Assembly (NCBI GenBank): GCA_024233595.1
Contig: JACKPK010000001.1
Location: forward strand, 267,665-331,664
Length of the DNA stretch: 64,000 nt
Origin: Deltaproteobacteria bacterium
GTDB taxonomy: Bacteria; UBA10199; JADGCS01
Reading direction: 5' to 3'
In this document: one piece after another, positions 1 to 64,000 of the stretch
Numbering within the stretch: position 1 is the first letter of the stretch
Layout of the letters: the number at the start of each line of letters is the position of its first letter
Program-made: the position numbers and the translations under genes
Notes under the pieces: model-generated
Seen by the model: the letters and a program-made list of their open reading frames with translations, nothing else
The model's database searches: none
Told to the model about the DNA's origin: nothing

Positions 1-673
1 TTGCTTTGGCTCCTTTAGTACAAGGCCAAATGATTGTGCTCGATACATCATTTGCAATTCAGCATCAGGAATATCCGGCGCTGGGCTGCTCATAAAACCC
101 TAATTTATTATTCAGTAAGTGCAGCAAAAAACTTTTTGGCCTATGGTTTTCACGATAGCGACACCGCCACTGTCCTGAAATAGGAAGAAAACTCAGCATG
201 CCTTTGCGGTGGGCAAAAAATAAAATTGCCCTTTGTCCCAGCACCTTTACCTACAAGCCGTGCGGTATTCGAGCAGTAATCTACGTTAAACCAATTCGCA
301 AATGGAGCGACGAAACCCGTGCAACGTCTACAAAAAATTCTATGTTGAAGCTCATCAGCACTGTCTGACCAACAAATGCCTACTCAAATCAGTTGTGGAA
401 ATAAATCGCCGCGAAATCAGCCTACACTACGATCAACACTCGGAACGACTCATCATCTATTCGGCTCTAGATAATCTTTTAAAAGGCGCCTCTGACAGGC
501 TGTGCAGTGTTTTTAATTTAATGCATGGTTTTGAAGAAACTCTGGGGCTAGAGAAATTCGCTGTGTTTCGCAATGATTTGGTTTCATCAATTTCGCCCCC
601 CGCTTATAATCGCCACAAACTTATCGTTGCTGCTTCGTCCCAAAATCTCCGCAACACAATCACCAATCAATGA
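1..673 (+). pseudogene. argC: Eroded N-acetyl-gamma-glutamyl-phosphate reductase (argC) remnant, 3' two-thirds, multiple frameshifts/stops
   Basis: ArgC-like peptides appear only when the reading frame is switched. Frame 3 from nt 3 gives 'ALAPLVQGQMIVLDTS'. Frame 2 at nt 59-85 gives 'SASGISGAG' (cf. ArgC SGVSGAG). Frame 3 from nt 159 gives 'RHRHCPEIGRKL...FTYKPCGIRAVIY' (cf. HRHxPEI, FTPHL..RGI). Frame 2 ORF 302-673 gives 'LIIYSALDNLLKGA...NLMHGFEETLGL' (cf. DNLxKGAAGQAVQN.NLMFG..E..GL). Stop codons separate the segments. Confidence 0.6.
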
Positions 674-800
674 ATTTTGAGATGAAAAATCTAATGCCTC
701 TGGCAGCAATTGTGCGGTATGAGGAAACCAAATTATTTTCCTGTAGAATTTTTTGTTAATGCGTTGAAGAGAATTTAAAACGGCATCAATATAAAATTTT

Positions 801-1712
801 TCATGAATTACCTCTTAAAAAATAATGAACATCCCTTACAAAGTCTTCTGGTTGTTCTAAATGAGGGTAGTGGCCGGAGTTGCGGTAACTTTTAATATGG
901 GCCAATTCTGGGTTTCCTGTCATTTCGCCACCCATTAAATAGTCATGAACCCCATTAATCCAAAGAGTTTTTTGTTTGAGAATGCTTACATCAATGGGTA
1001 GAACTTGAGAATTATCGGCGTAATACGATGTGCGGACTTGACGATAGATATCATCATTTTCAGCGATGTTGACCCGTGATTTAAGATCATCATACCAGGC
1101 CATCGTCTTGAGGTTGCCCCAATAAAATGCCTTACGACGCTCAGTCGAGTTCATTAGTCCACGAATTTCTTTAGAGACTTCCCATGGCGAGCCATTGTGA
1201 CATTTTAATATTTCTAAGGCTTGCATGTATTCCTGTGGTTGGTCTTCCTTTAAAATCAATAGGTCCATTGAGAGCGAGCGTTGCTGTGCCAATCGTCTAT
1301 CTACTGAGCGGCCAGCGATGATAAGTCTTAACAATAAATTCGGTCTATGTTTAAGTAAATCATAGGCTAAAAAGGCCCCATAACTATGACCAAAAATGGC
1401 AATTGTTTCTACATCTAATGCACTTTTTACTTGGTCACAAATATCTGATAGGTCTTGTCTATTGATGCTGTGGGTTAAAGCTGATGAAGCCCCTGCTGAA
1501 CGTCCGCATCCGCGTTGATCGTAACAAACCCAACCATAATCCATATTTTGATAAGCGGGGAGTTCTTGAAGTGCTTTTTCGAAGTAAGCACTGTGGCTCC
1601 CTGGCCCTCCATGAACGTAAAGAATATATCCTTTTACAGGCCTCGAAATATTTTCCGGTTCAAAAAGATTTGTTACCAAACCATTCACAATCGCACTGTT
1701 AACCAGCTTCAT
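801..1712 (-). CDS. Alpha/beta hydrolase, prolyl aminopeptidase (S33)-like
   Basis: 303-aa ORF. Carries 'HGGPGSHS' and 'YDQRGCGRS' motifs typical of proline iminopeptidase-family hydrolases, plus the nucleophile elbow 'GHSYGA' (GxSxG). Confidence 0.7.
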   Translation of the reverse strand: MKLVNSAIVNGLVTNLFEPENISRPVKGYILYVHGGPGSHSAYFEKALQELPAYQNMDYGWVCYDQRGCGRSAGASSALTHSINRQDLSDICDQVKSALDVETIAIFGHSYGAFLAYDLLKHRPNLLLRLIIAGRSVDRRLAQQRSLSMDLLILKEDQPQEYMQALEILKCHNGSPWEVSKEIRGLMNSTERRKAFYWGNLKTMAWYDDLKSRVNIAENDDIYRQVRTSYYADNSQVLPIDVSILKQKTLWINGVHDYLMGGEMTGNPELAHIKSYRNSGHYPHLEQPEDFVRDVHYFLRGNS

Positions 1713-1931
1713 AAATGTCTCTCTGTTTTAAATTTTTATCACATTATTTTGTAATGTATTCAAAAGAGCAATAATCATTCCAAAAACTTAGAAATTAACT
1801 ACGACTTCTTTTTTACAAAGCCACCCTATTTTTCTTAATATTCATTGTGGTGGACTGATCTTTTGAGGCAATACTGTGAGTTAGACACTTTGGCTATGCT
1901 GGCAATTTGGGAGTACTAGACAACACGCTAA

Positions 1932-4874
1932 CTAAGCAGTCTCTTTTATTTCTGTTTTGTGGAATAACGATTTAATATCACGTTCACTGACAGTAAAATC
2001 TTTTATCAACTCTTTCTTTTCTTGAGATAATCTAGCTAGCCAAACATCAACAATTGGGCTCCCATCAATTGTATCGACTACTTGGTCTTCACTTTTAGAC
2101 GCTATTGCTGTCGGGAAATATATCGATACAGGCTTTTTCTGACCCATCCGGTAAGCCCGACAAGTCGCCTGTTCAGTAACTGCAGGGTTCCACTCTCTAG
2201 TGTAATGTATAACATGATTTGCTTGTGTTAAAGTAATACCATAAGCAGCACTTCTCGGGTTGAGTATCATCACATCAAATTCATTAGGTGCAGCTCTTTT
2301 AAACTCTGCTACAGCATGGTCTCTCAAAGGTTTGTATTTACTACTCCCATCAAATATTTTCGGCGTCACTGTTTTAAAATGCATACCGATCAAATGCCGT
2401 AAATGATCACTTAGCTGTGTCCTGTTACAAAATATTAGGGCTTTTTCGCCTTTCTGATGAATCCTTTCTAAGATACTAAGAAGCAGATCAAATTTTGGGC
2501 ACATTGATTTTGCTAATTCAACGGAGGGGAAGGTCGCACGGTACCCATTTTCAGCCGCGAGGGAGCTTAGCCAGGGGGCGTTCACTACTATCTGTAGTTC
2601 GTGATAAAGAGGTAAAACCCCACCGACTGATTTGGCTAATATATTTCTATACAACCTAATCTGGTCTTCTGTAAGTGGGGCTGTTGTCTCACTCCATGGG
2701 ACATCAATTCTTTTTGGCAATTCATCTAAAACTTCTTCTTTAGTTCTTCTCAGCCAATTCTTACCCAAACGCCTCACTATACTTTTCCTGATTTCATCTC
2801 GCTCTTCGGAGCCAATTACCGATTGTTCAAGGGGCTGCAGGAAACTTTTTTGAAAATTAGTTAAGCTTCCAAACCTTTCACTTTGGACAAATTCCATGAT
2901 AGAATACAGATCAGAAAGTCGATTTTCCACTGGGGTACCAGTCATCGCACAGTAAAAATCTGCCTTAAAGCATTTTAAGGCTTCACTACGTTTAGAATTT
3001 AAATTTTTAATTGCTTGTGCCTCATCAATAATAACAACTTTAAAAGGCACAGCTGCTAACTCCTTGTGGTACAAGGTAGCACTTTGCCAAGTTATAAGTA
3101 GTACTTTACATAGCTTTGGTATATCTTGTTGAGCACGGAGGATTCGTTGATCTAATTGATGTGGCCCTCTAAGTATGTTTTTAATATCATTCCAAGATCT
3201 AGTAAATTTAGCTAGGCCAGGTGCAAATTTGTTTATATCTTCTTCCCAAGCATGTTTGATTAACGCGGCAGGAGCTATAATAATAGCAGGCTTCTCGTCT
3301 AATTCACCTTTTTTGAATAAAGCGTCCAAGAAGCTAATAACCTGAAATGTTTTGCCCACGCCCATATCATCAGCTAGCAAAAGTCCCCTGTGTGGTATTT
3401 TACCATCTTCCTTGTGGGCCAGTAGCCAAGATAATCTTGCAAAGCCAACTTTTTGATGAGGTCTCAACATGTCATCATGAGGTGCTGGTATATCATTGGC
3501 AAAATCGGACTCGCTTTTTTCTGGAGGCAATCCCATACTAGCTGCATAGTCGGCATCACGGAGTAAGCGTGTTTCTTCACTGACCCTAGCATTGTATTCA
3601 TTTCTTAATTTTAGAACAGCAACTTCGACAATATCTCTCACAAAAGAAACATCATCTATTATTATAGGATTGTCAGTCGATTGGTCGAGGCACGACTGTA
3701 GCTCATCTGAGGAATATTTACTTAGTTTACCAAGTTGATATGATTCAACAGCTTCAACAAATCTTGCAGCCTCTTCTTTACTAATCTCAAAATCTGAGTA
3801 ATTTACATCTCCGCTCTGATCTTCCAATTGCTCTTTAATCGCACGGTACTCCTCGTGACAGTTATCTAAGTTAACAGAAAATGGGCATGTTGAGTTCTTT
3901 GCCTCGATAAAAAAGTTTCTGTTTTCATTATCAAGTTTTTCGTCATAACCAGCATCATCCTTTGGGACTTTGTAATTTACTGGATCATAAGTAAACCCTA
4001 AAACTTGGTCAGAATAATTGGCAACCAACAGTTCGAATGCAACACCTTCTTGGCCATCACTCTGCATGTCATAAATTTCAGCCTGGAGTCTTCTGATGGC
4101 ATCTGGATCGTTGCTCACACGCGCTTCGTACAATTTTTTTGCCGCTTCTCTGCATCTCTCACTCATATAAACACGGGTTCTTTTGTCGCCTACTTTTGTG
4201 TGATAAATATTTTTAGATGCCCCGTCCTTATATATTTCTTCCCACAGCTTTGAATTAAGTTTCTGATCGTCATCCACTAATTTGGGTGCTATAGAAGGTT
4301 CATTTGCGCTATTAACCCCAAATTCGACTGGAAAACTGTCCTTAGCAATCACATCTACTCTTTGACTATTGCCTGACAAAATAACATTTGGACTAGATGT
4401 AGCTATTTCTTTTATCAGCTCATACTGTTTGTAAAATCTAAACTCAGCTTGGCTATCGTCACCGTGACTATCATTATTAAAATTGTCTATAAGCTTAATT
4501 AAGTTATAAATATCGGCTGGTATAAGTTTAGTTTCGCCATCTATACTAATTTGAAAATCAGAACGCCGTGATAAATCTGGTTTACTGCCACTTTTACTTG
4601 TGACCAAGTAGTCAAATCTCATGCTCTTTGACTTTAATGCACCATTGCTTCTTATGGATAAGTTGAGATCAGCAAAGCTTGGGATATGCTGAAAAAGTGT
4701 ATCGTCTATCGAAAACTCACTACTACCAATAGCCTTCCAAACAGCCCATAAAGCGTCACAACTAAACGTCACACTATCGGCGGTAAAACAGGCCCCCAGA
4801 TTTATAAGCTTTTCTTTGTCCAGCTTGATTTTATTTTGAAGTTCCTCATCAACAATATTAAAAGGTATCTTCAT
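1932..4874 (-). CDS. zorD: ZorD-like SNF2-family ATPase/helicase (Zorya effector candidate)
   Basis: 980-aa ORF. The C-terminal half has the full SNF2 motif set: 'DDMGVGKT' (GVGKT = nt 3348-3362), 'VVIIDEAQAIKN' (DEAQ = nt 3015-3026), 'MTGTPVENRLSDLYS' and 'QATCRAYRMGQ'. The N-terminal ~465 aa has no motif I can name. It is the last gene of a tightly packed operon behind MotA/MotB-like genes. Confidence 0.75.
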   Translation of the reverse strand: MKIPFNIVDEELQNKIKLDKEKLINLGACFTADSVTFSCDALWAVWKAIGSSEFSIDDTLFQHIPSFADLNLSIRSNGALKSKSMRFDYLVTSKSGSKPDLSRRSDFQISIDGETKLIPADIYNLIKLIDNFNNDSHGDDSQAEFRFYKQYELIKEIATSSPNVILSGNSQRVDVIAKDSFPVEFGVNSANEPSIAPKLVDDDQKLNSKLWEEIYKDGASKNIYHTKVGDKRTRVYMSERCREAAKKLYEARVSNDPDAIRRLQAEIYDMQSDGQEGVAFELLVANYSDQVLGFTYDPVNYKVPKDDAGYDEKLDNENRNFFIEAKNSTCPFSVNLDNCHEEYRAIKEQLEDQSGDVNYSDFEISKEEAARFVEAVESYQLGKLSKYSSDELQSCLDQSTDNPIIIDDVSFVRDIVEVAVLKLRNEYNARVSEETRLLRDADYAASMGLPPEKSESDFANDIPAPHDDMLRPHQKVGFARLSWLLAHKEDGKIPHRGLLLADDMGVGKTFQVISFLDALFKKGELDEKPAIIIAPAALIKHAWEEDINKFAPGLAKFTRSWNDIKNILRGPHQLDQRILRAQQDIPKLCKVLLITWQSATLYHKELAAVPFKVVIIDEAQAIKNLNSKRSEALKCFKADFYCAMTGTPVENRLSDLYSIMEFVQSERFGSLTNFQKSFLQPLEQSVIGSEERDEIRKSIVRRLGKNWLRRTKEEVLDELPKRIDVPWSETTAPLTEDQIRLYRNILAKSVGGVLPLYHELQIVVNAPWLSSLAAENGYRATFPSVELAKSMCPKFDLLLSILERIHQKGEKALIFCNRTQLSDHLRHLIGMHFKTVTPKIFDGSSKYKPLRDHAVAEFKRAAPNEFDVMILNPRSAAYGITLTQANHVIHYTREWNPAVTEQATCRAYRMGQKKPVSIYFPTAIASKSEDQVVDTIDGSPIVDVWLARLSQEKKELIKDFTVSERDIKSLFHKTEIKETA

Positions 4875-4884
4875 AATTCCTCTT

Positions 4885-6102
4885 TCAAAACCTATTTATA
4901 TATTTTCTTAGCTGATCAACACTATCCGTATTCCGCATTAGGTTCAGCACTGTGGACATTCGACTCTGCCAATACTTACCCTGGTGAGTCATTCGAGCAC
5001 TCATGTCACTTTTGTAGTCAGTAAATTCTTTAGCTCTTACTTCATCAAGCTTGTACCGGTAGTCATTAAATATATACACAGCACCACTTTCAGACTTTTC
5101 AACTACCCAAAAGTTATTGAATCGCATGCCAACAGCGTATGGAATTTTGCTTTTATAGTGTATTTCAAAGTCATCAATTTGATGCCAATAGTCAGACCAA
5201 AAAGCCTGCCTATCTAGATCTCTAAGAATTTTGTCTTTGACCTTTTGCCAGTCCAATAATTTTCGAATAAACTCCTCGTTCAATGCATTTGGCGACACAT
5301 GGGAGTCACCCTCAATGTGATAGAGAATCTCATTGCGTGATTTATAAACAGGAACGTCAACAAGCTCCGTAATAATCTGCACCAATTTATCGAGAGTTAT
5401 TTTTTTATCAGTGGTTAAACCATTCAGTACTGTTACTATACTATCGAAGCTCTCTTGACACCCAAAATCCCATGCAAGCTTCGCGGCACTATGAATTGCC
5501 TCTGTCTCCATCAGTGCCAACCTATGAGAATCAATTTCACTTAGGACAGACCTACATAACTCGATTCTTATTTCGTCACGAAAGTCAGTACCTATATTTT
5601 CTAGTAGCCCCAACAAATCTAAATCCTTGTCTTTGAAAGCCGTACTTAAGCTATCTATAAGATTGCCAACTGCATAGTAAGAACTATAATTTTCAACCAC
5701 ACCTACTGGTAGGTTGTCTTTTGCAACTTGATTTAAGATCTCCTTCCGTATCACCAAGGGAAGGTCGACAGCTATCAAAACACGCTGTGCAATGCGTGCC
5801 ATATATGGCCATCGCTCGGGATAACTGGCAAGATAGTGCTCTAGCCCCTCGATCTCGAGGGCTAGTTCTGAGTATCTCTTTAAAGAAAATAAAAAATGAT
5901 GCCTGTCCAAACTATACGTTGCATCTAATAGATCCGATTTTATTTTATTCTTAATTTCATCTAGGCCAATATACTCTCTCAGTTTAAGATCAGTTTTTTG
6001 AGAAACGCCCTCTACCAAAGCGAGCATTCGTTCAGGCTTTTTTTCTTTTAGCGGGATAGACTTCAACAACATGCCTAATTCAATTTTATCTAGCACACTC
6101 AT
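4885..6102 (-). CDS. zorC: ZorC-like protein (possible EH-signature domain), compact
   Basis: 405-aa soluble ORF in the third operon position. Its start overlaps the zorB stop by 1 nt (TAATG). The C-terminal pattern 'FWVVEKSESGAVYIF' (E335) followed by 'MTHQGKYW' (H373) resembles the separated Glu/His signature recalled for ZorC. The assignment rests mostly on synteny. Confidence 0.45.
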   Translation of the reverse strand: MSVLDKIELGMLLKSIPLKEKKPERMLALVEGVSQKTDLKLREYIGLDEIKNKIKSDLLDATYSLDRHHFLFSLKRYSELALEIEGLEHYLASYPERWPYMARIAQRVLIAVDLPLVIRKEILNQVAKDNLPVGVVENYSSYYAVGNLIDSLSTAFKDKDLDLLGLLENIGTDFRDEIRIELCRSVLSEIDSHRLALMETEAIHSAAKLAWDFGCQESFDSIVTVLNGLTTDKKITLDKLVQIITELVDVPVYKSRNEILYHIEGDSHVSPNALNEEFIRKLLDWQKVKDKILRDLDRQAFWSDYWHQIDDFEIHYKSKIPYAVGMRFNNFWVVEKSESGAVYIFNDYRYKLDEVRAKEFTDYKSDMSARMTHQGKYWQSRMSTVLNLMRNTDSVDQLRKYINRF

Positions 6103-6839
6103 TACTTGAAAAACTCCTTAAGACTCTTTTCTAGTGACTCAGGTTTTATGTAAAACCTTACAACTACTCGTCGGCTTGCACCATAATCAATCCAACCACA
6201 GCCTCTATTAGAATGATTGGTACACACATCATTCTGATGTTCTGTCTTCCTCGTAACGGGAAAAGCCCAAGAACGACCGTTTGCAGCCACCAACTTTTCG
6301 ATAAGGTATTTTTTGTCTAACCTATTTTTATAAACTGGCGAGTCTGTTCTGAGTACATGACTCGAAACATTAAAAGCACGAGACTGAGAAAGCTTTAAGT
6401 TATTAAAGTACTCACCTGTCGGATCTGAGTGCCCTTCAAACATTACAGATTCAACAGAATTAAAATATTGGTCTCTGAGCATAACGTTCAAATATCTAGG
6501 CATTATAATGTCTAACAATGTCTTGCCTGGCTCCTTCATGTCAGCACTGTTTAAATCAAATAACACTGCCTCATCGAAAGTTATGTCTCCATTATCATTA
6601 ATCTGAAATGATTTAGTTTTTAATGAACCCAACTCTTCGCGGAGGTCTTTTGTAATTTGGCTTCTTATACTAAAGGCCTCTTCGATTTTACTACGCACCT
6701 GTTCATTGGTCTTGGTCGTTTTGTTCCATTGACCAATTATCAGCACTAAGATGAGTATGAAGGTCAGTGCTAACGCTGACATCAAATCAGTAGTGCTTAT
6801 CCAAATATGCGATTGATCGCTTTCTTTACTTCGTTTCAT
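6102..6839 (-). CDS. zorB: ZorB-like MotB/OmpA-family peptidoglycan-binding stator subunit
   Basis: 245-aa ORF. It has a single N-terminal TM segment with a MotB-like 'WISTTDLMSALALTFILIL' containing a buried Asp (D18, nt 6786-6788). The C-terminal OmpA-like motif is 'FEGHSDPTGEYFNNLKLSQSRA'. Confidence 0.8.
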   Translation of the reverse strand: MKRSKESDQSHIWISTTDLMSALALTFILILVLIIGQWNKTTKTNEQVRSKIEEAFSIRSQITKDLREELGSLKTKSFQINDNGDITFDEAVLFDLNSADMKEPGKTLLDIIMPRYLNVMLRDQYFNSVESVMFEGHSDPTGEYFNNLKLSQSRAFNVSSHVLRTDSPVYKNRLDKKYLIEKLVAANGRSWAFPVTRKTEHQNDVCTNHSNRGCGWIDYGASRRVVVRFYIKPESLEKSLKEFFK

Positions 6840-6846
6840 GACACCA

Positions 6847-8475
6847 CTATCTATTTACTGCATTTTTTAGTTCTCTTATTTGTGATTCAAAAAGGGCTGC
6901 AATATTTTTAAAATTATCGGGAAGTTCTTTCGCAAAGCTATTGTTTACCTCATCAATTTTTGACAAATACTTATTGAGACCTTCAATATTTCTTTCATAA
7001 TCGGCCAATGAGTCCTGCAAATTTGTAATACCTGCAGCGAGTGCTTCATCAAACTTACCCAAGAAACCATCTACACGACCATTAACTGTCTCCAGGTGGT
7101 TGTTTACCAAGGAAGCAAAATCATTATGAGCTTTCACAAAACTTTCGCTGCTTTCTCGCCAACCAGTTATTAACTCGTTTTGAGAGGAATTAGATTTTTC
7201 TAGTATATCAGTGATTCGCAATGTAGATTCATCTATCTGCTTCAACTGTTCATTTGATTTTTCAACCATCTGACTCGTCTCGTTAACTATTGCAGATACT
7301 TTACCCTCTACTGATACCAAGTCAGAGTTAACCTGTGACGACTTCTCTAGATTGACCTGTTGAATATCTGACAGCTCTTTGATTCTTTTAGAAATCTCCA
7401 GTTGATCTGTATTTATATATTGCACCTGCTGAAAAACAAAGACGAACCAAGATTGGAACTGGTGGAGCATCTCTGTAATTTTTGCAAACTCAGATTCGAT
7501 TGATTCTCTCAGTTTTTCACCAACTTTATCTGACAACATACCACTATCCATGCCACTCAATGCGGAAAGAACTTTGTTCATTGAATTAAACTCTGCCCCA
7601 AGGCCACCATTGACTGCTTCTCCAATTTTTGCAGCCAACCCATTATCAGTCTCATCTACAATGACAGCAATGTCTTGTGCCATTCTCTTTATGTTGTAGT
7701 TTAAAGTGACTAATAACTCTTCACCAGTGACTCGAGGTATGAGATTGTCAATATGATAAGACAAATCGCTTACGGCTTTTTCTATCTTGTCTTGATAAAT
7801 GCGATTCACAAATGAAAATATCAAAGAGGTCGTCACACCGTAAAAGCTACTAATAAAAGCTACTTTCATCGACTCAAGGAGTCTCGTAGTCCCCTCTGAT
7901 AGTTGGTCAAAATGAATACCAGACAAGCCAGTAATGATACCATAAAAGGTCCCAAGTATACCTAAGCCACTTAAAATTGTTGGTGTGAGGTTATAGATAT
8001 GATCTGAAAAAATGCCTGTAACAATATTGTTCCAGCTAAATATCTCCGAGGCAGGTATCGCATTACCTACATTTTGATCACTTTCGCTGTTATTACGATT
8101 GTTATAAGCAGGGATACCCTCTTTATATTCTTCCCACAGTTTTTCTACGGTTTCGTGACACTTAAAAGTATCATCAAGCTCATTTAGATCAGAAAGCGTA
8201 GTAACACTACCATGCTTTTTCTGACCTAGTTGATGATTCACAATTATCAGGTGAGTCATTAGGGATTTAAATTGCTGCCGCATATAGGCGAGCATGCCGC
8301 AAAACCACATTATAACCAGGGAAGAAAACACTGCCGTGGGCGTATTTATCAATGGGTCTGGTATAGCGCTAATGTGGATATCGTATACTTTTAGTATCCA
8401 AACTACAGCTGTCACAAGCACCGCTATCAATATTGACACTCTAAATGCTTTTCTATTTTCTGAATCGTATTTCAT
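6847..8475 (-). CDS. zorA: ZorA-like MotA/ExbB/TolQ-family ion-channel subunit with long C-terminal helical tail
   Basis: 542-aa ORF. It has two N-terminal TM helices and then a MotA-type TM pair ('LTPTILSGLGILGTFYGIITGL', 'MKVAFISSFYGVTTSLIFSFV'). About 315 aa of polar, helix-prone tail follow. The SD GAGG lies 7 nt upstream of the ATG. Confidence 0.8.
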   Translation of the reverse strand: MKYDSENRKAFRVSILIAVLVTAVVWILKVYDIHISAIPDPLINTPTAVFSSLVIMWFCGMLAYMRQQFKSLMTHLIIVNHQLGQKKHGSVTTLSDLNELDDTFKCHETVEKLWEEYKEGIPAYNNRNNSESDQNVGNAIPASEIFSWNNIVTGIFSDHIYNLTPTILSGLGILGTFYGIITGLSGIHFDQLSEGTTRLLESMKVAFISSFYGVTTSLIFSFVNRIYQDKIEKAVSDLSYHIDNLIPRVTGEELLVTLNYNIKRMAQDIAVIVDETDNGLAAKIGEAVNGGLGAEFNSMNKVLSALSGMDSGMLSDKVGEKLRESIESEFAKITEMLHQFQSWFVFVFQQVQYINTDQLEISKRIKELSDIQQVNLEKSSQVNSDLVSVEGKVSAIVNETSQMVEKSNEQLKQIDESTLRITDILEKSNSSQNELITGWRESSESFVKAHNDFASLVNNHLETVNGRVDGFLGKFDEALAAGITNLQDSLADYERNIEGLNKYLSKIDEVNNSFAKELPDNFKNIAALFESQIRELKNAVNR

Positions 8476-8477
8476 TA

Positions 8478-8750
8478 CTACCTCATGAATAAATCCGTAA
8501 TCTTAACTTTCAAGGCGCCTGATACTTAAACCAAAGTTTTGAGCGTCGCATTTTTTTGACCAAACTCTATAAACTGCCAATAACGCAACGATGTGCCAGC
8601 GCGATATACACACTCTTGTTGACTTAATTTTTTTGAAATTCTGATGCGCTTGATTTTTGAACCTAACTTCGTGGTCACGAGACAAAACCGAATATAGCGA
8701 AGATCCAAACGCAACCAATATATCTTGAGCAAATATTTTGGCAATATCAC
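8478..8750 (-). pseudogene. XRE-family helix-turn-helix regulator interrupted by in-frame TAA, abutting zorA
   Basis: Frame B reads 'KLGSKIKRIRISKKLSQQECVYRAGTSLRYWQFIEFGQKNATLKTLV*VSGALKVKITDLFMR*'. This matches the HTH_3 pattern (..glsq.e.a...g.s...is.iE.G.r.psl.tl.kia.aL.v...dLf) on both sides of the stop at 8526-8528. The restored frame ends at 8478, 2 nt before the zorA ATG. The true start is uncertain: GTG at 8678 is plausible, and the ORF-track ATG is at 8750. Confidence 0.55.
8717..8744 (-). promoter_or_regulatory. Candidate sigma70-type promoter for the HTH-zorABCD unit
   Basis: The minus strand reads TTGCCA (8739-8744), a 16-nt spacer, then TATATT (8717-8722). It sits upstream of the GTG at 8678. 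Sequence pattern only. Confidence 0.3.
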
Positions 8751-8830
8751 CAGTACCGATGATCTCCCTATTCAGCATACAAACCTTTTCTTTTTGGTAT
8801 TTAGAGTCGATTTGGCTAATAAATAAAGCT

Positions 8831-8864
8831 ATTCCAATTTTTTTAAAATCCTAAAAATTGGAAT
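8831..8864. repeat. Perfect 12-bp inverted repeat (ATTCCAATTTTT / AAAAATTGGAAT) with 10-nt spacer
   Basis: Read directly: 8831-8842 and 8853-8864 are exact reverse complements. The repeat lies in the AT-rich intergenic region between aguA and the HTH/zorA unit. Confidence 0.8.
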
Positions 8865-9120
8865 ATAAACTGAGCTAAAAACTCTTTTTATTTCAAAAAC
8901 CTAAAATCAACCTGCTCATAAAACCTATAGGCAATAACATCTGTCTAAATTTATCTACACAACTGTCCAAAATATTGGAAAGCAGTCCAGTATTTTTAAC
9001 ACTTTTAATCAATAAACTGCGCCTACTCTTTCCTTCTCGGCAAAGAGGCCAATATGTTGCGTCTTTTTAGAAATGATTAGAATTTATTTAGATTGATTTC
9101 AAAATTCGCCAGGAAATCCC

Positions 9121-10176
9121 CTACACCGCCGGAATTTGCTGACTCAGGCAATGCAAGCTCCCATACCCCAGAACCAGGTGAACCGCGTCGATCAACACGA
9201 CCTTATGGTTTGGCATGAGCTCTTGCAAAATGCTTTGTGCGATTTGATCTTGAGGGCAACCATACGAAGGCAAAAGCACCTTTTGGTTGGTGATCAAAAA
9301 ATTAGCGTAGCTTGCGGGCAAACGTTCACCATCGATCACAACAGGGTTTGGCATGGGCAAGCGCACCAAATGAAAAGGTCGTCCGTTTAGATCCCGTGCT
9401 TCTTTTAAACTTGTCTCCAATGTCTGAAGCGCTTTGTAGTTTTGATCAGAGGAGTCCTCTTCGTGAATGTAAACAATGGTGTTGGGGTTTACAAAACGAG
9501 CGGCGTCATCAACATGACCATTGGTGTCGTCACCTTGGATCTCACCATCGAGCCAAATGATTTTTTTAATACCAAGGTACTGGCTCAAAGTGGCTTCGAT
9601 TTCAGACGCCGTAAAATGAGCGTTTCTATTTTGATTGAGCAAACAATCTTTGGTGGTGAGCAAAATGCCCTCACCATTGGCATCAATCGATCCGCCTTCT
9701 AAAACAAAAGGGATCGAAAATTTTTCCTGGTCAAGCAATTGAGCGAGCTTGGGTGTGACTTGGTTATCGAGACTATAAGCGGCACTGTACTTGTCGCCCC
9801 AAGCGTTAAAGGTCCAATCCAAAAATAGGCGTTGCTTTTGATCGTGATTAAGCAAACTGATGGGACCATAGTCACGAATCCAAGAATCAAAATAAGGGAT
9901 TTGAAAAAACGTCACGCGATCAATTTGCACACCACCCAAAAGCAAACGGTTACGCACAAGCTGCTCTTGTTCAGAAGACTCCACCAACAACCACACATTT
10001 TGATGATCAGCTATTTCGCGAATAAAAGGGATAAAGCATTCCTGAGCCTCGGGCAAATGACCCGGCCAGGTGTCTGGGTTTTTAGGCCAAGCAAGCAAAA
10101 TGGCCTGCTGAGGATGCCATTCGGCAGGCAATGTGAATCCAGATTGTTTTAAGGATGGCAAATGATGGTGATACAC
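9121..10176 (-). CDS. aguA: Agmatine deiminase
   Basis: 351-aa ORF of the peptidyl-arginine/agmatine deiminase family. It has N-terminal 'PAEWHPQ', 'WIRDYGP', and the C-terminal catalytic Cys motif 'GYGSLHCLSQQIP'. It is adjacent to aguB. Confidence 0.85.
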   Translation of the reverse strand: MYHHHLPSLKQSGFTLPAEWHPQQAILLAWPKNPDTWPGHLPEAQECFIPFIREIADHQNVWLLVESSEQEQLVRNRLLLGGVQIDRVTFFQIPYFDSWIRDYGPISLLNHDQKQRLFLDWTFNAWGDKYSAAYSLDNQVTPKLAQLLDQEKFSIPFVLEGGSIDANGEGILLTTKDCLLNQNRNAHFTASEIEATLSQYLGIKKIIWLDGEIQGDDTNGHVDDAARFVNPNTIVYIHEEDSSDQNYKALQTLETSLKEARDLNGRPFHLVRLPMPNPVVIDGERLPASYANFLITNQKVLLPSYGCPQDQIAQSILQELMPNHKVVLIDAVHLVLGYGSLHCLSQQIPAV

Positions 10177-10194
10177 CCGTACCTCACGTTAGCG

Positions 10195-11076
10195 TCAATC
10201 TTGTCCAAAGCGCTTCAAAAGCCCGTCATAGGCATCAATGCGTCGATCCCGTAAAAAAGGCCAGCCACGACGATGCTCTTCGATGCGATTTAAATCGCAG
10301 CTCACAAGGATATTCTCTTCGTCGGTATGAGAAGCCTTGTGCACGATCTCACCAAAGGGATCTGCCACAAAAGAACCACCCCAGAATTCGATATTGCCCT
10401 CGCGCCCCACACGGTTCGGAGAAGCCACAAAAACCTCGTTAGCAATGGCATGACCAACCTGAACCCGCTGCCAGGCGTTGTATTGCTTGTCTCCGAAGAC
10501 TTTTTTGTCCTGTTCAAGCCAACCAATGGCTGTTGGATAGAAAATGATCTCAGCGCCTTGTAGAGCCGTTAAACGAGCACCCTCTGGAAACCACTGATCC
10601 CAGCAAATGAGCACCCCAATTTTAGCAAATTTAGTGTCAAAAACCTTAAAACCCATATCACCAGGGGTGAAATAGAATTTCTCGTAATAATTGGGGTCAT
10701 CGGGGATGTGCATTTTGCGGTACTTACCCAAATAAGAACCATCGGCATCAATAACAGCAGTGGTGTTGTGATAAAGTCCAGGGGCACGCTTTTCAAAGAG
10801 GCTTGCCACAATCACGACGCCCTCTTCTTTCGCCACAGCCTGTAAAATTTCGGTTGTGGGACCAGGGATCGCTTCAGCAAGGTCAAAAAGATCAGCGTCT
10901 TCCTTCTGGCAAAAATACAGATTATTAAAAAGCTCCTGAAAGCAAATGATTTGAGCGCCATCGGCCGCCAATTGGCGGCAATTTTTAATGGCCTTATCGA
11001 GATTGCCCTGTGTGTCACCAGAACAAGTCATTTGCACCAAGCCCAGTTTAACTTCTCGCGATTTGCCCATACGCAT
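10195..11076 (-). CDS. aguB: N-carbamoylputrescine amidase (CN-hydrolase/nitrilase family)
   Basis: 293-aa ORF with 'FQELF', 'KMHIPDDPNYYEKFYFTPGD' and 'IGVLICWDQWFPEGAR' (catalytic Cys), typical of N-carbamoylputrescine amidohydrolase. It is paired with aguA. Confidence 0.85.
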   Translation of the reverse strand: MRMGKSREVKLGLVQMTCSGDTQGNLDKAIKNCRQLAADGAQIICFQELFNNLYFCQKEDADLFDLAEAIPGPTTEILQAVAKEEGVVIVASLFEKRAPGLYHNTTAVIDADGSYLGKYRKMHIPDDPNYYEKFYFTPGDMGFKVFDTKFAKIGVLICWDQWFPEGARLTALQGAEIIFYPTAIGWLEQDKKVFGDKQYNAWQRVQVGHAIANEVFVASPNRVGREGNIEFWGGSFVADPFGEIVHKASHTDEENILVSCDLNRIEEHRRGWPFLRDRRIDAYDGLLKRFGQD

Positions 11077-11106
11077 CTCCTATGCGAATCTTATTAATAC
11101 GTTTTC

Positions 11107-11140
11107 AAAAAAAAAGCCAAAACGACATTCGCGTTTTGGC
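11107..11140 (-). terminator. Rho-independent terminator after rplQ
   Basis: The minus strand reads GCCAAAACG-CGAATGT-CGTTTTGGC followed by T9. It lies ~30 nt after the rplQ stop. Confidence 0.8.
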
Positions 11141-11170
11141 TTCTCGAAAAAATTCGATTTTAGGCTCACT

Positions 11171-11773
11171 TTATTTATCTGTAGCCTTTTTCTTAGCTGC
11201 CGCTTTCTTTTTTGGAGCTGCTTTCTTTGCTGTTGTTTTTTTAGCAGCAGCCTTTTTAGCTGGCTTCTTTTCAGCATCATCAGCTTTTTTAGCTTTTGTT
11301 GCTGTCTTAGCTTTCTTTTCTTCTTTTGCTGTTTCTTCAGATTTTTTAGCCGCTGGTTTCTTCTTAGGAGCCGCTTTTTTCTCAGCTACTTTTCCTTCAA
11401 CCTTAGCAGAAAGCAAATCTTCCTGAAGGTATTCAATGATAGCCATCTGAGCAGCATCACCAACACGGTGACCAAGCTTCATGATACGTGTGTAACCACC
11501 TTTGCGTGCTTCAAAAGAAGGAGCAATTTCAGCAAAAAGTTTTTGAACACCAGCTCGATTGCGAAGCAAATCGAATGCCTTACGGCGAGCGTGCAAGCTG
11601 TCTTCTTTACTGATAGTCACAAGCTTGTCGGCAAAACGACGAAGCTCTTTTGCTTTTTCCAAAGTTGTCTTGATACGACCATGCTCAATCAAAGAGCTAG
11701 CCATATTTCTAAGCATCGCTTTACGGTGAGAAGAAGTTCTTCCCAATTTGCGACCTTTTACCTGATGTCTCAT
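11171..11773 (-). CDS. rplQ: 50S ribosomal protein L17 with ~75-aa Lys/Ala-rich C-terminal extension
   Basis: The N-terminus '[37 protein letters not shown]' is canonical bL17. The ORF is 200 aa, and the tail is '[15 protein letters not shown]...[12 protein letters not shown]'. Confidence 0.95.
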
Positions 11774-11825
11774 AGTGATTCTCCAATGCAGAACTCATTG
11801 CCCTGCGAATAACGCCAACGCTTTC

Positions 11826-12866
11826 TTAGAAAGCATCTCCTTCAGGAGCTGGCTTTGGAGCTGCTACAGCAGCTTCATCGGGAAGATTCCAATTATCGAT
11901 CTTCATTCCCAAGCCAAGACCCATTTCTGTTAAAATTTCTTTGATCTCATTCAAAGATTTACGACCAAAGTTTTTGGTGCGAAGCATTTCCATTTCGGAT
12001 TTTTGCACCAATTCACCAATGTAACGAATGTCAGCATTTTGAAGACAGTTTGCTGAGCGAACAGAAAGCTCAAGCTCATCAACGCGACGGTTAAGGTTCT
12101 CGTTGATATTGCTTGTTTCCATGAACACAGGTGCTTCTTCAGGCTCTTCGAATTCGTCAAAGTTAATGAAAACTTGAATTTGATCTTTAAGAATTTTGGC
12201 TGCGTACGCCAAAGCATCTTCAGGGTTCACAGAACCATTTGTCCAAACTTCTAAGTTAAGACGATCGTAATCTGTTACTTGACCAACACGTGCGTTTGTC
12301 ACTGTGTAGTTAACACGAGTCACAGGAGCAAAGTGAGCATCAATGAACATGGTGCCAATAGGAGCTTCGGCTTTTTTGTTTTCGTCTGCCAAAACATAGC
12401 CCTTGCCCATTTCGACTTCGACTTCCATGTTGAGCTTGCCTTCGCTGCCCAAAGTCGCAATTTCTAAATCTGGGTTAAGGATCTCAACACGACCACCTGT
12501 ATCAAAATCACCTGCGCGAACAACACCAGCTTCAGAGACATTCAATGTCATTGTCGCGTGCTCAGCGTCCAAAAGTTTCAAACGAACTTTTTTAAGGTTC
12601 AAGATGATGTTGATCACATCTTCTTTAACGCCAGGGATTGTTGAAAATTCATGTTGCACGCCATCGATCTTTACAGATGTGATAGCAGCGCCTTGTAAAG
12701 AGCTTAGCAAAATACGACGAAGAGCATTACCAAGAGTTATGCCGAATCCACGCTCCAAAGGTTTTGCAATGAATTTTGCATAAGTGTCCGACTTATGATC
12801 TTTATCGATTTCGATAAATTTTGGTCGGATCAAACTTCTCCAGTTTTTATAAATCGGAATTGACAT
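11826..12866 (-). CDS. rpoA: DNA-directed RNA polymerase subunit alpha
   Basis: 346-aa ORF with '[17 protein letters not shown]' and the C-terminal domain '[24 protein letters not shown]'. It sits in the alpha-operon position. Confidence 0.97.
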
Positions 12867-12894
12867 AATTTCCTCTTGTCCTTTTTTTTCAAAG

Positions 12895-13521
12895 TTATTT
12901 AGAAAACAATTCTACAACCAATTGCTCGTTCATTGGCATTGTGATCTGATTACGCACAGGCAACATTCTGATGGTTGCTTTCATTTCTGATTCTTCAAGA
13001 GCAATCCACTCAGGAACACCGCGACGCGCACTTGTCTGCACAACGTCTTTCATGTACTCTTTTGCTTTTGTTTTGTCGCGCATTGTGATGACATCGCCTT
13101 CTTTACAGAAATAAGAAGGACGATCAATCTTTTGGCCGTTCACCAAGTAATGTCCATGAGCAACCCAAACACGAGCTTCTGGACGAGAACGCGCCAAACC
13201 AGCACGGTAAACCATGTTGTCCAAACGAGACTCTAAAAGCTTAATGAGGTTCTCACCTGTCACACCTTTTTGGCGATCAGCTTCTTTAAAAATCTTACGG
13301 AATTGTTTTTCAAGCACACCATAGATACGCTTAATTTTTTGTTTCTCGCGCAACTGAGTACCATACTCAGAAAACTTTTGACGAGCTTGACCATGTTGCC
13401 CCGGGGGGTATGGTTTTCTTTCGAATGAATCTTTGTCTGTGAAGCTACGATCACCTTTTAATTGGAGATTGATGCCTTCACGTCGTGATAATTTTGTAAC
13501 GGGTCCAGTATACCTAGCCAT
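12895..13521 (-). CDS. rpsD: 30S ribosomal protein S4
   Basis: 208 aa, starting '[16 protein letters not shown]', in the alpha-operon order. Confidence 0.97.
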
Positions 13522-13533
13522 ATTCTTTTACTC

Positions 13534-13935
13534 CTACACTCGACGTTTCTTTGGTGGTCGACAACCGTTGTGAGGGATTGGTGTCACATCTTGGATCTGG
13601 TAAACAGACAATCCCGCGTTCCCTAATGCTTTTAGCGCAGTCTCACGACCCGCACCAGGTCCATTAACAAAAACCTGCACGCGCTTTAAACCATGTTCCA
13701 TTGCTTTTCTTGCAGCGTCTTCAGCAGCAATTTGAGCAGCAAATGGAGTCGATTTTTTTGACCCCTTAAAACCGTGAGCTCCAGCGCTTGACCAACTGAT
13801 CACACCACCAGTTGTGTCCGTTACACTCACGATTGTGTTGTTAAAAGATGCACGGATGTGCACAACACCATCTGATACATTCTTACGGGCTTTTTTCTTA
13901 CGCGTGCCCTTTTTACCTTTTTTATCATCTGCCAT
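13534..13935 (-). CDS. rpsK: 30S ribosomal protein S11
   Basis: 133 aa with '[16 protein letters not shown]' and '[18 protein letters not shown]'. Confidence 0.97.
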
Positions 13936-14002
13936 AGATCTGTTTTCCGTCTTAAAAATTAAAAGCCTGACTATAAAAAATACTCAGACTAAAATTTAGA
14001 TG

Positions 14003-14386
14003 TTATTTTGCTGAGGGAGCCTTCTTCTTACCTGCAACTGTTTTACGACCACCCTTACGCGTACGAGCATTTGTACTAGTGCGTTGACCGCGAACAGGAA
14101 GGCCTTTACGGTGGCGAATACCACGGTAAGTTCCAAAGTCCATCAAACGCTTGATGTTTGTAGAAACTTCGCGACGTAGCTCACCTTCCACTGTGTACTC
14201 GTTTTCAAGCATGTTGCGGATTTTTGCTAAATCATCGTCGTTTAACTCGTCAGCTTTTAAAGTAGCATCGACATCGGCTTTTTTTACAATTTCCCAAGCC
14301 AATGTGCGCCCAACGCCATAAATATATTGAAGAGCGTATGGGATTTTTTTGTTTCCGGGGATGTTGACCCCTGCAATACGTGGCAT
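14003..14386 (-). CDS. rpsM: 30S ribosomal protein S13
   Basis: 127 aa with '[10 protein letters not shown]' and '[17 protein letters not shown]'. Confidence 0.97.
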
Positions 14387-14412
14387 TCTGATCTCCTATC
14401 GAATTCTAATTC

Positions 14413-14526
14413 TTAACCTTGGCGTTGCTTATGTCTTGGGTTTGAACAAATCACACGCACAATACCGCGACGCTTAATCACGCTACACTTTGCACAGATT
14501 TTTTTAACTGATGCGCGAACTTTCAT
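14413..14526 (-). CDS. rpmJ: 50S ribosomal protein L36
   Basis: Not in the ORF track (37 aa). Hand translation of the minus strand gives '[37 protein letters not shown]', lying between infA and rpsM. Confidence 0.93.
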
Positions 14527-14541
14527 AACAAATCCTTATCT

Positions 14542-14763
14542 TTATTTCTTTCCGCGGAAGACAATTCTTCCTCTGTTTAAATCGTAAGGAGATAATTCCA
14601 CCTTTACTTTATCTCCCGGTAAAATCTTGATGTAATGCATGCGCATTTTACCTGATATATGGGCCAAAATTTTATGTCCGTTAGGCAACTCAACTTTAAA
14701 CATAGCATTCGGCAAAGGCTCAACCACTGTGCCTTCTACTTCGATAACATCTTCTTTGGCCAT
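14542..14763 (-). CDS. infA: Translation initiation factor IF-1
   Basis: 73 aa: '[41 protein letters not shown]'. Confidence 0.97.
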
Positions 14764-14828
14764 ATTCCTCGATTCAATCCGATTAAACTGGGGCCGCCTA
14801 ATGCCACAGATTTTTTAATTGGACAACA

Positions 14829-15575
14829 CTAAATTTTCGTAATGATTTCAGGGCCTTTCTCGGTCATTGCGATGGTGTGCTCAAAGTGAGCCGCCTTTTT
14901 TCCATCTTTTGTGACCACAGTCCATCCATCTTGTAAAACTTCGACCTCGTGAGTGCCCAAATTAAACATCGGTTCAATGGCAATCACCATCCCCGTTTTG
15001 ATGCGAGCGCCCGTACCTGGCCTCCCAAAATTGGGGACCTGAGGCTCTTCATGCATCTTTCGGCCAATGCCATGCCCCACAAAATCTCTCACCACACCGT
15101 ACTCATAAGGTGTTGCAAAGCTTTCAATTGCGGCGCCAATATCTCCGATGCGATTCCCCAATTGAAAGGCCTCGATGCCTGTCATCAGAGCCTGACGAGT
15201 CCGGTCTATTAAATCTGTTTCTTCTTTTGAAACGGCACCAACCGCAAAACTTTTTGCATGATCAGCAACATAACCTTCAAAAGTCACCGCGCAATCAATG
15301 CCGATGATGTCACCATCATTGATCACTTTGGGTCCAGGGATCCCGTGCACAACCTCTTCGTTAATGGATGTGCACAATGATTTTGGGTAACCCTGGTAAC
15401 CAATAAAAGTTGGAACCGCACCAGCCTTACGAATGAGCTCTTCCGCCAAACGGTCCAAATCTCCAGTTGTGATTCCTGGCTTTAACTCTTCTTCTAAACG
15501 TAGCAAAACCTCGCCAACGATCTTGCCTGCTCGGCGCATGATCTCTATTTCTTGATTTGATTTAAGAAAAATCAC
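14829..15575 (-). CDS. map: Methionine aminopeptidase type I
   Basis: 248 aa with 'VHGIPG', 'DIIGIDC', 'FVGHGIG' and 'EHTI' metal-site motifs. Confidence 0.95.
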   Translation of the reverse strand: MIFLKSNQEIEIMRRAGKIVGEVLLRLEEELKPGITTGDLDRLAEELIRKAGAVPTFIGYQGYPKSLCTSINEEVVHGIPGPKVINDGDIIGIDCAVTFEGYVADHAKSFAVGAVSKEETDLIDRTRQALMTGIEAFQLGNRIGDIGAAIESFATPYEYGVVRDFVGHGIGRKMHEEPQVPNFGRPGTGARIKTGMVIAIEPMFNLGTHEVEVLQDGWTVVTKDGKKAAHFEHTIAMTEKGPEIITKI

Positions 15576-16221
15576 GCCGCAGATGGCAAAGAGCTTTTGA
15601 TGCGTTCAAAACATCATCAACTGATCCTTGACCTTCAACAGATATCAACGCACCCAAATTCGAATAATAATCAATGAGGGGTTGCGTTTGCTTTTTGTAA
15701 ACGTCCAAACGTTCTTTGATTGTTTCCGCTTGATCATCTTTACGCTGATACGTTTTGCCACCACATTTATCACAAACACCATCAACTGTTGTGGGTGAAA
15801 ACTCCACATGAAAACTAGCACCACAATCTGAACAAACACGTCTGCCACTTAATCTAGAAATGATAGCGGCATCATCTACAGAAAAAGAAATGACCTGATT
15901 GATCTGGCGCCCTAAACTCAATAGCATTTGCCCCAAAGCATCTGCTTGAGCTGTTGTGCGAGGAAACCCATCTAAAATAAATCCATTTTGACAGTCTGAT
16001 TCACGAAGTCGCTCTTCCACGATTCCAATAACAACTTCATCTGGAACAAGTTGACCTTGCACCATAAAACTTTCTGCTTTTTGACCCAAAGGAGTTTTGT
16101 TTTTTCTGGCTTCGCGCAAAATGTCGCCCGTAGAAATCTGAGGAATAGAGAACTCTTCAGACAAACGAGCTGCTTGCGTTCCTTTACCAGCTCCTGGAGG
16201 TCCTAAAAAAATCAAGTTCAT
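15562..16221 (-). CDS. adk: Adenylate kinase (Zn-lid form)
   Basis: 219 aa with the P-loop 'GPPGAGKGTQ' and lid cysteines 'CSDCG...CDKCGG'. It overlaps map by 14 nt. Confidence 0.95.
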   Translation of the reverse strand: MNLIFLGPPGAGKGTQAARLSEEFSIPQISTGDILREARKNKTPLGQKAESFMVQGQLVPDEVVIGIVEERLRESDCQNGFILDGFPRTTAQADALGQMLLSLGRQINQVISFSVDDAAIISRLSGRRVCSDCGASFHVEFSPTTVDGVCDKCGGKTYQRKDDQAETIKERLDVYKKQTQPLIDYYSNLGALISVEGQGSVDDVLNASKALCHLRRDFS

Positions 16222-17534
16222 GCGCGACGCCCCTTAAATCGTCCACCTTTTGGCCCAAGAAACCCTTCGTAGTTACGATTAATCAAATGAGATTCCATTT
16301 GAGCAACTGTATCCACAGCAACGCCCACAACGATCAGAACAGAGGTTCCGCCAAAGGTGTAAGCCAAGCTAGAAGGGATATTAAACTGACTGATTAAAAA
16401 CTGAGGCACCACACAGATCACGGCTAAATACAAAGCACCACCTAAAGTGATTTTGGTTAAAATGCTATCGAGGTAATCGCTTGTTGGTTTACCTGGACGA
16501 ATGCCAGGAATAAAACCGCCCTGCTTTTGCAAGTTCTCTGCAACATCGGCAGGATTAAAAGTAACCGCTGTGTAGAAATAAGTGAAAAAGATAATCGCAG
16601 CAACATACATGGTGTTAAAAAACCAACCTACTGTGAAAAAATTCACAACCTGCTGCAATTGATCAGAGGTCACAAAATTCGCAATTGTTGCCGGGAACAA
16701 AAGAATAGACGAAGCAAAAATTGGAGGAATCACACCAGCCATGTTGATCTTAAGTGGCAAGTGACTTGTTTGACCTTGCATCAAACGACGACCAACAACT
16801 CTTTTTGCGTAATGAATAGGAACCCGACGGTGGCAACGCTCAAAGAAAATCACTGCAGTGACAATGGCAAATAAGAACGCCAATAACATCGCAAAGCCAA
16901 AAACACCAAAGTACTCATCGCGGTTAAACCAGGCATCAACAAAACCCTTTGGAATGCGAGCAACGATACCAGCAAAAATCAATAAGGAAATACCATTACC
17001 AATGCCACGTTCCGTGATTTGTTCCCCCAACCACATAATAAAACAAGTACCAGCAGCAAGACTGATGATGGTTGTTAAAACAAAACGAGGTCCAGACATG
17101 TTCGCAAGAACATAACCTTGATTGAGCAAGCCGTAGCTAATCCCAAACCCTTGAACCAATGCCAAAGCAACCGTTCCGTAACGCGTCCATTGATTGATCT
17201 TGTTACGCCCAGCTTCGCCTTCTTCTTGAAGCTTTTTTAAAGCGGGAATGGAAACAGTTAAGAGCTGGAAAATAATGGAAGCACTAATATAAGGCATGAT
17301 GCCCAAAGCGAAAATCGAAAACTGCTCAAGCGCACCGCCTGAAAACAAGTTAACGATCTCAAAGATTGTGCCGCCAGACTGGCCACCAAAAAGGGCCTGC
17401 TGCAACTTGCCAACATCGATACCTGGAGTCGGTACAAAAACTCCAAAGCGATAAATGGCTAACATTACGAACGTAAAAACCAAACGCTTACGCAGGTCGG
17501 GTAACCTGGTAAGATTAGCAATTGAATTTGCCAA
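16218..17534 (-). CDS. secY: Preprotein translocase subunit SecY
   Basis: 438-aa polytopic membrane ORF in the spc-operon position. It overlaps adk by 4 nt. Confidence 0.96.
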   Translation of the reverse strand: MANSIANLTRLPDLRKRLVFTFVMLAIYRFGVFVPTPGIDVGKLQQALFGGQSGGTIFEIVNLFSGGALEQFSIFALGIMPYISASIIFQLLTVSIPALKKLQEEGEAGRNKINQWTRYGTVALALVQGFGISYGLLNQGYVLANMSGPRFVLTTIISLAAGTCFIMWLGEQITERGIGNGISLLIFAGIVARIPKGFVDAWFNRDEYFGVFGFAMLLAFLFAIVTAVIFFERCHRRVPIHYAKRVVGRRLMQGQTSHLPLKINMAGVIPPIFASSILLFPATIANFVTSDQLQQVVNFFTVGWFFNTMYVAAIIFFTYFYTAVTFNPADVAENLQKQGGFIPGIRPGKPTSDYLDSILTKITLGGALYLAVICVVPQFLISQFNIPSSLAYTFGGTSVLIVVGVAVDTVAQMESHLINRNYEGFLGPKGGRFKGRRA

Positions 17535-17545
17535 GATGAGCCCCC

Positions 17546-17986
17546 TTAGACAACTATGGCTTGACCACCTGCTTTTTCAATTTTTTCTTTAGCAGATTTT
17601 GAAAACTTTGCAGCCTTAATCGTCAAAGGAAAATCGATTTCACCATCACCCAAAATTTTAAGAGCAACGGCCGACTTCTTGATCAATTTTTTCTCTAGAA
17701 GAGCATCAATGGAGATTTCTTTTTGATCTTTAAAAGAAGCCAAATCGGAAACGTTTAAGACAACAAATGACTTTTGAAAGATGTTTGTGAAACCACGTTT
17801 AGGAAGACGTCTTGCCAACGGCATTTGACCGCCCTCAAAACCAACCTTGTGATAACCACCAGAACGAGCTTTTTGGCCTTTGTGTCCACGACCACTGGTT
17901 TTACCCAAGCCCGAAGACTCGCCTCGTCCTAATCTTTTTTTGCTTTTTGTAGCTCCTTTAGGAGCACGAATCGTGTTAAGCAACAT
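17546..17986 (-). CDS. rplO: 50S ribosomal protein L15
   Basis: 'MLLNTIRAPKGATKSKKRLGRG...'. I chose the ATG at 17986 (SD AGGAAGGA upstream) rather than the ORF-track start at 18016. Confidence 0.93.
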   Translation of the reverse strand: MLLNTIRAPKGATKSKKRLGRGESSGLGKTSGRGHKGQKARSGGYHKVGFEGGQMPLARRLPKRGFTNIFQKSFVVLNVSDLASFKDQKEISIDALLEKKLIKKSAVALKILGDGEIDFPLTIKAAKFSKSAKEKIEKAGGQAIVV

Positions 17987-18030
17987 TGTAAGATCCTTCC
18001 TGAGCAATAAAGGCAATCGCCCTTATGCTA

Positions 18031-18207
18031 TTAACCCTCGACCACCTGAATAAGGTGAGGGATTTTTTTAATGATTCCTCTGATACTTGGATTATCAGGG
18101 AATTCTTTAACCTGATTTAATCTTGTGAAGCCCAAGCAACGGACCGCTTCTTTTTGCTTTTTGTTGCGACCGATGGGACTGTGAACATACTTAATTTTGA
18201 TACTCAT
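18031..18207 (-). CDS. rpmD: 50S ribosomal protein L30
   Basis: Not in the ORF track (58 aa). Hand translation gives '[58 protein letters not shown]'. It shares an ATGA overlap with the rpsE stop. Confidence 0.9.
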
Positions 18208-18887
18208 GACTCATTCCCTACTTGAGCGAGGATCTCTTGTTTTTTAACAGGATCCTGCAATTGTTTTAAACCTGCAAATGTCGCACGAATAGCATTATGA
18301 GGGTTACTTGTTCCAATGCACTTGGTTAGGATGTCGTGAACACCAGCTGTTTCCAAAATAGCACGAACAGCACCACCAGCAATAACACCTGTACCAGGAC
18401 TTGCTTTCTTCATAAGAACACGTCCAGATCCAAAAACACCCACAATATCGTGTGGGATTGTTTTTTCGGCCATAGGCACGCTGATCATAGAACGACGAGC
18501 TGCTTCGGCACCTTTGCGAATCGCATCAGGAACTTCGTTTGCTTTGCCCAATCCAAAGCCAACCTGGCCTTGTCCGTCACCGCTCACAACCAAGGCTGAA
18601 AAGCTAAAACGACGTCCGCCTTTTACCACTTTCGCAACACGGCTAATGTGAACAACACGGTCAACAGTACGAGGGCCTAAGTCTTCCTCGTCTTGCTCAG
18701 CTGCTTTTTCACGAACAATCTTTGTTTCTTTTTTAGAAGCTTGTTTTTTCGCTTTAGGAGCTTCTTCAGAGCTTGCTTCAGCAGCCTGAGTTGCTTCTTC
18801 TGTATTAGCTTCGGCCTGAGGAGCTTCTGCTACTTGCTCTGCTGGGCTTTCTTTTTGCTCTTCTACTTTTTTCTCGTTATCAGACAC
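18204..18887 (-). CDS. rpsE: 30S ribosomal protein S5 with ~70-aa acidic/Ala-rich N-terminal extension
   Basis: 227 aa. The conserved core begins near '[26 protein letters not shown]'. The GTG start is preceded by GGAGGA, and there is no in-frame ATG between it and the core. Confidence 0.93.
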
Positions 18888-18902
18888 AAATCCTCCAAAT
18901 CA

Positions 18903-19247
18903 TTAAAACTTAAGGCCGGCATTTCTTGCTGAATCAGCAATTTCTTTAATAACACCATGATAGCGGTAACCACTACGATCGAAAATCACTGACTCAATTT
19001 TTTGAGCCAAGGCTTTTTCCGCAACAACCGCACCTAATTTAGTAGCAGCGGCTTTATTGGAGCCTGTGCCCTCTTTAAGAGTGCTTGCTGAAACCAATGT
19101 TTTTTGTGCTAAATCGTCAATCACTTGTGCATACAAATAGCGATTGCTTTTGAATACCGACAAACGTGGACGATCAGCAGTTCCAGAAATTTTCTTACGA
19201 ATACGTGTTTTTCTTTTTTGTCTAAGCGTTTTATTAATGTGTGCCAT
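18903..19247 (-). CDS. rplR: 50S ribosomal protein L18
   Basis: 114 aa with '[20 protein letters not shown]'. Confidence 0.96.
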
Positions 19248-19789
19248 TACTTGCCTCCTGCGGCTTTACCAACTTTACGCACAATCACTTCTTCAGCGTA
19301 TTTTACACCTTTGCCTTTGTATGGCTCAGGTGGTCGGTAACCTCTAATTTTTGCAGCAACTCGTCCAACCAGTTCTTTGTTAGAACCAGTGATTTCAATT
19401 TTAGTTGGCTCTTTTGCTGTGATTTTAATTCCTTCAGGAATTGGAAAATCGACAATGTGCGAAAAACCCAAATTGAGTTTAAGGATTTTACCTTTTACTT
19501 CCGCACGGTAACCAACACCGTTGATTTCTAAATTTTTTGTAAAACCAGAAGCAACACCTTCAACAGCGTTTGAAACAAGTGATCTCACAAGACCATGAAC
19601 ACAACGCGCTTGCTTGCTATCATTAACTCGGTCTACTTTGATTTCTTTTTCAGAAATATTAAGTAAGGCTAATTCGTTAACAGCAACAATTTCCTTACCC
19701 AAAGGACCTTCTGCTGTGAATGCACCAGCGTTGAACTGAACTTTTACTTTTTCTGGTATAACAACCGGCTTTTTCCCTGTCCGTGACAT
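19247..19789 (-). CDS. rplF: 50S ribosomal protein L6
   Basis: 180 aa with '[17 protein letters not shown]' and 'GVGYRA'. Confidence 0.96.
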
Positions 19790-19805
19790 AATGAAACCTC
19801 TTTAA

Positions 19806-20207
19806 TTACCAAATCTCGCACAAAATTTCGCCACCCACTTTATTTTTACGGGCATCTGTATCTGCCATGATGCCTTTTGGGGTAGAAACAATTGACAAAC
19901 CAACACCATCTAAAACGGGTTTGATTTCTTGGTAGCCTTTGTAAACACGGCGACCAGGCTTACTAACACGTTTTAATGAGTGAAAAACGGGAGCGTTTGT
20001 TTTCCCAACATATTTGTGAATGACAACCAAATCATCTTGAGGCTTTTTCTCTTGGCGAACATAATTTTTAATGTAGCCTGCCTCTTTTAGAATTTTAAGG
20101 ATGCTTTCTTTTTCTTTTGAAGCAGGAATCACACAATCTGCTTTACGCGCTTTAACCGAGTTTCTGATTCGTGTGAGTAAATCTGCAATGGGATCTGTTG
20201 TGTTCAT
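19806..20207 (-). CDS. rpsH: 30S ribosomal protein S8
   Basis: 133 aa starting 'DPIADLLTRIRN'. Confidence 0.96.
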   Translation of the reverse strand: MNTTDPIADLLTRIRNSVKARKADCVIPASKEKESILKILKEAGYIKNYVRQEKKPQDDLVVIHKYVGKTNAPVFHSLKRVSKPGRRVYKGYQEIKPVLDGVGLSIVSTPKGIMADTDARKNKVGGEILCEIW

Positions 20208-20229
20208 AATATATTACCTCTAATTCCTC

Positions 20230-20415
20230 TTACCAGCTTGACTTGGTCACACCAGGCAACTCGCCATTGAGTGCGCGTTTTCTAAAGCACAAACGACACA
20301 TGCTGAATTTTCTCATAAAACCTTGGTCACGGCCGCACAAAGGACAACGGTTCACTTTACGCGCGCTAAACTTTGGCTTTCTTGCCGCTTTTGCCATACA
20401 GGATTTCTTAGCCAT
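20230..20415 (-). CDS. rpsN: 30S ribosomal protein S14, short zinc-ribbon type
   Basis: 61 aa with 'CPLCGR...CRLCFR' and the C-terminal 'KSSW'. Confidence 0.95.
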
Positions 20416-20440
20416 TCTGTTATCTCCTTAAAAACTATTT

Positions 20441-20977
20441 TCACTTTCTAAATGGAAAACCCATTTCCTCTAACAAGGCCAACGCATCTTCGTTGGTTTG
20501 TGCAGAAGTCACGATCGTGACATTCATGCCTCTGATTTTTTCTACTTTCTCAGGAAGAATCTCTGGGAAAATGATTTGTTCCGTAATACCCAAAGAGTAG
20601 TTACCACGACCATCGAAACCTTTACGTGAAAAACCACGGAAGTCGCGTGAACGAGGGAAAGCAATGTTAACCATACGGTTGTAAAATTCGTACATGCTTT
20701 TACGACGCAAAGTTACGGAAACGCCAATGGGTTGGCCTTCACGTAATTTAAAACCCGCAATCGATTTTTTTGCTTTACGAATAACAGGCTTTTGCCCCGT
20801 AATGGTTGCCAAATCTTGAGCAATTGCATCCAAAGTTTTTGGATTTTGCAAAGCCTCACCCGTAGAAGAGTTCACCACAATTTTCTTAAACTGAGGCACC
20901 AACATAGGGTTCTTGATATCCAAACGCTTCATCAAAGCTGGAATCACTTCTTTTTTGTATTTATCTTGCATCAACAT
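20441..20977 (-). CDS. rplE: 50S ribosomal protein L5
   Basis: '[19 protein letters not shown]...[19 protein letters not shown]'. I chose the ATG at 20977 (GAGG 6 nt upstream); the ORF-track GTG is at 20989. Confidence 0.95.
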
Positions 20978-21010
20978 AAAAAACCTCACAGGCCTGGAAA
21001 AAAACCAGGA

Positions 21011-21379
21011 CTAAAGAACCTCTGGAGCTAAAGAAACAATCTTCATGAATTTCTTAGCACGTAATTCACGGGCCACTGGACCAAAAATACGAGTCCCTAC
21101 TGGCTCACCATTGTTATCAATCAAAACAACTGAGTTTTCATCAAAACGAATGTAAGTGCCATCGCGACGACGAATCTCTTTGCGAGTGCGAACAATCACA
21201 GCCTTACGAACGTCACCTTTTTTAACTTTAGAGTTAGGCAACGCTTCTTTAACAGAGACAACAATCACATCGCCCACTGAAGCGTATTTTCTTTTTGATC
21301 CACCCAATACTTTGATGCAGTACAAACGCTTTGCACCTGAGTTATCTGCCGAACTTAATTCTGTAGTCATTTGAATCAT
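21011..21379 (-). CDS. rplN: 50S ribosomal protein L14
   Basis: '[17 protein letters not shown]...SLAPEVL*'. I chose the ATG at 21379 (GGAGG upstream). Confidence 0.96.
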
Positions 21380-21407
21380 GACAACCTCCAAACAGCCTTA
21401 TTTAAAA

Positions 21408-21659
21408 TTACGCTGCCTTTTGAACAATTTTCATCACCGCCCAACGCTTGTGCTTACTTAAAGGACGAGATTCACAAATCACAACACGATCACCAATAGT
21501 GCATTCATTTTTAGGATCATGTGCTTTGTATTTCTTTTTAACCGTGTGGTATTTTTTAAATACGGGGTGCATCACCGATTCTTTAATCTGAACAACGACT
21601 GTTTTGTCCATTTTGTTGCTCAGAACCACACCTTCAAATGTTCTTTTGCTATTTGACAT
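21408..21659 (-). CDS. rpsQ: 30S ribosomal protein S17
   Basis: 83 aa with 'FEGVVLSNKMDKTVVV'. Confidence 0.96.
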   Translation of the reverse strand: MSNSKRTFEGVVLSNKMDKTVVVQIKESVMHPVFKKYHTVKKKYKAHDPKNECTIGDRVVICESRPLSKHKRWAVMKIVQKAA

Positions 21660-21709
21660 AGTATTCTCTCTTGCTCTTGGTATCTAAACCTAAAAAACGT
21701 AACACCCTA

Positions 21710-21910
21710 TTATGATTCGCTTTTGTTCTTAAGCTCCGTTAGCTTCGTCTGAACGCGTGCAATGTTGCGTCTATTTTCACGAATAAGGTGCTTTTTTTCC
21801 AACTGAGCCGTTTTACCCTTTAAAGACAGCTGGAAAAGCTCGTTTCTTAATTCTTTATCTTTTGCCAAAAGGTCCTTTTCGGACATGTCTTTTATTTCGT
21901 TATACTTCAC
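21710..21910 (-). CDS. rpmC: 50S ribosomal protein L29
   Basis: '(V)[54 protein letters not shown]'. The GTG at 21910 overlaps the rplP end and gives a typical 66-aa length. The ORF-track start at 21934 is probably too long. Confidence 0.88.
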
Positions 21911-22325
21911 GGTAGTTCTCGTTTCTAACCACAATTTTGGTTTTCAGAGGGAGTTTGTGTTTAGCCAAAGTCAATGCTTTGATAGCAATGTCTAGCGTCA
22001 CACCTTCCATCTCATAAATCATGCGACCCGCTTTTACAGGAGCTACCCAGTATTCTGGAGAGCCCTTCCCTTTACCCATACGAGTTTCGGCCGGTTTACT
22101 TGTGATTGGTTTATCTGGAAAAACACGAATCCAAACCTTACCACCACGCTTAATACAGCGAGTCATGGCAATACGAGCCGCCTCAATTTGGCGCGCCGTA
22201 ATAAAACCAGTTTCAGTGACTTGCAAGCCAAAATCACCAAAATCAAGGTTTATACCGCGAGTAGCCTTACCACGTAGGCGGCCTTTCTGCATTTTTCTAA
22301 ATTTTGTCTTCTTGGGCATCAACAT
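21900..22325 (-). CDS. rplP: 50S ribosomal protein L16
   Basis: 141 aa starting '[16 protein letters not shown]'. Confidence 0.96.
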
Positions 22326-22376
22326 AATACTGCTCCGAAGTTATATACTTAATAAGCTAAAAGGGTCTAACAACTC

Positions 22377-23006
22377 TTAGTTGATGACCACATCACCTTT
22401 GTACAACCAAATACGAACACCAATGATGCCGTAGGTGGTCAATGCTTCTGCGAATCCATAATCGATATCAGCACGAAGCGTGTGCAAAGGAACTTGTCCT
22501 TCACGGTACCACTCTGTACGAGCGATCTCAGCACCAGCTAAACGACCGCTACACATAACCTTGATGCCCTTAGCACCAAATTTCATCGTGGTTTGAACAC
22601 ATTTTTTCATGGCTCGGCGGAAAGCTACACGACGCTCTAATTGCAATGCGATGTTTTCAGCGATCAATTGAGCATCCAATTCCGCTTTACGAACTTCTTG
22701 GATGTTTAAAAACACAACGTTATTCGTGAGTTTTTGAAGATCAGCTCTAAGAGTGTCGATACCAGCACCTTTTTTACCAATCACCAAACCAGGGCGCGAC
22801 GTGTGAATGGTCACTTTAACTTTTGTCGCGGCACGTTCGATATCGATTTTAGAAATACCCATAGTGTAAAGGCGTTTCTTAATCATTTTACGAAACTTAA
22901 TGTCTTCGTGAAGCCATTCCGCATAATTGCGATCAGCATACCACTTTGACAACCAAGGCTTAGAAATCCCTACACGAAACCCAATTGGATGTGTCTTTTG
23001 TCCCAT
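22377..23006 (-). CDS. rpsC: 30S ribosomal protein S3
   Basis: 209 aa starting '[14 protein letters not shown]'. Confidence 0.96.
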
Positions 23007-23023
23007 GAATTCTCCTTAAATCC

Positions 23024-23359
23024 TTAAACTTTCTCGTCCAAAATAACGGTCACATGCGATGTTCTCTTAAGAATTCGAGATGCACCACCGCGAGCTCTTG
23101 TCATAAACCGTTTGTAGGTTGGACCTTGATCAACAAAAATTTGCTTAACGTAAAGGCTATCCAAATTAACACCGCGGCTTTGGCTCGCGTTATTAACAGC
23201 AGACTCAATGAGCTTTTGAATGTCTTTTGCGTTTGCTCTTTTTTCAAAACGCAATGAATCAATTGCGCGTTGAACTTGTTTACCACGTGCTAAATCAACT
23301 ACTTGACGAAGCTTAATGGGTGAGACTCTTAAATTTTTAATTCTTGCTTTGAATTCCAC
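23024..23359 (-). CDS. rplV: 50S ribosomal protein L22
   Basis: 111 aa, in the S10-operon order between rpsS and rpsC. Confidence 0.95.
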   Translation of the reverse strand: MEFKARIKNLRVSPIKLRQVVDLARGKQVQRAIDSLRFEKRANAKDIQKLIESAVNNASQSRGVNLDSLYVKQIFVDQGPTYKRFMTRARGGASRILKRTSHVTVILDEKV

Positions 23360-23379
23360 AACAACTCCTTAAGTATTTA

Positions 23380-23649
23380 TCACTTCTTGCGATCACCAGC
23401 ATGCTGGACAAATGTTCTTGTGTGAGCAAATTCACCCAACTTATGGCCAACCATATTTTCCGATACATAAACAGGAATGAATTTACGTCCATTATGAACA
23501 GCAAATGTCAGTCCGATAAAATCGGGACTAATGGTTGAGCGACGTGACCATGTCTTAATCACTTTTTTGTTACCTGATTTAACAGCCTCTTCCACTTTCT
23601 TTTCCAAGTGCTGGTCAATGAAAGGGCCTTTTTTAATTGATCGTGCCAT
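23380..23649 (-). CDS. rpsS: 30S ribosomal protein S19
   Basis: 89 aa with '[12 protein letters not shown]' and '[11 protein letters not shown]'. Confidence 0.96.
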
Positions 23650-23687
23650 AATTCTCTCTCGGTTAATAAATCCTTAAGTATCAGTCC

Positions 23688-24521
23688 TTATTTACGACGA
23701 CTCTTAGTGCGACCTTCAATGATGAATTTAGATGTACGCTTGTTTTTACGCGTTTTAAATCCTTTTGTTGGTTGACCCCAAGGAGTCACAGGATGACGTC
23801 CACCATGATCGCGACCATGACCGCCACCATGCGGGTGATCAACAGGGTTCATCACAGTACCACGAACATGACCGCGGCGTCCCAACCAACGATTACGACC
23901 AGCCTTACCAATGGTGAGGTTTTCGTGATCGCGATTGCCAACAGAACCGATGGTTGCGCGGCAGGCAACCAAAACTTTTCTCACAGAGCCACTTGGGAGT
24001 TTGATCAAAGCGTAAGTGCCCTCTTTAGCCATAAGCTGAGCAGAGGTTCCTGCGCTACGAACCATTTTGCCACCAGCACCCGGTTTAAGTTCGATGTTAT
24101 AAACACCAGCACCAACAGGGATGTGTTTAAGAGGCAAAGAGTTACCCACTTCGATATCGATGGCATCGTTTGATGAAAGCACTGTTTGGCCAACTTTTAA
24201 GCCTTCTGGTGCAATGATATAACGTTTTTCACCATCCACGTAATTCAACAAAGCAATGTTAGCAGAACGGTTTGGATCGTATTCAATAGAAACAACTGTT
24301 GCAGGGATATCAAGCTTGTTACGTTTGAAATCGATAATGCGGTAACGACGCTTGTGACCACCACCACGGTAACGTGATGTGATACGGCCATGACTGTTAC
24401 GTCCAGCTTTACTGGTTAGAGGTTCTGTTAAAGACTTTTCTGGCTCGCTTCTTGTGATTTCTTTAAAATCAGAAACCGTTTGAAATCGTACACCAGCACT
24501 TGTTGGTCTAAATTTTCTCAC
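23688..24521 (-). CDS. rplB: 50S ribosomal protein L2
   Basis: 277 aa with '[13 protein letters not shown]' and '[11 protein letters not shown]'. Confidence 0.97.
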
Positions 24522-24565
24522 AACTCACTCCACTTTCTCAGATGATCTGTTCCATCTAAGATTGA

Positions 24566-24850
24566 TTAAACACCTTCAAAAAGCTCGATCTTACCTTCTG
24601 ATAAGGTCACCATTGCTTTTTTAACCGCTTTTGTTTTTCCAGCAGCCTTACCAAAACGCTTGTATTTGCCTGGCTGGATAGAGGTCTGAACAGATTTCAC
24701 CTTCACACCAAAAAGCTCTTCAACGCTCTTTTTGATCAAAGGTTTGTCCGCAGCGGCGTTCACTTCAAAAACATATGTGCCATTGGCTTCTTTTAAGACG
24801 TTAGACTTTTCAGTCACCAAAGGCTTTTTGATTACGTCATAGATTGTCAT
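24566..24850 (-). CDS. rplW: 50S ribosomal protein L23
   Basis: 94 aa in the S10-operon position. Confidence 0.94.
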   Translation of the reverse strand: MTIYDVIKKPLVTEKSNVLKEANGTYVFEVNAAADKPLIKKSVEELFGVKVKSVQTSIQPGKYKRFGKAAGKTKAVKKAMVTLSEGKIELFEGV

Positions 24851-25464
24851 AATGCATACCTGCCTTTAATGCTCTCAAATGTTTTAGCGAGCATCACAAC
24901 ATTTTCATAACGAGCCAGCTCTAGAAAACTGATGTTTTCTTCGTTAACAACTTTAACATCGCGAATATTGCGGAAAGAAAGTTGTGCGTTGGCTTCTTCT
25001 TTTGGCAAAACCACCAAAGCTTTGTTGACATTAATGCCACTCAAAAACTTAGCAGCTTCTTTAGTAGAAGGTTTTTTAAATTTGAATCCTTCTACAACAA
25101 AAAGACCATTATTCTGAATAAGGTACTTAAAGATCTCTTGGTAGCTCTTCGCTTTGAATTTCTTATTTTGTTTTTCAAAATAAGAACGCGGACGCGGACC
25201 ATGAGCAGAACCACCACCAACAAAAATGTTAGCAGAACGCGCGCCGTGACGAGCGTTACCTGTGCCTTTTTGGCGGTAGATCTTTTTATTTGTTAATTTA
25301 ACATCGCTTCTGTCTTTAACAGCAGCAGTACCATGTCGTTGGTTATTACGTGTGGCTTTAATCGCGTAATACAAAACAGCCTTGTTCACTTTTTCTGACT
25401 CATTGCCAGCCAAAGCAACTTCACCAACTTTTTTATTATTTTGATCAATTACTTGAATCGCCAT
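24847..25464 (-). CDS. rplD: 50S ribosomal protein L4
   Basis: 205 aa with 'QKGTGNARHG'. Confidence 0.95.
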   Translation of the reverse strand: MAIQVIDQNNKKVGEVALAGNESEKVNKAVLYYAIKATRNNQRHGTAAVKDRSDVKLTNKKIYRQKGTGNARHGARSANIFVGGGSAHGPRPRSYFEKQNKKFKAKSYQEIFKYLIQNNGLFVVEGFKFKKPSTKEAAKFLSGINVNKALVVLPKEEANAQLSFRNIRDVKVVNEENISFLELARYENVVMLAKTFESIKGRYAL

Positions 25465-25475
25465 AATTCACCTCT

Positions 25476-26153
25476 TTATGAAGCTTGCGCTTCTTCTTTT
25501 GCTTCTAAAAATCTCGATTCAAAGTCACCTGCTTTAGGCATCAAGTTCACAATGGAGTTCTTTGAACCAGGGATAGCACCCTTCACAAGAATCAAACCTT
25601 GCTCTTCTTCAACACCAACAACTTTGATGTTTTTCACAGTGACTGTTTCGCTACCCATGTGACCTGGTAATTTCTTACCTTTGATCACTTTGCCTGGGAA
25701 CGTGTTTTGGCCAATAGAACCAGGAACACGGTGAGAAACAGAGTTACCGTGTGAATCACAACCACCTGCAAAGTGATAACGCTTCATAACACCTTGGAAG
25801 CCTTTACCTTTGCCGCGACCTTGTACATCTAAGATATCGCCAACTTTAAAAGCAGAAGCATCAACAGCCATACCAACTTTGTAAGAAGCCGCGTTGTCTG
25901 TACGGAATTCTTTTAAGTTAGCAAAAGCGTCCACTCCGCCTTTTTTAAAGTGACCCAATTTGGGTTTGTTCAAACGGCTTTCTTTTTGTTTGCCATAACC
26001 GATTTGAACCGCGTTGTAGCCATCGCTCTCTTTTGTTTTAAGAGAAACAACTACGTTTTCTTTAATTTTTACAATGGTCACAGGAACAACAAGACCTTCT
26101 TCGTCGAAGATTTGAGTCATTCCTAATTTTTCACCAATAAAACCAGCCATCAC
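25476..26153 (-). CDS. rplC: 50S ribosomal protein L3
   Basis: 225 aa with 'GFIGEKLGMTQIF' and 'GKGFQGVMKR'. Confidence 0.96.
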   Translation of the reverse strand: MMAGFIGEKLGMTQIFDEEGLVVPVTIVKIKENVVVSLKTKESDGYNAVQIGYGKQKESRLNKPKLGHFKKGGVDAFANLKEFRTDNAASYKVGMAVDASAFKVGDILDVQGRGKGKGFQGVMKRYHFAGGCDSHGNSVSHRVPGSIGQNTFPGKVIKGKKLPGHMGSETVTVKNIKVVGVEEEQGLILVKGAIPGSKNSIVNLMPKAGDFESRFLEAKEEAQAS

Positions 26154-26185
26154 ATCCTCCAGGGACGAATTAATTCAAGCAACAA

Positions 26186-26512
26186 TCAGATCATTTTGAT
26201 TTCAACATCAACACCTGCAGACAAGTCGAGCTTCATCAAAGCATCGATTGTTTGCTGAGTCGGCTCTAAAATATCGAGCAAACGTTTGTGCACACGTAAT
26301 TCAAAATGTTCCATCGATTTTTTGTTCACGTGAGGTGAACGAAGCACTGCGTATTTTGAAATCTTCGTTGGCAAAGGAATAGGACCCGAAAGACGAGCGC
26401 CTGTACGCTTTGCTGTGTCAACGATCTCAACAGTGGATTGATCAAGAAGCTTGTGATCAAATGCTTTTAAGCGGATCCGTACTTTTTGACCTTTGTAATC
26501 TGTTGTTGCCAT
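26186..26512 (-). CDS. rpsJ: 30S ribosomal protein S10
   Basis: 108 aa with '[15 protein letters not shown]'. Confidence 0.96.
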
Positions 26513-26545
26513 AGATAATTCCTACTCTTTTTTATTTATCAACAA

Positions 26546-27736
26546 TTACTCAATGATTTCCGTTACAACACCGGCACCAACTGTGCGACCACCTTCACGA
26601 ATCGCGAAACGCAATTCCTTTTCCATCGCAATCGGCGTGATCAATTCTACACTGATCTCCACGTTCTCACCTGGCATCACCATTTCTGTTCCGTCTTTCA
26701 ACGTCACCACTCCGGTCACGTCTGTTGTACGGAAATAAAATTGTGGTCGGTAGTTCGCGAAAAATGGCGTGTGACGTCCACCCTCTTCTTTTTTCAGAAT
26801 ATACACTTCTGCTTTAAACTTCTTGTGTGGCGTGATCGTTCCTGGCTTCGCCAATACTTGTCCTCGCTCCACTTCTTCTTTATCTACACCACGTAACAAA
26901 CAACCTACGTTGTCTCCTGCTCGACCTTCGTCCAACAACTTACGGAACATCTCTACGCCCGTTACTGTTGTCTTACGTGTGTCTTTAATTCCCACGATCT
27001 CTACTTCTTCTCCAACTTTTACAATACCGCGCTCAACACGACCGGTCACAACTGTTCCGCGACCTGAAATACTGAACACGTCTTCGATTGGCATCAAGAA
27101 TGTCTTATCAATCGGACGCTCTGGCGTTGGGATGTAGCTATCTACTGCTTCCATCAATTTCTTAATTGCTCCTTGGCCAACATCACCTTCTTCGCCTTCT
27201 AATGCTTTCAATGCACTTCCGCGAACAATAGGAATGTCATCACCAGGGAAATCGTACTTGTTCAACAAGTCACGCACTTCCAACTCAACCAAGTCTAACA
27301 ACTCTTCATCATCCACTTGGTCTACTTTATTCATGAACACCACGATGTAAGGAACACCCACCTGGCGTGCTAACAAAATGTGCTCTCGTGTTTGTGGCAT
27401 TGGACCATCTGATGCACTCACTACCAATATCGCTCCGTCCATCTGTGCTGCACCTGTGATCATGTTCTTCACGTAATCCGCGTGACCTGGGCAATCCACG
27501 TGTGCGTAGTGACGCGCTTCTGTTTGGTATTCTACGTGCGCTGTCGAAATTGTAATACCGCGCTCACGCTCTTCTGGTGCCTTGTCAATCTGATCGTAAG
27601 CCATCGCTTGCGCTCCACCTGACTCTGACAACGTCTTTGTGATCGCTGCTGTTAATGTCGTCTTGCCATGATCCACGTGACCAATCGTACCGATATTCAC
27701 GTGCGGCTTACTTCTATCAAACTTCTCTTTTGACAT
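26546..27736 (-). CDS. tuf: Elongation factor Tu, copy 1 (str-operon copy)
   Basis: 396 aa with '[10 protein letters not shown]', 'DCPGHADY' and 'NKVD'. It lies downstream of fusA. Confidence 0.98.
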
Positions 27737-27755
27737 CGGATTCTCTCCTTTTAAA
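26546..27755. repeat. ~1.21-kb dispersed repeat (tuf copy 1; partner 43141-44350)
   Basis: Hand alignment at offset 16595 shows 11 substitutions across the 1191-nt CDS. The 16 nt upstream of the ATG (SD region) are identical, and identity ends at the stop codon. Confidence 0.9.
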
Positions 27756-27815
27756 TCATCCTAAAAAATAACCGATACCTGTCACCAAACAGATATCAAA
27801 AAAATCTAAACCAAA

Positions 27816-29903
27816 TCAGGCATAACCTCTGATGCGAGCTACAATTTCTTGCTGCACCGCTGCAGGCACTTGCTGATACCCTTGCACCATCATGGTGTAA
27901 GACGCTCGTCCTTGACTCACAGACCGAAGGTCTGTTGCGTAGCCAAACATCTTAGCCAATGGAACCAACGCATCGATCACTTGAGCAACCCCACGCTTTT
28001 CCATTTTCAAAACTTTTCCTCGACGAGCATTCAAATCCGCAATCACATCTCCCATAAACTCATCGGGACTCACCACTTCGACTTTCATGAGTGGCTCTAA
28101 AATAACTGGTTCTGCTTTTAAAACAGCCTCTCTAAAACAGAGAGAAGCAGCCACCTTAAAAGAAATCTCTGTGCTATCTTCATCGCTGTGCTCCAAAGCC
28201 AACAACTCGGCTTTTAAATTAATCACAGGATAACCAGCAACAACACCATTGTCTAAAGACTCACGCACACCTGATCGAACAGCTTCAATAAATTCTTTTG
28301 GCACCGTTTTGGAATCGATGGCGTCAACAAACTCAAACTCACCCTCTTCCAAATGAGAAAACCTCAACGTCACTTTTGCAAAATGCTTTTGGCTACCAAC
28401 AACCTTGTCGTAAACAACACTGTGTTCAACAGATTGCTGAATTGTTTCCCGGTAAGCAACCTGAGGCCGCCCAACATTGGCACCCACTTTAAACTCTCTT
28501 AAAAGTCGATCTGTGATGATCTCCAAATGCAATTCACCCATTCCCGACAAAATAATCTGCCCAGACTCTTCGTCAGTCCGCACTTTAAAAGTGGGATCCT
28601 CTAACATGAGACGGTCAAGCGATTCAGACAATTTGTCTTGATCAGCCTTAGTCTTGGGTTCAACAGCCAGATTAATCACTGGCTCAGGAATATTGAGACG
28701 CTCTAAAACAATTGGCTTTTCTTGATCCGCAAGCGTGTCACCCGTTTTTGTGAAACGCAAACCAACCACCGCCACAATATCACCAGCTTCAGCAACCTGA
28801 ATCTCTTCTCTTTTGTTGGCGTGAATTTGTAAAAGCTTACCAACACGCTCCTTCTTGTTAGAGGAAACATTATAAACATGCTTACCCACCTGAAAGGAAC
28901 CGGAATAAACTCTCATGAAACAAACACTGCCCACAAAAGGATCTGACATGATCTTAAAAGCCAAAGCAGAGAATGGCTCTTTGACAGATGGCTTGCGCTG
29001 CATTTTTTGCTGCCCATCAGGAGAGACTCCATCGACAGGAGGCAAATCCAAAGGACTTGGCAACAAACGCACAACAGCATCCAACAAAGGCTGCACACCT
29101 TTATTTTTAAATGCCGAACCACAAAGCACCGGCACACACTGTTGCTTAAGACAAGACTGTCTTAAGGCAGCCCAGATTTGCTCTGGATCAATTTCTTTGC
29201 CTTCAAGATACGCCTCTAAAAGAGAATCATCTTGCTCAGAAACAATCTCAAGCAAATGCTCACGAGCTTTCGCCACATCATCTTTAAGATCAGCAGGCAC
29301 TTCTGCTAATTCAAAGGTATCACCTAATTCAGTTTTCCAAAGAACAGCCTGATTGGAAATAATATCAACAACACCAGCAAAATCCGCTTCTTTTCCAATC
29401 GGGATTTGAATCGGCAAAGGCTTATGCCCCAACCGTTCCGAAATCTGATCAACACATTGGTTAAAATCTGCCCCCACGCGATCCATTTTATTAATGAATG
29501 CGATCCGAGGAACTTTATATTTGTCAGCCTGCCGCCAAACCGTTTCACTTTGTGGCTCAACACCACCGACAGCACAAAACACACCAACAACACCATCCAA
29601 AACCCTCAAGCTACGCTCGACCTCAATCGTGAAATCAACATGCCCAGGCGTATCAATGATATTGATTTTGCAATCCTTCCAAAAACAGGTGGTCGCAGCC
29701 GAAGTGATTGTGATGCCTCGCTCTTGCTCTTGAGCCATCCAATCCATGGTCGCAGTCCCTTCATGGACCTCACCCATTTTATGAAGACGACCAGTGTAAA
29801 ATAAAATACGCTCGGTCGTTGTGGTTTTGCCGGCATCAATATGCGCAACAATCCCAATGTTTCTTAATTTTGAAAGATCAAAACTGGCCGGGCCACTAGC
29901 CAT
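27816..29903 (-). CDS. fusA: Elongation factor G
   Basis: 695 aa with '[12 protein letters not shown]' and 'DTPGHVDF'. Confidence 0.97.
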
Positions 29904-29924
29904 GCCATACCCCTAAAATAAACC

Positions 29925-30395
29925 TTACCAACGGAAGTGAGAAAACGCTCTGTTGGCCTCAGCCATTTTATGAACATCTTCACGCTTCTTCATTGCCGCA
30001 CCACGTTTTTGAACAGCATCCATAAGCTCAGCTGCCAAACGCTGCTCCATACTTTTTTCTCCGCGAGAACGAGCCGCTGCAATAATCCAACGCATTGCCA
30101 AAGCAATCTTACGATCAGCACGCACCTCAACAGGAACCTGGTAGTTTGAACCGCCAACACGGCGAGAACGAACTTCCAAATGCGGCTTCACGTTATCCAT
30201 AGCTTGACGAAAAACTTTCAAACCATCTTCACCGGTTTTTTCTTCGATCACGTCAACACAGCCGTAAAAAACTTTTTCAGCAACGCTCTTTTTACCATCC
30301 CACATAAGGCGATTGATAAATTTACTTATCGTTTTATCGCGAAACTTTGGATCGGGATTGATTTTTCTTTTAGGCGCTTGTCCTTTTCTACTCAT
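29925..30395 (-). CDS. rpsG: 30S ribosomal protein S7
   Basis: 156 aa in the str-operon order. Confidence 0.96.
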
Positions 30396-30425
30396 AAGTC
30401 AGACCTTTATTTAAAAGCTAAAACC

Positions 30426-30797
30426 TTACTTGGGTCGCTTAGCACCGTACTTAGAACGACGCTGACGACGCTTTTCAACACCATGCGTATCATGCGAACC
30501 GCGCACGATATGGTAACGCACACCTGGCAAATCTTTTACACGACCACCGCGAATCAATACCACGGAGTGTTCTTGTAAGTTATGACCTTCTCCAGGAATA
30601 TAGGAAGTCACCTCGATACCGTTCGTTAAACGCACACGAGCCACCTTACGAAGAGCCGAGTTCGGTTTCTTAGGGGTTGTTGTGTACACACGCACACAAA
30701 CACCGCGCTTTTGAGGACAACTATCCAATGCAGGAGAAGATGTTTTATAAACCTTCTTCTTGCGACCTTTTTTAATAAGCTGATTAATAGTAGGCAT
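30426..30797 (-). CDS. rpsL: 30S ribosomal protein S12
   Basis: 123 aa with '[12 protein letters not shown]' and '[10 protein letters not shown]'. Confidence 0.97.
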
Positions 30798-30882
30798 ATT
30801 TTCTCTTAATCCTATCTGTAAACACTTGAATTTATTAAATAAATTCTAAAAAATCGATACAAACCGACAAAAGTGGGCGGTT

Positions 30883-30910
30883 TTTATCAAAACACTAATA
30901 AAACTGTCAA
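30883..30910 (-). promoter_or_regulatory. Candidate sigma70 promoter of the str operon (rpsL-rpsG-fusA-tuf)
   Basis: The minus strand reads TTGACA (30905-30910), a 16-nt spacer, then GATAAA (30883-30888). It lies ~85 nt upstream of the rpsL ATG. Pattern only. Confidence 0.35.
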
Positions 30911-31132
30911 GAAGCCTCTGGGAGGCTAAGTCAAATAATTTAATTAATACGACAGTTTCACGATCTCTTCCGTGAAACTTGTGACGGACCCAGGCTTTCC
31001 CCGAGCCATCTTTATTTTCTCTTAAAGAAGAGCGGCCGCTCTAACATAACTTGCTAGGCGGCCACAACAAAATAATATTTATTTTTTACCCGGCTAAAAA
31101 CCTCTATTTTCCGGTATTCTAGCCTTTAAATT

Positions 31133-34100
31133 TTAAGCAATAGCCTGCTGATCTTCTGATTCAGCGCCTTCGTCATTATCTTCTTTATCCGCTTCTAGAA
31201 CAGCTGCTTTGACCTCTTGGTACTCTTGCAAACCTGTTCCTGCTGGAATCAAACGACCCATGATCACGTTCTCTTTAAGGCCTCTTAGCTTATCGACCTT
31301 ACCCGAGATCGCCGCTTCTGTGAGAACCTTAGTGGTTTCTTGGAAGGACGCCGCTGAAATGAAGCTTTCTGTTGTCAACGAAGCCTTGGTGATACCCAAG
31401 AGCAATGGTTCCGCAATGGCCAATTTGCCTTTTTTCTTCTTAATAGAATCATTGGCTTCATCGAACACAAAACGGTCAACAGGCTCGTCGATCAAGAACG
31501 TTGAATCGCCTGGCTCAACAACGCGAACCTTAGACAACATCTGACGAACAATCACTTCGATGTGCTTATCGTTAATTTTCACACCTTGTAAGCGGTAAAC
31601 CTCTTGCACCTCATCTGTTAGGTATTTAGCCAAGGCTTTTTCACCCAATACTTTGAGGATATCGTGAGGATTCGAAGAACCATCCATAAGAGGCTCACCA
31701 GCTTTCACATACTCACCTTCGTGAACTGTGATGTGCTTGCCTTTAGGAATGAGGTACTCGTAAGCATCTCCCACTTCAGGAGTCACAATAACTTTTCGTT
31801 TGCCTTTGGTGTCTTTACCAAATGAAATCACACCATCAATTTCAGAAATGATTGCGCAATCTTTTGGCTTTCTGGCTTCAAAAAGCTCAGCAACACGTGG
31901 AAGACCACCGGTAATATCTTTTGTTTTGGTAGTTTCACGAGGAATCTTCGCCAAAACATCACCCGCTTTAATTGTATCACCGTGGTTACAAACAATGTTT
32001 GTGCCCACTGGCAACAAGTAACGAGCATCAACACCCGATGGCAACTTAATGCCTTCGCCATTTTCGTCACGAAGAACGATACGAGGACGCTGATCTTTGT
32101 TTTTAGATTCAACAATGATCTTACGTGAACGACCAGTCACCTCATCGATGACCTCTTGCATTGATTGGCCTTCGATCACGTCATCAAATTCAACCTTACC
32201 ATCAACCTCTGTCAAAATCGGCACGGTGTATGGATCCCAGTCAGCCACAAGCTGTTTTGCTTTCACTTCTTCACCGTCTTTAACATGAAGGATCGCACCA
32301 TAAATAACAGGGTAACGCTCACGCTCACGGCCGGTGCTATCAACGATAAGGACCTCACCATGACGATTCATCACAGTGATTTTGCCCTCTTTGTTGATAA
32401 CGAAACGAACGTTGTTGTATTTCACTTTACCTTCGTGGCGAGTTTCCAAAGTCGATTGTTCCGCTTGCTTGGTTGCCGCACCACCAATGTGGAAGGTTCT
32501 CATTGTAAGCTGAGTACCAGGCTCACCAATACTTTGAGCAGCGATCACACCAACCGACTCACCAATGTTCACTTTTGAACCACGAGATAAATCGCGTCCA
32601 TAACAAGAAATACAAACACCGCGACGGCTTTCACAAGTCAACACGGAGCGAATCAGAACTTTTTCGATACCCGATTCTTCGATCTTCTCGACAATCTCTT
32701 CGTCGATCTCTTGACCAGCTTCACAAATCACTGAGTCAGAGAATGTATCGATAATGTCTTCTGCAGCAACGCGACCCAAGATACGGTCACCAAGGCTTTC
32801 GATCACTTCACCACTTTCAATCAATGGAGTCATCTCAAGACCTTCAATCGTACCACAATCTTGTTCACCAACAATAACATCCTGAGACACGTCTACCAAA
32901 CGGCGAGTCAGGTAACCCGAGTTCGCTGTTTTCAAGGCCGTATCCGCCAAACCTTTACGAGCACCGTTTGTTGAAATGAAGTACTGAAGAACGGTCAAGC
33001 CTTCACGGAAGTTAGCGGTAATCGGTGTTTCGATGATCTCACCAGAAGGTTTAGCCATCAAACCACGCATACCAGACAACTGACGCATTTGCTGTTGAGA
33101 ACCACGAGCACCAGAGTCAGCCATCATGTAAATAGAGTTAAACGATGGGATTTTCTTTTCGTTTCCTTCAGGGTCTTTCACCATTTGGAAACTCATGTTC
33201 TGCATCATTTCTTGAGTCACAACATCAGTTGTTTGAGCCCAGATATCGACCACTTTGTTGTAGCGTTCGCCATCAGTGATCAAACCTTCTGTGTATTGGT
33301 TCTCAATTTCAGAAACCTGCTCATACGCTTTTTCGATAAGAGGTTCTTTAGAATCAGGAACAATCATGTCATCCAAACAAATCGAAATCCCTGCTTTTGT
33401 AGAATACTGGAAGCCCATGTTCTTAAGACGGTCAGCAAGCAACACGGTTTCTTTGTTACCAGCAACGCGGTAGCAATCGTCGATCAAACCACCAATGGCT
33501 TTTTTATCCATGGTTTTGTTGATGGCGCTAAACGGAATCGCTTTGGGCAATACTGTTGCTAAAATACAACGACCTGTTGTTGAGTCGATCAACTCACCTT
33601 CAAGGCGAACCTTGATTTTTGCTTGAAGATCCAAACAACCATGATCGTAAGCAACTTGAACTTCATCAAAGTCAGCAAATACACGGCCCTCACCTTTGCA
33701 GAAAGGTCTTTCACGAGTCATGTAATACAAACCAAGAACCATATCTTGAGTTGGAACAATGATCGGCTTGCCGTTTGCTGGAGAAAGAATATTGTTCGTG
33801 CTCATCATCAAAACACGAGCTTCAATTTGAGCTTCGATAGACAAAGGCACGTGAACGGCCATTTGGTCACCATCAAAGTCGGCGTTAAAAGCCACACACA
33901 CAAGAGGATGCAAACGAATGGCCTTGCCCTCAATAAGGACAGGTTCAAATGCTTGAATACCAAGACGGTGCAAGGTTGGAGCACGGTTAAGCATAACAGG
34001 ATGCTCTTTGATCACCTCTTCGAGGATATCGAAAACCTCGGGAAGCTCGTTTTCAACCATCTTACGAGCACTTTTGATTGTTGAGGCCAATCCTTTACGC

Positions 34101-35254
34101 TCAAGCTTGTTGTAAATAAAAGGTTTGAATAGCTCGAGGGCCATTTTTTTAGGAAGACCACATTGGTGTAAACGCAAATCAGGTCCAACCACAATCACCG
34201 AACGACCAGAGTAATCGACACGTTTACCCAAAAGGTTCAAACGGAAACGACCTTGCTTGCCTTTGATCATGTCGGACAAAGAACGCAATGGACGCTTGTT
34301 AGCACCCGTGAAAACTTTACCACGACGACCGTTATCAAGAAGAGCATCAACCGCTTCTTGTAACATACGCATTTCGTTACGAATGATGATCTCAGGAGCA
34401 TTGAGCTCTTGCAATCTTTGCAAACGGTTATTTCTGTTGATCACACGACGGTAAAGGTCATTCAAATCAGAAGTTGCAAAACGACCACCTTCGAGTGGAA
34501 CCAAAGGTCTAAGATCCGGTGGAATCACAGGCACCACTTCAAGCATCATCCACTCAGGACGGTTGCTTGATTCACGGAAAGATAAAATCACCTTAAGGCG
34601 TTTTGAAAGTTTTTTCTTGGTTGCTTCTGATTCGGTTTTAGCAAGCGCTTGATTCACTTTTTTGAACTCTTCGTCTAAATCCATTTTGCGAAGAAGTTCT
34701 TGAATCGCAACACCACCCATGCCGGCGACAAAATCACCACCAAATTCAGAACGAGCATTTTGATACTCTTCTTCATCAAGAACCTGAGCGGTATCAAGAT
34801 TTGTGCTACCTGGATCCAAAACAACGTAGGATTCAAAATAAAGCACTTTTTCTAAATTTTTAAGTGTGATGTTCAACAAGGTCCCAATGCGTGAAGGCAG
34901 GGATTTTAAAAACCAAATGTGAGCAACCGGAGTTGCCAAATTGATGTGAGCCATGCGGTCACGGCGAACTTTAGATTGGATCACCTCAACACCACATTTT
35001 TCACAAACAATACCACGATGCTTCATGCGTTTGTATTTTCCGCAGTTACATTCGTAATCTTTAACAGGTCCAAAGATTTTCGCACAAAACAAACCATCAC
35101 GTTCAGGCTTGAATGTTCTGTAGTTGATGGTTTCGGGTTTTTTCACCTCACCATGAGACCATGACCGGATCATCTCCGGACTTGCTAAGCCAAGTTTAAT
35201 GGCTTTGTAGCTTTGAGGGCTCTTGGGTTTTTCGAAAAAAATTGAAATATCCAT
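31133..35254 (-). CDS. rpoC: DNA-directed RNA polymerase subunit beta'
   Basis: 1373 aa with the Zn-finger '[20 protein letters not shown]' and the catalytic motif 'NADFDGDQM'. Confidence 0.98.
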
Positions 35255-35322
35255 AATGACCTTTTGATTATTTAAAACCTAGTTAGAACAACACACTTAT
35301 ACTTTATAATATAAGTGGATCC

Positions 35323-38300
35323 TTACTTCTCTTCGACCAATTCTACGTTGAGACAAAGACCTTGCATTTCTTTCATCAAGACCTTGAATGACTCTGGCAA
35401 ACCAGGCTCAAGAGTATGATCACCTTTTACAACGCGCTCATACATTCTGGTTCGACCAACAACGTCGTCGGATTTTACAGTGAGGAACTCTTGCAAGCTG
35501 TAAGCTGCACCATAGGCTTCCAATGCCCACACTTCCATCTCACCCAAACGCTGGCCACCAAACTGAGCTTTACCACCCAATGGTTGTTGCGTCACAAGTG
35601 AGTATGGTCCGATTGAACGTGCGTGAATCTTATCGTCAACCAAGTGATGCAATTTAAGCATGTACATCACACCAACAGTCACAGAGTTTTCAAAAGCTTC
35701 CCCTGTGCGGCCGTCAAACAACAAGCTTTGGCCACTGGAATCTTCACCAGCACATTCCAAAAGTTCTTTGATCTCGCCTTCGTTAGCACCATCAAACACG
35801 TTGGTGGCAAAACGGATTCCATCTTTGACATCACGACAGAAAGCAATAAGCTCTTTGTCATCCATGCCATTGATTTTATCGATAAACTGTTGGTTGCCTT
35901 TGTAAACAAGGTTTAAAACCTCAATGGCTTTATCGCGATTGAAGGATCTTTCTACCATGCGCTCAAGGCGTTGGCCAACACGCAACCCGGCCCAGCCTAA
36001 GTGCGTTTCTAAAATCTGACCGATGTTCATACGACTTGGCACACCAAGCGGATTCAACACGATATCAACTGGTGTTCCATCTTCAAGGTAAGGCATGTCT
36101 TCTTCAGGAAGAATCATACTCACGACACCTTTGTTACCATGACGACCAGCCATTTTATCGCCCACCATGATCTTACGTTTGATCGCGATGTACACCTTAA
36201 CAAGCTTGATCACTCCTGGAGGAAGATCATCGCCCTTTTTAAGTTTACTGACTTTTTGGTCGTACATCATGGCGACCATGTCGATTTGATCTTCCATGTC
36301 ATCGAACATCTCTTCGATTTGCTCTTCGACTTCTTCATCTTCAACAGAAATGTTTTTCCAGTGCGAAATAGCAACTTTGTTCAAGATGTCGTTTGTGATT
36401 TTTTTACCACCTTGCAACACGGCTTTTTCGTTTTCGTTCACGATTGTTGCCGATGCTGTTTGACCAATCAATAGCTGACGCAATTGTTTATCGTAGCTCA
36501 TTTGAATGGCTTTGATTTCGTCAATTTGGTCTTTTTTAAGTTTCTTAGTGGCTTGAGACTGTTGATCCTTAGCACGATCATCAAGCTCAACACCTTCACG
36601 AGAAAAGATCTGAGTCGCGATCACAGTGCCAACAACCCCAGGTCCAACACGAAGTGAAGTGTCTTTTACATCACCGGCTTTTTCACCAAAGATAGCTCGC
36701 AAAAGTTTTTCTTCAGGAGAAAGCTGTGTTTCACCTTTAGGTGTGATTTTACCAACCAAAATGTCGCCAGCGCGAACTTCTGCACCAATACGAATCAAAC
36801 CAGTTTCGTCTAGGTTACGCAGAGCTTCTTCGCCAACATTCGGGATATCACGCGTGATCTCTTCTTTACCCAATTTGGTATCACGAGCCACACATTCAAA
36901 TTCTTCAATGTGAATCGATGTGAGAACATCTTCACGAGAAAGTTTTTCAGAAAGAAGAATCGAATCTTCGAAGTTATAACCACCCCATGGCATAAAGGCC
37001 ACGACAAGGTTTTTACCCAAAGCCAATTCACCGCGATCTGTTGATGGACCATCAGCAATCACATCACCCGCTTCGACCTTCATGCCTGGGCTCACCAAAA
37101 CACGTTGGTTGATACAAGTGTTCTGGTTCGAACGTTGGTATTTAATCAAATTGTAGATGTCGATTTCAGAACTGGTTTCTTTCTTTTTAACTTTATCCGC
37201 TTTGATCACAATACGAGAAGCATCAGCAGTCATGATGGTTCCTGCTCGTTTTGCAACCACAGTCACACCAGAATCACGAGCAACAACACTTTCCATGCCT
37301 GTTCCCACGATTGGTGATGCGCCTTCTAACAAAGGCACCGCTTGACGTTGCATGTTTGAACCCATCAAAGCACGGTTCGCATCATCATGCTCCAAGAACG
37401 GAATCATAGAAGCCGCGATACTCACAAGCTGGTTTGGAGACACGTCCATCAAACCAACATCGTCTCGAGCCACCAAAGTGAACTCGCCATCACGACGACA
37501 AGAAATGTATTCGTTTACAAAACGCTTGTTGTCATCCAACTCGGCATTGGCCTGTGCAATGGCGTGCTTTTCTTCATCCAAAGCAGTAAAGTAACGCACC
37601 TCATCTTGCACAATACCCTCTTTAACCAAGCGGTAAGGTGTTTCGATAAAACCGTACTCGTTAACACGCGCGTAAGCAGACAAAGAAGTGATCAAACCAA
37701 TGTTTGGACCTTCTGGAGTTTCAATTGGGCAAACACGACCATAGTGCGTTGGGTGCACATCGCGAACTTCAAAGCCCGCACGATCACGAGTCAAACCACC
37801 AGGACCCAAGGCTGACAAACGACGCTTGTGTGTGATCTCTGAAAGCGGGTTTGTTTGGTCCATGAACTGAGACAACTGAGAAGAACCAAAAAATTCTTTC
37901 ACAACAGCCGACACAGGCTTAGCGTTGATCAAATCGTTTGGCATGAGCGTTTCAATTTCTTGCAAGCTCATGCGTTCTTTGATGGCGCGCTCCATACGAA
38001 CCAAACCAATGCGGTATTGGTTTTCAAGCAGCTCACCCACAGCACGCACACGACGGTTACCAAGATGGTCAATATCGTCGACGCTACCAAAACCGTCTTT
38101 AAGACGACAAAGGTATCTGGTGATGTGTAAAATATCTTCTTTGCGAAGCGTTGTTTGTTCCAATGGAACATCAAAGCTAAACTTGTGATTAATTTTAAGA
38201 CGACCAACTTTTGATAAATCGTAGCGATCGGCATTAAAGAAAAGGTTTTCAAAAAGTGTTTTTGCCGCTTCTAATGTGGAAGGATCACCTGGGCGCAAAC

Positions 38301-39429
38301 GCTTGTAAATTTCGATAATCGCTTCATCAGGAGATGTGACTTTATCGGTTAACAAGGTGTTGCGGATATAACCACCAACGTTAAGGTTATCGATGTAAAG
38401 AAGTTGGAATTCAGTGACTCCTGCAGAAATAACAGCGTCTAGGTTTTCTTCTGTAACAACATCGTTACACTCGGCCAAAACTTCGCCAGTGCTCTCATCA
38501 ACAATGTCTTTTGCATAAACACGGCCAATGAGCTCTTCTTTGTCGATGCCAAACTCTTTAACTTTGAGTTCTTCTAATCTTTTAAGAACACGTTTTGTGA
38601 ACTTGCCATCTTTTTTAACAAGAACTTCTTTTTCGCCTGGGATCTTGATGTCTTTTGAAGCTCTGCGGAAACCAATTGTGTTTTCATTGATCACCAAATT
38701 GAACTTTTTAGATTCCACACGAATTGTTTCGTTTTCGTAGAAGTAATCAAGAATTTCTTCCACGCTCATTTCTAAGGCGCGCAACAAAACCGTAGCAGGA
38801 ATTTTACGACGACGGTCAATACGAACGTACAAAAGATCTTTTGTATCAAATTCAAAATCCAACCAAGAACCACGGTAAGGGATCACGCGGGCAGAATAAA
38901 GCAACTTACCAGAAGCATGAGTTTTACCTTTATCATGTTCAAAGAACACACCAGGAGAACGGTGCAACTGAGACACAATCACACGCTCAACCCCGTTGAT
39001 GATAAAAGTCCCGTTTTGGGTCATTAAAGGGATTGTACCAAAGTAAACTTCTTGTTCTTTAACGTCACGAATGGTTTGGGCTTCTTCACCACCTTCGTTG
39101 TCCCAAACAACCAAGCGCACAACCACTTTCATGGGCGCTTCGTATGTCATACCGCGCTGGCGACATTCTTGCACATCGTAACGAGGCTTCTCAAAGCTAT
39201 AGCTAACAAATTCAAGAGAAGCAGTATTGTTAAAATCTTTTATGGGGAATACACTTTTAAAGACGGACTGGAGCCCTAACTCATCACGACCATCACTGGA
39301 AGCACCCATCTGCAAAAAGTTTTCGTATGATTGCTTTTGAACATCAATCAGATTGGGGATGTCGACTATTTTTTCGATACGGGAAAAATCTTTTCTTAAA
39401 CGATAAAGGTCAGAAACTGACTTGGGCAT
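35323..39429 (-). CDS. rpoB: DNA-directed RNA polymerase subunit beta
   Basis: 1368 aa including the rifampicin-cluster region '[34 protein letters not shown]'. Confidence 0.98.
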
Positions 39430-39465
39430 GAATGACTCCTTTTAAGGCAGTCTAGGTTCCAACGA

Positions 39466-39490
39466 GATGGTCCGGGATAACCGGACCATC
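39466..39490 (-). terminator. rplL-rpoB intergenic hairpin (candidate attenuator)
   Basis: Perfect 10-bp stem GATGGTCCGG / CCGGACCATC with a 5-nt loop. It lies between the rplL stop (39559) and the rpoB start (39429). No strong U-tract follows. Confidence 0.45.
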
Positions 39491-39558
39491 ATCGCAGAAC
39501 AAAATGTATATTCGTTTCGCTCAAACTATGAACGAACCAATTCTCAAATAACTTGTGA

Positions 39559-39933
39559 TTACTTGAGTTCAACTTTAGCACCAGCTTTTTCTAGTGCTTC
39601 TTTAATTTTGTTGGCTTCGTCTTTATCTACACCTTCTTTGATTACTTTAGGTGCGCTTTCGACGATGTCCTTGGCTTCTTTCAAACCGAGGCCAGTAAGA
39701 CTTCTTACTTCTTTAATAACTTCGATTTTCTTAGCGCCAACTTCTTTTAGCTCAACATCGAATTCAGTTTTTTCTTCAGCTGCAGCAGCGCCTGCTCCAG
39801 CTACGGCACCAGCTGCAATAGCCACAGGAGCGGCTGCTGATACACCAAACTTATCTTCGAATGCTTTGACTAATTCTGCGACTTCCAAAACAGTCATTTT
39901 GGAAACTGCTTCGACAATATCTTCTGTTGTCAT
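39559..39933 (-). CDS. rplL: 50S ribosomal protein L7/L12
   Basis: '[31 protein letters not shown]...'. The ATG at 39933 gives 124 aa. The ORF-track start at 39978 is too long. Confidence 0.95.
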
Positions 39934-39999
39934 AATAAAGTCTTTTTGATGATGGCTGGTCGTCAGCGTTACTGACAAACCAAGTCCGACTCAAAAAGA

Positions 40000-40524
40000 T
40001 TAAGCTGATTGTTCCTTCTGATCTTTGATGGCTCCCAAAACCGTCACCAACTGGCGAGGGATTTGAACCAAAACACTCACCAAGTTTGTTGCCGGCGCGT
40101 TGAGCGAACCCAACATTTTGGCAACAAGTTCCTCGCGGCTTGGCAAATCTGCCAAAGCTTTAAGGTCTTTAACTTCGAGTGTTTTACCATCTAAGCACCC
40201 AACCTTGATTTTGAGAGCGTCGTGCTCTTTTGCAAAGTTGGATATGACTTTTGCAGGCCCCGTTGGATCGCCTGAAGTTGTTGTCACGGCTGTCGTTCCA
40301 ACAAAGTGCTCCGCAATACCCTCTAAATCAGAGTCTTTTAAAGCAATCTTTGCCAAACGGTTTTTCACAACCTTGAAAGACGAATCAACTTCATGAAGCT
40401 TTCCACGCAAATCCGTAAGATCCGCGACCGAGAGCCCTTTGTAGTCGGTCAGAATCGTCAACTGAGCGTTTGCGAAACGAGCCTTTAGAGACTCAATTTC
40501 AGCTGCTTTTTCAGTACGATTCAT
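40000..40524 (-). CDS. rplJ: 50S ribosomal protein L10
   Basis: 'MNRTEKAAEIESLKARFANAQLTILTDYKGLSVADL'. The ATG at 40524 is preceded by AGGAAGGAG. Confidence 0.94.
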   Translation of the reverse strand: MNRTEKAAEIESLKARFANAQLTILTDYKGLSVADLTDLRGKLHEVDSSFKVVKNRLAKIALKDSDLEGIAEHFVGTTAVTTTSGDPTGPAKVISNFAKEHDALKIKVGCLDGKTLEVKDLKALADLPSREELVAKMLGSLNAPATNLVSVLVQIPRQLVTVLGAIKDQKEQSA

Positions 40525-40658
40525 CGCTTTCTCCTTCCTATTCGCCAAACAGGGTATAGATCTGATGAAGGTCAGCTCTTTACCGCCTATGAAGGACCAT
40601 CCCACCAAGGAATGAATTAAGCCTAAGCCCCTTCAGTCTCCGACGAACAAAAAAACCT
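40525..40658 (-). promoter_or_regulatory. Untranslated leader upstream of rplJ (position of the L10 autoregulatory leader)
   Basis: This is a 134-nt non-coding gap between the rplA stop and the rplJ start. The location matches the known L10(L12)4-binding leader. I did not verify a structure. Confidence 0.3.
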
Positions 40659-41357
40659 TTAACCCACCAATTTGGTCACTTCGGTGGCATCAACTTTGAC
40701 GCCAGGACCCATAGTGGAAGACAAACTCAAACTACGAATATAAACACCTTTTGCTGACTGAGGCTTGAGTTTGTTAACCGCTGCCAAAACAGCAGTTAAA
40801 TTATTTTTTAACTGATCGGCCGAGTAGCTCTTTTTACCAAAAGGAACATGCAAGATACCGGCTTTTTCATTACGAAATTCAACCTTACCCGCTTTGCAAT
40901 CCGAAACAGCTTTTTTAACATCCATGCTCACTGTTCCCAATTTTGGGTTAGGCATAAGACCACGAGGCCCTAAGATTTTACCAACCTTACTCACAACACC
41001 CATCATGTCAGGAGTTGCAACCACAGCATCAAAATCTAACCAGCCACCTTGGATTTTTTCGACTAAATCATCACCACCAACAAAATCAGCACCAGCATCT
41101 TTTGCTTCTGCTTCTTTAGGGCCTTTAGCGAAAACCAAAACACGCATTGTTTTTCCCAATCCCTCAGGAAGAACAACCGCGCCACGAACTTGCTGATCAG
41201 ATTGTTTAGGATCAATACCCAAACGAATCGATGCATCGAGTGTTTCATCAAATTTTGCAGTCGCGCCTTTTTTAACCAAATTCAACGCGTCGTCTAAAGC
41301 GTAACGCACTTGGGGTTTAATTTCGGAACGAATCTCTTTTTGCTTTTTACCAGCCAT
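40659..41357 (-). CDS. rplA: 50S ribosomal protein L1
   Basis: 232 aa in the L11-L1 operon position. Confidence 0.96.
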
Positions 41358-41365
41358 GTTTTACC

Positions 41366-41791
41366 TCACCCTACAACTTCTAGGCCCATGCTACGCGCTG
41401 TACCACGAACAGTGTTAACAGCCGCTTCAATGGTGTGACAGTTCAAGTCAGGCAATTTGATTTTTGCAATCTCTTCAACCTGAGCCAATGTCACTTTACC
41501 AACTTTTTCTTTACCAGTCTGACCGGAACCCTTTTTCAACTTTGCCGCTTTCATCAACAAAACAGAAGCAGGAGGTGTCTTTAAAATAAAAGTAAAAGAA
41601 CGATCAGAATAAACTGTGATCACACAAGGAATGATCATTCCTGCATCTTTTTGCGTTGCCGCATTAAACTTTTTACAAAACTCCATGATGTTGACGCCAT
41701 GCTGACCCAAAGCAGGGCCAACTGGTGGAGCGGGGTTTGCCTGCCCAGCAGGACATTGAAGCTTGATGTATCCAACAGGTTTCTTTGCCAT
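41366..41791 (-). CDS. rplK: 50S ribosomal protein L11
   Basis: '[38 protein letters not shown]'. The ATG at 41791 gives 141 aa. Confidence 0.95.
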
Positions 41792-41883
41792 ATTCTTCAT
41801 ACCGAGATCACCCAAACCCAGGAGCGTGATTAAACACCACAAACCGAGAGCGATCTCAAATTACCCTTTAAAATGCTAAAACT

Positions 41884-42414
41884 TTAATTTTTCTCAACCT
41901 GTGTGAACTCCAAATCAACAGGAGTCGCACGACCAAAAATACTCACCAACACTTTAAGGCGACCTTTTTCAGGGTTAACCTCTTCTACCGTTCCATTAAA
42001 TGTATTGAACGGACCATCGATAACACGAACCGAATCACCTTTATCAAAGCTGTATTTCAACTTCGGCTTCATCTCACCATCATCAATGCGTTGTGTGATC
42101 TTCAAAACCTCTTCTTCAGGAATACTGGGAGGATTTGAACCATTACCCACAAAACCAGTCACCTTAGGAGTGTCTTTAATAAGATGCCACGCCTCTTCTG
42201 TAAGATTCACCTTAACCAAGATATAACTTGGAAAAAATTTACGAGTTGTTGTTTTCTTTTGACCCTTACGAATCTCAACAACAGTCTCAGCAGGAACCAA
42301 AACCTCTTCAAAAAACTCACCCATACCAGAGGTTTTGATACGCTCCTCTAGAGAGAGTTTTGCCTTCTGCTCAAACCCCGAATATGTATGAACAACGTAC
42401 CATTTCTTCGTCAT
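41884..42414 (-). CDS. nusG: Transcription termination/antitermination factor NusG
   Basis: 176 aa starting '[16 protein letters not shown]', with the C-terminal KOW '[21 protein letters not shown]'. Confidence 0.96.
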
Positions 42415-42432
42415 GAGACAAACCTCTCAACA

Positions 42433-42807
42433 CTATACCGATAAAATAAACTTGGTCACTCGCAACCAAACAAAATCAAAAAACCACAAAAAGAATGTCG
42501 CAATCGAAACCAACACAACCACAACAACTGCCGATTGACTTGCTTCTTTAAGCGTTGGGTAACTCACTTTTGCTAATTCAGAGACCGACGACTCCAAAAA
42601 TTCCATGGCGCGACGACTTTTTAGGGTGATCACATACCCCAATCCAGCCACCAAAATCCCGATCAAATTCGGAATTGTTATGTAAAATCCCTGGTTTATC
42701 GGCAAATCGAACCAGTCAAAAAGCTGTTCCGCAAATTGCGAGGCGACCAGATACAGGAAAAAGCCTGCAATAATCAAACAAATATTTAGAATTTTTTTCT
42801 GCGACAT
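42433..42807 (-). CDS. secE: Preprotein translocase subunit SecE (3-TM long form)
   Basis: 124 aa. The C-terminal 'EFLESSVSELAKVSYPTLKE' plus a TM segment is the SecE signature. It lies immediately upstream of nusG. Confidence 0.88.
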   Translation of the reverse strand: MSQKKILNICLIIAGFFLYLVASQFAEQLFDWFDLPINQGFYITIPNLIGILVAGLGYVITLKSRRAMEFLESSVSELAKVSYPTLKEASQSAVVVVVLVSIATFFLWFFDFVWLRVTKFILSV

Positions 42808-42840
42808 AAAAACTCCAAGCCATTGAGGGGCATTTTAAGG

Positions 42841-42913
42841 CAGGCCGGACAGGACTCGAACCTGTGACCCGCGGTTTTGGAGACCGCTGCTCTACCAACT
42901 GAGCTACCGACCT
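42841..42913 (-). tRNA. tRNA-Trp (CCA)
   Basis: The reverse complement folds as a cloverleaf: AGGTCGG-TA-GCTC..GAGC-A-GCGGT-CTCCAAA-ACCGC-GGGTC-ACAGG-TTCGAGT-CCTGT-CCGGCCT-G. The anticodon is CCA. Confidence 0.95.
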
Positions 42914-42916
42914 AAA

Positions 42917-43072
42917 TCAATCCACAGAAACGTGAATTGTGTGTTTTTTACAAAAACCACAGTGCTTTTTCACCTTAAGATCTCTGGTTTTTACTTCGCC
43001 AGAATTCTTAAATTTATAGTTCCTATTTTTACATTCAGAACATTCTAGATAATAAAAGCGCTTTGTTTTCAT
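42917..43072 (-). CDS. rpmG: 50S ribosomal protein L33
   Basis: Not in the ORF track (51 aa). Hand translation gives 'MKTKRFYYLECSECKNRNYKFKNSGEVKTRDLKVKKHCGFCKKHTIHVSVD*'. Its stop lies 3 nt from tRNA-Trp. Confidence 0.9.
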   Translation of the reverse strand: MKTKRFYYLECSECKNRNYKFKNSGEVKTRDLKVKKHCGFCKKHTIHVSVD

Positions 43073-43115
43073 AAAAAAAGAAGACCAGGACAGTGAAACA
43101 CACCACCCTGGTCTT
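43073..43115 (-). terminator. Hairpin + T-tract between tuf copy 2 and rpmG
   Basis: The minus strand reads AAGACCAGG-(17 nt)-CCTGGTCTT followed by CTTTTTTT, which runs directly into the rpmG ATG. Confidence 0.5.
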
Positions 43116-43140
43116 TAGAAAACCAAATAAATCCGTAAAT

Positions 43141-44331
43141 TTACTCAATGATTTCCGTTACAACACCAGCACCAACTGTGCGACCACCTTCACGAATCGC
43201 GAAACGCAATTCCTTTTCCATCGCAATCGGTGTGATCAATTCTACACTGATCTCCACGTTCTCACCTGGCATCACCATTTCCGTTCCGTCTTTCAACGTC
43301 ACCACTCCGGTCACGTCTGTTGTACGGAAATAAAATTGTGGTCGGTAGTTCGCGAAAAATGGCGTGTGACGTCCACCCTCTTCTTTTTTCAGAATATACA
43401 CTTCTGCTTTAAACTTCTTGTGTGGCGTGATCGTTCCTGGCTTCGCCAATACTTGTCCTCGCTCCACTTCTTCTTTATCTACACCACGCAACAAACAACC
43501 TACGTTGTCTCCTGCTCGACCTTCGTCCAACAACTTACGGAACATCTCTACGCCCGTTACTGTTGTCTTACGTGTGTCTTTAATTCCCACGATCTCTACT
43601 TCTTCTCCAACTTTTACAATACCGCGCTCAACACGACCGGTCACAACTGTTCCGCGACCTGAAATACTGAACACGTCTTCGATTGGCATCAAGAATGTCT
43701 TATCAATCGGACGCTCTGGCGTTGGGATGTAGCTATCTACTGCTTCCATCAATTTCTTAATTGCTCCTTGGCCAACATCACCTTCTTCGCCTTCTAATGC
43801 TTTCAATGCACTTCCGCGAACAATAGGAATGTCATCACCAGGAAAATCGTACTTGTTCAACAAGTCTCGCACTTCCAACTCAACCAAGTCTAACAACTCT
43901 TCATCATCCACTTGGTCTACTTTATTCATAAACACCACGATGTAAGGAACACCCACCTGGCGTGCTAACAAAATGTGCTCTCGTGTTTGTGGCATTGGAC
44001 CATCTGATGCACTCACTACCAATATCGCTCCGTCCATCTGTGCTGCACCTGTGATCATGTTCTTCACGTAATCCGCGTGACCTGGGCAATCCACGTGTGC
44101 GTAGTGACGCGCTTCTGTTTGGTATTCTACGTGCGCTGTCGAAATTGTAATACCGCGCTCACGCTCTTCTGGTGCCTTGTCAATCTGATCGTAAGCCATC
44201 GCTTGCGCTCCACCTGACATAGACAACGTTTTTGTGATCGCTGCTGTTAATGTCGTCTTGCCATGATCCACGTGACCAATCGTACCGATATTCACGTGCG
44301 GCTTACTTCTATCAAACTTCTCTTTTGACAT
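43141..44331 (-). CDS. tuf: Elongation factor Tu, copy 2
   Basis: 396 aa, identical to copy 1 except residue 38 (Met versus Glu). Confidence 0.98.
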
Positions 44332-44483
44332 CGGATTCTCTCCTTTTGATTACCTTGCGTTGCGACCTCTCGTATCCGTTTATTTAGTCAGAAACAGGTC
44401 CACAAAACGATCGATTAGATTTTAAACAAGTGCTCTAGTTAGACATCTAACCAAGAACACAAAAACTCAAAGGCTTTCGTCTA

Positions 44484-44512
44484 CTTATATAGTTAAGTGA
44501 ACAAATTGCCAA
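44484..44512 (-). promoter_or_regulatory. Candidate sigma70 promoter for tuf copy 2
   Basis: The minus strand reads TTGGCA (44507-44512), a 17-nt spacer, then TATAAG (44484-44489). It lies ~150 nt upstream of the ATG. Pattern only. Confidence 0.3.
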
Positions 44513-44707
44513 TTCCGCGGGAGCACTAGCTTAGAGATAACTGTTTGGCAAGAACCAAAATACCCAAAAAAGCTTTATTTATTGATCAACAAACACTCTC
44601 ATCATAACCAAACATCGCGCTTGAGAATCTGGATGCAACTCATCGCAAAGCATTCTTGGCAAAATCAAAAAACATGACTATATCTGCATTTTTTTGGTTC
44701 TATTCTC

Positions 44708-44736
44708 TTGACAGGAAAGGGTTGCTCTTTTAGCTA
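44708..44736 (+). promoter_or_regulatory. Candidate promoter of the tRNA block
   Basis: TTGACA (44708-44713), a 17-nt spacer, TAGCTA (44731-44736), then the GC-rich discriminator GGGCCACC. The first tRNA starts at 44762. Confidence 0.35.
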
Positions 44737-44761
44737 GGGCCACCTTTTTGGGAACGAAATT

Positions 44762-44834
44762 GCCGACTTAGCTCAGCTGGCAGAGCAACTGACTTGTAAT
44801 CAGTAGGTCATCGGTTCGATTCCGATAGTCGGCT
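44762..44834 (+). tRNA. tRNA-Thr (UGU)
   Basis: GCCGACT-TA-GCTC..GAGC-A-ACTGA-CTTGTAA-TCAGT-AGGTC-ATCGG-TTCGATT-CCGAT-AGTCGGC-T. Confidence 0.95.
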
Positions 44835-44885
44835 CTTTTAAAATGTCTCGTTTTGCGAGACCAAAAAAGTACAAAGTTCAAATTT

Positions 44886-44968
44886 GGAGGGGTGCCCGAG
44901 CGGCCAAAGGGAGCAGACTGTAAATCTGCCGGCTTATGCCTTCGAAGGTTCGAATCCTTCTCCCTCCA
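44886..44968 (+). tRNA. tRNA-Tyr (GUA), long variable arm
   Basis: GGAGGGGTGCCCGAGCGGCCAAAGGGAGCAGACTGTAAATCTGCC...GAAGGTTCGAATCCTTCTCCCTCCA. This is near-identical in its core to the E. coli tRNA-Tyr as I recall it. Confidence 0.95.
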
Positions 44969-45063
44969 CATTGTTTACCTAAATTCTAATTCTGTCTCAA
45001 CAAGTCGGTAACAAGCCAAATTACCAACAGACAGCTTAGAATCACGCGAAGGTAGCTTTTTAA

Positions 45064-45135
45064 GCGGGGGTAGCTCAGTTGTTTCGCAAACAGCGGACCA
45101 ACAGGCAGAGAGCATCAGCTCTAGGCAACTGAGGT
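45064..45135 (+). pseudogene. Degenerate partial copy of the tRNA-Gly 5' half (no T-arm)
   Basis: The 18-nt GCGGGGGTAGCTCAGTTG (45064-45081) is identical to the 5' end of the real tRNA-Gly (45151-45168). After a ~27-nt insertion come AGAGCATCAGC (45109-45119, matching 45172-45182) and a mutated anticodon region. No T-arm or 3' acceptor follows. Confidence 0.7.
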
Positions 45136-45150
45136 ACCAGCGCTGTTTAT

Positions 45151-45224
45151 GCGGGGGTAGCTCAGTTGGCTAGAGCATCAGCCTTCCAAGCTGAGGGTCG
45201 CGGGTTCGAGTCCCGTTCCCCGCT
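45151..45224 (+). tRNA. tRNA-Gly (UCC)
   Basis: GCGGGGG-TA-GCTC..GAGC-A-TCAGC-CTTCCAA-GCTGA-GGGTC-GCGGG-TTCGAGT-CCCGT-TCCCCGC-T. Confidence 0.95.
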
Positions 45225-45249
45225 CATATTCTTAAGAGCGTTTTTGAAA

Positions 45250-45322
45250 GCCGGGATAGCTCAGCTGGTAGAGCATTTCCATGGTAAGGAAAAGGTCGCG
45301 GGTTCAAGTCCCGCTCTCGGCT
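45250..45322 (+). tRNA. tRNA-Thr (GGU)
   Basis: GCCGGGA-TA-GCTC..GAGC-A-TTTCC-ATGGTAA-GGAAA-AGGTC-GCGGG-TTCAAGT-CCCGC-TCTCGGC-T. Confidence 0.95.
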
Positions 45323-45386
45323 CATTCAACTGGGCGCACTGCGCTACACATGCCTCCTGGCATGTCCATCGCAGTGCACGGTGCTT

Positions 45387-45417
45387 GGGTTCAAGTCCCG
45401 CTCTCGGCTCATTCAAC
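45387..45417 (+). repeat. 31-nt perfect direct repeat of the tRNA-Thr(GGU) 3' end (partner 45300-45330)
   Basis: GGGTTCAAGTCCCGCTCTCGGCTCATTCAAC occurs at 45300-45330 (T-loop to 8 nt past the tRNA end) and again at 45387-45417. The 56 nt between the copies form a GC-rich hairpin. Confidence 0.9.
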
Positions 45418-45513
45418 ACTTACTTTTCGTTAATTCTATTCCAAACTAAAAGAAAGTTCTCCTGATCCAATTGATCACCTGCATCGGAAAAATATGTTTT
45501 TATTTTTGGAAAA

Positions 45514-45837
45514 TTAATTGATCAAAGAAGACATAGAAAACAACTGCAACTTTTGCATTTGTAAATCAGCCTCAACTTTATGCAAACGATTCTGATCGAT
45601 GCGACCCAACTGCTCACGAGCAATCAAGTACTCACTTCGATACCCTTCCAGTTCATCGTCCCACTCTGTTAAAGAAACAGACTCAGCATTCTGAGAAAGA
45701 GCCAAACGAGCGTACTCATAAGCAAAGGCAGAATTCACCAAGGCAAACTCCAACTCCAAAACCCGTTGGTTATCACTCGCAACTTGTTCCAGACCAATCA
45801 CCTGTAGCATCAAATCGTTTTTGTTTTTCGGCTTCAT
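45514..45837 (-). CDS. Hypothetical protein (107 aa)
   Basis: The ORF has no overlapping competitor and no motif I recognise. Confidence 0.4.
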   Translation of the reverse strand: MKPKNKNDLMLQVIGLEQVASDNQRVLELEFALVNSAFAYEYARLALSQNAESVSLTEWDDELEGYRSEYLIAREQLGRIDQNRLHKVEADLQMQKLQLFSMSSLIN

Positions 45838-46042
45838 ACCCCTTATTAATGCAAAGAGAAGGCCAAGTTTTAAGAGTTTTTATAGGTGTAACAAATTGAT
45901 ATTACTTGTGTTTTTTAAACGAACGCGGGCACGCGAAAAAACCAGAGGTCCCCTCACCCCAAAAGGCTCAACCAGCTGCTGAATGGGTTCCCCAAAAAGG
46001 CGGTCTCAAACGCAAGCCCTTTAAGTGGGATTGATCAAAAGT

Positions 46043-46549
46043 TTAGCGACCACGACGAGTGGCTTTTTTCTTTTTAACGCTTCGCTTTTTTGCCTTAGGA
46101 GCAGATTTCTTTTTCACTGATTTTTTCTTCGTCGCTTTTTTCTTTGTAACAGCAGAGGTTTTTTTGGTGCGACGAGTAGGAGTTTTTTTGCCAGTTTTCT
46201 TTTTAGAAGATGCTGTCTTTTTTGATTTAGATTTTTTCAAAGAACTCACTCTAACAGTTTTGCTTCCTAAGATATCAATGAGATCTTCTAGATTAGATAA
46301 TTTGTTTGCGATTTTTTTGATATCTTTCTGCGAAGGCACATCCATAACACTAAACACATTGTGAACTTGTTTATTGATCACTTTTTTCACATCGTCTTTG
46401 GTTTCAATGATACGCGCTATGGCATTCACAAAATTTCTATTCGCAGTAATTTCTTTAATGGTTTTTGATTTAAGAACTTCTTTTAAAACTTCTTCTTTAA
46501 CTTTTTCTGATTTTTGTAACGCTTCATCTAAAATAGCTTTTAAATTCAT
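46043..46549 (-). CDS. Phasin/PhaF-like protein with Lys-rich histone-H1-like C-terminal tail
   Basis: 168 aa. The N-terminal ~100 aa are helical, and 'VFSVMDVPSQKDIKKIANKLSNLEDLIDIL' resembles the PHA-granule-associated (phasin) motif. The C-terminal ~65 aa are K/S/T/A-rich ('KKSKSKKTASSKKKTGKK...KKKKATRRGR'). Confidence 0.4.
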   Translation of the reverse strand: MNLKAILDEALQKSEKVKEEVLKEVLKSKTIKEITANRNFVNAIARIIETKDDVKKVINKQVHNVFSVMDVPSQKDIKKIANKLSNLEDLIDILGSKTVRVSSLKKSKSKKTASSKKKTGKKTPTRRTKKTSAVTKKKATKKKSVKKKSAPKAKKRSVKKKKATRRGR

Positions 46550-46633
46550 AACGGCCTCATTGGTTAAAAATCCATATGCCCTGAATCATGTCAACTTTGA
46601 AACAATGTGTCAATTTCAATAACCTGATAGAAA

Positions 46634-48190
46634 TCAGGAATTCGTGTTGCTGGCTTGCAACTTTGTGATCTTAGATGGTTCAGAATTGTAAAGAACCACT
46701 TGGTCTCTGCCCGCATCTTTGGCTTGGTACAAGGCCGTATCCGCGTTAGCAATGATCTCTTCTGGAGAATCACCCGCTTCAGGGTAACTCGCCACACCAA
46801 CACTGATCGTCACATTAAGATCCTCGCCCTCGTCGCCTTTTGCCAAAGAGGCTGTGCGAACCAAGGTGCACAATTTATCCGCAACAAAACAAGCGTCCTC
46901 TCCAGAAGTGTCGCTTAAAAGAATCACAAATTCCTCGCCACCAAATCGAGCCAATAAATCGACCTCGCGAATGTTTGCTTCAATCAGGCTTGTGAAGTTT
47001 TTAAGTAATTCATCTCCAACAAGATGACCATAGGTGTCGTTGAATTTTTTAAAGTGATCGATGTCTATGATGAGCACCGATAACGCACGGTGAAAACGAC
47101 GAGAGCGCTTGAGCTCAAGTTGAAACATTTGTTGAAAGCGGCGGCGATTGTATGCGCCCGTGAGTTCATCGCGAACAGCAAGATCTTTGGTTTTCATGTA
47201 CAGCTTGGAACGCTCGTAAGCGATCGCAATTTGGCTGGCGATTGATTCTAAGGACTGACGATCTGTAGGCGAAAAACCTGTTTCAGAAGCACGACAAACA
47301 GTTAAAACACCAATGGCGCCTTCACGTAATTTTAACGGCACCGAAAAAACAGATCCACGCAAACCTGTCTCAGAAGGCAAAAGCTCACTGCCCTTCCAAT
47401 CTTCGATATCTTTTAAATACAAACTTTTAGACGTGTTTAAAACCTCGCCAACCAAACCCACTTGCACCGGTTCGTAAATTTGATTTTCGCCTTCAATGGC
47501 AATTCCTTTGTAAGCAGCCAAACGCAATCGCTTACGACCCGGCAATAAAAAGTACAAAGCAAAGGCTTCACAAGAAAATTTTTCTCGGAAAATGCCATCG
47601 ACACAATGAACCAGTTCATCAATTTTTAAAATGGAGCTTAAGTACTGTGACACCGTGTAAAGCAAACTGATGTCATTAAACGCGCCGCTCAATTCTTTGT
47701 TCATGCGTTCAATGATTTTGGCTTTGTCTTCCAAAGCCATTTTGTATTTTAAACTTTCTTCTGCTTTGATAAGACGTTGTTCAATTTGCTTACGGTTTTG
47801 ACTAATTTGCTTGAGTTCACGAAGCATTTGATTGAACTCTTGACCAAGGCGAGCAAACTCAGCGTTGTATCCCGACCAATTGACCTCATTCCAACTGCCC
47901 TCTTTGACCCGGCGCATATTGCGGCGTAATGCTGCCAAAGGTTTGCCCACAAAAAAAGAATAAAGAAGAAATTGCAAAACCAATAAGATAAGAACAAGTC
48001 CAACCGAATAAAATGAAATCGAGCCCACAAAGAATTTTGTGTTGCTGCCAAAAAGATCAAAACCAAGTCCAACTGCCGCAAGACCACCGCAAAAAAACAC
48101 AACCACCGAAACAGTGATCATCGCAATCCTAAGCCCAAGTGATGCTTTTAATGTATTCCACATAGCCGTCTCTCTTAAAAAAGCCTCCAA
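46634..48190 (-). CDS. Membrane-bound diguanylate cyclase (2 TM-HAMP-coiled coil-GAF-GGDEF)
   Basis: 518 aa. It has two N-terminal TM segments, a HAMP-like 'PLAALRRNMRRVKEG', and a C-terminal 'RFGGEEFVILL' (GGEEF active site) preceded by 'DIDHFKKFNDTYGH'. Confidence 0.85.
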   Translation of the reverse strand: MEAFLRETAMWNTLKASLGLRIAMITVSVVVFFCGGLAAVGLGFDLFGSNTKFFVGSISFYSVGLVLILLVLQFLLYSFFVGKPLAALRRNMRRVKEGSWNEVNWSGYNAEFARLGQEFNQMLRELKQISQNRKQIEQRLIKAEESLKYKMALEDKAKIIERMNKELSGAFNDISLLYTVSQYLSSILKIDELVHCVDGIFREKFSCEAFALYFLLPGRKRLRLAAYKGIAIEGENQIYEPVQVGLVGEVLNTSKSLYLKDIEDWKGSELLPSETGLRGSVFSVPLKLREGAIGVLTVCRASETGFSPTDRQSLESIASQIAIAYERSKLYMKTKDLAVRDELTGAYNRRRFQQMFQLELKRSRRFHRALSVLIIDIDHFKKFNDTYGHLVGDELLKNFTSLIEANIREVDLLARFGGEEFVILLSDTSGEDACFVADKLCTLVRTASLAKGDEGEDLNVTISVGVASYPEAGDSPEEIIANADTALYQAKDAGRDQVVLYNSEPSKITKLQASNTNS

Positions 48191-48273
48191 GCAGCCTTTT
48201 TACACCATTACACAGCCCAAGGGCCATAAATCTAGCCCCTTTCTGAGTTTTTTCCAGGCTGCCAGCATCCCTT

Positions 48274-49299
48274 TCACCAGGCCAAAACAACCTTCCCCAA
48301 ATGCTCAGATGATTCCAAAAACTTATGAGCTTCAACAACATTTCTAAACGGAAATACTTTGGCAATGGCAGGTTTGATTTTTTGTGCTGCCAGCATGTCT
48401 ACAATGGCCTCAGCCTCTTTTTTAACTCCCATTGTAGAGCCAATGATTTTTTGCTGTTTGATAAACACATGCCTTAAATCTGTGCTGACTTTGGGCCCCG
48501 ACGTGGCACCGCAGGTCACCAAGCGACCGCTCCAGGCCAAAGATTTTAAACACGCTTCCCAAACAGCTTGTCCCACATGCTCGACAATTAAATCGACACC
48601 CTCGCCTTGGGTTTTGCTTTTGATCTCACGGTACCAATCTGGTGAATAATGATTCACAACTTCATCCGCGCCTAAATCTTTGCAGAACTGCATCTTGTCT
48701 TCAGAACCTGCTGTGGCAAAAACCTCAGCACCAAAACATTTGGCGATCTGAATGGCCGCACTCCCCACACCGCTTGTTCCTGCCATGACCAAGACTCGTT
48801 CGCCTTTTTGCAACACCCCTTTCGCAAGCAACATGTGATGAGCGGTCAAATACGCCAAAGAGCTGGCCGCTGCGTCTTCAAACGAAACGTGGTCAGGCAA
48901 TTTGATCAGCTGTTTTTGATGCACAAGAAATTGCTCGCAATGAGTGCCATCGCGATGCTCTCCAAAAATCTGAAAGCGTGGGCACTGGTTGTCCAAACCC
49001 TGTTTACAAAATGAGCACTCCCCACAACTTGTTAATGAAAAAATCACCACACGATCGCCAATAGAAAATCCTTGCACAGCATCACCCAAAGCTAAGACTG
49101 TTCCGGCACCATCGCAGCCCAGAGTCAAAGGCAAATCCCCCATGCCTGGGATGCCTTTTCGCACCCAAATATCCATATGATTCAAGGTGGTAGCGGCCAT
49201 TTTCACAACCACTTCTTCAGCTCCTGGAACAGGCGCTTCCACATCCTGAATCTGCAAGACCTCGGGGCCGCCGTTTTTCTCTATCCGGATTGCTTTCAT
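48274..49299 (-). CDS. Zinc-type alcohol dehydrogenase / quinone oxidoreductase (MDR superfamily)
   Basis: 341 aa with the structural-Zn cysteines 'CGECSFCKQGLDNQC' and the Rossmann motif 'AGTSGVGSAAIQ'. Confidence 0.8.
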   Translation of the reverse strand: MKAIRIEKNGGPEVLQIQDVEAPVPGAEEVVVKMAATTLNHMDIWVRKGIPGMGDLPLTLGCDGAGTVLALGDAVQGFSIGDRVVIFSLTSCGECSFCKQGLDNQCPRFQIFGEHRDGTHCEQFLVHQKQLIKLPDHVSFEDAAASSLAYLTAHHMLLAKGVLQKGERVLVMAGTSGVGSAAIQIAKCFGAEVFATAGSEDKMQFCKDLGADEVVNHYSPDWYREIKSKTQGEGVDLIVEHVGQAVWEACLKSLAWSGRLVTCGATSGPKVSTDLRHVFIKQQKIIGSTMGVKKEAEAIVDMLAAQKIKPAIAKVFPFRNVVEAHKFLESSEHLGKVVLAW

Positions 49300-49413
49300 T
49301 TACCGTGCCTTTCTATTTCAGCAACTTAAAGTCGAAGCGGCAAAAATTGCCAAGTCCTTATTTTTCTAAAACAATTAGTTCCGTAACGCCAAATCTATGC
49401 TAAAATCAGTCTC

Positions 49414-49890
49414 ATGAAAATCAACACCTCTCTCCGGTTTCTGGCCCTCGCCGCCTTAACATTTGTCCAAGTAGAAATAGGACTTGTCGCCCTAGGATGT
49501 GGCGGCAGCAGCATTTCGTTAGACCCTCCCACCAACAACGGAGGCTCAGATTGCAGCGATACCGGAGCAACTGTGAGTTCAGGAGATTTTTCGGCTGTTT
49601 TCACAGGCGAAGCGTGTAACGCACCCGATGTGACCGCACCAGAAAGCAACCAACTCATTTTAGATTGCACAAGCCGTGATACCGATAATTCTGTTTCCGA
49701 TTACGTTACGGTTACCTGTGGCTCCGGAGACGGTGCTGAATCAGATATTTATTTTTGTTTTGACGGGACCGGTTACCGCGATGGCGGCAGCTCCGACGAT
49801 ACCGAACTCTACGATCAAACAACCTTGGATTGTGTGATTGATGGGTCCGACAATGGCAGCATTGGTGAAGAAGAAACAGTGGTGAGTTAA
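49414..49890 (+). CDS. Putative acidic Cys-rich lipoprotein
   Basis: 158 aa. The signal peptide ends in the lipobox 'VALGC'. The mature part is D/S/G/T-rich with seven further Cys. Confidence 0.55.
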   Translation: MKINTSLRFLALAALTFVQVEIGLVALGCGGSSISLDPPTNNGGSDCSDTGATVSSGDFSAVFTGEACNAPDVTAPESNQLILDCTSRDTDNSVSDYVTVTCGSGDGAESDIYFCFDGTGYRDGGSSDDTELYDQTTLDCVIDGSDNGSIGEEETVVS

Positions 49891-49913
49891 ATAAAAATTT
49901 TTTTCCTTAATTT

Positions 49914-51086
49914 TTATCTGTTGTTTAAGGAACGCTCCAACACAAGAGCAGAAAGAGTCACACCAATCACTGAAGAAATAATACCAACATACTTCACAAA
50001 GTTTTCAATGGCTTTTTTCTTAACAATGATCACATCACCCGCTTGAATGGTTTGCTCTAATTTTCGACGTACTTTTTTTCCATTTCTAAAAACAATCACT
50101 GAACCCAAACGCGCTTCAGCTGTTGCTCCTGCATAAGCAACATAGTCTTTAATGCGAAAATGAGACTTATAAGGAAAGGCCCCAGGAGAAATCACAGCAC
50201 CAATCACAAAGACATCTGCCACACTTGTCGGGTAGACTAAATTTTCGCCAGGAATGCTCTCGACTGAGTAGTCGAACTTTTTATGAGAGTTGATGATATC
50301 AGGAACAATGATCACATCGCCCTTTTCGATTTCGAATTTTTTAATGTCACGACGATTTTGCTCAACATCTAAAACTATTTTTTGTCCGTCTTCCGTAAAA
50401 CGAATCACACGTATAGGGGCTTTTTTAGCCACTGACTTGGTCACGCCACCTGCGAGTGAGAGAATCTGAGAAAGATTTTTTTCGTAGTACAATTCAAATA
50501 CCCCGGGACGAGCAACAGGACCTTCGATCCGTACTGCGCCTTTGGGGTTTGGAACAAAAATCACATCGTTGTCTTCAACAAAGGGGTTGTTTTTTAAATC
50601 ACCCGACTGAAAATACCGGTAAAGATCATAAGTTTTTCCACGCTCACCTTGCTTTCTAAGCTCGATCACACGAACAGAAGCGCGAGTCGGCACAGCCAAT
50701 TTGAGCAAATCAGCAGCTCTTGTTCCAGCTTGCACCGTGAATAAGCCTGGGTTTTGCACATCACCCAAAATGTGAACCTGAATGGTCTGCATTTTAACAA
50801 GACCAAAACCAAGCCCTTGTCCTGCACCACCTTGTAATCCAGCCGCCTGTTGCAAGATTTGTCTGTTTTGATTGCTCTGACTCAGATCGGTTACTGAACC
50901 CGGCGTTAGCGGATCATTGGGATTGCTATTGTTTTGGCTGCCACCAAGTTGACGTTGCAAACCCAATTGCGAGGTGTATTGTGCCCAAACAGGAAAAGGA
51001 AAAACGAAACTAAAAATCAAAAAAACAACGAGACATTTTGAAAATGAAGAAGTCATCAGATTCTTAAATAAGTTGGGTTGTTTCAT
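49914..51086 (-). CDS. Polysaccharide export protein (Wza/SLBB-like)
   Basis: 390 aa with an N-terminal signal sequence, repeated SLBB-like 'NDVIFVP', 'GDVIIVP' and 'GDVIIVKK' motifs, and a C-terminal TM segment. Confidence 0.6.
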   Translation of the reverse strand: MKQPNLFKNLMTSSFSKCLVVFLIFSFVFPFPVWAQYTSQLGLQRQLGGSQNNSNPNDPLTPGSVTDLSQSNQNRQILQQAAGLQGGAGQGLGFGLVKMQTIQVHILGDVQNPGLFTVQAGTRAADLLKLAVPTRASVRVIELRKQGERGKTYDLYRYFQSGDLKNNPFVEDNDVIFVPNPKGAVRIEGPVARPGVFELYYEKNLSQILSLAGGVTKSVAKKAPIRVIRFTEDGQKIVLDVEQNRRDIKKFEIEKGDVIIVPDIINSHKKFDYSVESIPGENLVYPTSVADVFVIGAVISPGAFPYKSHFRIKDYVAYAGATAEARLGSVIVFRNGKKVRRKLEQTIQAGDVIIVKKKAIENFVKYVGIISSVIGVTLSALVLERSLNNR

Positions 51087-51260
51087 AAAAGTTTCTCTTC
51101 ATTTTGACCATTGACATCTAGCAATCGCCAAAAAATCAACAAAATCATAATCTCATGCGAAAAAGCCCTATTGCAAATGTTCGCCCATGCAATCAAGCGC
51201 TATTTAAATCGTTTATTATTTTACTAAAATTGGAACGTATTTGATTCTATGAAACTATAC

Positions 51261-52055
51261 TTATTCTTTTTTCTTTTTCACTGCTGCTATTACAATTTTA
51301 GGTCTATTTTCGCTCTTATCGAAAAAAAGTTCTTTCTTTTCTAAAACAAAAAATCCACTGTTTGAAAGGAGTTCAAAATAATTATGAGAAAAACCAACTG
51401 TTTTTGTATGATCATTGTCGATTTCTTTACTTGCCGTATATTGCATAAAGTCTAGATTTACTGGTTCGTGTATTATAATGACACAATTCAATGGAATAGT
51501 ATTCAATATTCTTTTAACTGTATTTGAATGTAAAAAAAATAAAGTTTGGCAAGATAGAAAAACTGTACATCCCTCAAAACTTTGAAGGTTTTCAATATTT
51601 TCGCACTCAAAAGTGATTTTTTTAAATTCTCTAAAATACTGATTAGCAAATTCAATACTTGCTGCATTTATATCATAGCCAGAGTACCGACACCCTAATT
51701 CATCAATTCCAAGTCTCTTGGGCCATTGCCCTGCCGAACAACCAATCTCAACTACGATTGAATTTGAATTAAGATATTTTTTTGCCATTTCATAAAAATC
51801 ACTATAATTTTTACTCCAACTTTTACTTTCTCTTTGAAACTGAGATTTGGCATGAAGAAAACCTCCTTCTCGGCCCCAAAATAATTTTGCTAATTCACCA
51901 TGTTTTGTAGATCTAGCATACAGCTTTCTATATATTGGCCAAGTAAACCGCTTCAAAATCTTTGAAGTAATACTAGGCTTAGTTTGTTTTCGCTCAAAAT
52001 TTCTGATGAATATTTGTGTAAGAAAATTCAAATTAATCTCCTGATATTTAGGCAT
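51261..52055 (-). CDS. Class I SAM-dependent methyltransferase
   Basis: 264 aa with motif I 'VVEIGCSAGQW'. It lies in the glycan locus. Confidence 0.5.
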   Translation of the reverse strand: MPKYQEINLNFLTQIFIRNFERKQTKPSITSKILKRFTWPIYRKLYARSTKHGELAKLFWGREGGFLHAKSQFQRESKSWSKNYSDFYEMAKKYLNSNSIVVEIGCSAGQWPKRLGIDELGCRYSGYDINAASIEFANQYFREFKKITFECENIENLQSFEGCTVFLSCQTLFFLHSNTVKRILNTIPLNCVIIIHEPVNLDFMQYTASKEIDNDHTKTVGFSHNYFELLSNSGFFVLEKKELFFDKSENRPKIVIAAVKKKKE

Positions 52056-52121
52056 TTCTCAAAAAACACTAAATCTGATTTTGACATAGCATCACATTAA
52101 AAATAATAATTCCCAATTGAT

Positions 52122-53210
52122 TTAAAAAAAGTCAAATATAACATGATACTCAACCCAATGTTGCCTTAGTTCCAAATTCATAAATAAAATAACTATGGAC
52201 AAAAATGCTATTCCCATACTCACAACTTTCTTTTCTTTGAATAGAGAAATTAAAAAAGCTATTACAACGGGATCCCCTGCTGATAAAAATGTTGCAATCC
52301 GAGCAGCTAAAATAGGAATCTCTTGAAGAGCAAAAAGCCACGCTGTAGATAAAATGTACATAACCATTATTGGATAAAAATATTTAAACTTAGTTTTCAA
52401 AATTTCTTTAGAACCAACTAGAAAAAAACAAAAAAATAATTGTTTTAATGTCATTGGATTTAAAACTCCTAAAGCATCATCGGAATATGTTTCTTGATAC
52501 CACGCAAGCTTTTGAGGCAACACATTGGCAGCGCCCATAAGATTTAGGAAACTATCAAGCCAACTTGTTAAACCTAACGCAAACCCAACTATTAAAGGGA
52601 AAAAAAGCATCTTCTTCCCAAAATCTTTTTTGCAAACCCAGTAAACTGGCAATGCAATTATAGCGCCAACATGAAATAAAAATGCTAGAATAATAGCCAC
52701 CGTATACTGCAGAGGCTTTTTATGAACAATAAAGTACACAGAACAAAGCACAATCGCACTGGCAAGACCCGCACGAATTTGAATCAATTCTTTATAAAGG
52801 AATAAATGAGAAAAATACCAAAGTAATGAAAGCAAAGGGTAAGGAGAAAATTTCTTAAACGCAACGCAGTTTAGTCCCACAGCCAAGGCCGCCACAATAA
52901 CAAAGACTGGAATGCTACTATCAAAAAAAGTTTTAACCAAGGTGTTTAAAAATAAATAAAGAAATTCACCATGAATGCGAGGTGGATTTCCACCATAATA
53001 AAGAAAATCATAAAGATGAACTGTCTCACCATAAATGCCCACGTAATTGCCGTAATCGGTAAACCAAAACCCTCTAAAACCAGCCATACAAGCTAAGATC
53101 ACAAAACCAATAAAAAGATACGCTGGCTGCATGTATTTAGAATGAGCGTAGGCATCCAAAAAACAAAAGAGCAGCAGAACAAAAGCCACAACGTAATAAG
53201 TGAGCATCAT
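52122..53210 (-). CDS. EpsG-family / Wzy-like polysaccharide polymerase
   Basis: 362-aa polytopic membrane protein. The N-terminal 'GFRGFWFTDYGNYVGIY' resembles the EpsG motif (R..vG.D...Y). Confidence 0.55.
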   Translation of the reverse strand: MMLTYYVVAFVLLLFCFLDAYAHSKYMQPAYLFIGFVILACMAGFRGFWFTDYGNYVGIYGETVHLYDFLYYGGNPPRIHGEFLYLFLNTLVKTFFDSSIPVFVIVAALAVGLNCVAFKKFSPYPLLSLLWYFSHLFLYKELIQIRAGLASAIVLCSVYFIVHKKPLQYTVAIILAFLFHVGAIIALPVYWVCKKDFGKKMLFFPLIVGFALGLTSWLDSFLNLMGAANVLPQKLAWYQETYSDDALGVLNPMTLKQLFFCFFLVGSKEILKTKFKYFYPIMVMYILSTAWLFALQEIPILAARIATFLSAGDPVVIAFLISLFKEKKVVSMGIAFLSIVILFMNLELRQHWVEYHVIFDFF

Positions 53211-54433
53211 GCGGCCTGCCTTTTTTGGCTTTGCTGATTTGGCAAATTAACCATGGAACGTGCACGCTCCAACCAAGTGTATTTTTGTAAATAGTCCTGA
53301 CGCGCTTCGAATGCTAAACGCTTTGCAAACTCAGGGTCTTGTATCAGAGTGTTTAAACAGGAGCTCCATTCCTTAGCGTCATCGCAAGTTGCCAAGAGAC
53401 AGTTTTTTTGATGCCCCAACACTTCTCTGAGGACTGGCAAATCCGAGGAAATAATCGGCACACCCGAAGCCATGTATTCAAACATTTTCATTGGCGACAT
53501 CCATTTTGAAGTGTCTGAATTTTTAGCACCAATGGAGACCGATTTTTGATACGGCATCAGCAAAACGTCCATTGATTTCATGTAATCAATGACCTCTAAA
53601 GGAGGAACATGCCCCACAATCTGTAAATTACTTGGCAAGGCTTGCGCTTTAAGAGCGTTGATTTCGATCTCGTTACCACCAAACACAAAAAAACTCTGAT
53701 CTGAATTCTGACGAGCCATTTCGACAATGACTTCAATGCCACGCCCCGGATACAAATGCCCAAAATACCCCACGCAAAACTGCTTTTCATTTTTTAAAAA
53801 TGCCGCAAGGTGCTGGGCTCTAAATTTTTGTTTTTGAATTTGTGTAAAAGGTTCAATGCCCGCGGGAGCCGCATCGGCAAAGACATGAACGTTTTTTAAA
53901 AAATCTTGCTCTAAACTAAGGTGTTCCGCCAAAATTGTTTTTAAAGCATCTGTAATGACAACTGTTTGCACGTTTGGATGAGTCACTAAAAAATTTTGCC
54001 ATTTCTTTTTGCGTCCTGACTCTGGATTATGGGTTTCATAAACCAAAGGCACTTTCACAAAACGCGCAACCAAATAAGACGCGTAGAAATTTCTAGAGAC
54101 AACCAGCTGCAAACGCCCTTTTAAGGATGATTTAAGAACCTGCCAAAAACCAAACAAACCCAAAATAATGTTCAAACCCTTTTGAAAAGGAAGATTGATT
54201 GTTTTTAAATTTAAGTTTGGAAAGGAAGCACCATAAAACGATTCTAAATGAGAACGCAGGCCTTTTTTATTTTTGATCGATCGGTAAGCTGTTAAGAGCA
54301 CCGAGCCTTTGTGAAAAGAACTCAAGGCTTCGCACATCCGAATCACATGAATCGAGTTGGCTGTACGCGATGGCACAATTGATGGCGAAACATATATGAT
54401 CTGGTTTTTTGTGTCTGATTCTATGGAGTGCAA
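53207..54433 (-). CDS. Glycosyltransferase, GT4 (GT-B fold)
   Basis: 408 aa with the C-terminal 'SPMKMFEYMASGVPIISSDLPVLREVL' (EX7E-type motif). Confidence 0.7.
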   Translation of the reverse strand: MHSIESDTKNQIIYVSPSIVPSRTANSIHVIRMCEALSSFHKGSVLLTAYRSIKNKKGLRSHLESFYGASFPNLNLKTINLPFQKGLNIILGLFGFWQVLKSSLKGRLQLVVSRNFYASYLVARFVKVPLVYETHNPESGRKKKWQNFLVTHPNVQTVVITDALKTILAEHLSLEQDFLKNVHVFADAAPAGIEPFTQIQKQKFRAQHLAAFLKNEKQFCVGYFGHLYPGRGIEVIVEMARQNSDQSFFVFGGNEIEINALKAQALPSNLQIVGHVPPLEVIDYMKSMDVLLMPYQKSVSIGAKNSDTSKWMSPMKMFEYMASGVPIISSDLPVLREVLGHQKNCLLATCDDAKEWSSCLNTLIQDPEFAKRLAFEARQDYLQKYTWLERARSMVNLPNQQSQKRQAA

Positions 54434-54457
54434 AATAGCCCCATCACAAAATTTTAT

Positions 54458-55456
54458 TTATTTTTTCTTAGCAACACAAACCATATGGCTAGATTGTTGC
54501 TTCTCTACGAGAAATTTTTGGAGGCTCTGTTTAAATTCTTCGTTTTGATTTAAAAAATCTTCAAATAATGTGATCTCTTTAGCAAAAGGACCTTTTGATC
54601 CATTTCTTAAGATAATATCGACATCAAACTTACCGGGCGTTTTTAGTTCCAGTGTTTCAAATGAAAAACGTTCCATGAAATTCCGCAAAGCTTTTGGCGT
54701 GTACAAACGAATGTGATCAAAGGGAACAGTCGGTGATTTTTGCTGCAAAACTTTGATTTCTAAGCTGTCGCCATTAGGCGTTGTAAAAATAAAAATCCCA
54801 CCAGGAGCCAAGCTTTCTTGAGCCAATTTAAAATAGTCTTCTGGCTCAACAAGATGCTCTAAAACCTCGTAAGAGATAACAACATCGACTGCTCCAGGTT
54901 TTTTAAATTCCGCAAACGAACCGCGAAACAAATTGATTTTGTCGTGCTTAAGATTCAACTCCTGCGGCTCAATCATGTGAATCTCAGAAAATAAATCATC
55001 TTCACACATGAGCTCTGCCATTTCGCCATTGCCCGAACCAATTTCGAGCACTCGGAGGTTTTCTTTTTTAGGTGAATGCTCTGCAATGATGCTTTTTACC
55101 TGTGCCAAACGCTCATGATACATTTTCATGCGCGATTTTTTGACATGCTCAGGCATTTCTCGCCACAACGCAAAAGCTTTGCTGTTGTTTAAAAAATCGA
55201 TGATACGATCTTCTGGCGGGCAAGGATCAATGAATAAGGTATCGCAGTCCTGACAGCGACTATGATCAAACCCTAGACAACTGAATTCTGTCTCAAGGTT
55301 TTTTGATTCACAGCAAGGGCAAGAACCTTTTTTAGGCTGATTCTGAAATTCTTTAGAAAAATCAGAAATTTCTTTTTCTAAAAGATTCTCTTTAAAATTC
55401 TTTTCGAATTCTTCGTCATGAACCTCGTTAAATTTAATCGCTGCATTTGCTACCAT
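54458..55456 (-). CDS. SAM-dependent methyltransferase with N-terminal Zn-ribbon
   Basis: 332 aa with 'CPCCES...CQDC' followed by motif I 'VLEIGSGNGEMA'. Confidence 0.6.
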   Translation of the reverse strand: MVANAAIKFNEVHDEEFEKNFKENLLEKEISDFSKEFQNQPKKGSCPCCESKNLETEFSCLGFDHSRCQDCDTLFIDPCPPEDRIIDFLNNSKAFALWREMPEHVKKSRMKMYHERLAQVKSIIAEHSPKKENLRVLEIGSGNGEMAELMCEDDLFSEIHMIEPQELNLKHDKINLFRGSFAEFKKPGAVDVVISYEVLEHLVEPEDYFKLAQESLAPGGIFIFTTPNGDSLEIKVLQQKSPTVPFDHIRLYTPKALRNFMERFSFETLELKTPGKFDVDIILRNGSKGPFAKEITLFEDFLNQNEEFKQSLQKFLVEKQQSSHMVCVAKKK

Positions 55457-55475
55457 TTATCCTCCAACTAAAAAA

Positions 55476-57038
55476 TTAAGCTTCTTTTATAAGTGCCTGA
55501 ATTAATCTATCAGCTTCATGACTACCTTTTTCTAAATATTCATTAAGGTGACTTTTTTTCCAACCATGCCCATCTAAAACATCAAGGGGGTAAGATTGCA
55601 TTTTTTCCAAAAAATAAGTGTAACAAGCCACATCGTTTTTTTGTTCAGGTGTTACTTTAATTTGTTTCCAATTTTCTATTTGTTCAAAATAATTTTGTTC
55701 ACTACTCGCATAATTTAATGACAAAGCTCTATAGACAGGATTTCCGGCTATAACACAAGGAACTTCTAAATATACAAGCTCCATCGCCACACTCGATGTC
55801 CAAACCAAACCACAATCCATGATTTTTGAAATTTCATAGAGACTAAATGAATTTGGGTGCAAAAGCCGTATGTTATCTGACAATTTACAAAATTCTTTTG
55901 TAAAAGTTTCCAATGTCTCATTAGGAGCTCGGCTCAACTCCGCGATATGAGGTTTTAATATCAGTAAGTCTCCCCTATCTTTAAAAAATGAAATAGTTTT
56001 TTTAATCCATTCGCATAAATCATTAAAAACTACCGAACTATCAATAACTGCCAAATCATAAAATAAATGCCCAAACAAAACAAAAACACTTTTTCCCCGT
56101 GATCTGTACTCATCGGATAAATTCTGAATTTCTTGAATTTCTCTCTTTTGTTCGAGATTATGCGCTTGCTCTACAGGCCTTAAAACCACCTTCTCAATCG
56201 ATTTACAAATATCACTTACTTCACTTGAAATTTTTCGAATAGAATCAAGTTCATCTGGGCTAACTTCTATTCCAAAATCTAATTTTCTTTTATTTAAATT
56301 AGAAATAATATATTTCCAATTTTTCCAATCTCCTCTAAAATAATACTTATTCAATGCGGGCAATACTGTAATACATTGAACTTCTTCGCATTCAAAATGA
56401 TCTGAAAGAAATTTAAACACACTATTAGGAAGGTCAATAAATTGAGTGATGAGAATTCTTATCTTTTTACTGTTTTCGTTAGCAAAATCTCTAAAAAGAT
56501 AAAAATAGGCTAAAAGTAAATCACACGCATCTGCAGCTTTTTTAGCCTGAGATAAAATTTCACTACTAGAAAAATCTAAGTTCAATCTTTTATTTGCCGA
56601 TGTTAATGAACTTTTAATTATTGGGAAGAAATCAATTTTATCTATCAAATATTTTTCATTCTTAAAATCAGCTTCATGATTAAATTGTCGTTTATCAAAA
56701 ATTGTACTTCGAAAAACAAGGGGAAACCCTGCTACACTTAGACTGTTACTAATGGTTTTTCCTTTAAAATTTAGACTAAACCTATAAGAATTATAAACTG
56801 TACCTTGAACCAAAAAATACGCTTCAAACCCCTTCCGAGTCAATTCTCGCGCCAAAACAGTATAAAAAGGCTCCCTTGTATTAGAACGATGTGGTGAAAA
56901 AATATAAACAAGCTCAGAATCAGGTTGGGGCCATTCATTAACTTCTCTAAGTATTTTGATAGTAATAAACTTGATTTTAGCCAAAATTAACTTTTGTTTA
57001 AAATTTCTTAATATTTTTATCGGATTCTTATTTCCCAA
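55476..57038 (-). CDS. Uncharacterised protein, weakly KpsC/KpsS (Capsule_synth)-like; candidate ulosonic-acid transferase
   Basis: 520 aa. 'SVFVLFGHLFYD', 'LLILKPHIAE' and 'GLVWTSSVAMELVYLEVPCVIAGNPVY' resemble the capsule-synthesis family patterns (..lviK.HP.., ..tinStvglEAl..gkPv...G...Y). Eye-level match only. Confidence 0.3.
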   Translation of the reverse strand: MGNKNPIKILRNFKQKLILAKIKFITIKILREVNEWPQPDSELVYIFSPHRSNTREPFYTVLARELTRKGFEAYFLVQGTVYNSYRFSLNFKGKTISNSLSVAGFPLVFRSTIFDKRQFNHEADFKNEKYLIDKIDFFPIIKSSLTSANKRLNLDFSSSEILSQAKKAADACDLLLAYFYLFRDFANENSKKIRILITQFIDLPNSVFKFLSDHFECEEVQCITVLPALNKYYFRGDWKNWKYIISNLNKRKLDFGIEVSPDELDSIRKISSEVSDICKSIEKVVLRPVEQAHNLEQKREIQEIQNLSDEYRSRGKSVFVLFGHLFYDLAVIDSSVVFNDLCEWIKKTISFFKDRGDLLILKPHIAELSRAPNETLETFTKEFCKLSDNIRLLHPNSFSLYEISKIMDCGLVWTSSVAMELVYLEVPCVIAGNPVYRALSLNYASSEQNYFEQIENWKQIKVTPEQKNDVACYTYFLEKMQSYPLDVLDGHGWKKSHLNEYLEKGSHEADRLIQALIKEA

Positions 57039-57054
57039 AACATCACCTAAAAGC

Positions 57055-57708
57055 TTAAAATTTTAAAAACGCCTCAATCATTTTCAAACCCGCTTCACCA
57101 CTTTTTTCTGGATGAAACTGGCAGCCATACAAGTTATCACGACGAATCGCTGCCGAAATTTTTCGCCCATCGTACTCACAATCAGCCAAACGATGCGACT
57201 CGTTTTCTGGCATGGCTGTGAATGAATGCACAAAGTAAGTCATTTCTCCTTCGTTTGTGCTTTGCAAAATTGTTTGATCCCAATTGGTGTCCGCAGACGG
57301 TTTACGCAATGCACTCCAACCAATGTGAGGGATTTTGTGTTTGTTGCCGCTTGCATCGGTGTCGGGAATTTTAATGACCTTACCAGGAATCAGATTTAAG
57401 CCTTTTGTTTCGCCGAACTCTTCGCTCATGCTCAGCATCATTTGCATGCCCAAACAAATTCCTAAAAAGGGTCGTTCTTTTGTAGCAAATTCTGAAATGA
57501 CATCGACCAAATTTAAGCGGCTAAGTTCTGCCATACCGTTATGAAAAGCCCCCACTCCTGGTAAAACTAATAGTTCAGCATCCAAAACATGCTTGGGGTC
57601 AGAAGTTAACAAAACCTCTGCACCAAAATGCTCAAAGGCACGTTCCACACTCAGCAGATTGCCCACTCCGTAATCAATGACTGTTACCTTTTTTGTCATG
57701 CTGCCCAT
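57055..57708 (-). CDS. HisH-like glutamine amidotransferase (WbuY-type glycan paralogue)
   Basis: 217 aa with 'GICLGMQMM' (catalytic Cys) and 'CQFHPEKSG'. It overlaps the HisF-like gene by 13 nt and lies in the glycan locus, not a his operon. Confidence 0.8.
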   Translation of the reverse strand: MGSMTKKVTVIDYGVGNLLSVERAFEHFGAEVLLTSDPKHVLDAELLVLPGVGAFHNGMAELSRLNLVDVISEFATKERPFLGICLGMQMMLSMSEEFGETKGLNLIPGKVIKIPDTDASGNKHKIPHIGWSALRKPSADTNWDQTILQSTNEGEMTYFVHSFTAMPENESHRLADCEYDGRKISAAIRRDNLYGCQFHPEKSGEAGLKMIEAFLKF

Positions 57709-58463
57709 TTTCTCACTGAAATGTTGTTCTGTTCTGCGGCTTCTTTCATTTGCTTAAAGGTGAGTCGGTTGTAGTGCAAAACATCAGCCATGGCCACGGC
57801 ATCTGCATGACCGTTTTGAATGACATCGACAAGATGATCTTCATTGCCCATGCCGCCACTCGCAATCACAGGAATGCTCACCGCATCGGAAACTTGACGA
57901 ACCAATTCAATATCAAAACCTTTTTTGGTTCCTTCTTGATCAACCGAGGTCAAAAGGATTTCACCCGCGCCTAATTCTTGTCCTTGCTTGGCCCACTCCA
58001 CAACATCCATACCGGTGTGCTCGCGTCCGTTATCGTAATACGCTTCCCATTGATTCGGTCCACAACGTTTTGCTTCGATCGAAAGAACCATGCACTGGCT
58101 ACCAAAGCGATCTGCGATTTCTGAAATCAATTCCGGGCGTTTGATCGCCGCTGTGTTGATCGCAATTTTATCCGCGCCATGACGCAATAAATTGTTGGCG
58201 TTATCGACAGAGCGAATGCCCCCGCCCACAGTCAATGGGATGAAGATATTATCTGCAGTATGACGAACAAGCTCGTGCAAGCTATTGCGTTCGTAGAGAC
58301 TGGCCACAATGTCCATGAAGACAAGCTCATCAGCACCTTGTTGATAATACTTTTGCGCGTGCTCTTGGGGATCACCAATCACACGCAAACCTTCCAAGTG
58401 AATGCCTTTGATGAGATTGGGAGCTTTAATGTCTAATCTTGCGATCAATCTTGTGTTAGCCAT
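57696..58463 (-). CDS. HisF-like cyclase subunit (WbuZ-type glycan paralogue)
   Basis: 255 aa, TIM-barrel HisF pattern with 'ARLDIK', 'GADELVFMDI', 'LTVGGGIRS' and 'SGGMG'. Confidence 0.8.
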   Translation of the reverse strand: MANTRLIARLDIKAPNLIKGIHLEGLRVIGDPQEHAQKYYQQGADELVFMDIVASLYERNSLHELVRHTADNIFIPLTVGGGIRSVDNANNLLRHGADKIAINTAAIKRPELISEIADRFGSQCMVLSIEAKRCGPNQWEAYYDNGREHTGMDVVEWAKQGQELGAGEILLTSVDQEGTKKGFDIELVRQVSDAVSIPVIASGGMGNEDHLVDVIQNGHADAVAMADVLHYNRLTFKQMKEAAEQNNISVRKWAA

Positions 58464-58472
58464 AGAACCTGC

Positions 58473-59786
58473 TTAGCTATCCCATTGTGTGTAACGACGT
58501 TTCCACTCGCCGTTTTCACGCTTCCACAAATGCGGTGAACGCGCACAATCAGTTAGGTGCATAAAGTACTCGTGATCCATTTTGGGATTTTCGAAAAGCC
58601 CCATGATTTTTTTACCAAAAGATTTTTCGTCGATTGTTAAGTACTCATAAAGTTCTTTGATAAAACGTTCTGGGAATTCGCCATCAAACTTTTTGGCAAG
58701 CGCCACACCCTCTTCACGTGTGATGTCACCAGAACGGATTTCTTGTGCGGCATCGTAAGTGGCGCGCCCAATACCGAATTTGATGAAGGTGGTGAAGTAA
58801 TGCAAGTCATCGATTTTATCGTCGATGCTGGAGTACTTGCTGTAAGTTCCTGGTGTACGCTCTGGAGAAGCTTGGAAACCACCATGCTCTACTGAATAAT
58901 AGTAACAGCTTTGAGGATGCCATTTGGTGTAATACCCCATGTAATGAACCTCAATGTCCTTGTCGTGGATCTTTTGAGGATCCGCTGGCATGTACATGTC
59001 GAGATCCGCTTCTTTAAGTCCAAACTCTGATTTTAAATCATGAACCGAGACACCAGAAATATAAGCGTTCTCACGGTCCGCGGTGAAGTAATCGTAACTT
59101 TGTTTTGCTGTTTCGTAACTGGCAATGGGGTTACCGTACTCAGCTTCGTTCTCACCGTAGAAAACCAATTTGATGTCTTTTTCGATGGCGAGTTTTGGAG
59201 ACACTGATTTTTGGCCCAAGAAAAAAGGCTGAAAAGGATGATAAATGCTTTCGACAGCCAAACGTGTGAGCAAGCGATGCACACGGCCATTGGGCGTGTA
59301 CAAGATGTTATCAAAACCGGCATGCAACCAAGCCTGAAAATTTTTCCATCCCCAATCGGTGTAAATATGAGGCGCCCAAGTCACAGTCAGTGGGTTCATG
59401 CCATATTTGTATTTGAGCAAATGCGAGGCGTAAAAACTATCTTTGCCGCCCGAGCCTGGCACAACACAATCAAAGCTACCATCTTTGCTGCGGTGGCGAT
59501 CACAAATTTCTTGAAGTTGTTGCTCACGATCTTCCCAGTTGATCTCCTGCTTTTTTATTTCGGCAACACGGCAAGCATCACAAATACCCTCTTCGTCAAA
59601 ATTGATAGTCTGTTTTTTAGAGTTGTTCTTGTGCTTGTATTCGACAGTCGAGCTTGGTCTTTGGTTCGAAATGATACAGCGTTTGCAAAATTTAACCTCT
59701 TTGGGCAGGCCGTATTTGGCATCTAACTTTGACACATCATCGGTCTCGTACTGACTCAAATCGAGTTCTTTTTTGGGAAACATCAT
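58473..59786 (-). CDS. N-acetyl sugar amidotransferase (PP-loop ATPase, WbuX/PseA-type)
   Basis: 437 aa with N-terminal Cys clusters 'CKRC...CDAC' and the PP-loop 'VPGSGGKDS'. It is adjacent to the HisH/HisF paralogues. Confidence 0.75.
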   Translation of the reverse strand: MMFPKKELDLSQYETDDVSKLDAKYGLPKEVKFCKRCIISNQRPSSTVEYKHKNNSKKQTINFDEEGICDACRVAEIKKQEINWEDREQQLQEICDRHRSKDGSFDCVVPGSGGKDSFYASHLLKYKYGMNPLTVTWAPHIYTDWGWKNFQAWLHAGFDNILYTPNGRVHRLLTRLAVESIYHPFQPFFLGQKSVSPKLAIEKDIKLVFYGENEAEYGNPIASYETAKQSYDYFTADRENAYISGVSVHDLKSEFGLKEADLDMYMPADPQKIHDKDIEVHYMGYYTKWHPQSCYYYSVEHGGFQASPERTPGTYSKYSSIDDKIDDLHYFTTFIKFGIGRATYDAAQEIRSGDITREEGVALAKKFDGEFPERFIKELYEYLTIDEKSFGKKIMGLFENPKMDHEYFMHLTDCARSPHLWKRENGEWKRRYTQWDS

Positions 59787-59959
59787 GGAATTAGTCCTTG
59801 TTTTTGCAACGAATTTTAAGAATTTTAATCCGAGCCCAATAACTACACTCTAGCGGATTAATCAAGCAACAGATCCGAACACATTTGGTGTTTTTTCAGC
59901 TGAGCTTAGTCATTGATATCACGAATGTTTTTGAGGATTTTTCTGAGATTTTTTGAGCC

Positions 59960-60664
59960 TTAGGCCTTTGAGCTTTGTTGCTGCAAAAGAAACTCAAAAT
60001 AGGCGAAGTCAAGCGGGGTGTCGATATCCAGCGAACGCTCGGCGGGCATCACAAAAGGCATCGTGTCTTTTGCAAAAAATCCTTTGTGAGTCAGGAACCA
60101 ACTGACCTCAGCCAGGTACAAGGCCCCGTTTAAATGATAGGCTTTTGGTAATTCTTGGCGCTGCTTCACTCCCACTTGCTCTAAATTCTGAGAAACCAGC
60201 GGCTGAAACTGATTGTCCTGAATAAAAAACATCCACTGCGGATTTTTAGAGGTTTCGCAAACCGAAACCGAACTGCTTTGCCCAGAGCCAACACAGTGCT
60301 CGATAATGGCATCGATATCGCCTGCCTGACGCAATGGCGATGTGGGCTGCAAAAGCAAAAGATAATCGTAACCAGGATTTTGTTCCAAAACCTGTAAGAC
60401 CGCTTCAAAAATAGGAGCTGAATCGGTTGCGATATTTGTCGGACGCTTGATGACGTGCTCGCAACCACATTCGCTGCCCACTTTAAGAATTTCGTCGTCA
60501 TCTGAAGACAAAACAAAATGATCAAGGTAACGCGATTCCTTAGCTGCTTGAATTGTATAAGACAAAAGCGGTTTGCCAGCCGCCAGTTTGATGTTCTTGC
60601 GAGGAACACCTTTTGAGCCGCCTCTTGCTGGAATAATCCCAATTATTTTTTTATTTTGGAACAT
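59960..60664 (-). CDS. neuA: CMP-nonulosonic acid synthetase (acylneuraminate cytidylyltransferase family)
   Basis: 234 aa with 'IGIIPARGGSKGVPRKN' and 'LLLQPTSPLR'. Confidence 0.85.
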   Translation of the reverse strand: MFQNKKIIGIIPARGGSKGVPRKNIKLAAGKPLLSYTIQAAKESRYLDHFVLSSDDDEILKVGSECGCEHVIKRPTNIATDSAPIFEAVLQVLEQNPGYDYLLLLQPTSPLRQAGDIDAIIEHCVGSGQSSSVSVCETSKNPQWMFFIQDNQFQPLVSQNLEQVGVKQRQELPKAYHLNGALYLAEVSWFLTHKGFFAKDTMPFVMPAERSLDIDTPLDFAYFEFLLQQQSSKA

Positions 60665-60695
60665 GAACGAAGCTCGTCCTCATAGTTTGGTTTCT

Positions 60696-61748
60696 TCAAT
60701 CAGGAAAAACTTGGCGAAAATCACCATTGGCTTTTTTGAAATCACTGATCTGACCAATGTCGAGCCAATACTCTCTGATCGGGAATGCCACCGATTTTGA
60801 TTTGTCTTGCGCTGTGATTTTTTCAAACAAAGACGGCATATCAAACAAACCTTCTGCCGGAACAAAATCAAGCGCCTGAGGATCTAATACATAAATGCCA
60901 GCGTTCACAAAAAACTTGTGAATGGGTTTTTCGTCTATGCCTTCGATACTATGATTCTCTAATTTAACAACTCCGTAAGGAACTTTAAAATCGTACTCGC
61001 GCACACACATGGTGCCCAAGGCTGAGTTGGAAAGATGAAAATCCAATAACTGTTCAAAATTGATTGTGGTGAGCAAATCGCCATTCATGACAATCAATGG
61101 CAACTCAGGCTTTTCGGGCAAAAGCCTTAAAGACCCTGCCGTTCCCAATGGTTCATCTTCTTCCACGTAGCGAATCTCGGCACCAAACTTTTTGCCATCA
61201 CCAAAATACTCTTTTACCATTTCAGCTTTGTAATTCACTGTTAAAAAGAATTTATGAAAACCATTGTTCTGAAACTTATTGATGATGGTTTCTAAAATAG
61301 GTTTGCCACCGACTTTGAGCAAAGGCTTGGGGCAATCGTCTGTTAAGGGTCTTAAGCGACTGCCCTTGCCCCCTGCCATAAGAACAACCCAGTTGTCTTT
61401 TGTGTTTGGAGCAAGCAACTCGCTTAAGAATTCAACGCGAATCACATGGCGGTCTTCATCGATTAAAGGAAGTTGATTTAAACTCTGCTTGCGCATCAAT
61501 TCTAAAATTTGATCTTTGTTTTCGCTTGCGGAAGCTGTTTTGGGATCTTTGTTCATCACGATCGATACAGCTTGCTGAACAGAGACACCTTTAAGAATCC
61601 CACGGCGAATGTCCCCATCTGTGACCGTGCCTAGCAAACGCTGGTTATCGTCGATGACAACAGCGATTTGCGCTGAGGTTTCGTCAATGATGCGCATGGC
61701 TTCTAAAATACTTGTCTGCGCTTTGATGAGAATTTTCTGCCAATCCAT
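60696..61748 (-). CDS. CBS-domain sugar-phosphate nucleotidyltransferase (PtmE-like)
   Basis: 350 aa. An N-terminal CBS pair is followed by 'LMAGGKGSRLRPLT..CPKPLLKVGGKPILE'. Confidence 0.75.
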   Translation of the reverse strand: MDWQKILIKAQTSILEAMRIIDETSAQIAVVIDDNQRLLGTVTDGDIRRGILKGVSVQQAVSIVMNKDPKTASASENKDQILELMRKQSLNQLPLIDEDRHVIRVEFLSELLAPNTKDNWVVLMAGGKGSRLRPLTDDCPKPLLKVGGKPILETIINKFQNNGFHKFFLTVNYKAEMVKEYFGDGKKFGAEIRYVEEDEPLGTAGSLRLLPEKPELPLIVMNGDLLTTINFEQLLDFHLSNSALGTMCVREYDFKVPYGVVKLENHSIEGIDEKPIHKFFVNAGIYVLDPQALDFVPAEGLFDMPSLFEKITAQDKSKSVAFPIREYWLDIGQISDFKKANGDFRQVFPD

Positions 61749-61787
61749 TTTATCACCTTAAATTTGATCTGCACCTTGCTTGCTGTT

Positions 61788-62765
61788 TCATTTGTTCTCG
61801 AGTGCCAGCAAGCGTTCTTCTAGTTCTCTCATTTTTTGATAAGGATCAGTGCCCAATCGTTTCCCTATGGGAAATTGTGGAACAAAGGCTTCACCCAATG
61901 TTTGATCCTCTTGAACTTCGGCAACCTTTGTTAAGAGCAATACGGAATCGCCGCATTTAACAAAGGTCCCTCGTTCACACCGCCCTGTCACTTCCCCAAC
62001 ACGAGAAAGATAAGAGGGAGCGTTTTTAATAAGCTCACTTTTTAAAATAGCGAGCTCACCTTTTTTGCTCAAAGTCCTGGCTCCTGGTCCCGGTGTGGTG
62101 ATGGCTCGAATAAAATCAAACACCCGCTTTGCCGGCCAATTCCAGTCAATGTACTCGTCTCCCTGGCGACGCCTTGGAAAATAGGTGCCCACGGGATGAA
62201 TGTCATCCTGTTTTTTTCGTTCAGCCCGGCCATTTGCGATCAAGTGCAAGGCCTCATAAAGTGCATCTGCACATAATTCGTAAGCTTTTTCCAATAAGGA
62301 CGCGTAATCATCGCTTATAGAAATGGGCGCAAATTTTTGCGTGATGATGCTGCCCGTGTCAATGCCACCATCGACATCGATGACGGTCACACCAAAGTCT
62401 TGCTCTCCATTGATAAGCGCCCAGTTTAAAATATTGCGCCCGCGATAAAAAGGCAGCGCTCCCGCGTGGCAATTAATGAACCCAAGCGGAGCCGCCTTAC
62501 AAATGTTCTCTTGAAGAATTTGATTGAAGGACATCGAAACAAATAAATCAGCGTTGTGCTTTTTGATCTGCGTTATGAATTCATCGTCGTTTACATTTTG
62601 ATGAAACAAACACGGAACGCCCATGCGTTTTGCGTAATCTTGCAAGACAGGGTCTCGGTGATCATTGCGCACAACAATGAACACGACTTCTAATTGCTGG
62701 TCTTCTAAAATACGATCAAGCGCACGGTGAGACCAAGGGCCATCTGCAAAATAGCCTATCTTCAT
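61788..62765 (-). CDS. Formyltransferase (Fmt/ArnA-N-like) of the glycan locus
   Basis: 'MKIGYFADGPW...NCHAGALPFYRGRN' (HxxxLPxxRG motif). The ATG at 62765 forms an ATGA overlap with the neuB stop. The ORF-track start at 62861 is an upstream extension into neuB. Confidence 0.75.
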   Translation of the reverse strand: MKIGYFADGPWSHRALDRILEDQQLEVVFIVVRNDHRDPVLQDYAKRMGVPCLFHQNVNDDEFITQIKKHNADLFVSMSFNQILQENICKAAPLGFINCHAGALPFYRGRNILNWALINGEQDFGVTVIDVDGGIDTGSIITQKFAPISISDDYASLLEKAYELCADALYEALHLIANGRAERKKQDDIHPVGTYFPRRRQGDEYIDWNWPAKRVFDFIRAITTPGPGARTLSKKGELAILKSELIKNAPSYLSRVGEVTGRCERGTFVKCGDSVLLLTKVAEVQEDQTLGEAFVPQFPIGKRLGTDPYQKMRELEERLLALENK

Positions 62766-63835
62766 GAAATCACCTCGTCGACTTCGTAATCGTTTTCGGC
62801 CACACGCCCCAAATAATCCCAATACTGCATCGGCGAAACACCTGTGCCAGGCCGTTTGCAAGTTAAGTTTTCTTCCGTAAAAGCCTCGCCTTTTTTAATC
62901 GGCATGGCCGCAACCAAACTTTTTCTAACGATAGCGATGTTTTTTTCTTCACTGCTTGCCGGCGCTTTAATGCCTTGGCCCAAAGCTTTTTCGACTTGTC
63001 TGACTGATTTCACCAAGGCCATTAATTCAGAAGGATCTAAAGAGGCTTTGTGATCCGGCCCTTCCATGCTTTTATCCAAAGTAAAATGTTTCTCAAGCAC
63101 CTCGGCACCTCTAGCCGCTGCAGCAACAGCCATGGCGATGCCTTCCGTGTGATCCGATAATCCCACCTTAACACCAAAAGTATCTCGGATTTGATCCATG
63201 GCCCTTAAATTAACGTCTTCATAAGGTGTGGGGTATTCCGTTGTGCAATGAAGCACAGTCACTTTATCTTGAATGATTTTTTTGGCCGCGCTGCTTTCAA
63301 AACAAGCGCGTACTTTTTCTAAACTAGGTGTTTCTTGCGGGTTTAAAAAACCAAAACTCAAAACCGCAAGAGCGTCTTCCACTTCTTTTAAGGTGCTCAT
63401 GCCAGTCGAAAGAATAACAGGCTTTTGCGTGCGTGCTATTGCCAATAAAAAAGGTGCGTTGGTGATTTCGCCTGAAGGGACTTTAATGAGTGGCAGATCA
63501 AAATCGGTGGTTAAAAGTTTTAAACTCTCTAGCTCAAAAGGAGTCGATAAAAAAGCAATCCCCTGCTTTTCACAATGCGCAATGAGAGTGTAGTGATCTT
63601 CTAAGCTCAGCTCTAGTTTTTTTAACATGTCTAACTGAGACTCTGCCTTGCTTGTGGTCTTTTCCTGATAATCCGCCTTGGGGGCTTTATTACTTGCTAA
63701 ATGCACAGCACGAAAGCTTTGAAACTTAACAGCATCCGCACCAGCTTCTTTGGCAACATCAATAAGACGTTTGGCCAGTTCCATGTCTCCGTTGTGATTC
63801 ACGCCGGCTTCGGCAATGATGTAAACCGAATTCAT
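62762..63835 (-). CDS. neuB: Nonulosonic acid synthase (NeuB/LegI/PseI family)
   Basis: 'MNSVYIIAEAGVNHNGDMELAKRLIDVAKEAGADAVKFQ' and 'GLSDHTEG', with a C-terminal SAF-like domain. The ATG at 63835 overlaps the upstream gene's stop (ATGA). Confidence 0.88.
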   Translation of the reverse strand: MNSVYIIAEAGVNHNGDMELAKRLIDVAKEAGADAVKFQSFRAVHLASNKAPKADYQEKTTSKAESQLDMLKKLELSLEDHYTLIAHCEKQGIAFLSTPFELESLKLLTTDFDLPLIKVPSGEITNAPFLLAIARTQKPVILSTGMSTLKEVEDALAVLSFGFLNPQETPSLEKVRACFESSAAKKIIQDKVTVLHCTTEYPTPYEDVNLRAMDQIRDTFGVKVGLSDHTEGIAMAVAAAARGAEVLEKHFTLDKSMEGPDHKASLDPSELMALVKSVRQVEKALGQGIKAPASSEEKNIAIVRKSLVAAMPIKKGEAFTEENLTCKRPGTGVSPMQYWDYLGRVAENDYEVDEVIS

Positions 63836-64000
63836 AAAATCACTTCCTTTAAAATCATTTGTGCTTCCGCTGCCTTTGTCCCGATCATAGAACCACGCCA
63901 CTCAGCCATAGCGCGAATGACTTTTTCAGAACGTGGGAAAGGAAATTCGCCCAACTCACTGGCAAAGGTTTTCATGATGTTGATTTTTTGATCAAGATGG
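63832..64000 (-). CDS. 3' end of an unidentified gene translationally coupled to neuB (runs off the window)
   Basis: Hand translation gives '...HLDQKINIMKTFASELGEFPFPRSEKVIRAMAEWRGSMIGTKAAEAQMILKEVIL*'. It is open to the window edge, and its stop overlaps the neuB ATG. Confidence 0.5.
   Translation of the reverse strand, partial: HLDQKINIMKTFASELGEFPFPRSEKVIRAMAEWRGSMIGTKAAEAQMILKEVIL

What the first reader, a model, noticed from the sequence alone, without database searches (positions are those of the whole stretch)
1932..8475. Compact Zorya type I-like anti-phage operon: MotA-like, MotB/OmpA-like, 405-aa protein and SNF2 ATPase
Seen in sequence: four co-directional minus-strand genes are packed with a 1-nt overlap or 7-10-nt gaps (8475->6847, 6839->6102, 6102->4885, 4874->1932). 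Gene 1 (542 aa) has a MotA/ExbB/TolQ-type TM pair ('LTPTILSGLGILGTFYGIITGL', 'MKVAFISSFYGVTTSLIFSFV') followed by a ~315-aa helical tail. Gene 2 (245 aa) has a MotB-like plug/TM segment with a buried Asp ('WISTTDLMSALALTF', D18) and an OmpA-type PG-binding end ('GHSDPTG..LSQSRA'). Gene 4 carries every SNF2 ATPase motif (GVGKT, DEAQ, TGTP, QATCRAYRMGQ). Established: this content and order define type I Zorya (Doron et al. 2018). In that system a PG-anchored ZorAB ion-driven motor is thought to sense envelope perturbation and recruit ZorC/ZorD against invading DNA. Inference: this is a Zorya-like defence module. Every non-membrane part is shorter than the E. coli prototype as I remember it (roughly 730/250/560/1080 aa; unverified). 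It also carries its own HTH gene and sits on an AT-rich islet, so it may be a divergent, uncharacterised subtype.
Basis: partly seen in the sequence, partly recalled or inferred. Interest (0 to 1): 0.85.

Follow-up and report, generated by a model that had tools for sequence, protein, structure and literature searches.

The report
Divergent compact type I Zorya operon
This is a complete four-gene type I Zorya anti-phage system (zorA-zorB-zorC-zorD) from a poorly sampled bacterial lineage; it is a known kind of system, and its only unusual feature is a third gene so diverged that only the short "EH signature" module still identifies it as ZorC.

Summary
Gene 1 is ZorA (PADLOC ZorA1 1e-29). It keeps all six mutationally tested EcZorA residues. 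Gene 2 is ZorB (ZorB1 4e-48). It has D18 in place of EcZorB D26 and keeps three of four PG-binding residues. Gene 4 is ZorD (ZorD1 4e-119). Its N-terminal domain alone still hits ZorD (2e-14), and Walker A and DEAQ are intact.

Gene 3 (405 aa) fails every curated ZorC/EH_Signature threshold. It has no detectable relative among 1.84 billion representative proteins. It is still a remote ZorC:
- It matches a bona fide 423-aa ZorC at co-linear positions (BLASTP E=3e-5).
- It is the top hit of a short-ZorC profile among 5,090 real ORFs.
- It keeps D295/R298/W302/E335/H373, the counterparts of EcZorC D332/R335/W339/E400/H443.

Compact type I operons with ~400-aa ZorCs lacking the E. coli C-terminal domain already exist in databases (Fusobacterium and metagenomes). 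This is therefore a very divergent member of a known kind, not a new subtype.

The upstream HTH gene is split by an in-frame stop. The "AT-rich islet" is weak. Activity is untested.

The parts
6847..8475 (-). zorA (542 aa): MotA/ExbB-like membrane motor subunit with a helical cytoplasmic tail of about 294 aa
   Evidence: PADLOC ZorA1 scores 1e-29, and 18 further ZorA models also hit. Pfam MotA_ExbB passes its cut-off at 33.1 bits. The PDB match to EcZorA 8qyd/8qyy is about 1e-13. EcZorA E86/E89 (Ca2+ site), P136, I144 and T147/S184 (ion filter) correspond to E116/E119/P165/I173/T176/S210, all conserved. The tail alone weakly matches the C-terminal tips of ZorA1 models (about 5e-4). There are two N-terminal hydrophobic segments, as in the compact ZorAs of L001 and L084.
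6102..6839 (-). zorB (245 aa): single-TM MotB-like subunit with the essential Asp (D18) and an OmpA-type peptidoglycan-binding domain
   Evidence: PADLOC ZorB1 PDLC00609 scores 4e-48 over the full length. PDB matches are 8vvi_A at 7e-12 and EcZorB 8qyd_F at 6e-11. EcZorB D26 corresponds to D18. The PG-binding residues N152/L155/R159 correspond to N147/L150/R154, while Y151 is replaced by N146. The Pfam OmpA hit is below its cut-off (22.7 against 27.2 bits). The gene overlaps gene 3 by 1 nt.
4885..6102 (-). zorC-like gene (405 aa): remote ZorC homologue recognisable only through its C-terminal EH-signature module (about residues 291-386); the N-terminal ~290 aa have no detectable relative
   Evidence: There is no hit at E<=0.01 in PADLOC, Pfam or NCBIfam. 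The protein finds only itself among 5.8e9 proteins (word-indexed search) and 1.84e9 representatives (exhaustive search). Faint co-linear hits are ZorC1 PDLC00626 at E=0.034 and EH_Signature at E=2.4. hhalign against the short-ZorC alignment gives E=0.0035. The HMM score is 9.5 bits, reached by 2 of 2000 shuffles. It ranks first of 5,090 real ORFs. BLASTP against ZorC P0131 gives E=3e-5. The residues kept in family-invariant columns are D295, R298, F301, W302, Y305, A323, M326, E335, G340, H373 and W378.
1932..4874 (-). zorD (980 aa): ZorD-type N-terminal domain plus a SNF2 ATPase/nuclease domain; no Mrr domain
   Evidence: PADLOC ZorD1 scores 4e-119. The N-terminal 460 aa alone hit ZorD1 at 2e-14. 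Pfam SNF2-rel_dom scores 7e-42 and Helicase_C 4e-14. The PDB match to EcZorD 8qy7 is 2.5e-56. The Walker A Lys is K508, the DEAQ box is at 617-620, and EcZorD E651 corresponds to D546. Identity to the ZorD of Fusobacterium locus L084 is 27% over 890 aa.
8478..8750 (-). XRE-type HTH gene abutting zorA, interrupted by an in-frame TAA (8526-8528); the likely start is the GTG at 8678 or at 8750
   Evidence: The translation reads ...NATLKTLV*VSGALKVKITDLFMR*. The read-through product matches HTH_3 over 1-55/55 and HTH_19 over 1-60/64. The truncated product matches only 1-40/64. PADLOC HTH_VI and control-protein models give weak hits. A promoter-like site lies at 8744-8717.
8830..8865 (.). Perfect 13-nt inverted repeat in the intergenic region between aguA and the HTH/zor operon; possible operator or terminator
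   Evidence: One search found TATTCCAATTTTT / AAAAATTGGAATA with a 10-nt spacer. Related TTGGAA/TTCCAA half-sites lie at 8966-8980 and 9049-9059. Its function is not tested.

Best explanation
The locus is a chromosomal type I Zorya anti-phage system in the canonical zorA-zorB-zorC-zorD order, from an isolated and poorly sampled lineage.

The mechanism is inferred by homology to the E. coli system (Hu et al. 2024, PMC11946911):
- ZorA and ZorB assemble into an inner-membrane ZorA5B2 proton-driven rotary motor.
- ZorB D18 carries the proton, and the ZorB OmpA-like domain anchors to peptidoglycan when phage entry perturbs the envelope.
- Rotation is passed down the pentameric ZorA coiled-coil tail. 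Here the tail is about 294 aa, roughly 40 nm if scaled from 507 aa for about 70 nm in E. coli.
- The tail recruits and activates the soluble effectors. These are the EH-signature DNA-binding protein (gene 3, ZorC) and the auto-inhibited SNF2 ATPase-nuclease ZorD, which degrades the incoming phage DNA without killing the cell.

Shown here: gene identity, gene order, conservation of the mutationally essential residues, and remote homology of gene 3 to ZorC. Inferred: the 5:2 assembly, proton drive, recruitment, nuclease activity, and any defence phenotype.

Gene 3, like the ~400-aa ZorCs of Fusobacterium-type operons, ends about 25-30 residues after the signature His. It therefore lacks the C-terminal globular domain that EcZorC needs for DNA binding. 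DNA binding must then rest on the core domain alone or on ZorD.
For: - ZorA, ZorB and ZorD match PADLOC models at 1e-29, 4e-48 and 4e-119.
- Their best solved-structure relatives are Zorya ZorA, ZorB and ZorD.
- Six of six tested EcZorA residues are conserved, along with ZorB D26, three of four PG-binding residues, and the ZorD Walker A and DEAQ motifs.
- The ZorD-specific N-terminal domain is detected on its own.
- The four genes are co-directional and translationally coupled.
- Gene 3 links to ZorC by BLASTP E=3e-5 against P0131, which sits in a zorABCD operon. hhalign gives E=0.0035.
- In shuffle tests, 2 of 2000 and 0 of 1000 shuffles reach the real score. Gene 3 ranks first of 5,090 real ORFs.
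- Three sub-family profiles all map to the same co-linear region.
- The EH-network residues are conserved via the profile bridge to PDB 8r68.
- With the family alignment, AF2 confidence rises only in residues 293-405.
- Gene 3 is 405 aa, against 401-423 aa for compact ZorCs.
Against: - Gene 3 fails every curated threshold. EH_Signature scores 7.8 bits against a cut-off of 27.5, and the best ZorC model gives E=0.034.
- Its first ~290 residues show no similarity to anything.
- No usable structure model was obtained, and the fold search was uninformative.
- All NCBIfam hits fall below their curated cut-offs.
- The ZorA tail is about 40% shorter than in E. coli, where every tail truncation abolished defence.
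- ZorC lacks the C-terminal domain required in E. coli.
- The adjacent HTH gene carries a nonsense codon, which could signal decay.
- No phenotype is available.
Confidence: 0.85

Rival explanations
1. This is a ZorAB-ZorD system in which the third gene is not a true ZorC. Instead it is an unrelated or chimeric adaptor that has replaced most of ZorC. On this view a new ~290-aa N-terminal region was fused to, or converged on, a short EH-like module. That would make it a new Zorya subtype.
For: Gene 3 has no detectable homologue in 1.84e9 representative proteins. Residues 1-290 hit nothing. Similarity to ZorC is limited to about 90 residues. AF2 does not gain confidence in the N-terminal part even with the ZorC family alignment.
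Against: The region that is similar is the functionally defining one, and it keeps all mapped network residues. Total length and the position of the module match compact ZorCs almost residue for residue (293 against 296). The N-terminal parts of bona fide ZorCs are also poorly conserved between sub-families: Pfam hits are only 'weak' or 'faint', and identity within alignment A1 is 27-36%. Gene order is canonical.
Confidence: 0.08
2. This is a decaying or inactive Zorya remnant. The system is no longer under selection, and gene 3 has drifted beyond recognition.
For: The HTH gene directly upstream has an in-frame TAA. Gene 3 is an orphan. All NCBIfam scores are far below the equivalog cut-offs.
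Against: All four zor ORFs are intact across 6.5 kb of 38% GC DNA, where stop codons arise easily. Every mutationally essential residue checked in ZorA, ZorB and ZorD is retained, apart from one conservative E-to-D change and one PG-binding Tyr. In gene 3 the signature residues survive in otherwise unrecognisable sequence, which is the pattern expected under purifying selection on function. The stop in the HTH gene may also be an assembly error in a MAG.
Confidence: 0.1
3. This is a flagellar stator (MotAB) or Ton/Tol-type (ExbBD/TolQR) motor that merely happens to sit next to an unrelated SNF2 helicase such as a DISARM DrmD or Dpd DpdE homologue.
For: Pfam sees only generic MotA_ExbB and OmpA domains. 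The helicase also matches DpdE and DrmD models.
Against: Zorya-specific models win by a large margin. ZorD1 scores 4e-119, against 1e-58 for DpdE and 1e-17 for DrmD. MotB NCBIfam models reach only E=0.01-0.02. ZorA has the long helical tail that MotA, ExbB and TolQ lack. The ZorD-specific N-terminal domain is present. There are no flagellar, TonB, Tol-Pal, Dpd or DISARM partner genes in the 64-kb window.
Confidence: 0.01

Closest known systems
E. coli NCTC9026 type I Zorya (EcZorI; ZorA5B2 PDB 8QYD, ZorC 8R68, ZorD 8QY7; Hu et al., Nature 2024)
   Same: The gene order zorABCD is the same. ZorA shares the MotA/ExbB-like transmembrane core with the same Ca2+-site glutamates, ion-filter Thr/Ser, Pro kink and Ile. 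ZorB shares the essential Asp and the OmpA-like PG-binding domain. ZorC shares the EH-signature network residues. ZorD shares the N-terminal domain and the SNF2 domain with Walker A and DEAQ.
   Different: Sequence identity is low, and only the core regions align. The ZorA tail is about 294 aa against 507 aa. There is a predicted extra N-terminal hydrophobic segment in ZorA. ZorC is 405 aa against 560 aa, lacks the linker and C-terminal globular domain that EcZorC needs for DNA binding, and has an unrecognisable N-terminal 290 aa. ZorD is 980 aa against 1,080-1,086 aa, with an N-terminal region about 110 aa shorter. One PG-binding Tyr is replaced by Asn. An interrupted HTH gene sits upstream.
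Compact type I Zorya operons with ~400-aa ZorC (Fusobacterium pseudoperiodonticum CP024699 = L084; metagenomic L001, L082/L083)
   Same: They share the four-gene order and a ZorB of the PADLOC PDLC00609 type. The ZorC is 401-423 aa, with the EH module at the same residue positions and no C-terminal globular domain. ZorA has two N-terminal hydrophobic segments.
   Different: Identity is only 21-25% for ZorA, 29-31% for ZorB and 27-33% for ZorD. For ZorC it is about 30% over 54-73 residues. Their ZorCs are recognised by PADLOC and Pfam models, and gene 3 is not. Their ZorAs (583-746 aa) and ZorDs (1,156-1,169 aa, some with a C-terminal Mrr_cat domain) are longer. None has an upstream HTH gene.
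Type II and type III Zorya (ZorAB + ZorE HNH; ZorGABF)
   Same: They share the ZorAB motor module. The window ZorB's best PDB hit is, by a small margin, 8vvi_A, and the ZorA tail also aligns with ZorA2 models. 8vvi is presumably the type II Sulfuricurvum ZorAB of Mariano et al., but I did not verify that entry-to-paper link.
   Different: There is no ZorE, ZorF or ZorG. The effectors here are ZorC-like and ZorD, which define type I.

Membership tests
Zorya type I | ZorA: MotA/ExbB-like transmembrane domain followed by a long helical cytoplasmic tail | tested here: met
   PADLOC ZorA1 scores 1e-29. The PDB match to EcZorA is about 1e-13. Six of six functional residues are conserved. The tail is about 294 aa with 1 Pro, gives coiled-coil-type weak Pfam hits, and weakly matches ZorA1 tail tips.
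Zorya type I | ZorB: single TM helix with the universally conserved Asp, plus a peptidoglycan-binding OmpA-like domain | tested here: met
   ZorB1 scores 4e-48 over the full length. D18 corresponds to EcZorB D26. N147/L150/R154 correspond to N152/L155/R159. The Pfam OmpA hit is just below its cut-off.
Zorya type I | ZorC recognised by curated ZorC / EH_Signature (PF15611) models at their thresholds | tested here: not met
   There is no PADLOC, Pfam or NCBIfam hit at E<=0.01. The best hits are ZorC1 PDLC00626 at E=0.034 and EH_Signature at 7.8 bits against a cut-off of 27.5.
Zorya type I | ZorC: EH-signature motif (EcZorC E400, H443 with D332, R335, W339) and homology to bona fide ZorC | tested here: met
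   D295/R298/W302/E335/H373 fall in the corresponding family-invariant columns. BLASTP against ZorC P0131 gives E=3e-5. hhalign gives E=0.0035. Shuffle and real-ORF controls agree. The counterpart of EcZorC W458 could not be mapped.
Zorya type I | ZorD: SNF2-family ATPase with a ZorD-type N-terminal domain and intact ATP-site motifs | tested here: met
   ZorD1 scores 4e-119, and the N-terminal domain alone scores 2e-14. The match to EcZorD 8qy7 is 2.5e-56, with K508 and DEAQ 617-620 intact.
Zorya type I | Canonical co-directional gene order zorA-zorB-zorC-zorD | tested here: met
   One search shows one strand, with a 7-nt gap, a 1-nt overlap and a 10-nt gap. Hu et al. give zorABCD as the type-specific order.
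Zorya type I | NCBIfam equivalog cut-offs for ZorA1/ZorB1/ZorD (automatic naming) | tested here: not met
   All scores are far below the cut-offs: 70 against 750, 55 against 400, and 230 against 1,500 bits. The nearest miss is antiphage_ZorA_2 at 97.1 against 100. This reflects divergence rather than a different family.
Zorya type I | ZorA5B2 assembly and protection against phage that needs all four genes | not testable with these tools
   No multimer prediction or experiment is available here.
Zorya type II / III | ZorE (HNH) or ZorF/ZorG next to zorAB | tested here: not met
   No such hits were found among the flanking ORFs. The neighbours are an alpha/beta hydrolase and aguA/aguB.
Flagellar stator MotAB / ExbBD / TolQR | Best match to stator or Ton/Tol models, with motility or transport neighbours | tested here: not met
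   MotB models reach only E=0.01-0.02, against 6e-15 to 4e-48 for ZorB models. No flagellar, TonB or Tol-Pal genes occur in the window.

The most novel reading that the evidence does not exclude
Gene 3 may be a minimal, lineage-specific ZorC. On this reading only the ~90-residue EH-signature module is ancestral, and the ~290-residue N-terminal part is a new or radically remodelled domain matched to this system's short (~40 nm) ZorA tail. If so, the EH module would be the irreducible core of ZorC function. The rest of ZorC, the C-terminal DNA-binding domain and roughly 200 residues of ZorA tail would all be dispensable or exchangeable. That would be a natural minimal type I Zorya.
Probability: 0.12. 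Interest if true: 0.55.

Novelty: new member of a known kind. Interest (0 to 1): 0.3.

Why it matters
For genome annotation, this is a complete type I Zorya that rule-based tools needing all four components would probably miss or call incomplete. That is my inference from PADLOC's completeness rules, described; I did not run PADLOC's system caller. The cause is that ZorC is invisible to current models, and adding this sequence to ZorC profiles would widen their reach.

For mechanism, this system and the Fusobacterium-type compact operons are natural variants lacking two features that were essential in E. coli. These are the ZorC C-terminal DNA-binding domain and about 200 residues of ZorA tail. 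Testing one of them would show whether those requirements are general or depend on co-adapted partners.

Apart from this, the finding is an ordinary instance of a well-described defence system.

Tried and rejected
- Word-indexed homologue search and exhaustive HMMER search with gene 3 found only the protein itself.
- The PDB sequence search with gene 3 gave only noise.
- AF2 on gene 3 alone gave pLDDT 43.6. With the ZorC family alignment it gave 48.8. Neither model is good enough, and Foldseek against the PDB returned only generic helical repeats at E>=0.03. The alignment-guided model is also partly circular, so I used only the local rise in confidence at 293-405 as weak support.
- A metagenome contig scan with gene 3 found no relative.
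- A genome scan with a two-sequence ZorB alignment chose poor patterns and found nothing.
- A genome scan with the neighbouring aguA gene aimed to find related genomes and test for insertion. The best match was only 49% identical, so no synteny comparison was possible. I reused those loci as a real-ORF background.
- An exact-sequence look-up of gene 3's contig was not on record.
- Pfam PF28082 (ZorA-like_t1) could not be tested, because it is absent from the local Pfam copy. Bona fide ZorAs also fail to hit it there.
- The promoter and terminator scan was not above shuffle expectation, and no terminator-like site was found after zorD.
- Rfam found only tRNAs.
- I considered and rejected a MotAB/ExbBD/TolQR motor, a DISARM or Dpd helicase context, and type II or III Zorya (see the rivals and the membership table).
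Full report
**1. Observation**

The six-frame ORF list shows four co-directional minus-strand ORFs at exactly the reported coordinates:
- 8475->6847 (542 aa)
- 6839->6102 (245 aa)
- 6102->4885 (405 aa)
- 4874->1932 (980 aa)

They are separated by a 7-nt gap, a 1-nt overlap and a 10-nt gap. All quoted peptide motifs are present. In 38% GC DNA, intact ORFs of this length are not chance events.

**2. Three of the four genes are unambiguous Zorya components**

The results are:
- Gene 1: ZorA1 at 1e-29, plus 18 other ZorA models.
- Gene 2: ZorB1 at 4e-48 over its full length.
- Gene 4: ZorD1 at 4e-119.

The competing helicase families score far worse for gene 4 (DpdE 1e-58, DrmD 1e-17). Pfam sees only the generic domains: MotA_ExbB, OmpA just below its cut-off, and SNF2-rel_dom with Helicase_C. 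NCBIfam points to the same Zor families, but every score is below the curated cut-offs. That measures how divergent the system is.

Against solved structures, the best relatives are EcZorA (8qyd/8qyy, about 1e-13), ZorB chains 8vvi_A and 8qyd_F (7e-12 and 6e-11) and EcZorD (8qy7, 2.5e-56).

I mapped the residues that Hu et al. (PMC11946911) showed to be functionally important.
- ZorA: Ca2+-site E86/E89, P136, I144 and ion-filter T147/S184 correspond to E116/E119/P165/I173/T176/S210. All are conserved.
- ZorB: D26 corresponds to D18. PG-binding N152/L155/R159 correspond to N147/L150/R154, while Y151 is replaced by N146.
- ZorD: the Walker A Lys is K508, the DEAQ box is at 617-620, and E651 corresponds to D546.

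The ZorD N-terminal 460 residues on their own still hit a ZorD model at 2e-14. This is therefore a ZorD and not a generic SNF2 protein. It has no Mrr domain, unlike some ZorDs.

**3. Gene 3 is the interesting part**

It has no hit at E<=0.01 in PADLOC, Pfam or NCBIfam. It finds only itself in the word-indexed search of 5.8 billion proteins. The same is true of the exhaustive phmmer search of 1.84 billion representatives. It finds nothing in the PDB and nothing in metagenome contigs.

With thresholds relaxed, two faint hits fall co-linearly at the C-terminal end. These are ZorC1 PDLC00626 (E=0.034 over 5,027 models) and Pfam EH_Signature (E=2.4 over 24,736 models).

The nearest ZorD relative (P0003, 33% identity over the helicase half) lies in a compact zorABCD operon, L001. 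Its ZorC is 408 aa. That protein leads to a family of 118 ZorCs of about 400 aa, many from Fusobacterium. They sit in ordinary type I operons.

I tested gene 3 against this family in several ways:
- hhalign aligns gene 3 residues 295-386 to profile positions 295-391, with pairwise E=0.0035.
- hmmsearch gives 9.5 bits, reached by 2 of 2,000 composition-matched shuffles.
- Among 5,090 real ORFs from the window and 80 unrelated loci, gene 3 is the top hit.
- Three sub-family profiles each find the same region.
- The most divergent member, P0131, gives 15 bits, which 0 of 1,000 shuffles reach. Its direct BLASTP match is E=3e-5, at 274-345 against 292-351.

The same family profile hits the solved EcZorC (8r68_A, 3e-8). 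That hit supplies the residue bridge. Gene 3 D295/R298/W302/E335/H373 occupy the columns of EcZorC D332/R335/W339/E400/H443. These residues form the EH-signature electrostatic network, and the E400A and H443A mutations abolish defence.

Single-sequence AF2 independently predicts a three-strand meander at 322-346, the stretch that aligns with the family's conserved block around the signature Glu. With the family alignment, confidence rises only in residues 293-405 (pLDDT 61-84).

The first ~290 residues remain unmatched by anything. The global model is too poor for fold comparison.

I conclude that gene 3 is a remote ZorC homologue through its EH-signature module. I cannot show that the N-terminal two-thirds are homologous to ZorC.

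**4. How compact is it, and is that new?**

| Protein | Here (aa) | E. coli (aa) |
|---|---|---|
| ZorA | 542 | 729 |
| ZorB | 245 | 246 |
| ZorC | 405 | 560 |
| ZorD | 980 | 1,080-1,086 |

The E. coli sizes come.

By alignment, the ZorA tail begins near residue 249. It is therefore about 294 aa against 507 aa in E. coli, or roughly 40 nm by proportion to the measured ~70 nm.

Gene 3 and all the ~400-aa ZorCs end about 25-30 residues after the signature His. They therefore lack the linker and the C-terminal globular domain (EcZorC 487-560), whose deletion abolished DNA binding and defence in E. coli.

These sizes are near the low end of what existing models already cover. PADLOC ZorA1 profiles are 487-727 positions long, the ZorC profiles I saw are 437-575, and the ZorD profiles are 817-1,208. 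The compact format also occurs in Fusobacterium and in metagenomic operons.

The two N-terminal hydrophobic segments in ZorA are shared with the compact ZorAs of L001 and L084. This rests on hydropathy alone.

What is particular to this locus is its isolation. Identity to the nearest operons is about 21-25% for ZorA, 29-31% for ZorB and 27-33% for ZorD. No close genome relative exists among GTDB species representatives.

**5. Surroundings**

The source is a MAG labelled "Deltaproteobacteria bacterium" (locus tag H7A33_01305, contig 374.5 kb).

The operon sits in core chromosome, directly after the ribosomal-protein/rpoA/rplQ cluster and the aguB-aguA genes. An alpha/beta hydrolase follows it. 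There is no integrase, transposase or tRNA beside it within the window.

GC is 38.4% against 42.2% for the rest of the window. A polysaccharide cluster at 51-58 kb is lower still, at 35.5%. The "AT-rich islet" argument is therefore weak.

The upstream XRE-type HTH gene abuts zorA but is split by an in-frame TAA at 8526-8528. The sequence after the stop continues the HTH domain, because the read-through product matches HTH_3 1-55/55. This is either a real nonsense mutation or a MAG error.

A perfect 13-nt inverted repeat lies upstream at 8830-8865.

**6. Mechanism**

By homology, ZorA5B2 is a proton-driven, PG-anchoring rotary motor. On phage-induced envelope perturbation, it signals through the ZorA tail. 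The signal recruits and activates ZorC (DNA binding) and the auto-inhibited ZorD nuclease, which degrade the incoming DNA locally.

Here I have shown only the component identities, the gene order and the conservation of critical residues. Assembly, ion drive, recruitment, nuclease activity and protection are all inferred.

**7. Verdict**

It is not a new subtype. It is a very divergent member of the little-studied compact form, with a ZorC that current models cannot see.

Interest is modest. The locus extends ZorC sequence space. It also offers a natural test of whether the long tail and the ZorC C-terminal domain are universally needed.

Noticed in passing
window 8478-8750 (minus strand); stop at 8526-8528: The XRE-type HTH gene immediately upstream of zorA is interrupted by an in-frame TAA. 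The downstream sequence (VSGALKVKITDLFMR) completes the HTH domain and ends 2 nt before the zorA ATG. This is either a pseudogene or a MAG assembly error.
   Followed up: partly
window 8830-8865, 8966-8980, 9049-9059: There is a perfect 13-nt inverted repeat TATTCCAATTTTT/AAAAATTGGAATA with a 10-nt spacer. Related TTGGAA/TTCCAA half-sites occur elsewhere in the aguA-HTH intergenic region. These could be operator sites for the HTH protein or a weak terminator for aguA.
   Followed up: no
window 11171-11773 (minus strand): Ribosomal protein L17 (rplQ) carries a Lys/Ala-rich, histone-H1-like C-terminal extension of about 75 aa. The long antisense 'ORFs' at 10988-11812 and 11082-11426 are low-complexity artefacts of this stretch.
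   Followed up: no
window ~49900-58500: The lowest-GC stretch of the window (35.5%) is a surface-polysaccharide cluster. It encodes an SLBB export protein, an EpsG-type polymerase, a GT1 glycosyltransferase, two methyltransferases and HisH/HisF-like genes. One 520-aa ORF (55476-57038) has no Pfam hit at E<=1e-5.
   Followed up: partly
window 6102-6839 (ZorB residues 205-217): Relative to the L001 ZorB, ZorB has a 13-aa insertion containing two cysteines (C206, C214). EcZorB's PG-binding domain is known to carry disulfide bridges, so this may be a periplasmic disulfide loop.
   Followed up: no
window 6847-8475 (ZorA residues 7-66); L001 1121-2935; L084 5550-7301: The ZorAs of this locus and of two compact operons show two N-terminal hydrophobic segments before the cytoplasmic domain. 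That suggests four rather than three TM helices. This rests on hydropathy only.
   Followed up: partly
window 801-1712 (minus strand): An alpha/beta-hydrolase gene (S33/proline-iminopeptidase-like) lies 219 nt downstream of zorD on the same strand, with similar low GC3. It has no defence-model hit, and no terminator-like site was found between it and zorD. Co-transcription cannot be excluded.
   Followed up: partly
whole window / L002-L081: The genome has no close relative among 185,579 GTDB species representatives. The best aguA match is 49% identical, to a Binatia MAG. The NCBI label is 'Deltaproteobacteria bacterium' MAG.
   Followed up: partly

Follow-up and report, generated by a model that had tools for sequence, protein, structure and literature searches.

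The closest described systems are those of the controller (C) proteins of restriction-modification (R-M) systems, of which C.AhdI (1Y7Y), C.BclI (2B5A) and C.Esp1396I (3CLC) are each built of one XRE domain with five helices and 65-80 residues. They act both as activators and as repressors, and in C.Esp1396I and C.AhdI, whose five-helix subunits form a weak dimer, helix 5 makes part of the interface (PMC2504287). The C-box operator is about 35 bp long, comprises two palindromic sites and is found no more than about 100 bp ahead of the C gene; mobile elements, too, carry homologues of C proteins that have no R-M system with them (PMC2632904). Other defence islands have regulators of different build, such as RptR and the WYL proteins BrxR and CapW. 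CBASS systems may be accompanied by CapH, a small XRE repressor whose partner is the protease CapP. Little is known, to our knowledge, about the regulation of Zorya. Regulators of the BrxR family, which are of WYL type, reportedly occur beside Zorya (PMC9122601), and for EcZorI, the type I Zorya of E. coli NCTC 9026 described by Hu et al. (Nature 2024), a 'native promoter' is given and no regulator gene is mentioned (PMC11946911).

The Zorya operon considered here lies on the minus strand near one end of the window, that is, the whole 64,000-nucleotide stretch of DNA that was analysed. Its first gene, zorA (6847..8475), matches PADLOC ZorA1 at 1e-29; it is followed by zorB (6102-6839; PADLOC ZorB1, 4e-48), by a zorC-like third gene of 405 residues (4885-6102), for which no PADLOC match and no meaningful Pfam match were found, and by zorD (1932-4874; PADLOC ZorD1, 4e-119). 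The Pfam families found in the operon are MotA_ExbB, OmpA and SNF2. The gene order zorA-zorB-(zorC)-zorD is thus that of EcZorI, and it is the PADLOC type I models that were matched; EcZorI is described with no regulator gene, whereas here the remains of an HTH gene are fused to the front of the operon. Beyond these remains the upstream neighbour is an agmatine deiminase-type gene, aguA (Pfam PAD_porph). The HTH gene (38% GC) is as low in GC as zorA-D (37.5-39%), compared with 46-47% on the flanking aguA side, which speaks for its belonging to the island of Zorya. At window positions 302-673 (plus strand) there is an ORF of 123 residues which matches, at 20 bits, only the last third of a semialdehyde dehydrogenase dimerisation domain; this is consistent with an argC gene beside the island that survives only as a fragment, a decayed relic.

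Direct translation of the minus strand between window positions 8478 and 8750 gives a single frame reading VILPKYLLKIYWLRLDLRYIRFCLVTTKLGSKIKRIRISKKLSQQECVYRAGTSLRYWQFIEFGQKNATLKTLV, a stop codon, VSGALKVKITDLFMR and a second stop codon. Its 5' part, counted from GTG 8678, the nearest in-frame start, runs over 50 codons (8529..8678, minus), which code for helices 1-3 of an XRE domain and for helix 4 as far as its middle. It ends at a premature in-frame TAA (8526..8528, minus) that occupies position 51 of the domain. The 15 codons that follow (8481..8525, minus), VSGALKVKITDLFMR, now untranslated, correspond to the rest of helix 4 and to helix 5 of the XRE fold, and they lead to the ancestral stop of the HTH gene, a TAG (8478..8480, minus) lying 2 nt ahead of the zorA ATG (8475-8473). 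The last codons and the stop of this ancestral frame are overlapped by GAGGT (8480..8484, minus), a Shine-Dalgarno-like sequence that can be read directly 4 nt before the ATG and is likely the zorA ribosome-binding site; since zorA keeps this site of its own, the operon is still translatable. An earlier sequence-only reading of this DNA had already given the frame, its coordinates, the position of the TAA and the 2-nt gap to zorA, all of which translation shows to be correct. There is thus an in-frame stop within a conserved domain, with homologous sequence going on in the same frame beyond it, as in a pseudogene, and because the frame is the same on either side of the TAA the lesion must be a base substitution and not an indel.

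That reading had also held that the TAA is flanked by consecutive parts of one XRE/HTH_3-type domain, and this is borne out by Pfam, PADLOC HTH_VI, phmmer and a family HMM. The Pfam scores stay below the curated cut-offs: HTH_19 rises from 19.2 bits for the truncated form to 23.1 bits with the tail (cut-off 30.2), and HTH_3 (PF01381, clan HTH) appears only with the tail, aligned along its full profile (positions 1-55 of 55) at 20.4 bits (cut-off 23). PADLOC HTH_VI, whose models are independent of the sequence studied, scores the truncated form at 26.2 bits; the real tail raises this to 35.3 bits, eight scrambled tails give 25.4-27.2 bits, and the alignment reaches residue 65 with the real tail only. 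When 1.84 billion representative proteins were searched exhaustively with phmmer, 981 XRE relatives came up at E <= 0.001 (best 1.7e-12), and nearly all of the alignments span residues 3-5 to 63-65, that is, they run across the TAA. No candidates came from a word-based protein search with the 66-residue read-through form. With a family HMM built from 40 single-domain relatives, themselves retrieved with the read-through query, the truncated form scores 69.5 bits vs 92.2 bits for the read-through form, a gain of 22.7 bits; shuffled tails give a mean of 70.2 and a maximum of 78.3 bits, none of 1000 equalling the real one.

At the level of single residues, the column of the stop is occupied in 149 aligned single-domain relatives mostly by arginine (64), lysine (35), alanine (21) or glutamine (13). 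Tail residues V52, A55, L56, V58, D62, L63 and F64 are the commonest, or joint first, at their positions among these relatives, and I60 is the second commonest. At least 13 residues follow the stop column in all 144 single-domain relatives for which this could be measured (median 18.5), and the shortest protein among the 120 profile matches listed has 61 aa, though candidates from 36 aa upward were admitted. By these scores and alignments, the 15 codons past the TAA are genuinely homologous to the end of the domain. The earlier reading had named two ways in which it might fail, namely that relatives share the short form or that the 15-codon tail is not homologous to the domain; neither came about, as 0 of the 144 measurable relatives stop near the TAA column and both the family HMM and PADLOC HTH_VI gain from the tail. 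The claim that the ancestral frame reached 8478-8480 and so abutted zorA likewise holds, on the translation together with the homology of the tail.

From an alignment of 20 sequences AlphaFold2 models the read-through form very confidently (pLDDT 95.9), with the five helices of the XRE fold (residues 2-15, 20-27, 31-38, 46-55 and 60-63), with helices 2 and 3 forming the HTH. The TAA at position 51 falls in the middle of helix 4 (46-55). According to the model, the present-day product would be without helix 5 and without half of helix 4, so that it would indeed be truncated, as had been proposed, though the loss is not limited to the last helix. Because the missing parts belong to the hydrophobic core and to what is the dimer interface in C proteins, a product cut in helix 4 is most likely unable to fold stably, to dimerise or to bind DNA, and it is from this predicted instability and loss of dimerisation and DNA binding that the gene is regarded as a pseudogene.

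The read-through form shares the single five-helix XRE domain of the C proteins, and these are its closest relatives of known structure. A PDB profile search puts C.AhdI first (7.7e-19) and QseC next (7.7e-18), followed by C.BclI and C.Esp1396I. The top Foldseek matches of the model are C.AhdI (1Y7Y) and C.BclI (2B5A), with a TM-score of 0.92 and an rmsd of 0.7 A over 63 columns at 30-32% identity, and the TM-scores against C.AhdI, C.BclI and ClgR are 0.91-0.92. The PADLOC Control_protein models are matched at 1.2e-6 and 2e-6. By PADLOC, PDB profile and Foldseek alike, then, the protein, small and made of one XRE domain, closely resembles C proteins. The arrangement is similar too, since the gene lies directly upstream, on the same strand, of a potentially self-damaging defence operon. 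The differences are that zorABCD stands downstream in place of a restriction endonuclease gene and no methyltransferase is nearby, that the gene is broken by a stop codon, and that no recognised 35-bp double C-box has been identified upstream, where inspection gave only unrelated palindromes. No R or M gene was found in window positions 1-12000 by the ORF list, Pfam or PADLOC, so that the R-M context of a C protein is missing.

CapH resembles the protein in being a small HTH protein beside a defence system, and PADLOC capH is matched at 6e-5; its N-terminal domain (7T5U) is a weaker fold match (TM-score 0.77). No CapP-like protease gene is present, the neighbours being zorA and aguA. There is no further ORF between the HTH gene and either of these, and Pfam finds no peptidase family in the neighbours. 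As against BrxR, CapW and RptR, what is encoded here is a bare HTH with no WYL domain and no sensor part. The best reading of these comparisons is that the protein belongs to the C-protein-like XRE group that is mobile and associated with defence, its nearest kin in sequence and fold being the C proteins themselves.

For each of the three nearest relatives, all at 48% identity, the gene immediately precedes another that is read from the same strand, and two of them head small defence-type cassettes. One of these two (L005, 8001-10930) lies 25 nt before a ThsB-TIR gene, in a cassette made up of ThsB-TIR and two unknown genes; the other (L006, 7977-10325) stands ahead of a Zn-ribbon gene and an Mrr-type nuclease within an integrase/Prim-Pol integrative element. 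The third relative (L007) precedes an unknown gene of 159 residues. More distant relatives are found in the switch region of a prophage, or with integrases and insertion sequences as neighbours. None of the relatives' loci that were looked at adjoins Zorya. It may be that this XRE subgroup, marked by the motif RYWQ.iE.G..N.T, repeatedly supplies the 'front gene' of defence cassettes.

No recognisable HTH gene was found before zorA in four plasmid Zorya or Zorya-like loci (from Prevotella, Spirosoma, Vibrio and Nostoc), so that a general association of such genes with zorA was not seen there, nor was there any HTH in the 260 bp of upstream sequence available for a 29%-identical ZorA homologue on a 2.3-kb contig. 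Two of the plasmid loci have features of their own. The locus on plasmid2 of Nostoc sp. HK-01 is type I-like, with ZorA, ZorB, a 480-residue gene and a helicase, and a gene of 116 residues without a Pfam match (L017, 2058-2408) lies 16 nt upstream of its zorA on the same strand. On the plasmid of Prevotella sp. E2-28 (L014, 1-7880) a ZorA/ZorB-like pair has on either side a gene whose annotation is DNA translocase FtsK, partners which differ from ZorC/D, ZorE and ZorF/G.

For the present locus, the case for a regulator of Zorya is one of position: the gene is on the same strand as zorA and 2 nt from it, its frame contains the zorA ribosome-binding site, and its GC content is equally low. On these grounds it is plausible that the HTH protein controlled zorABCD. 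The more specific proposals of the earlier reading, a dedicated regulator that was perhaps a repressor and an operon that may now be constitutive, go beyond what this position shows.

Upstream of the gene is an AT-rich gap of 442 bp; it is unique in the genome, which rules out an origin from a repeat or mobile element. It contains several sequences which, by inspection, can be offered as leads only. These are a promoter-like site, TTGCCA-16 nt-TATATT (8717..8744, minus), which agrees with the consensus at 10 of 12 positions although such sites are no more numerous than in shuffles; an imperfect palindrome (8722-8747) overlapping it; a perfect 13-nt inverted repeat, TATTCCAATTTTT / AAAAATTGGAATA, with a 10-nt spacer (8830..8865), a candidate operator or hairpin; near this, 19 nt repeated in direct orientation (8838-8856 and 8888-8906); and a further inverted repeat of 19 nt, an imperfect one, at 8961-9004. 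The sequence CCAAAATATTKG has two exact copies in the 64-kb window, at 8730-8741 (minus) and 8967-8978 (plus), both of them in a stretch of some 450 bp that takes in the HTH gene or the DNA ahead of it, the former overlapping the -35 and spacer of the promoter-like site. The copies might be a pair of operator half-sites; this too is a lead only, since the motif was picked after seeing the data and its count with one mismatch, six occurrences, was reached by 2 of 100 shuffles.

Where translation began is uncertain. The sequence-only reading started the frame at GTG 8750, which is one of three candidate starts, the others being GTG 8678 and ATG 8778. GTG 8678, which gives MTTKLGSK..., leaves five residues before the conserved Gly, at the 5th percentile of 144 relatives. 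It has no Shine-Dalgarno sequence in front, an observation of relevance to the leaderless or weakly initiated transcripts, with autogenous activation and repression, by which C proteins are marked. GTG 8750 adds 24 residues of odd composition, and the codon score of this segment (8750 to 8679) is about zero. ATG 8778 opens a neighbouring frame whose first 37 codons (8668..8778, minus), MLNREIIGTGDIAKIFAQDILVAFGSSLYSVLSRDHE, have a codon score of 7.76, a value attained in only 2% of this genome's open non-coding windows, with 77% of true coding windows scoring higher; AAAGG stands 5 nt upstream. From the same ATG runs the longest ORF at the locus, of 91 codons (8503-8778, minus) and without a family match, in which those first 37 codons are coding-like by codon usage and the last 54 cover the HTH domain out of frame. 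Being the longest there, it would probably be chosen by a gene caller, but it should not be taken as real: it is an out-of-frame artefact over the broken HTH gene, and annotations should not present 8503-8778 as a protein.

These observations bear on whether the gene has been broken once or twice. The ancestral product might have been a protein of about 99 residues starting at ATG 8778, with a 37-residue N-terminal extension, whose gene has since suffered a 1-nt frame change near 8670-8690 in addition to the TAA. ATG 8778 is the sole candidate start with a Shine-Dalgarno-like sequence (AAAGG, at 5 nt), GTG 8678 having none; the 37 codons score 7.76 vs about zero for the 24 from GTG 8750; and the N-terminus from GTG 8678, at the 5th percentile with its five residues before the conserved Gly, is short. 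Yet 9 of the 144 relatives are equally short at the N-terminus, the model that begins at GTG 8678 has the whole of helix 1, MLNREIIGTGDIAKIFAQDILVAFGSSLYSVLSRDHE has no homologue among about 150 phmmer relatives or in plasmids or phages, and two recent lesions are less parsimonious than one. Such double damage is possible but on the whole doubtful; it would make the gene a more advanced pseudogene and is compatible with the explanation by a nonsense mutation, from which it differs in the number of lesions.

The remaining explanations concern the TAA itself. The assembly is of metagenome type, in 15 contigs and 78% complete, and the codon in question rests on one consensus sequence, as the locus was found in no second assembly: its DNA is absent from 40 relatives by DNA search, ZorB is absent from all 93 genomes of the phylum, a search for ZorA in 185,579 species genomes and 5.8 billion proteins returned this one contig only, plus the 29%-identical homologue, and two exact-pattern scans of metagenome contigs gave no match to the locus. 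The TAA could therefore be an assembly or sequencing artefact, or a minority allele that entered the consensus, with a sense codon in reality and an intact regulator of 65 residues. The tail has no further damage, as would be expected of an error or minority variant, and this intactness fits a recent mutation, a polymorphism or an error alike. However, a substitution that keeps the frame is not the usual consensus error, which would be an indel in a homopolymer, and all four zor genes downstream are intact, so that the local sequence quality looks good; an artefact is accordingly judged improbable. Another thought is that the short protein is itself the functional form, a genuine HTH variant of 50 residues and three and a half helices acting as a DNA-binding protein, a dominant-negative or a small regulatory peptide. 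It would retain helices 2-3, which read DNA, and the conserved Asn43, but the stop cuts helix 4 in half, no relative among 144 ends near the stop column, the minimum being 13 further residues, and the tail is conserved at the protein level, as sequence that was never translated would not be; this is very improbable. Programmed read-through or recoding of the TAA, which would yield full-length protein at a low level and for which the homologous open frame beyond it might speak, had been put forward earlier and scarcely deserves belief, since TAA is the commonest stop in the genome and ends 619 of 1182 long ORFs. Among the 13 HTH_3 matches in the genome an internal stop occurs only in the one adjacent to zorA and in none of the other 12, and no Rfam match was found in 8300-9300 at E-values up to 1. 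We know of no reassignment of TAA in bacteria. An alternative code is in any case ruled out, the standard code following from the use of TAA as main stop together with the 12 stop-free HTH_3 matches.

A recent nonsense mutation in a C-protein-like gene heading the zorABCD operon, leaving it a pseudogene, is thus probably what has happened here. The lesion should be recent because the tail, though untranslated, still has the conserved residues of the family, eight of its positions carrying the commonest or second commonest. The course of events would have been that a single-domain XRE-family gene, ending 2 nt before zorA, led a horizontally acquired zorABCD cassette; that one base substitution then placed a TAA halfway along helix 4; and that the product, now ending at residue 50 (counted from GTG 8678), lost half of helix 4 and all of helix 5 and most likely became unstable, with no dimerisation and no DNA binding. 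By analogy with what C proteins do for endonuclease genes, the intact protein may have autoregulated a promoter upstream of itself and hence the transcription of Zorya, and its loss would then have changed Zorya expression. As C proteins both activate and repress (PMC2504287), the change could have been up or down.

It is a more speculative suggestion, and as it stands an unlikely one, that the intact protein was a C-protein-like timing switch, which delayed or limited zorABCD after horizontal transfer and was lost once the island was established. Were it true, there would be controller-type regulation in some Zorya systems, and the locus would be a natural 'controller knock-out'. A regulator gene disrupted by a nonsense mutation at the head of a defence operon is an ordinary kind of event, and with the gene dead and no orthologue available the locus gives a hint only and not a finding for Zorya in general. 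What it hints is that a dedicated controller once went with the Zorya system here; a controller-type HTH gene at the front of Zorya would suggest that some Zorya systems, like restriction enzymes, need their expression to be timed or limited.
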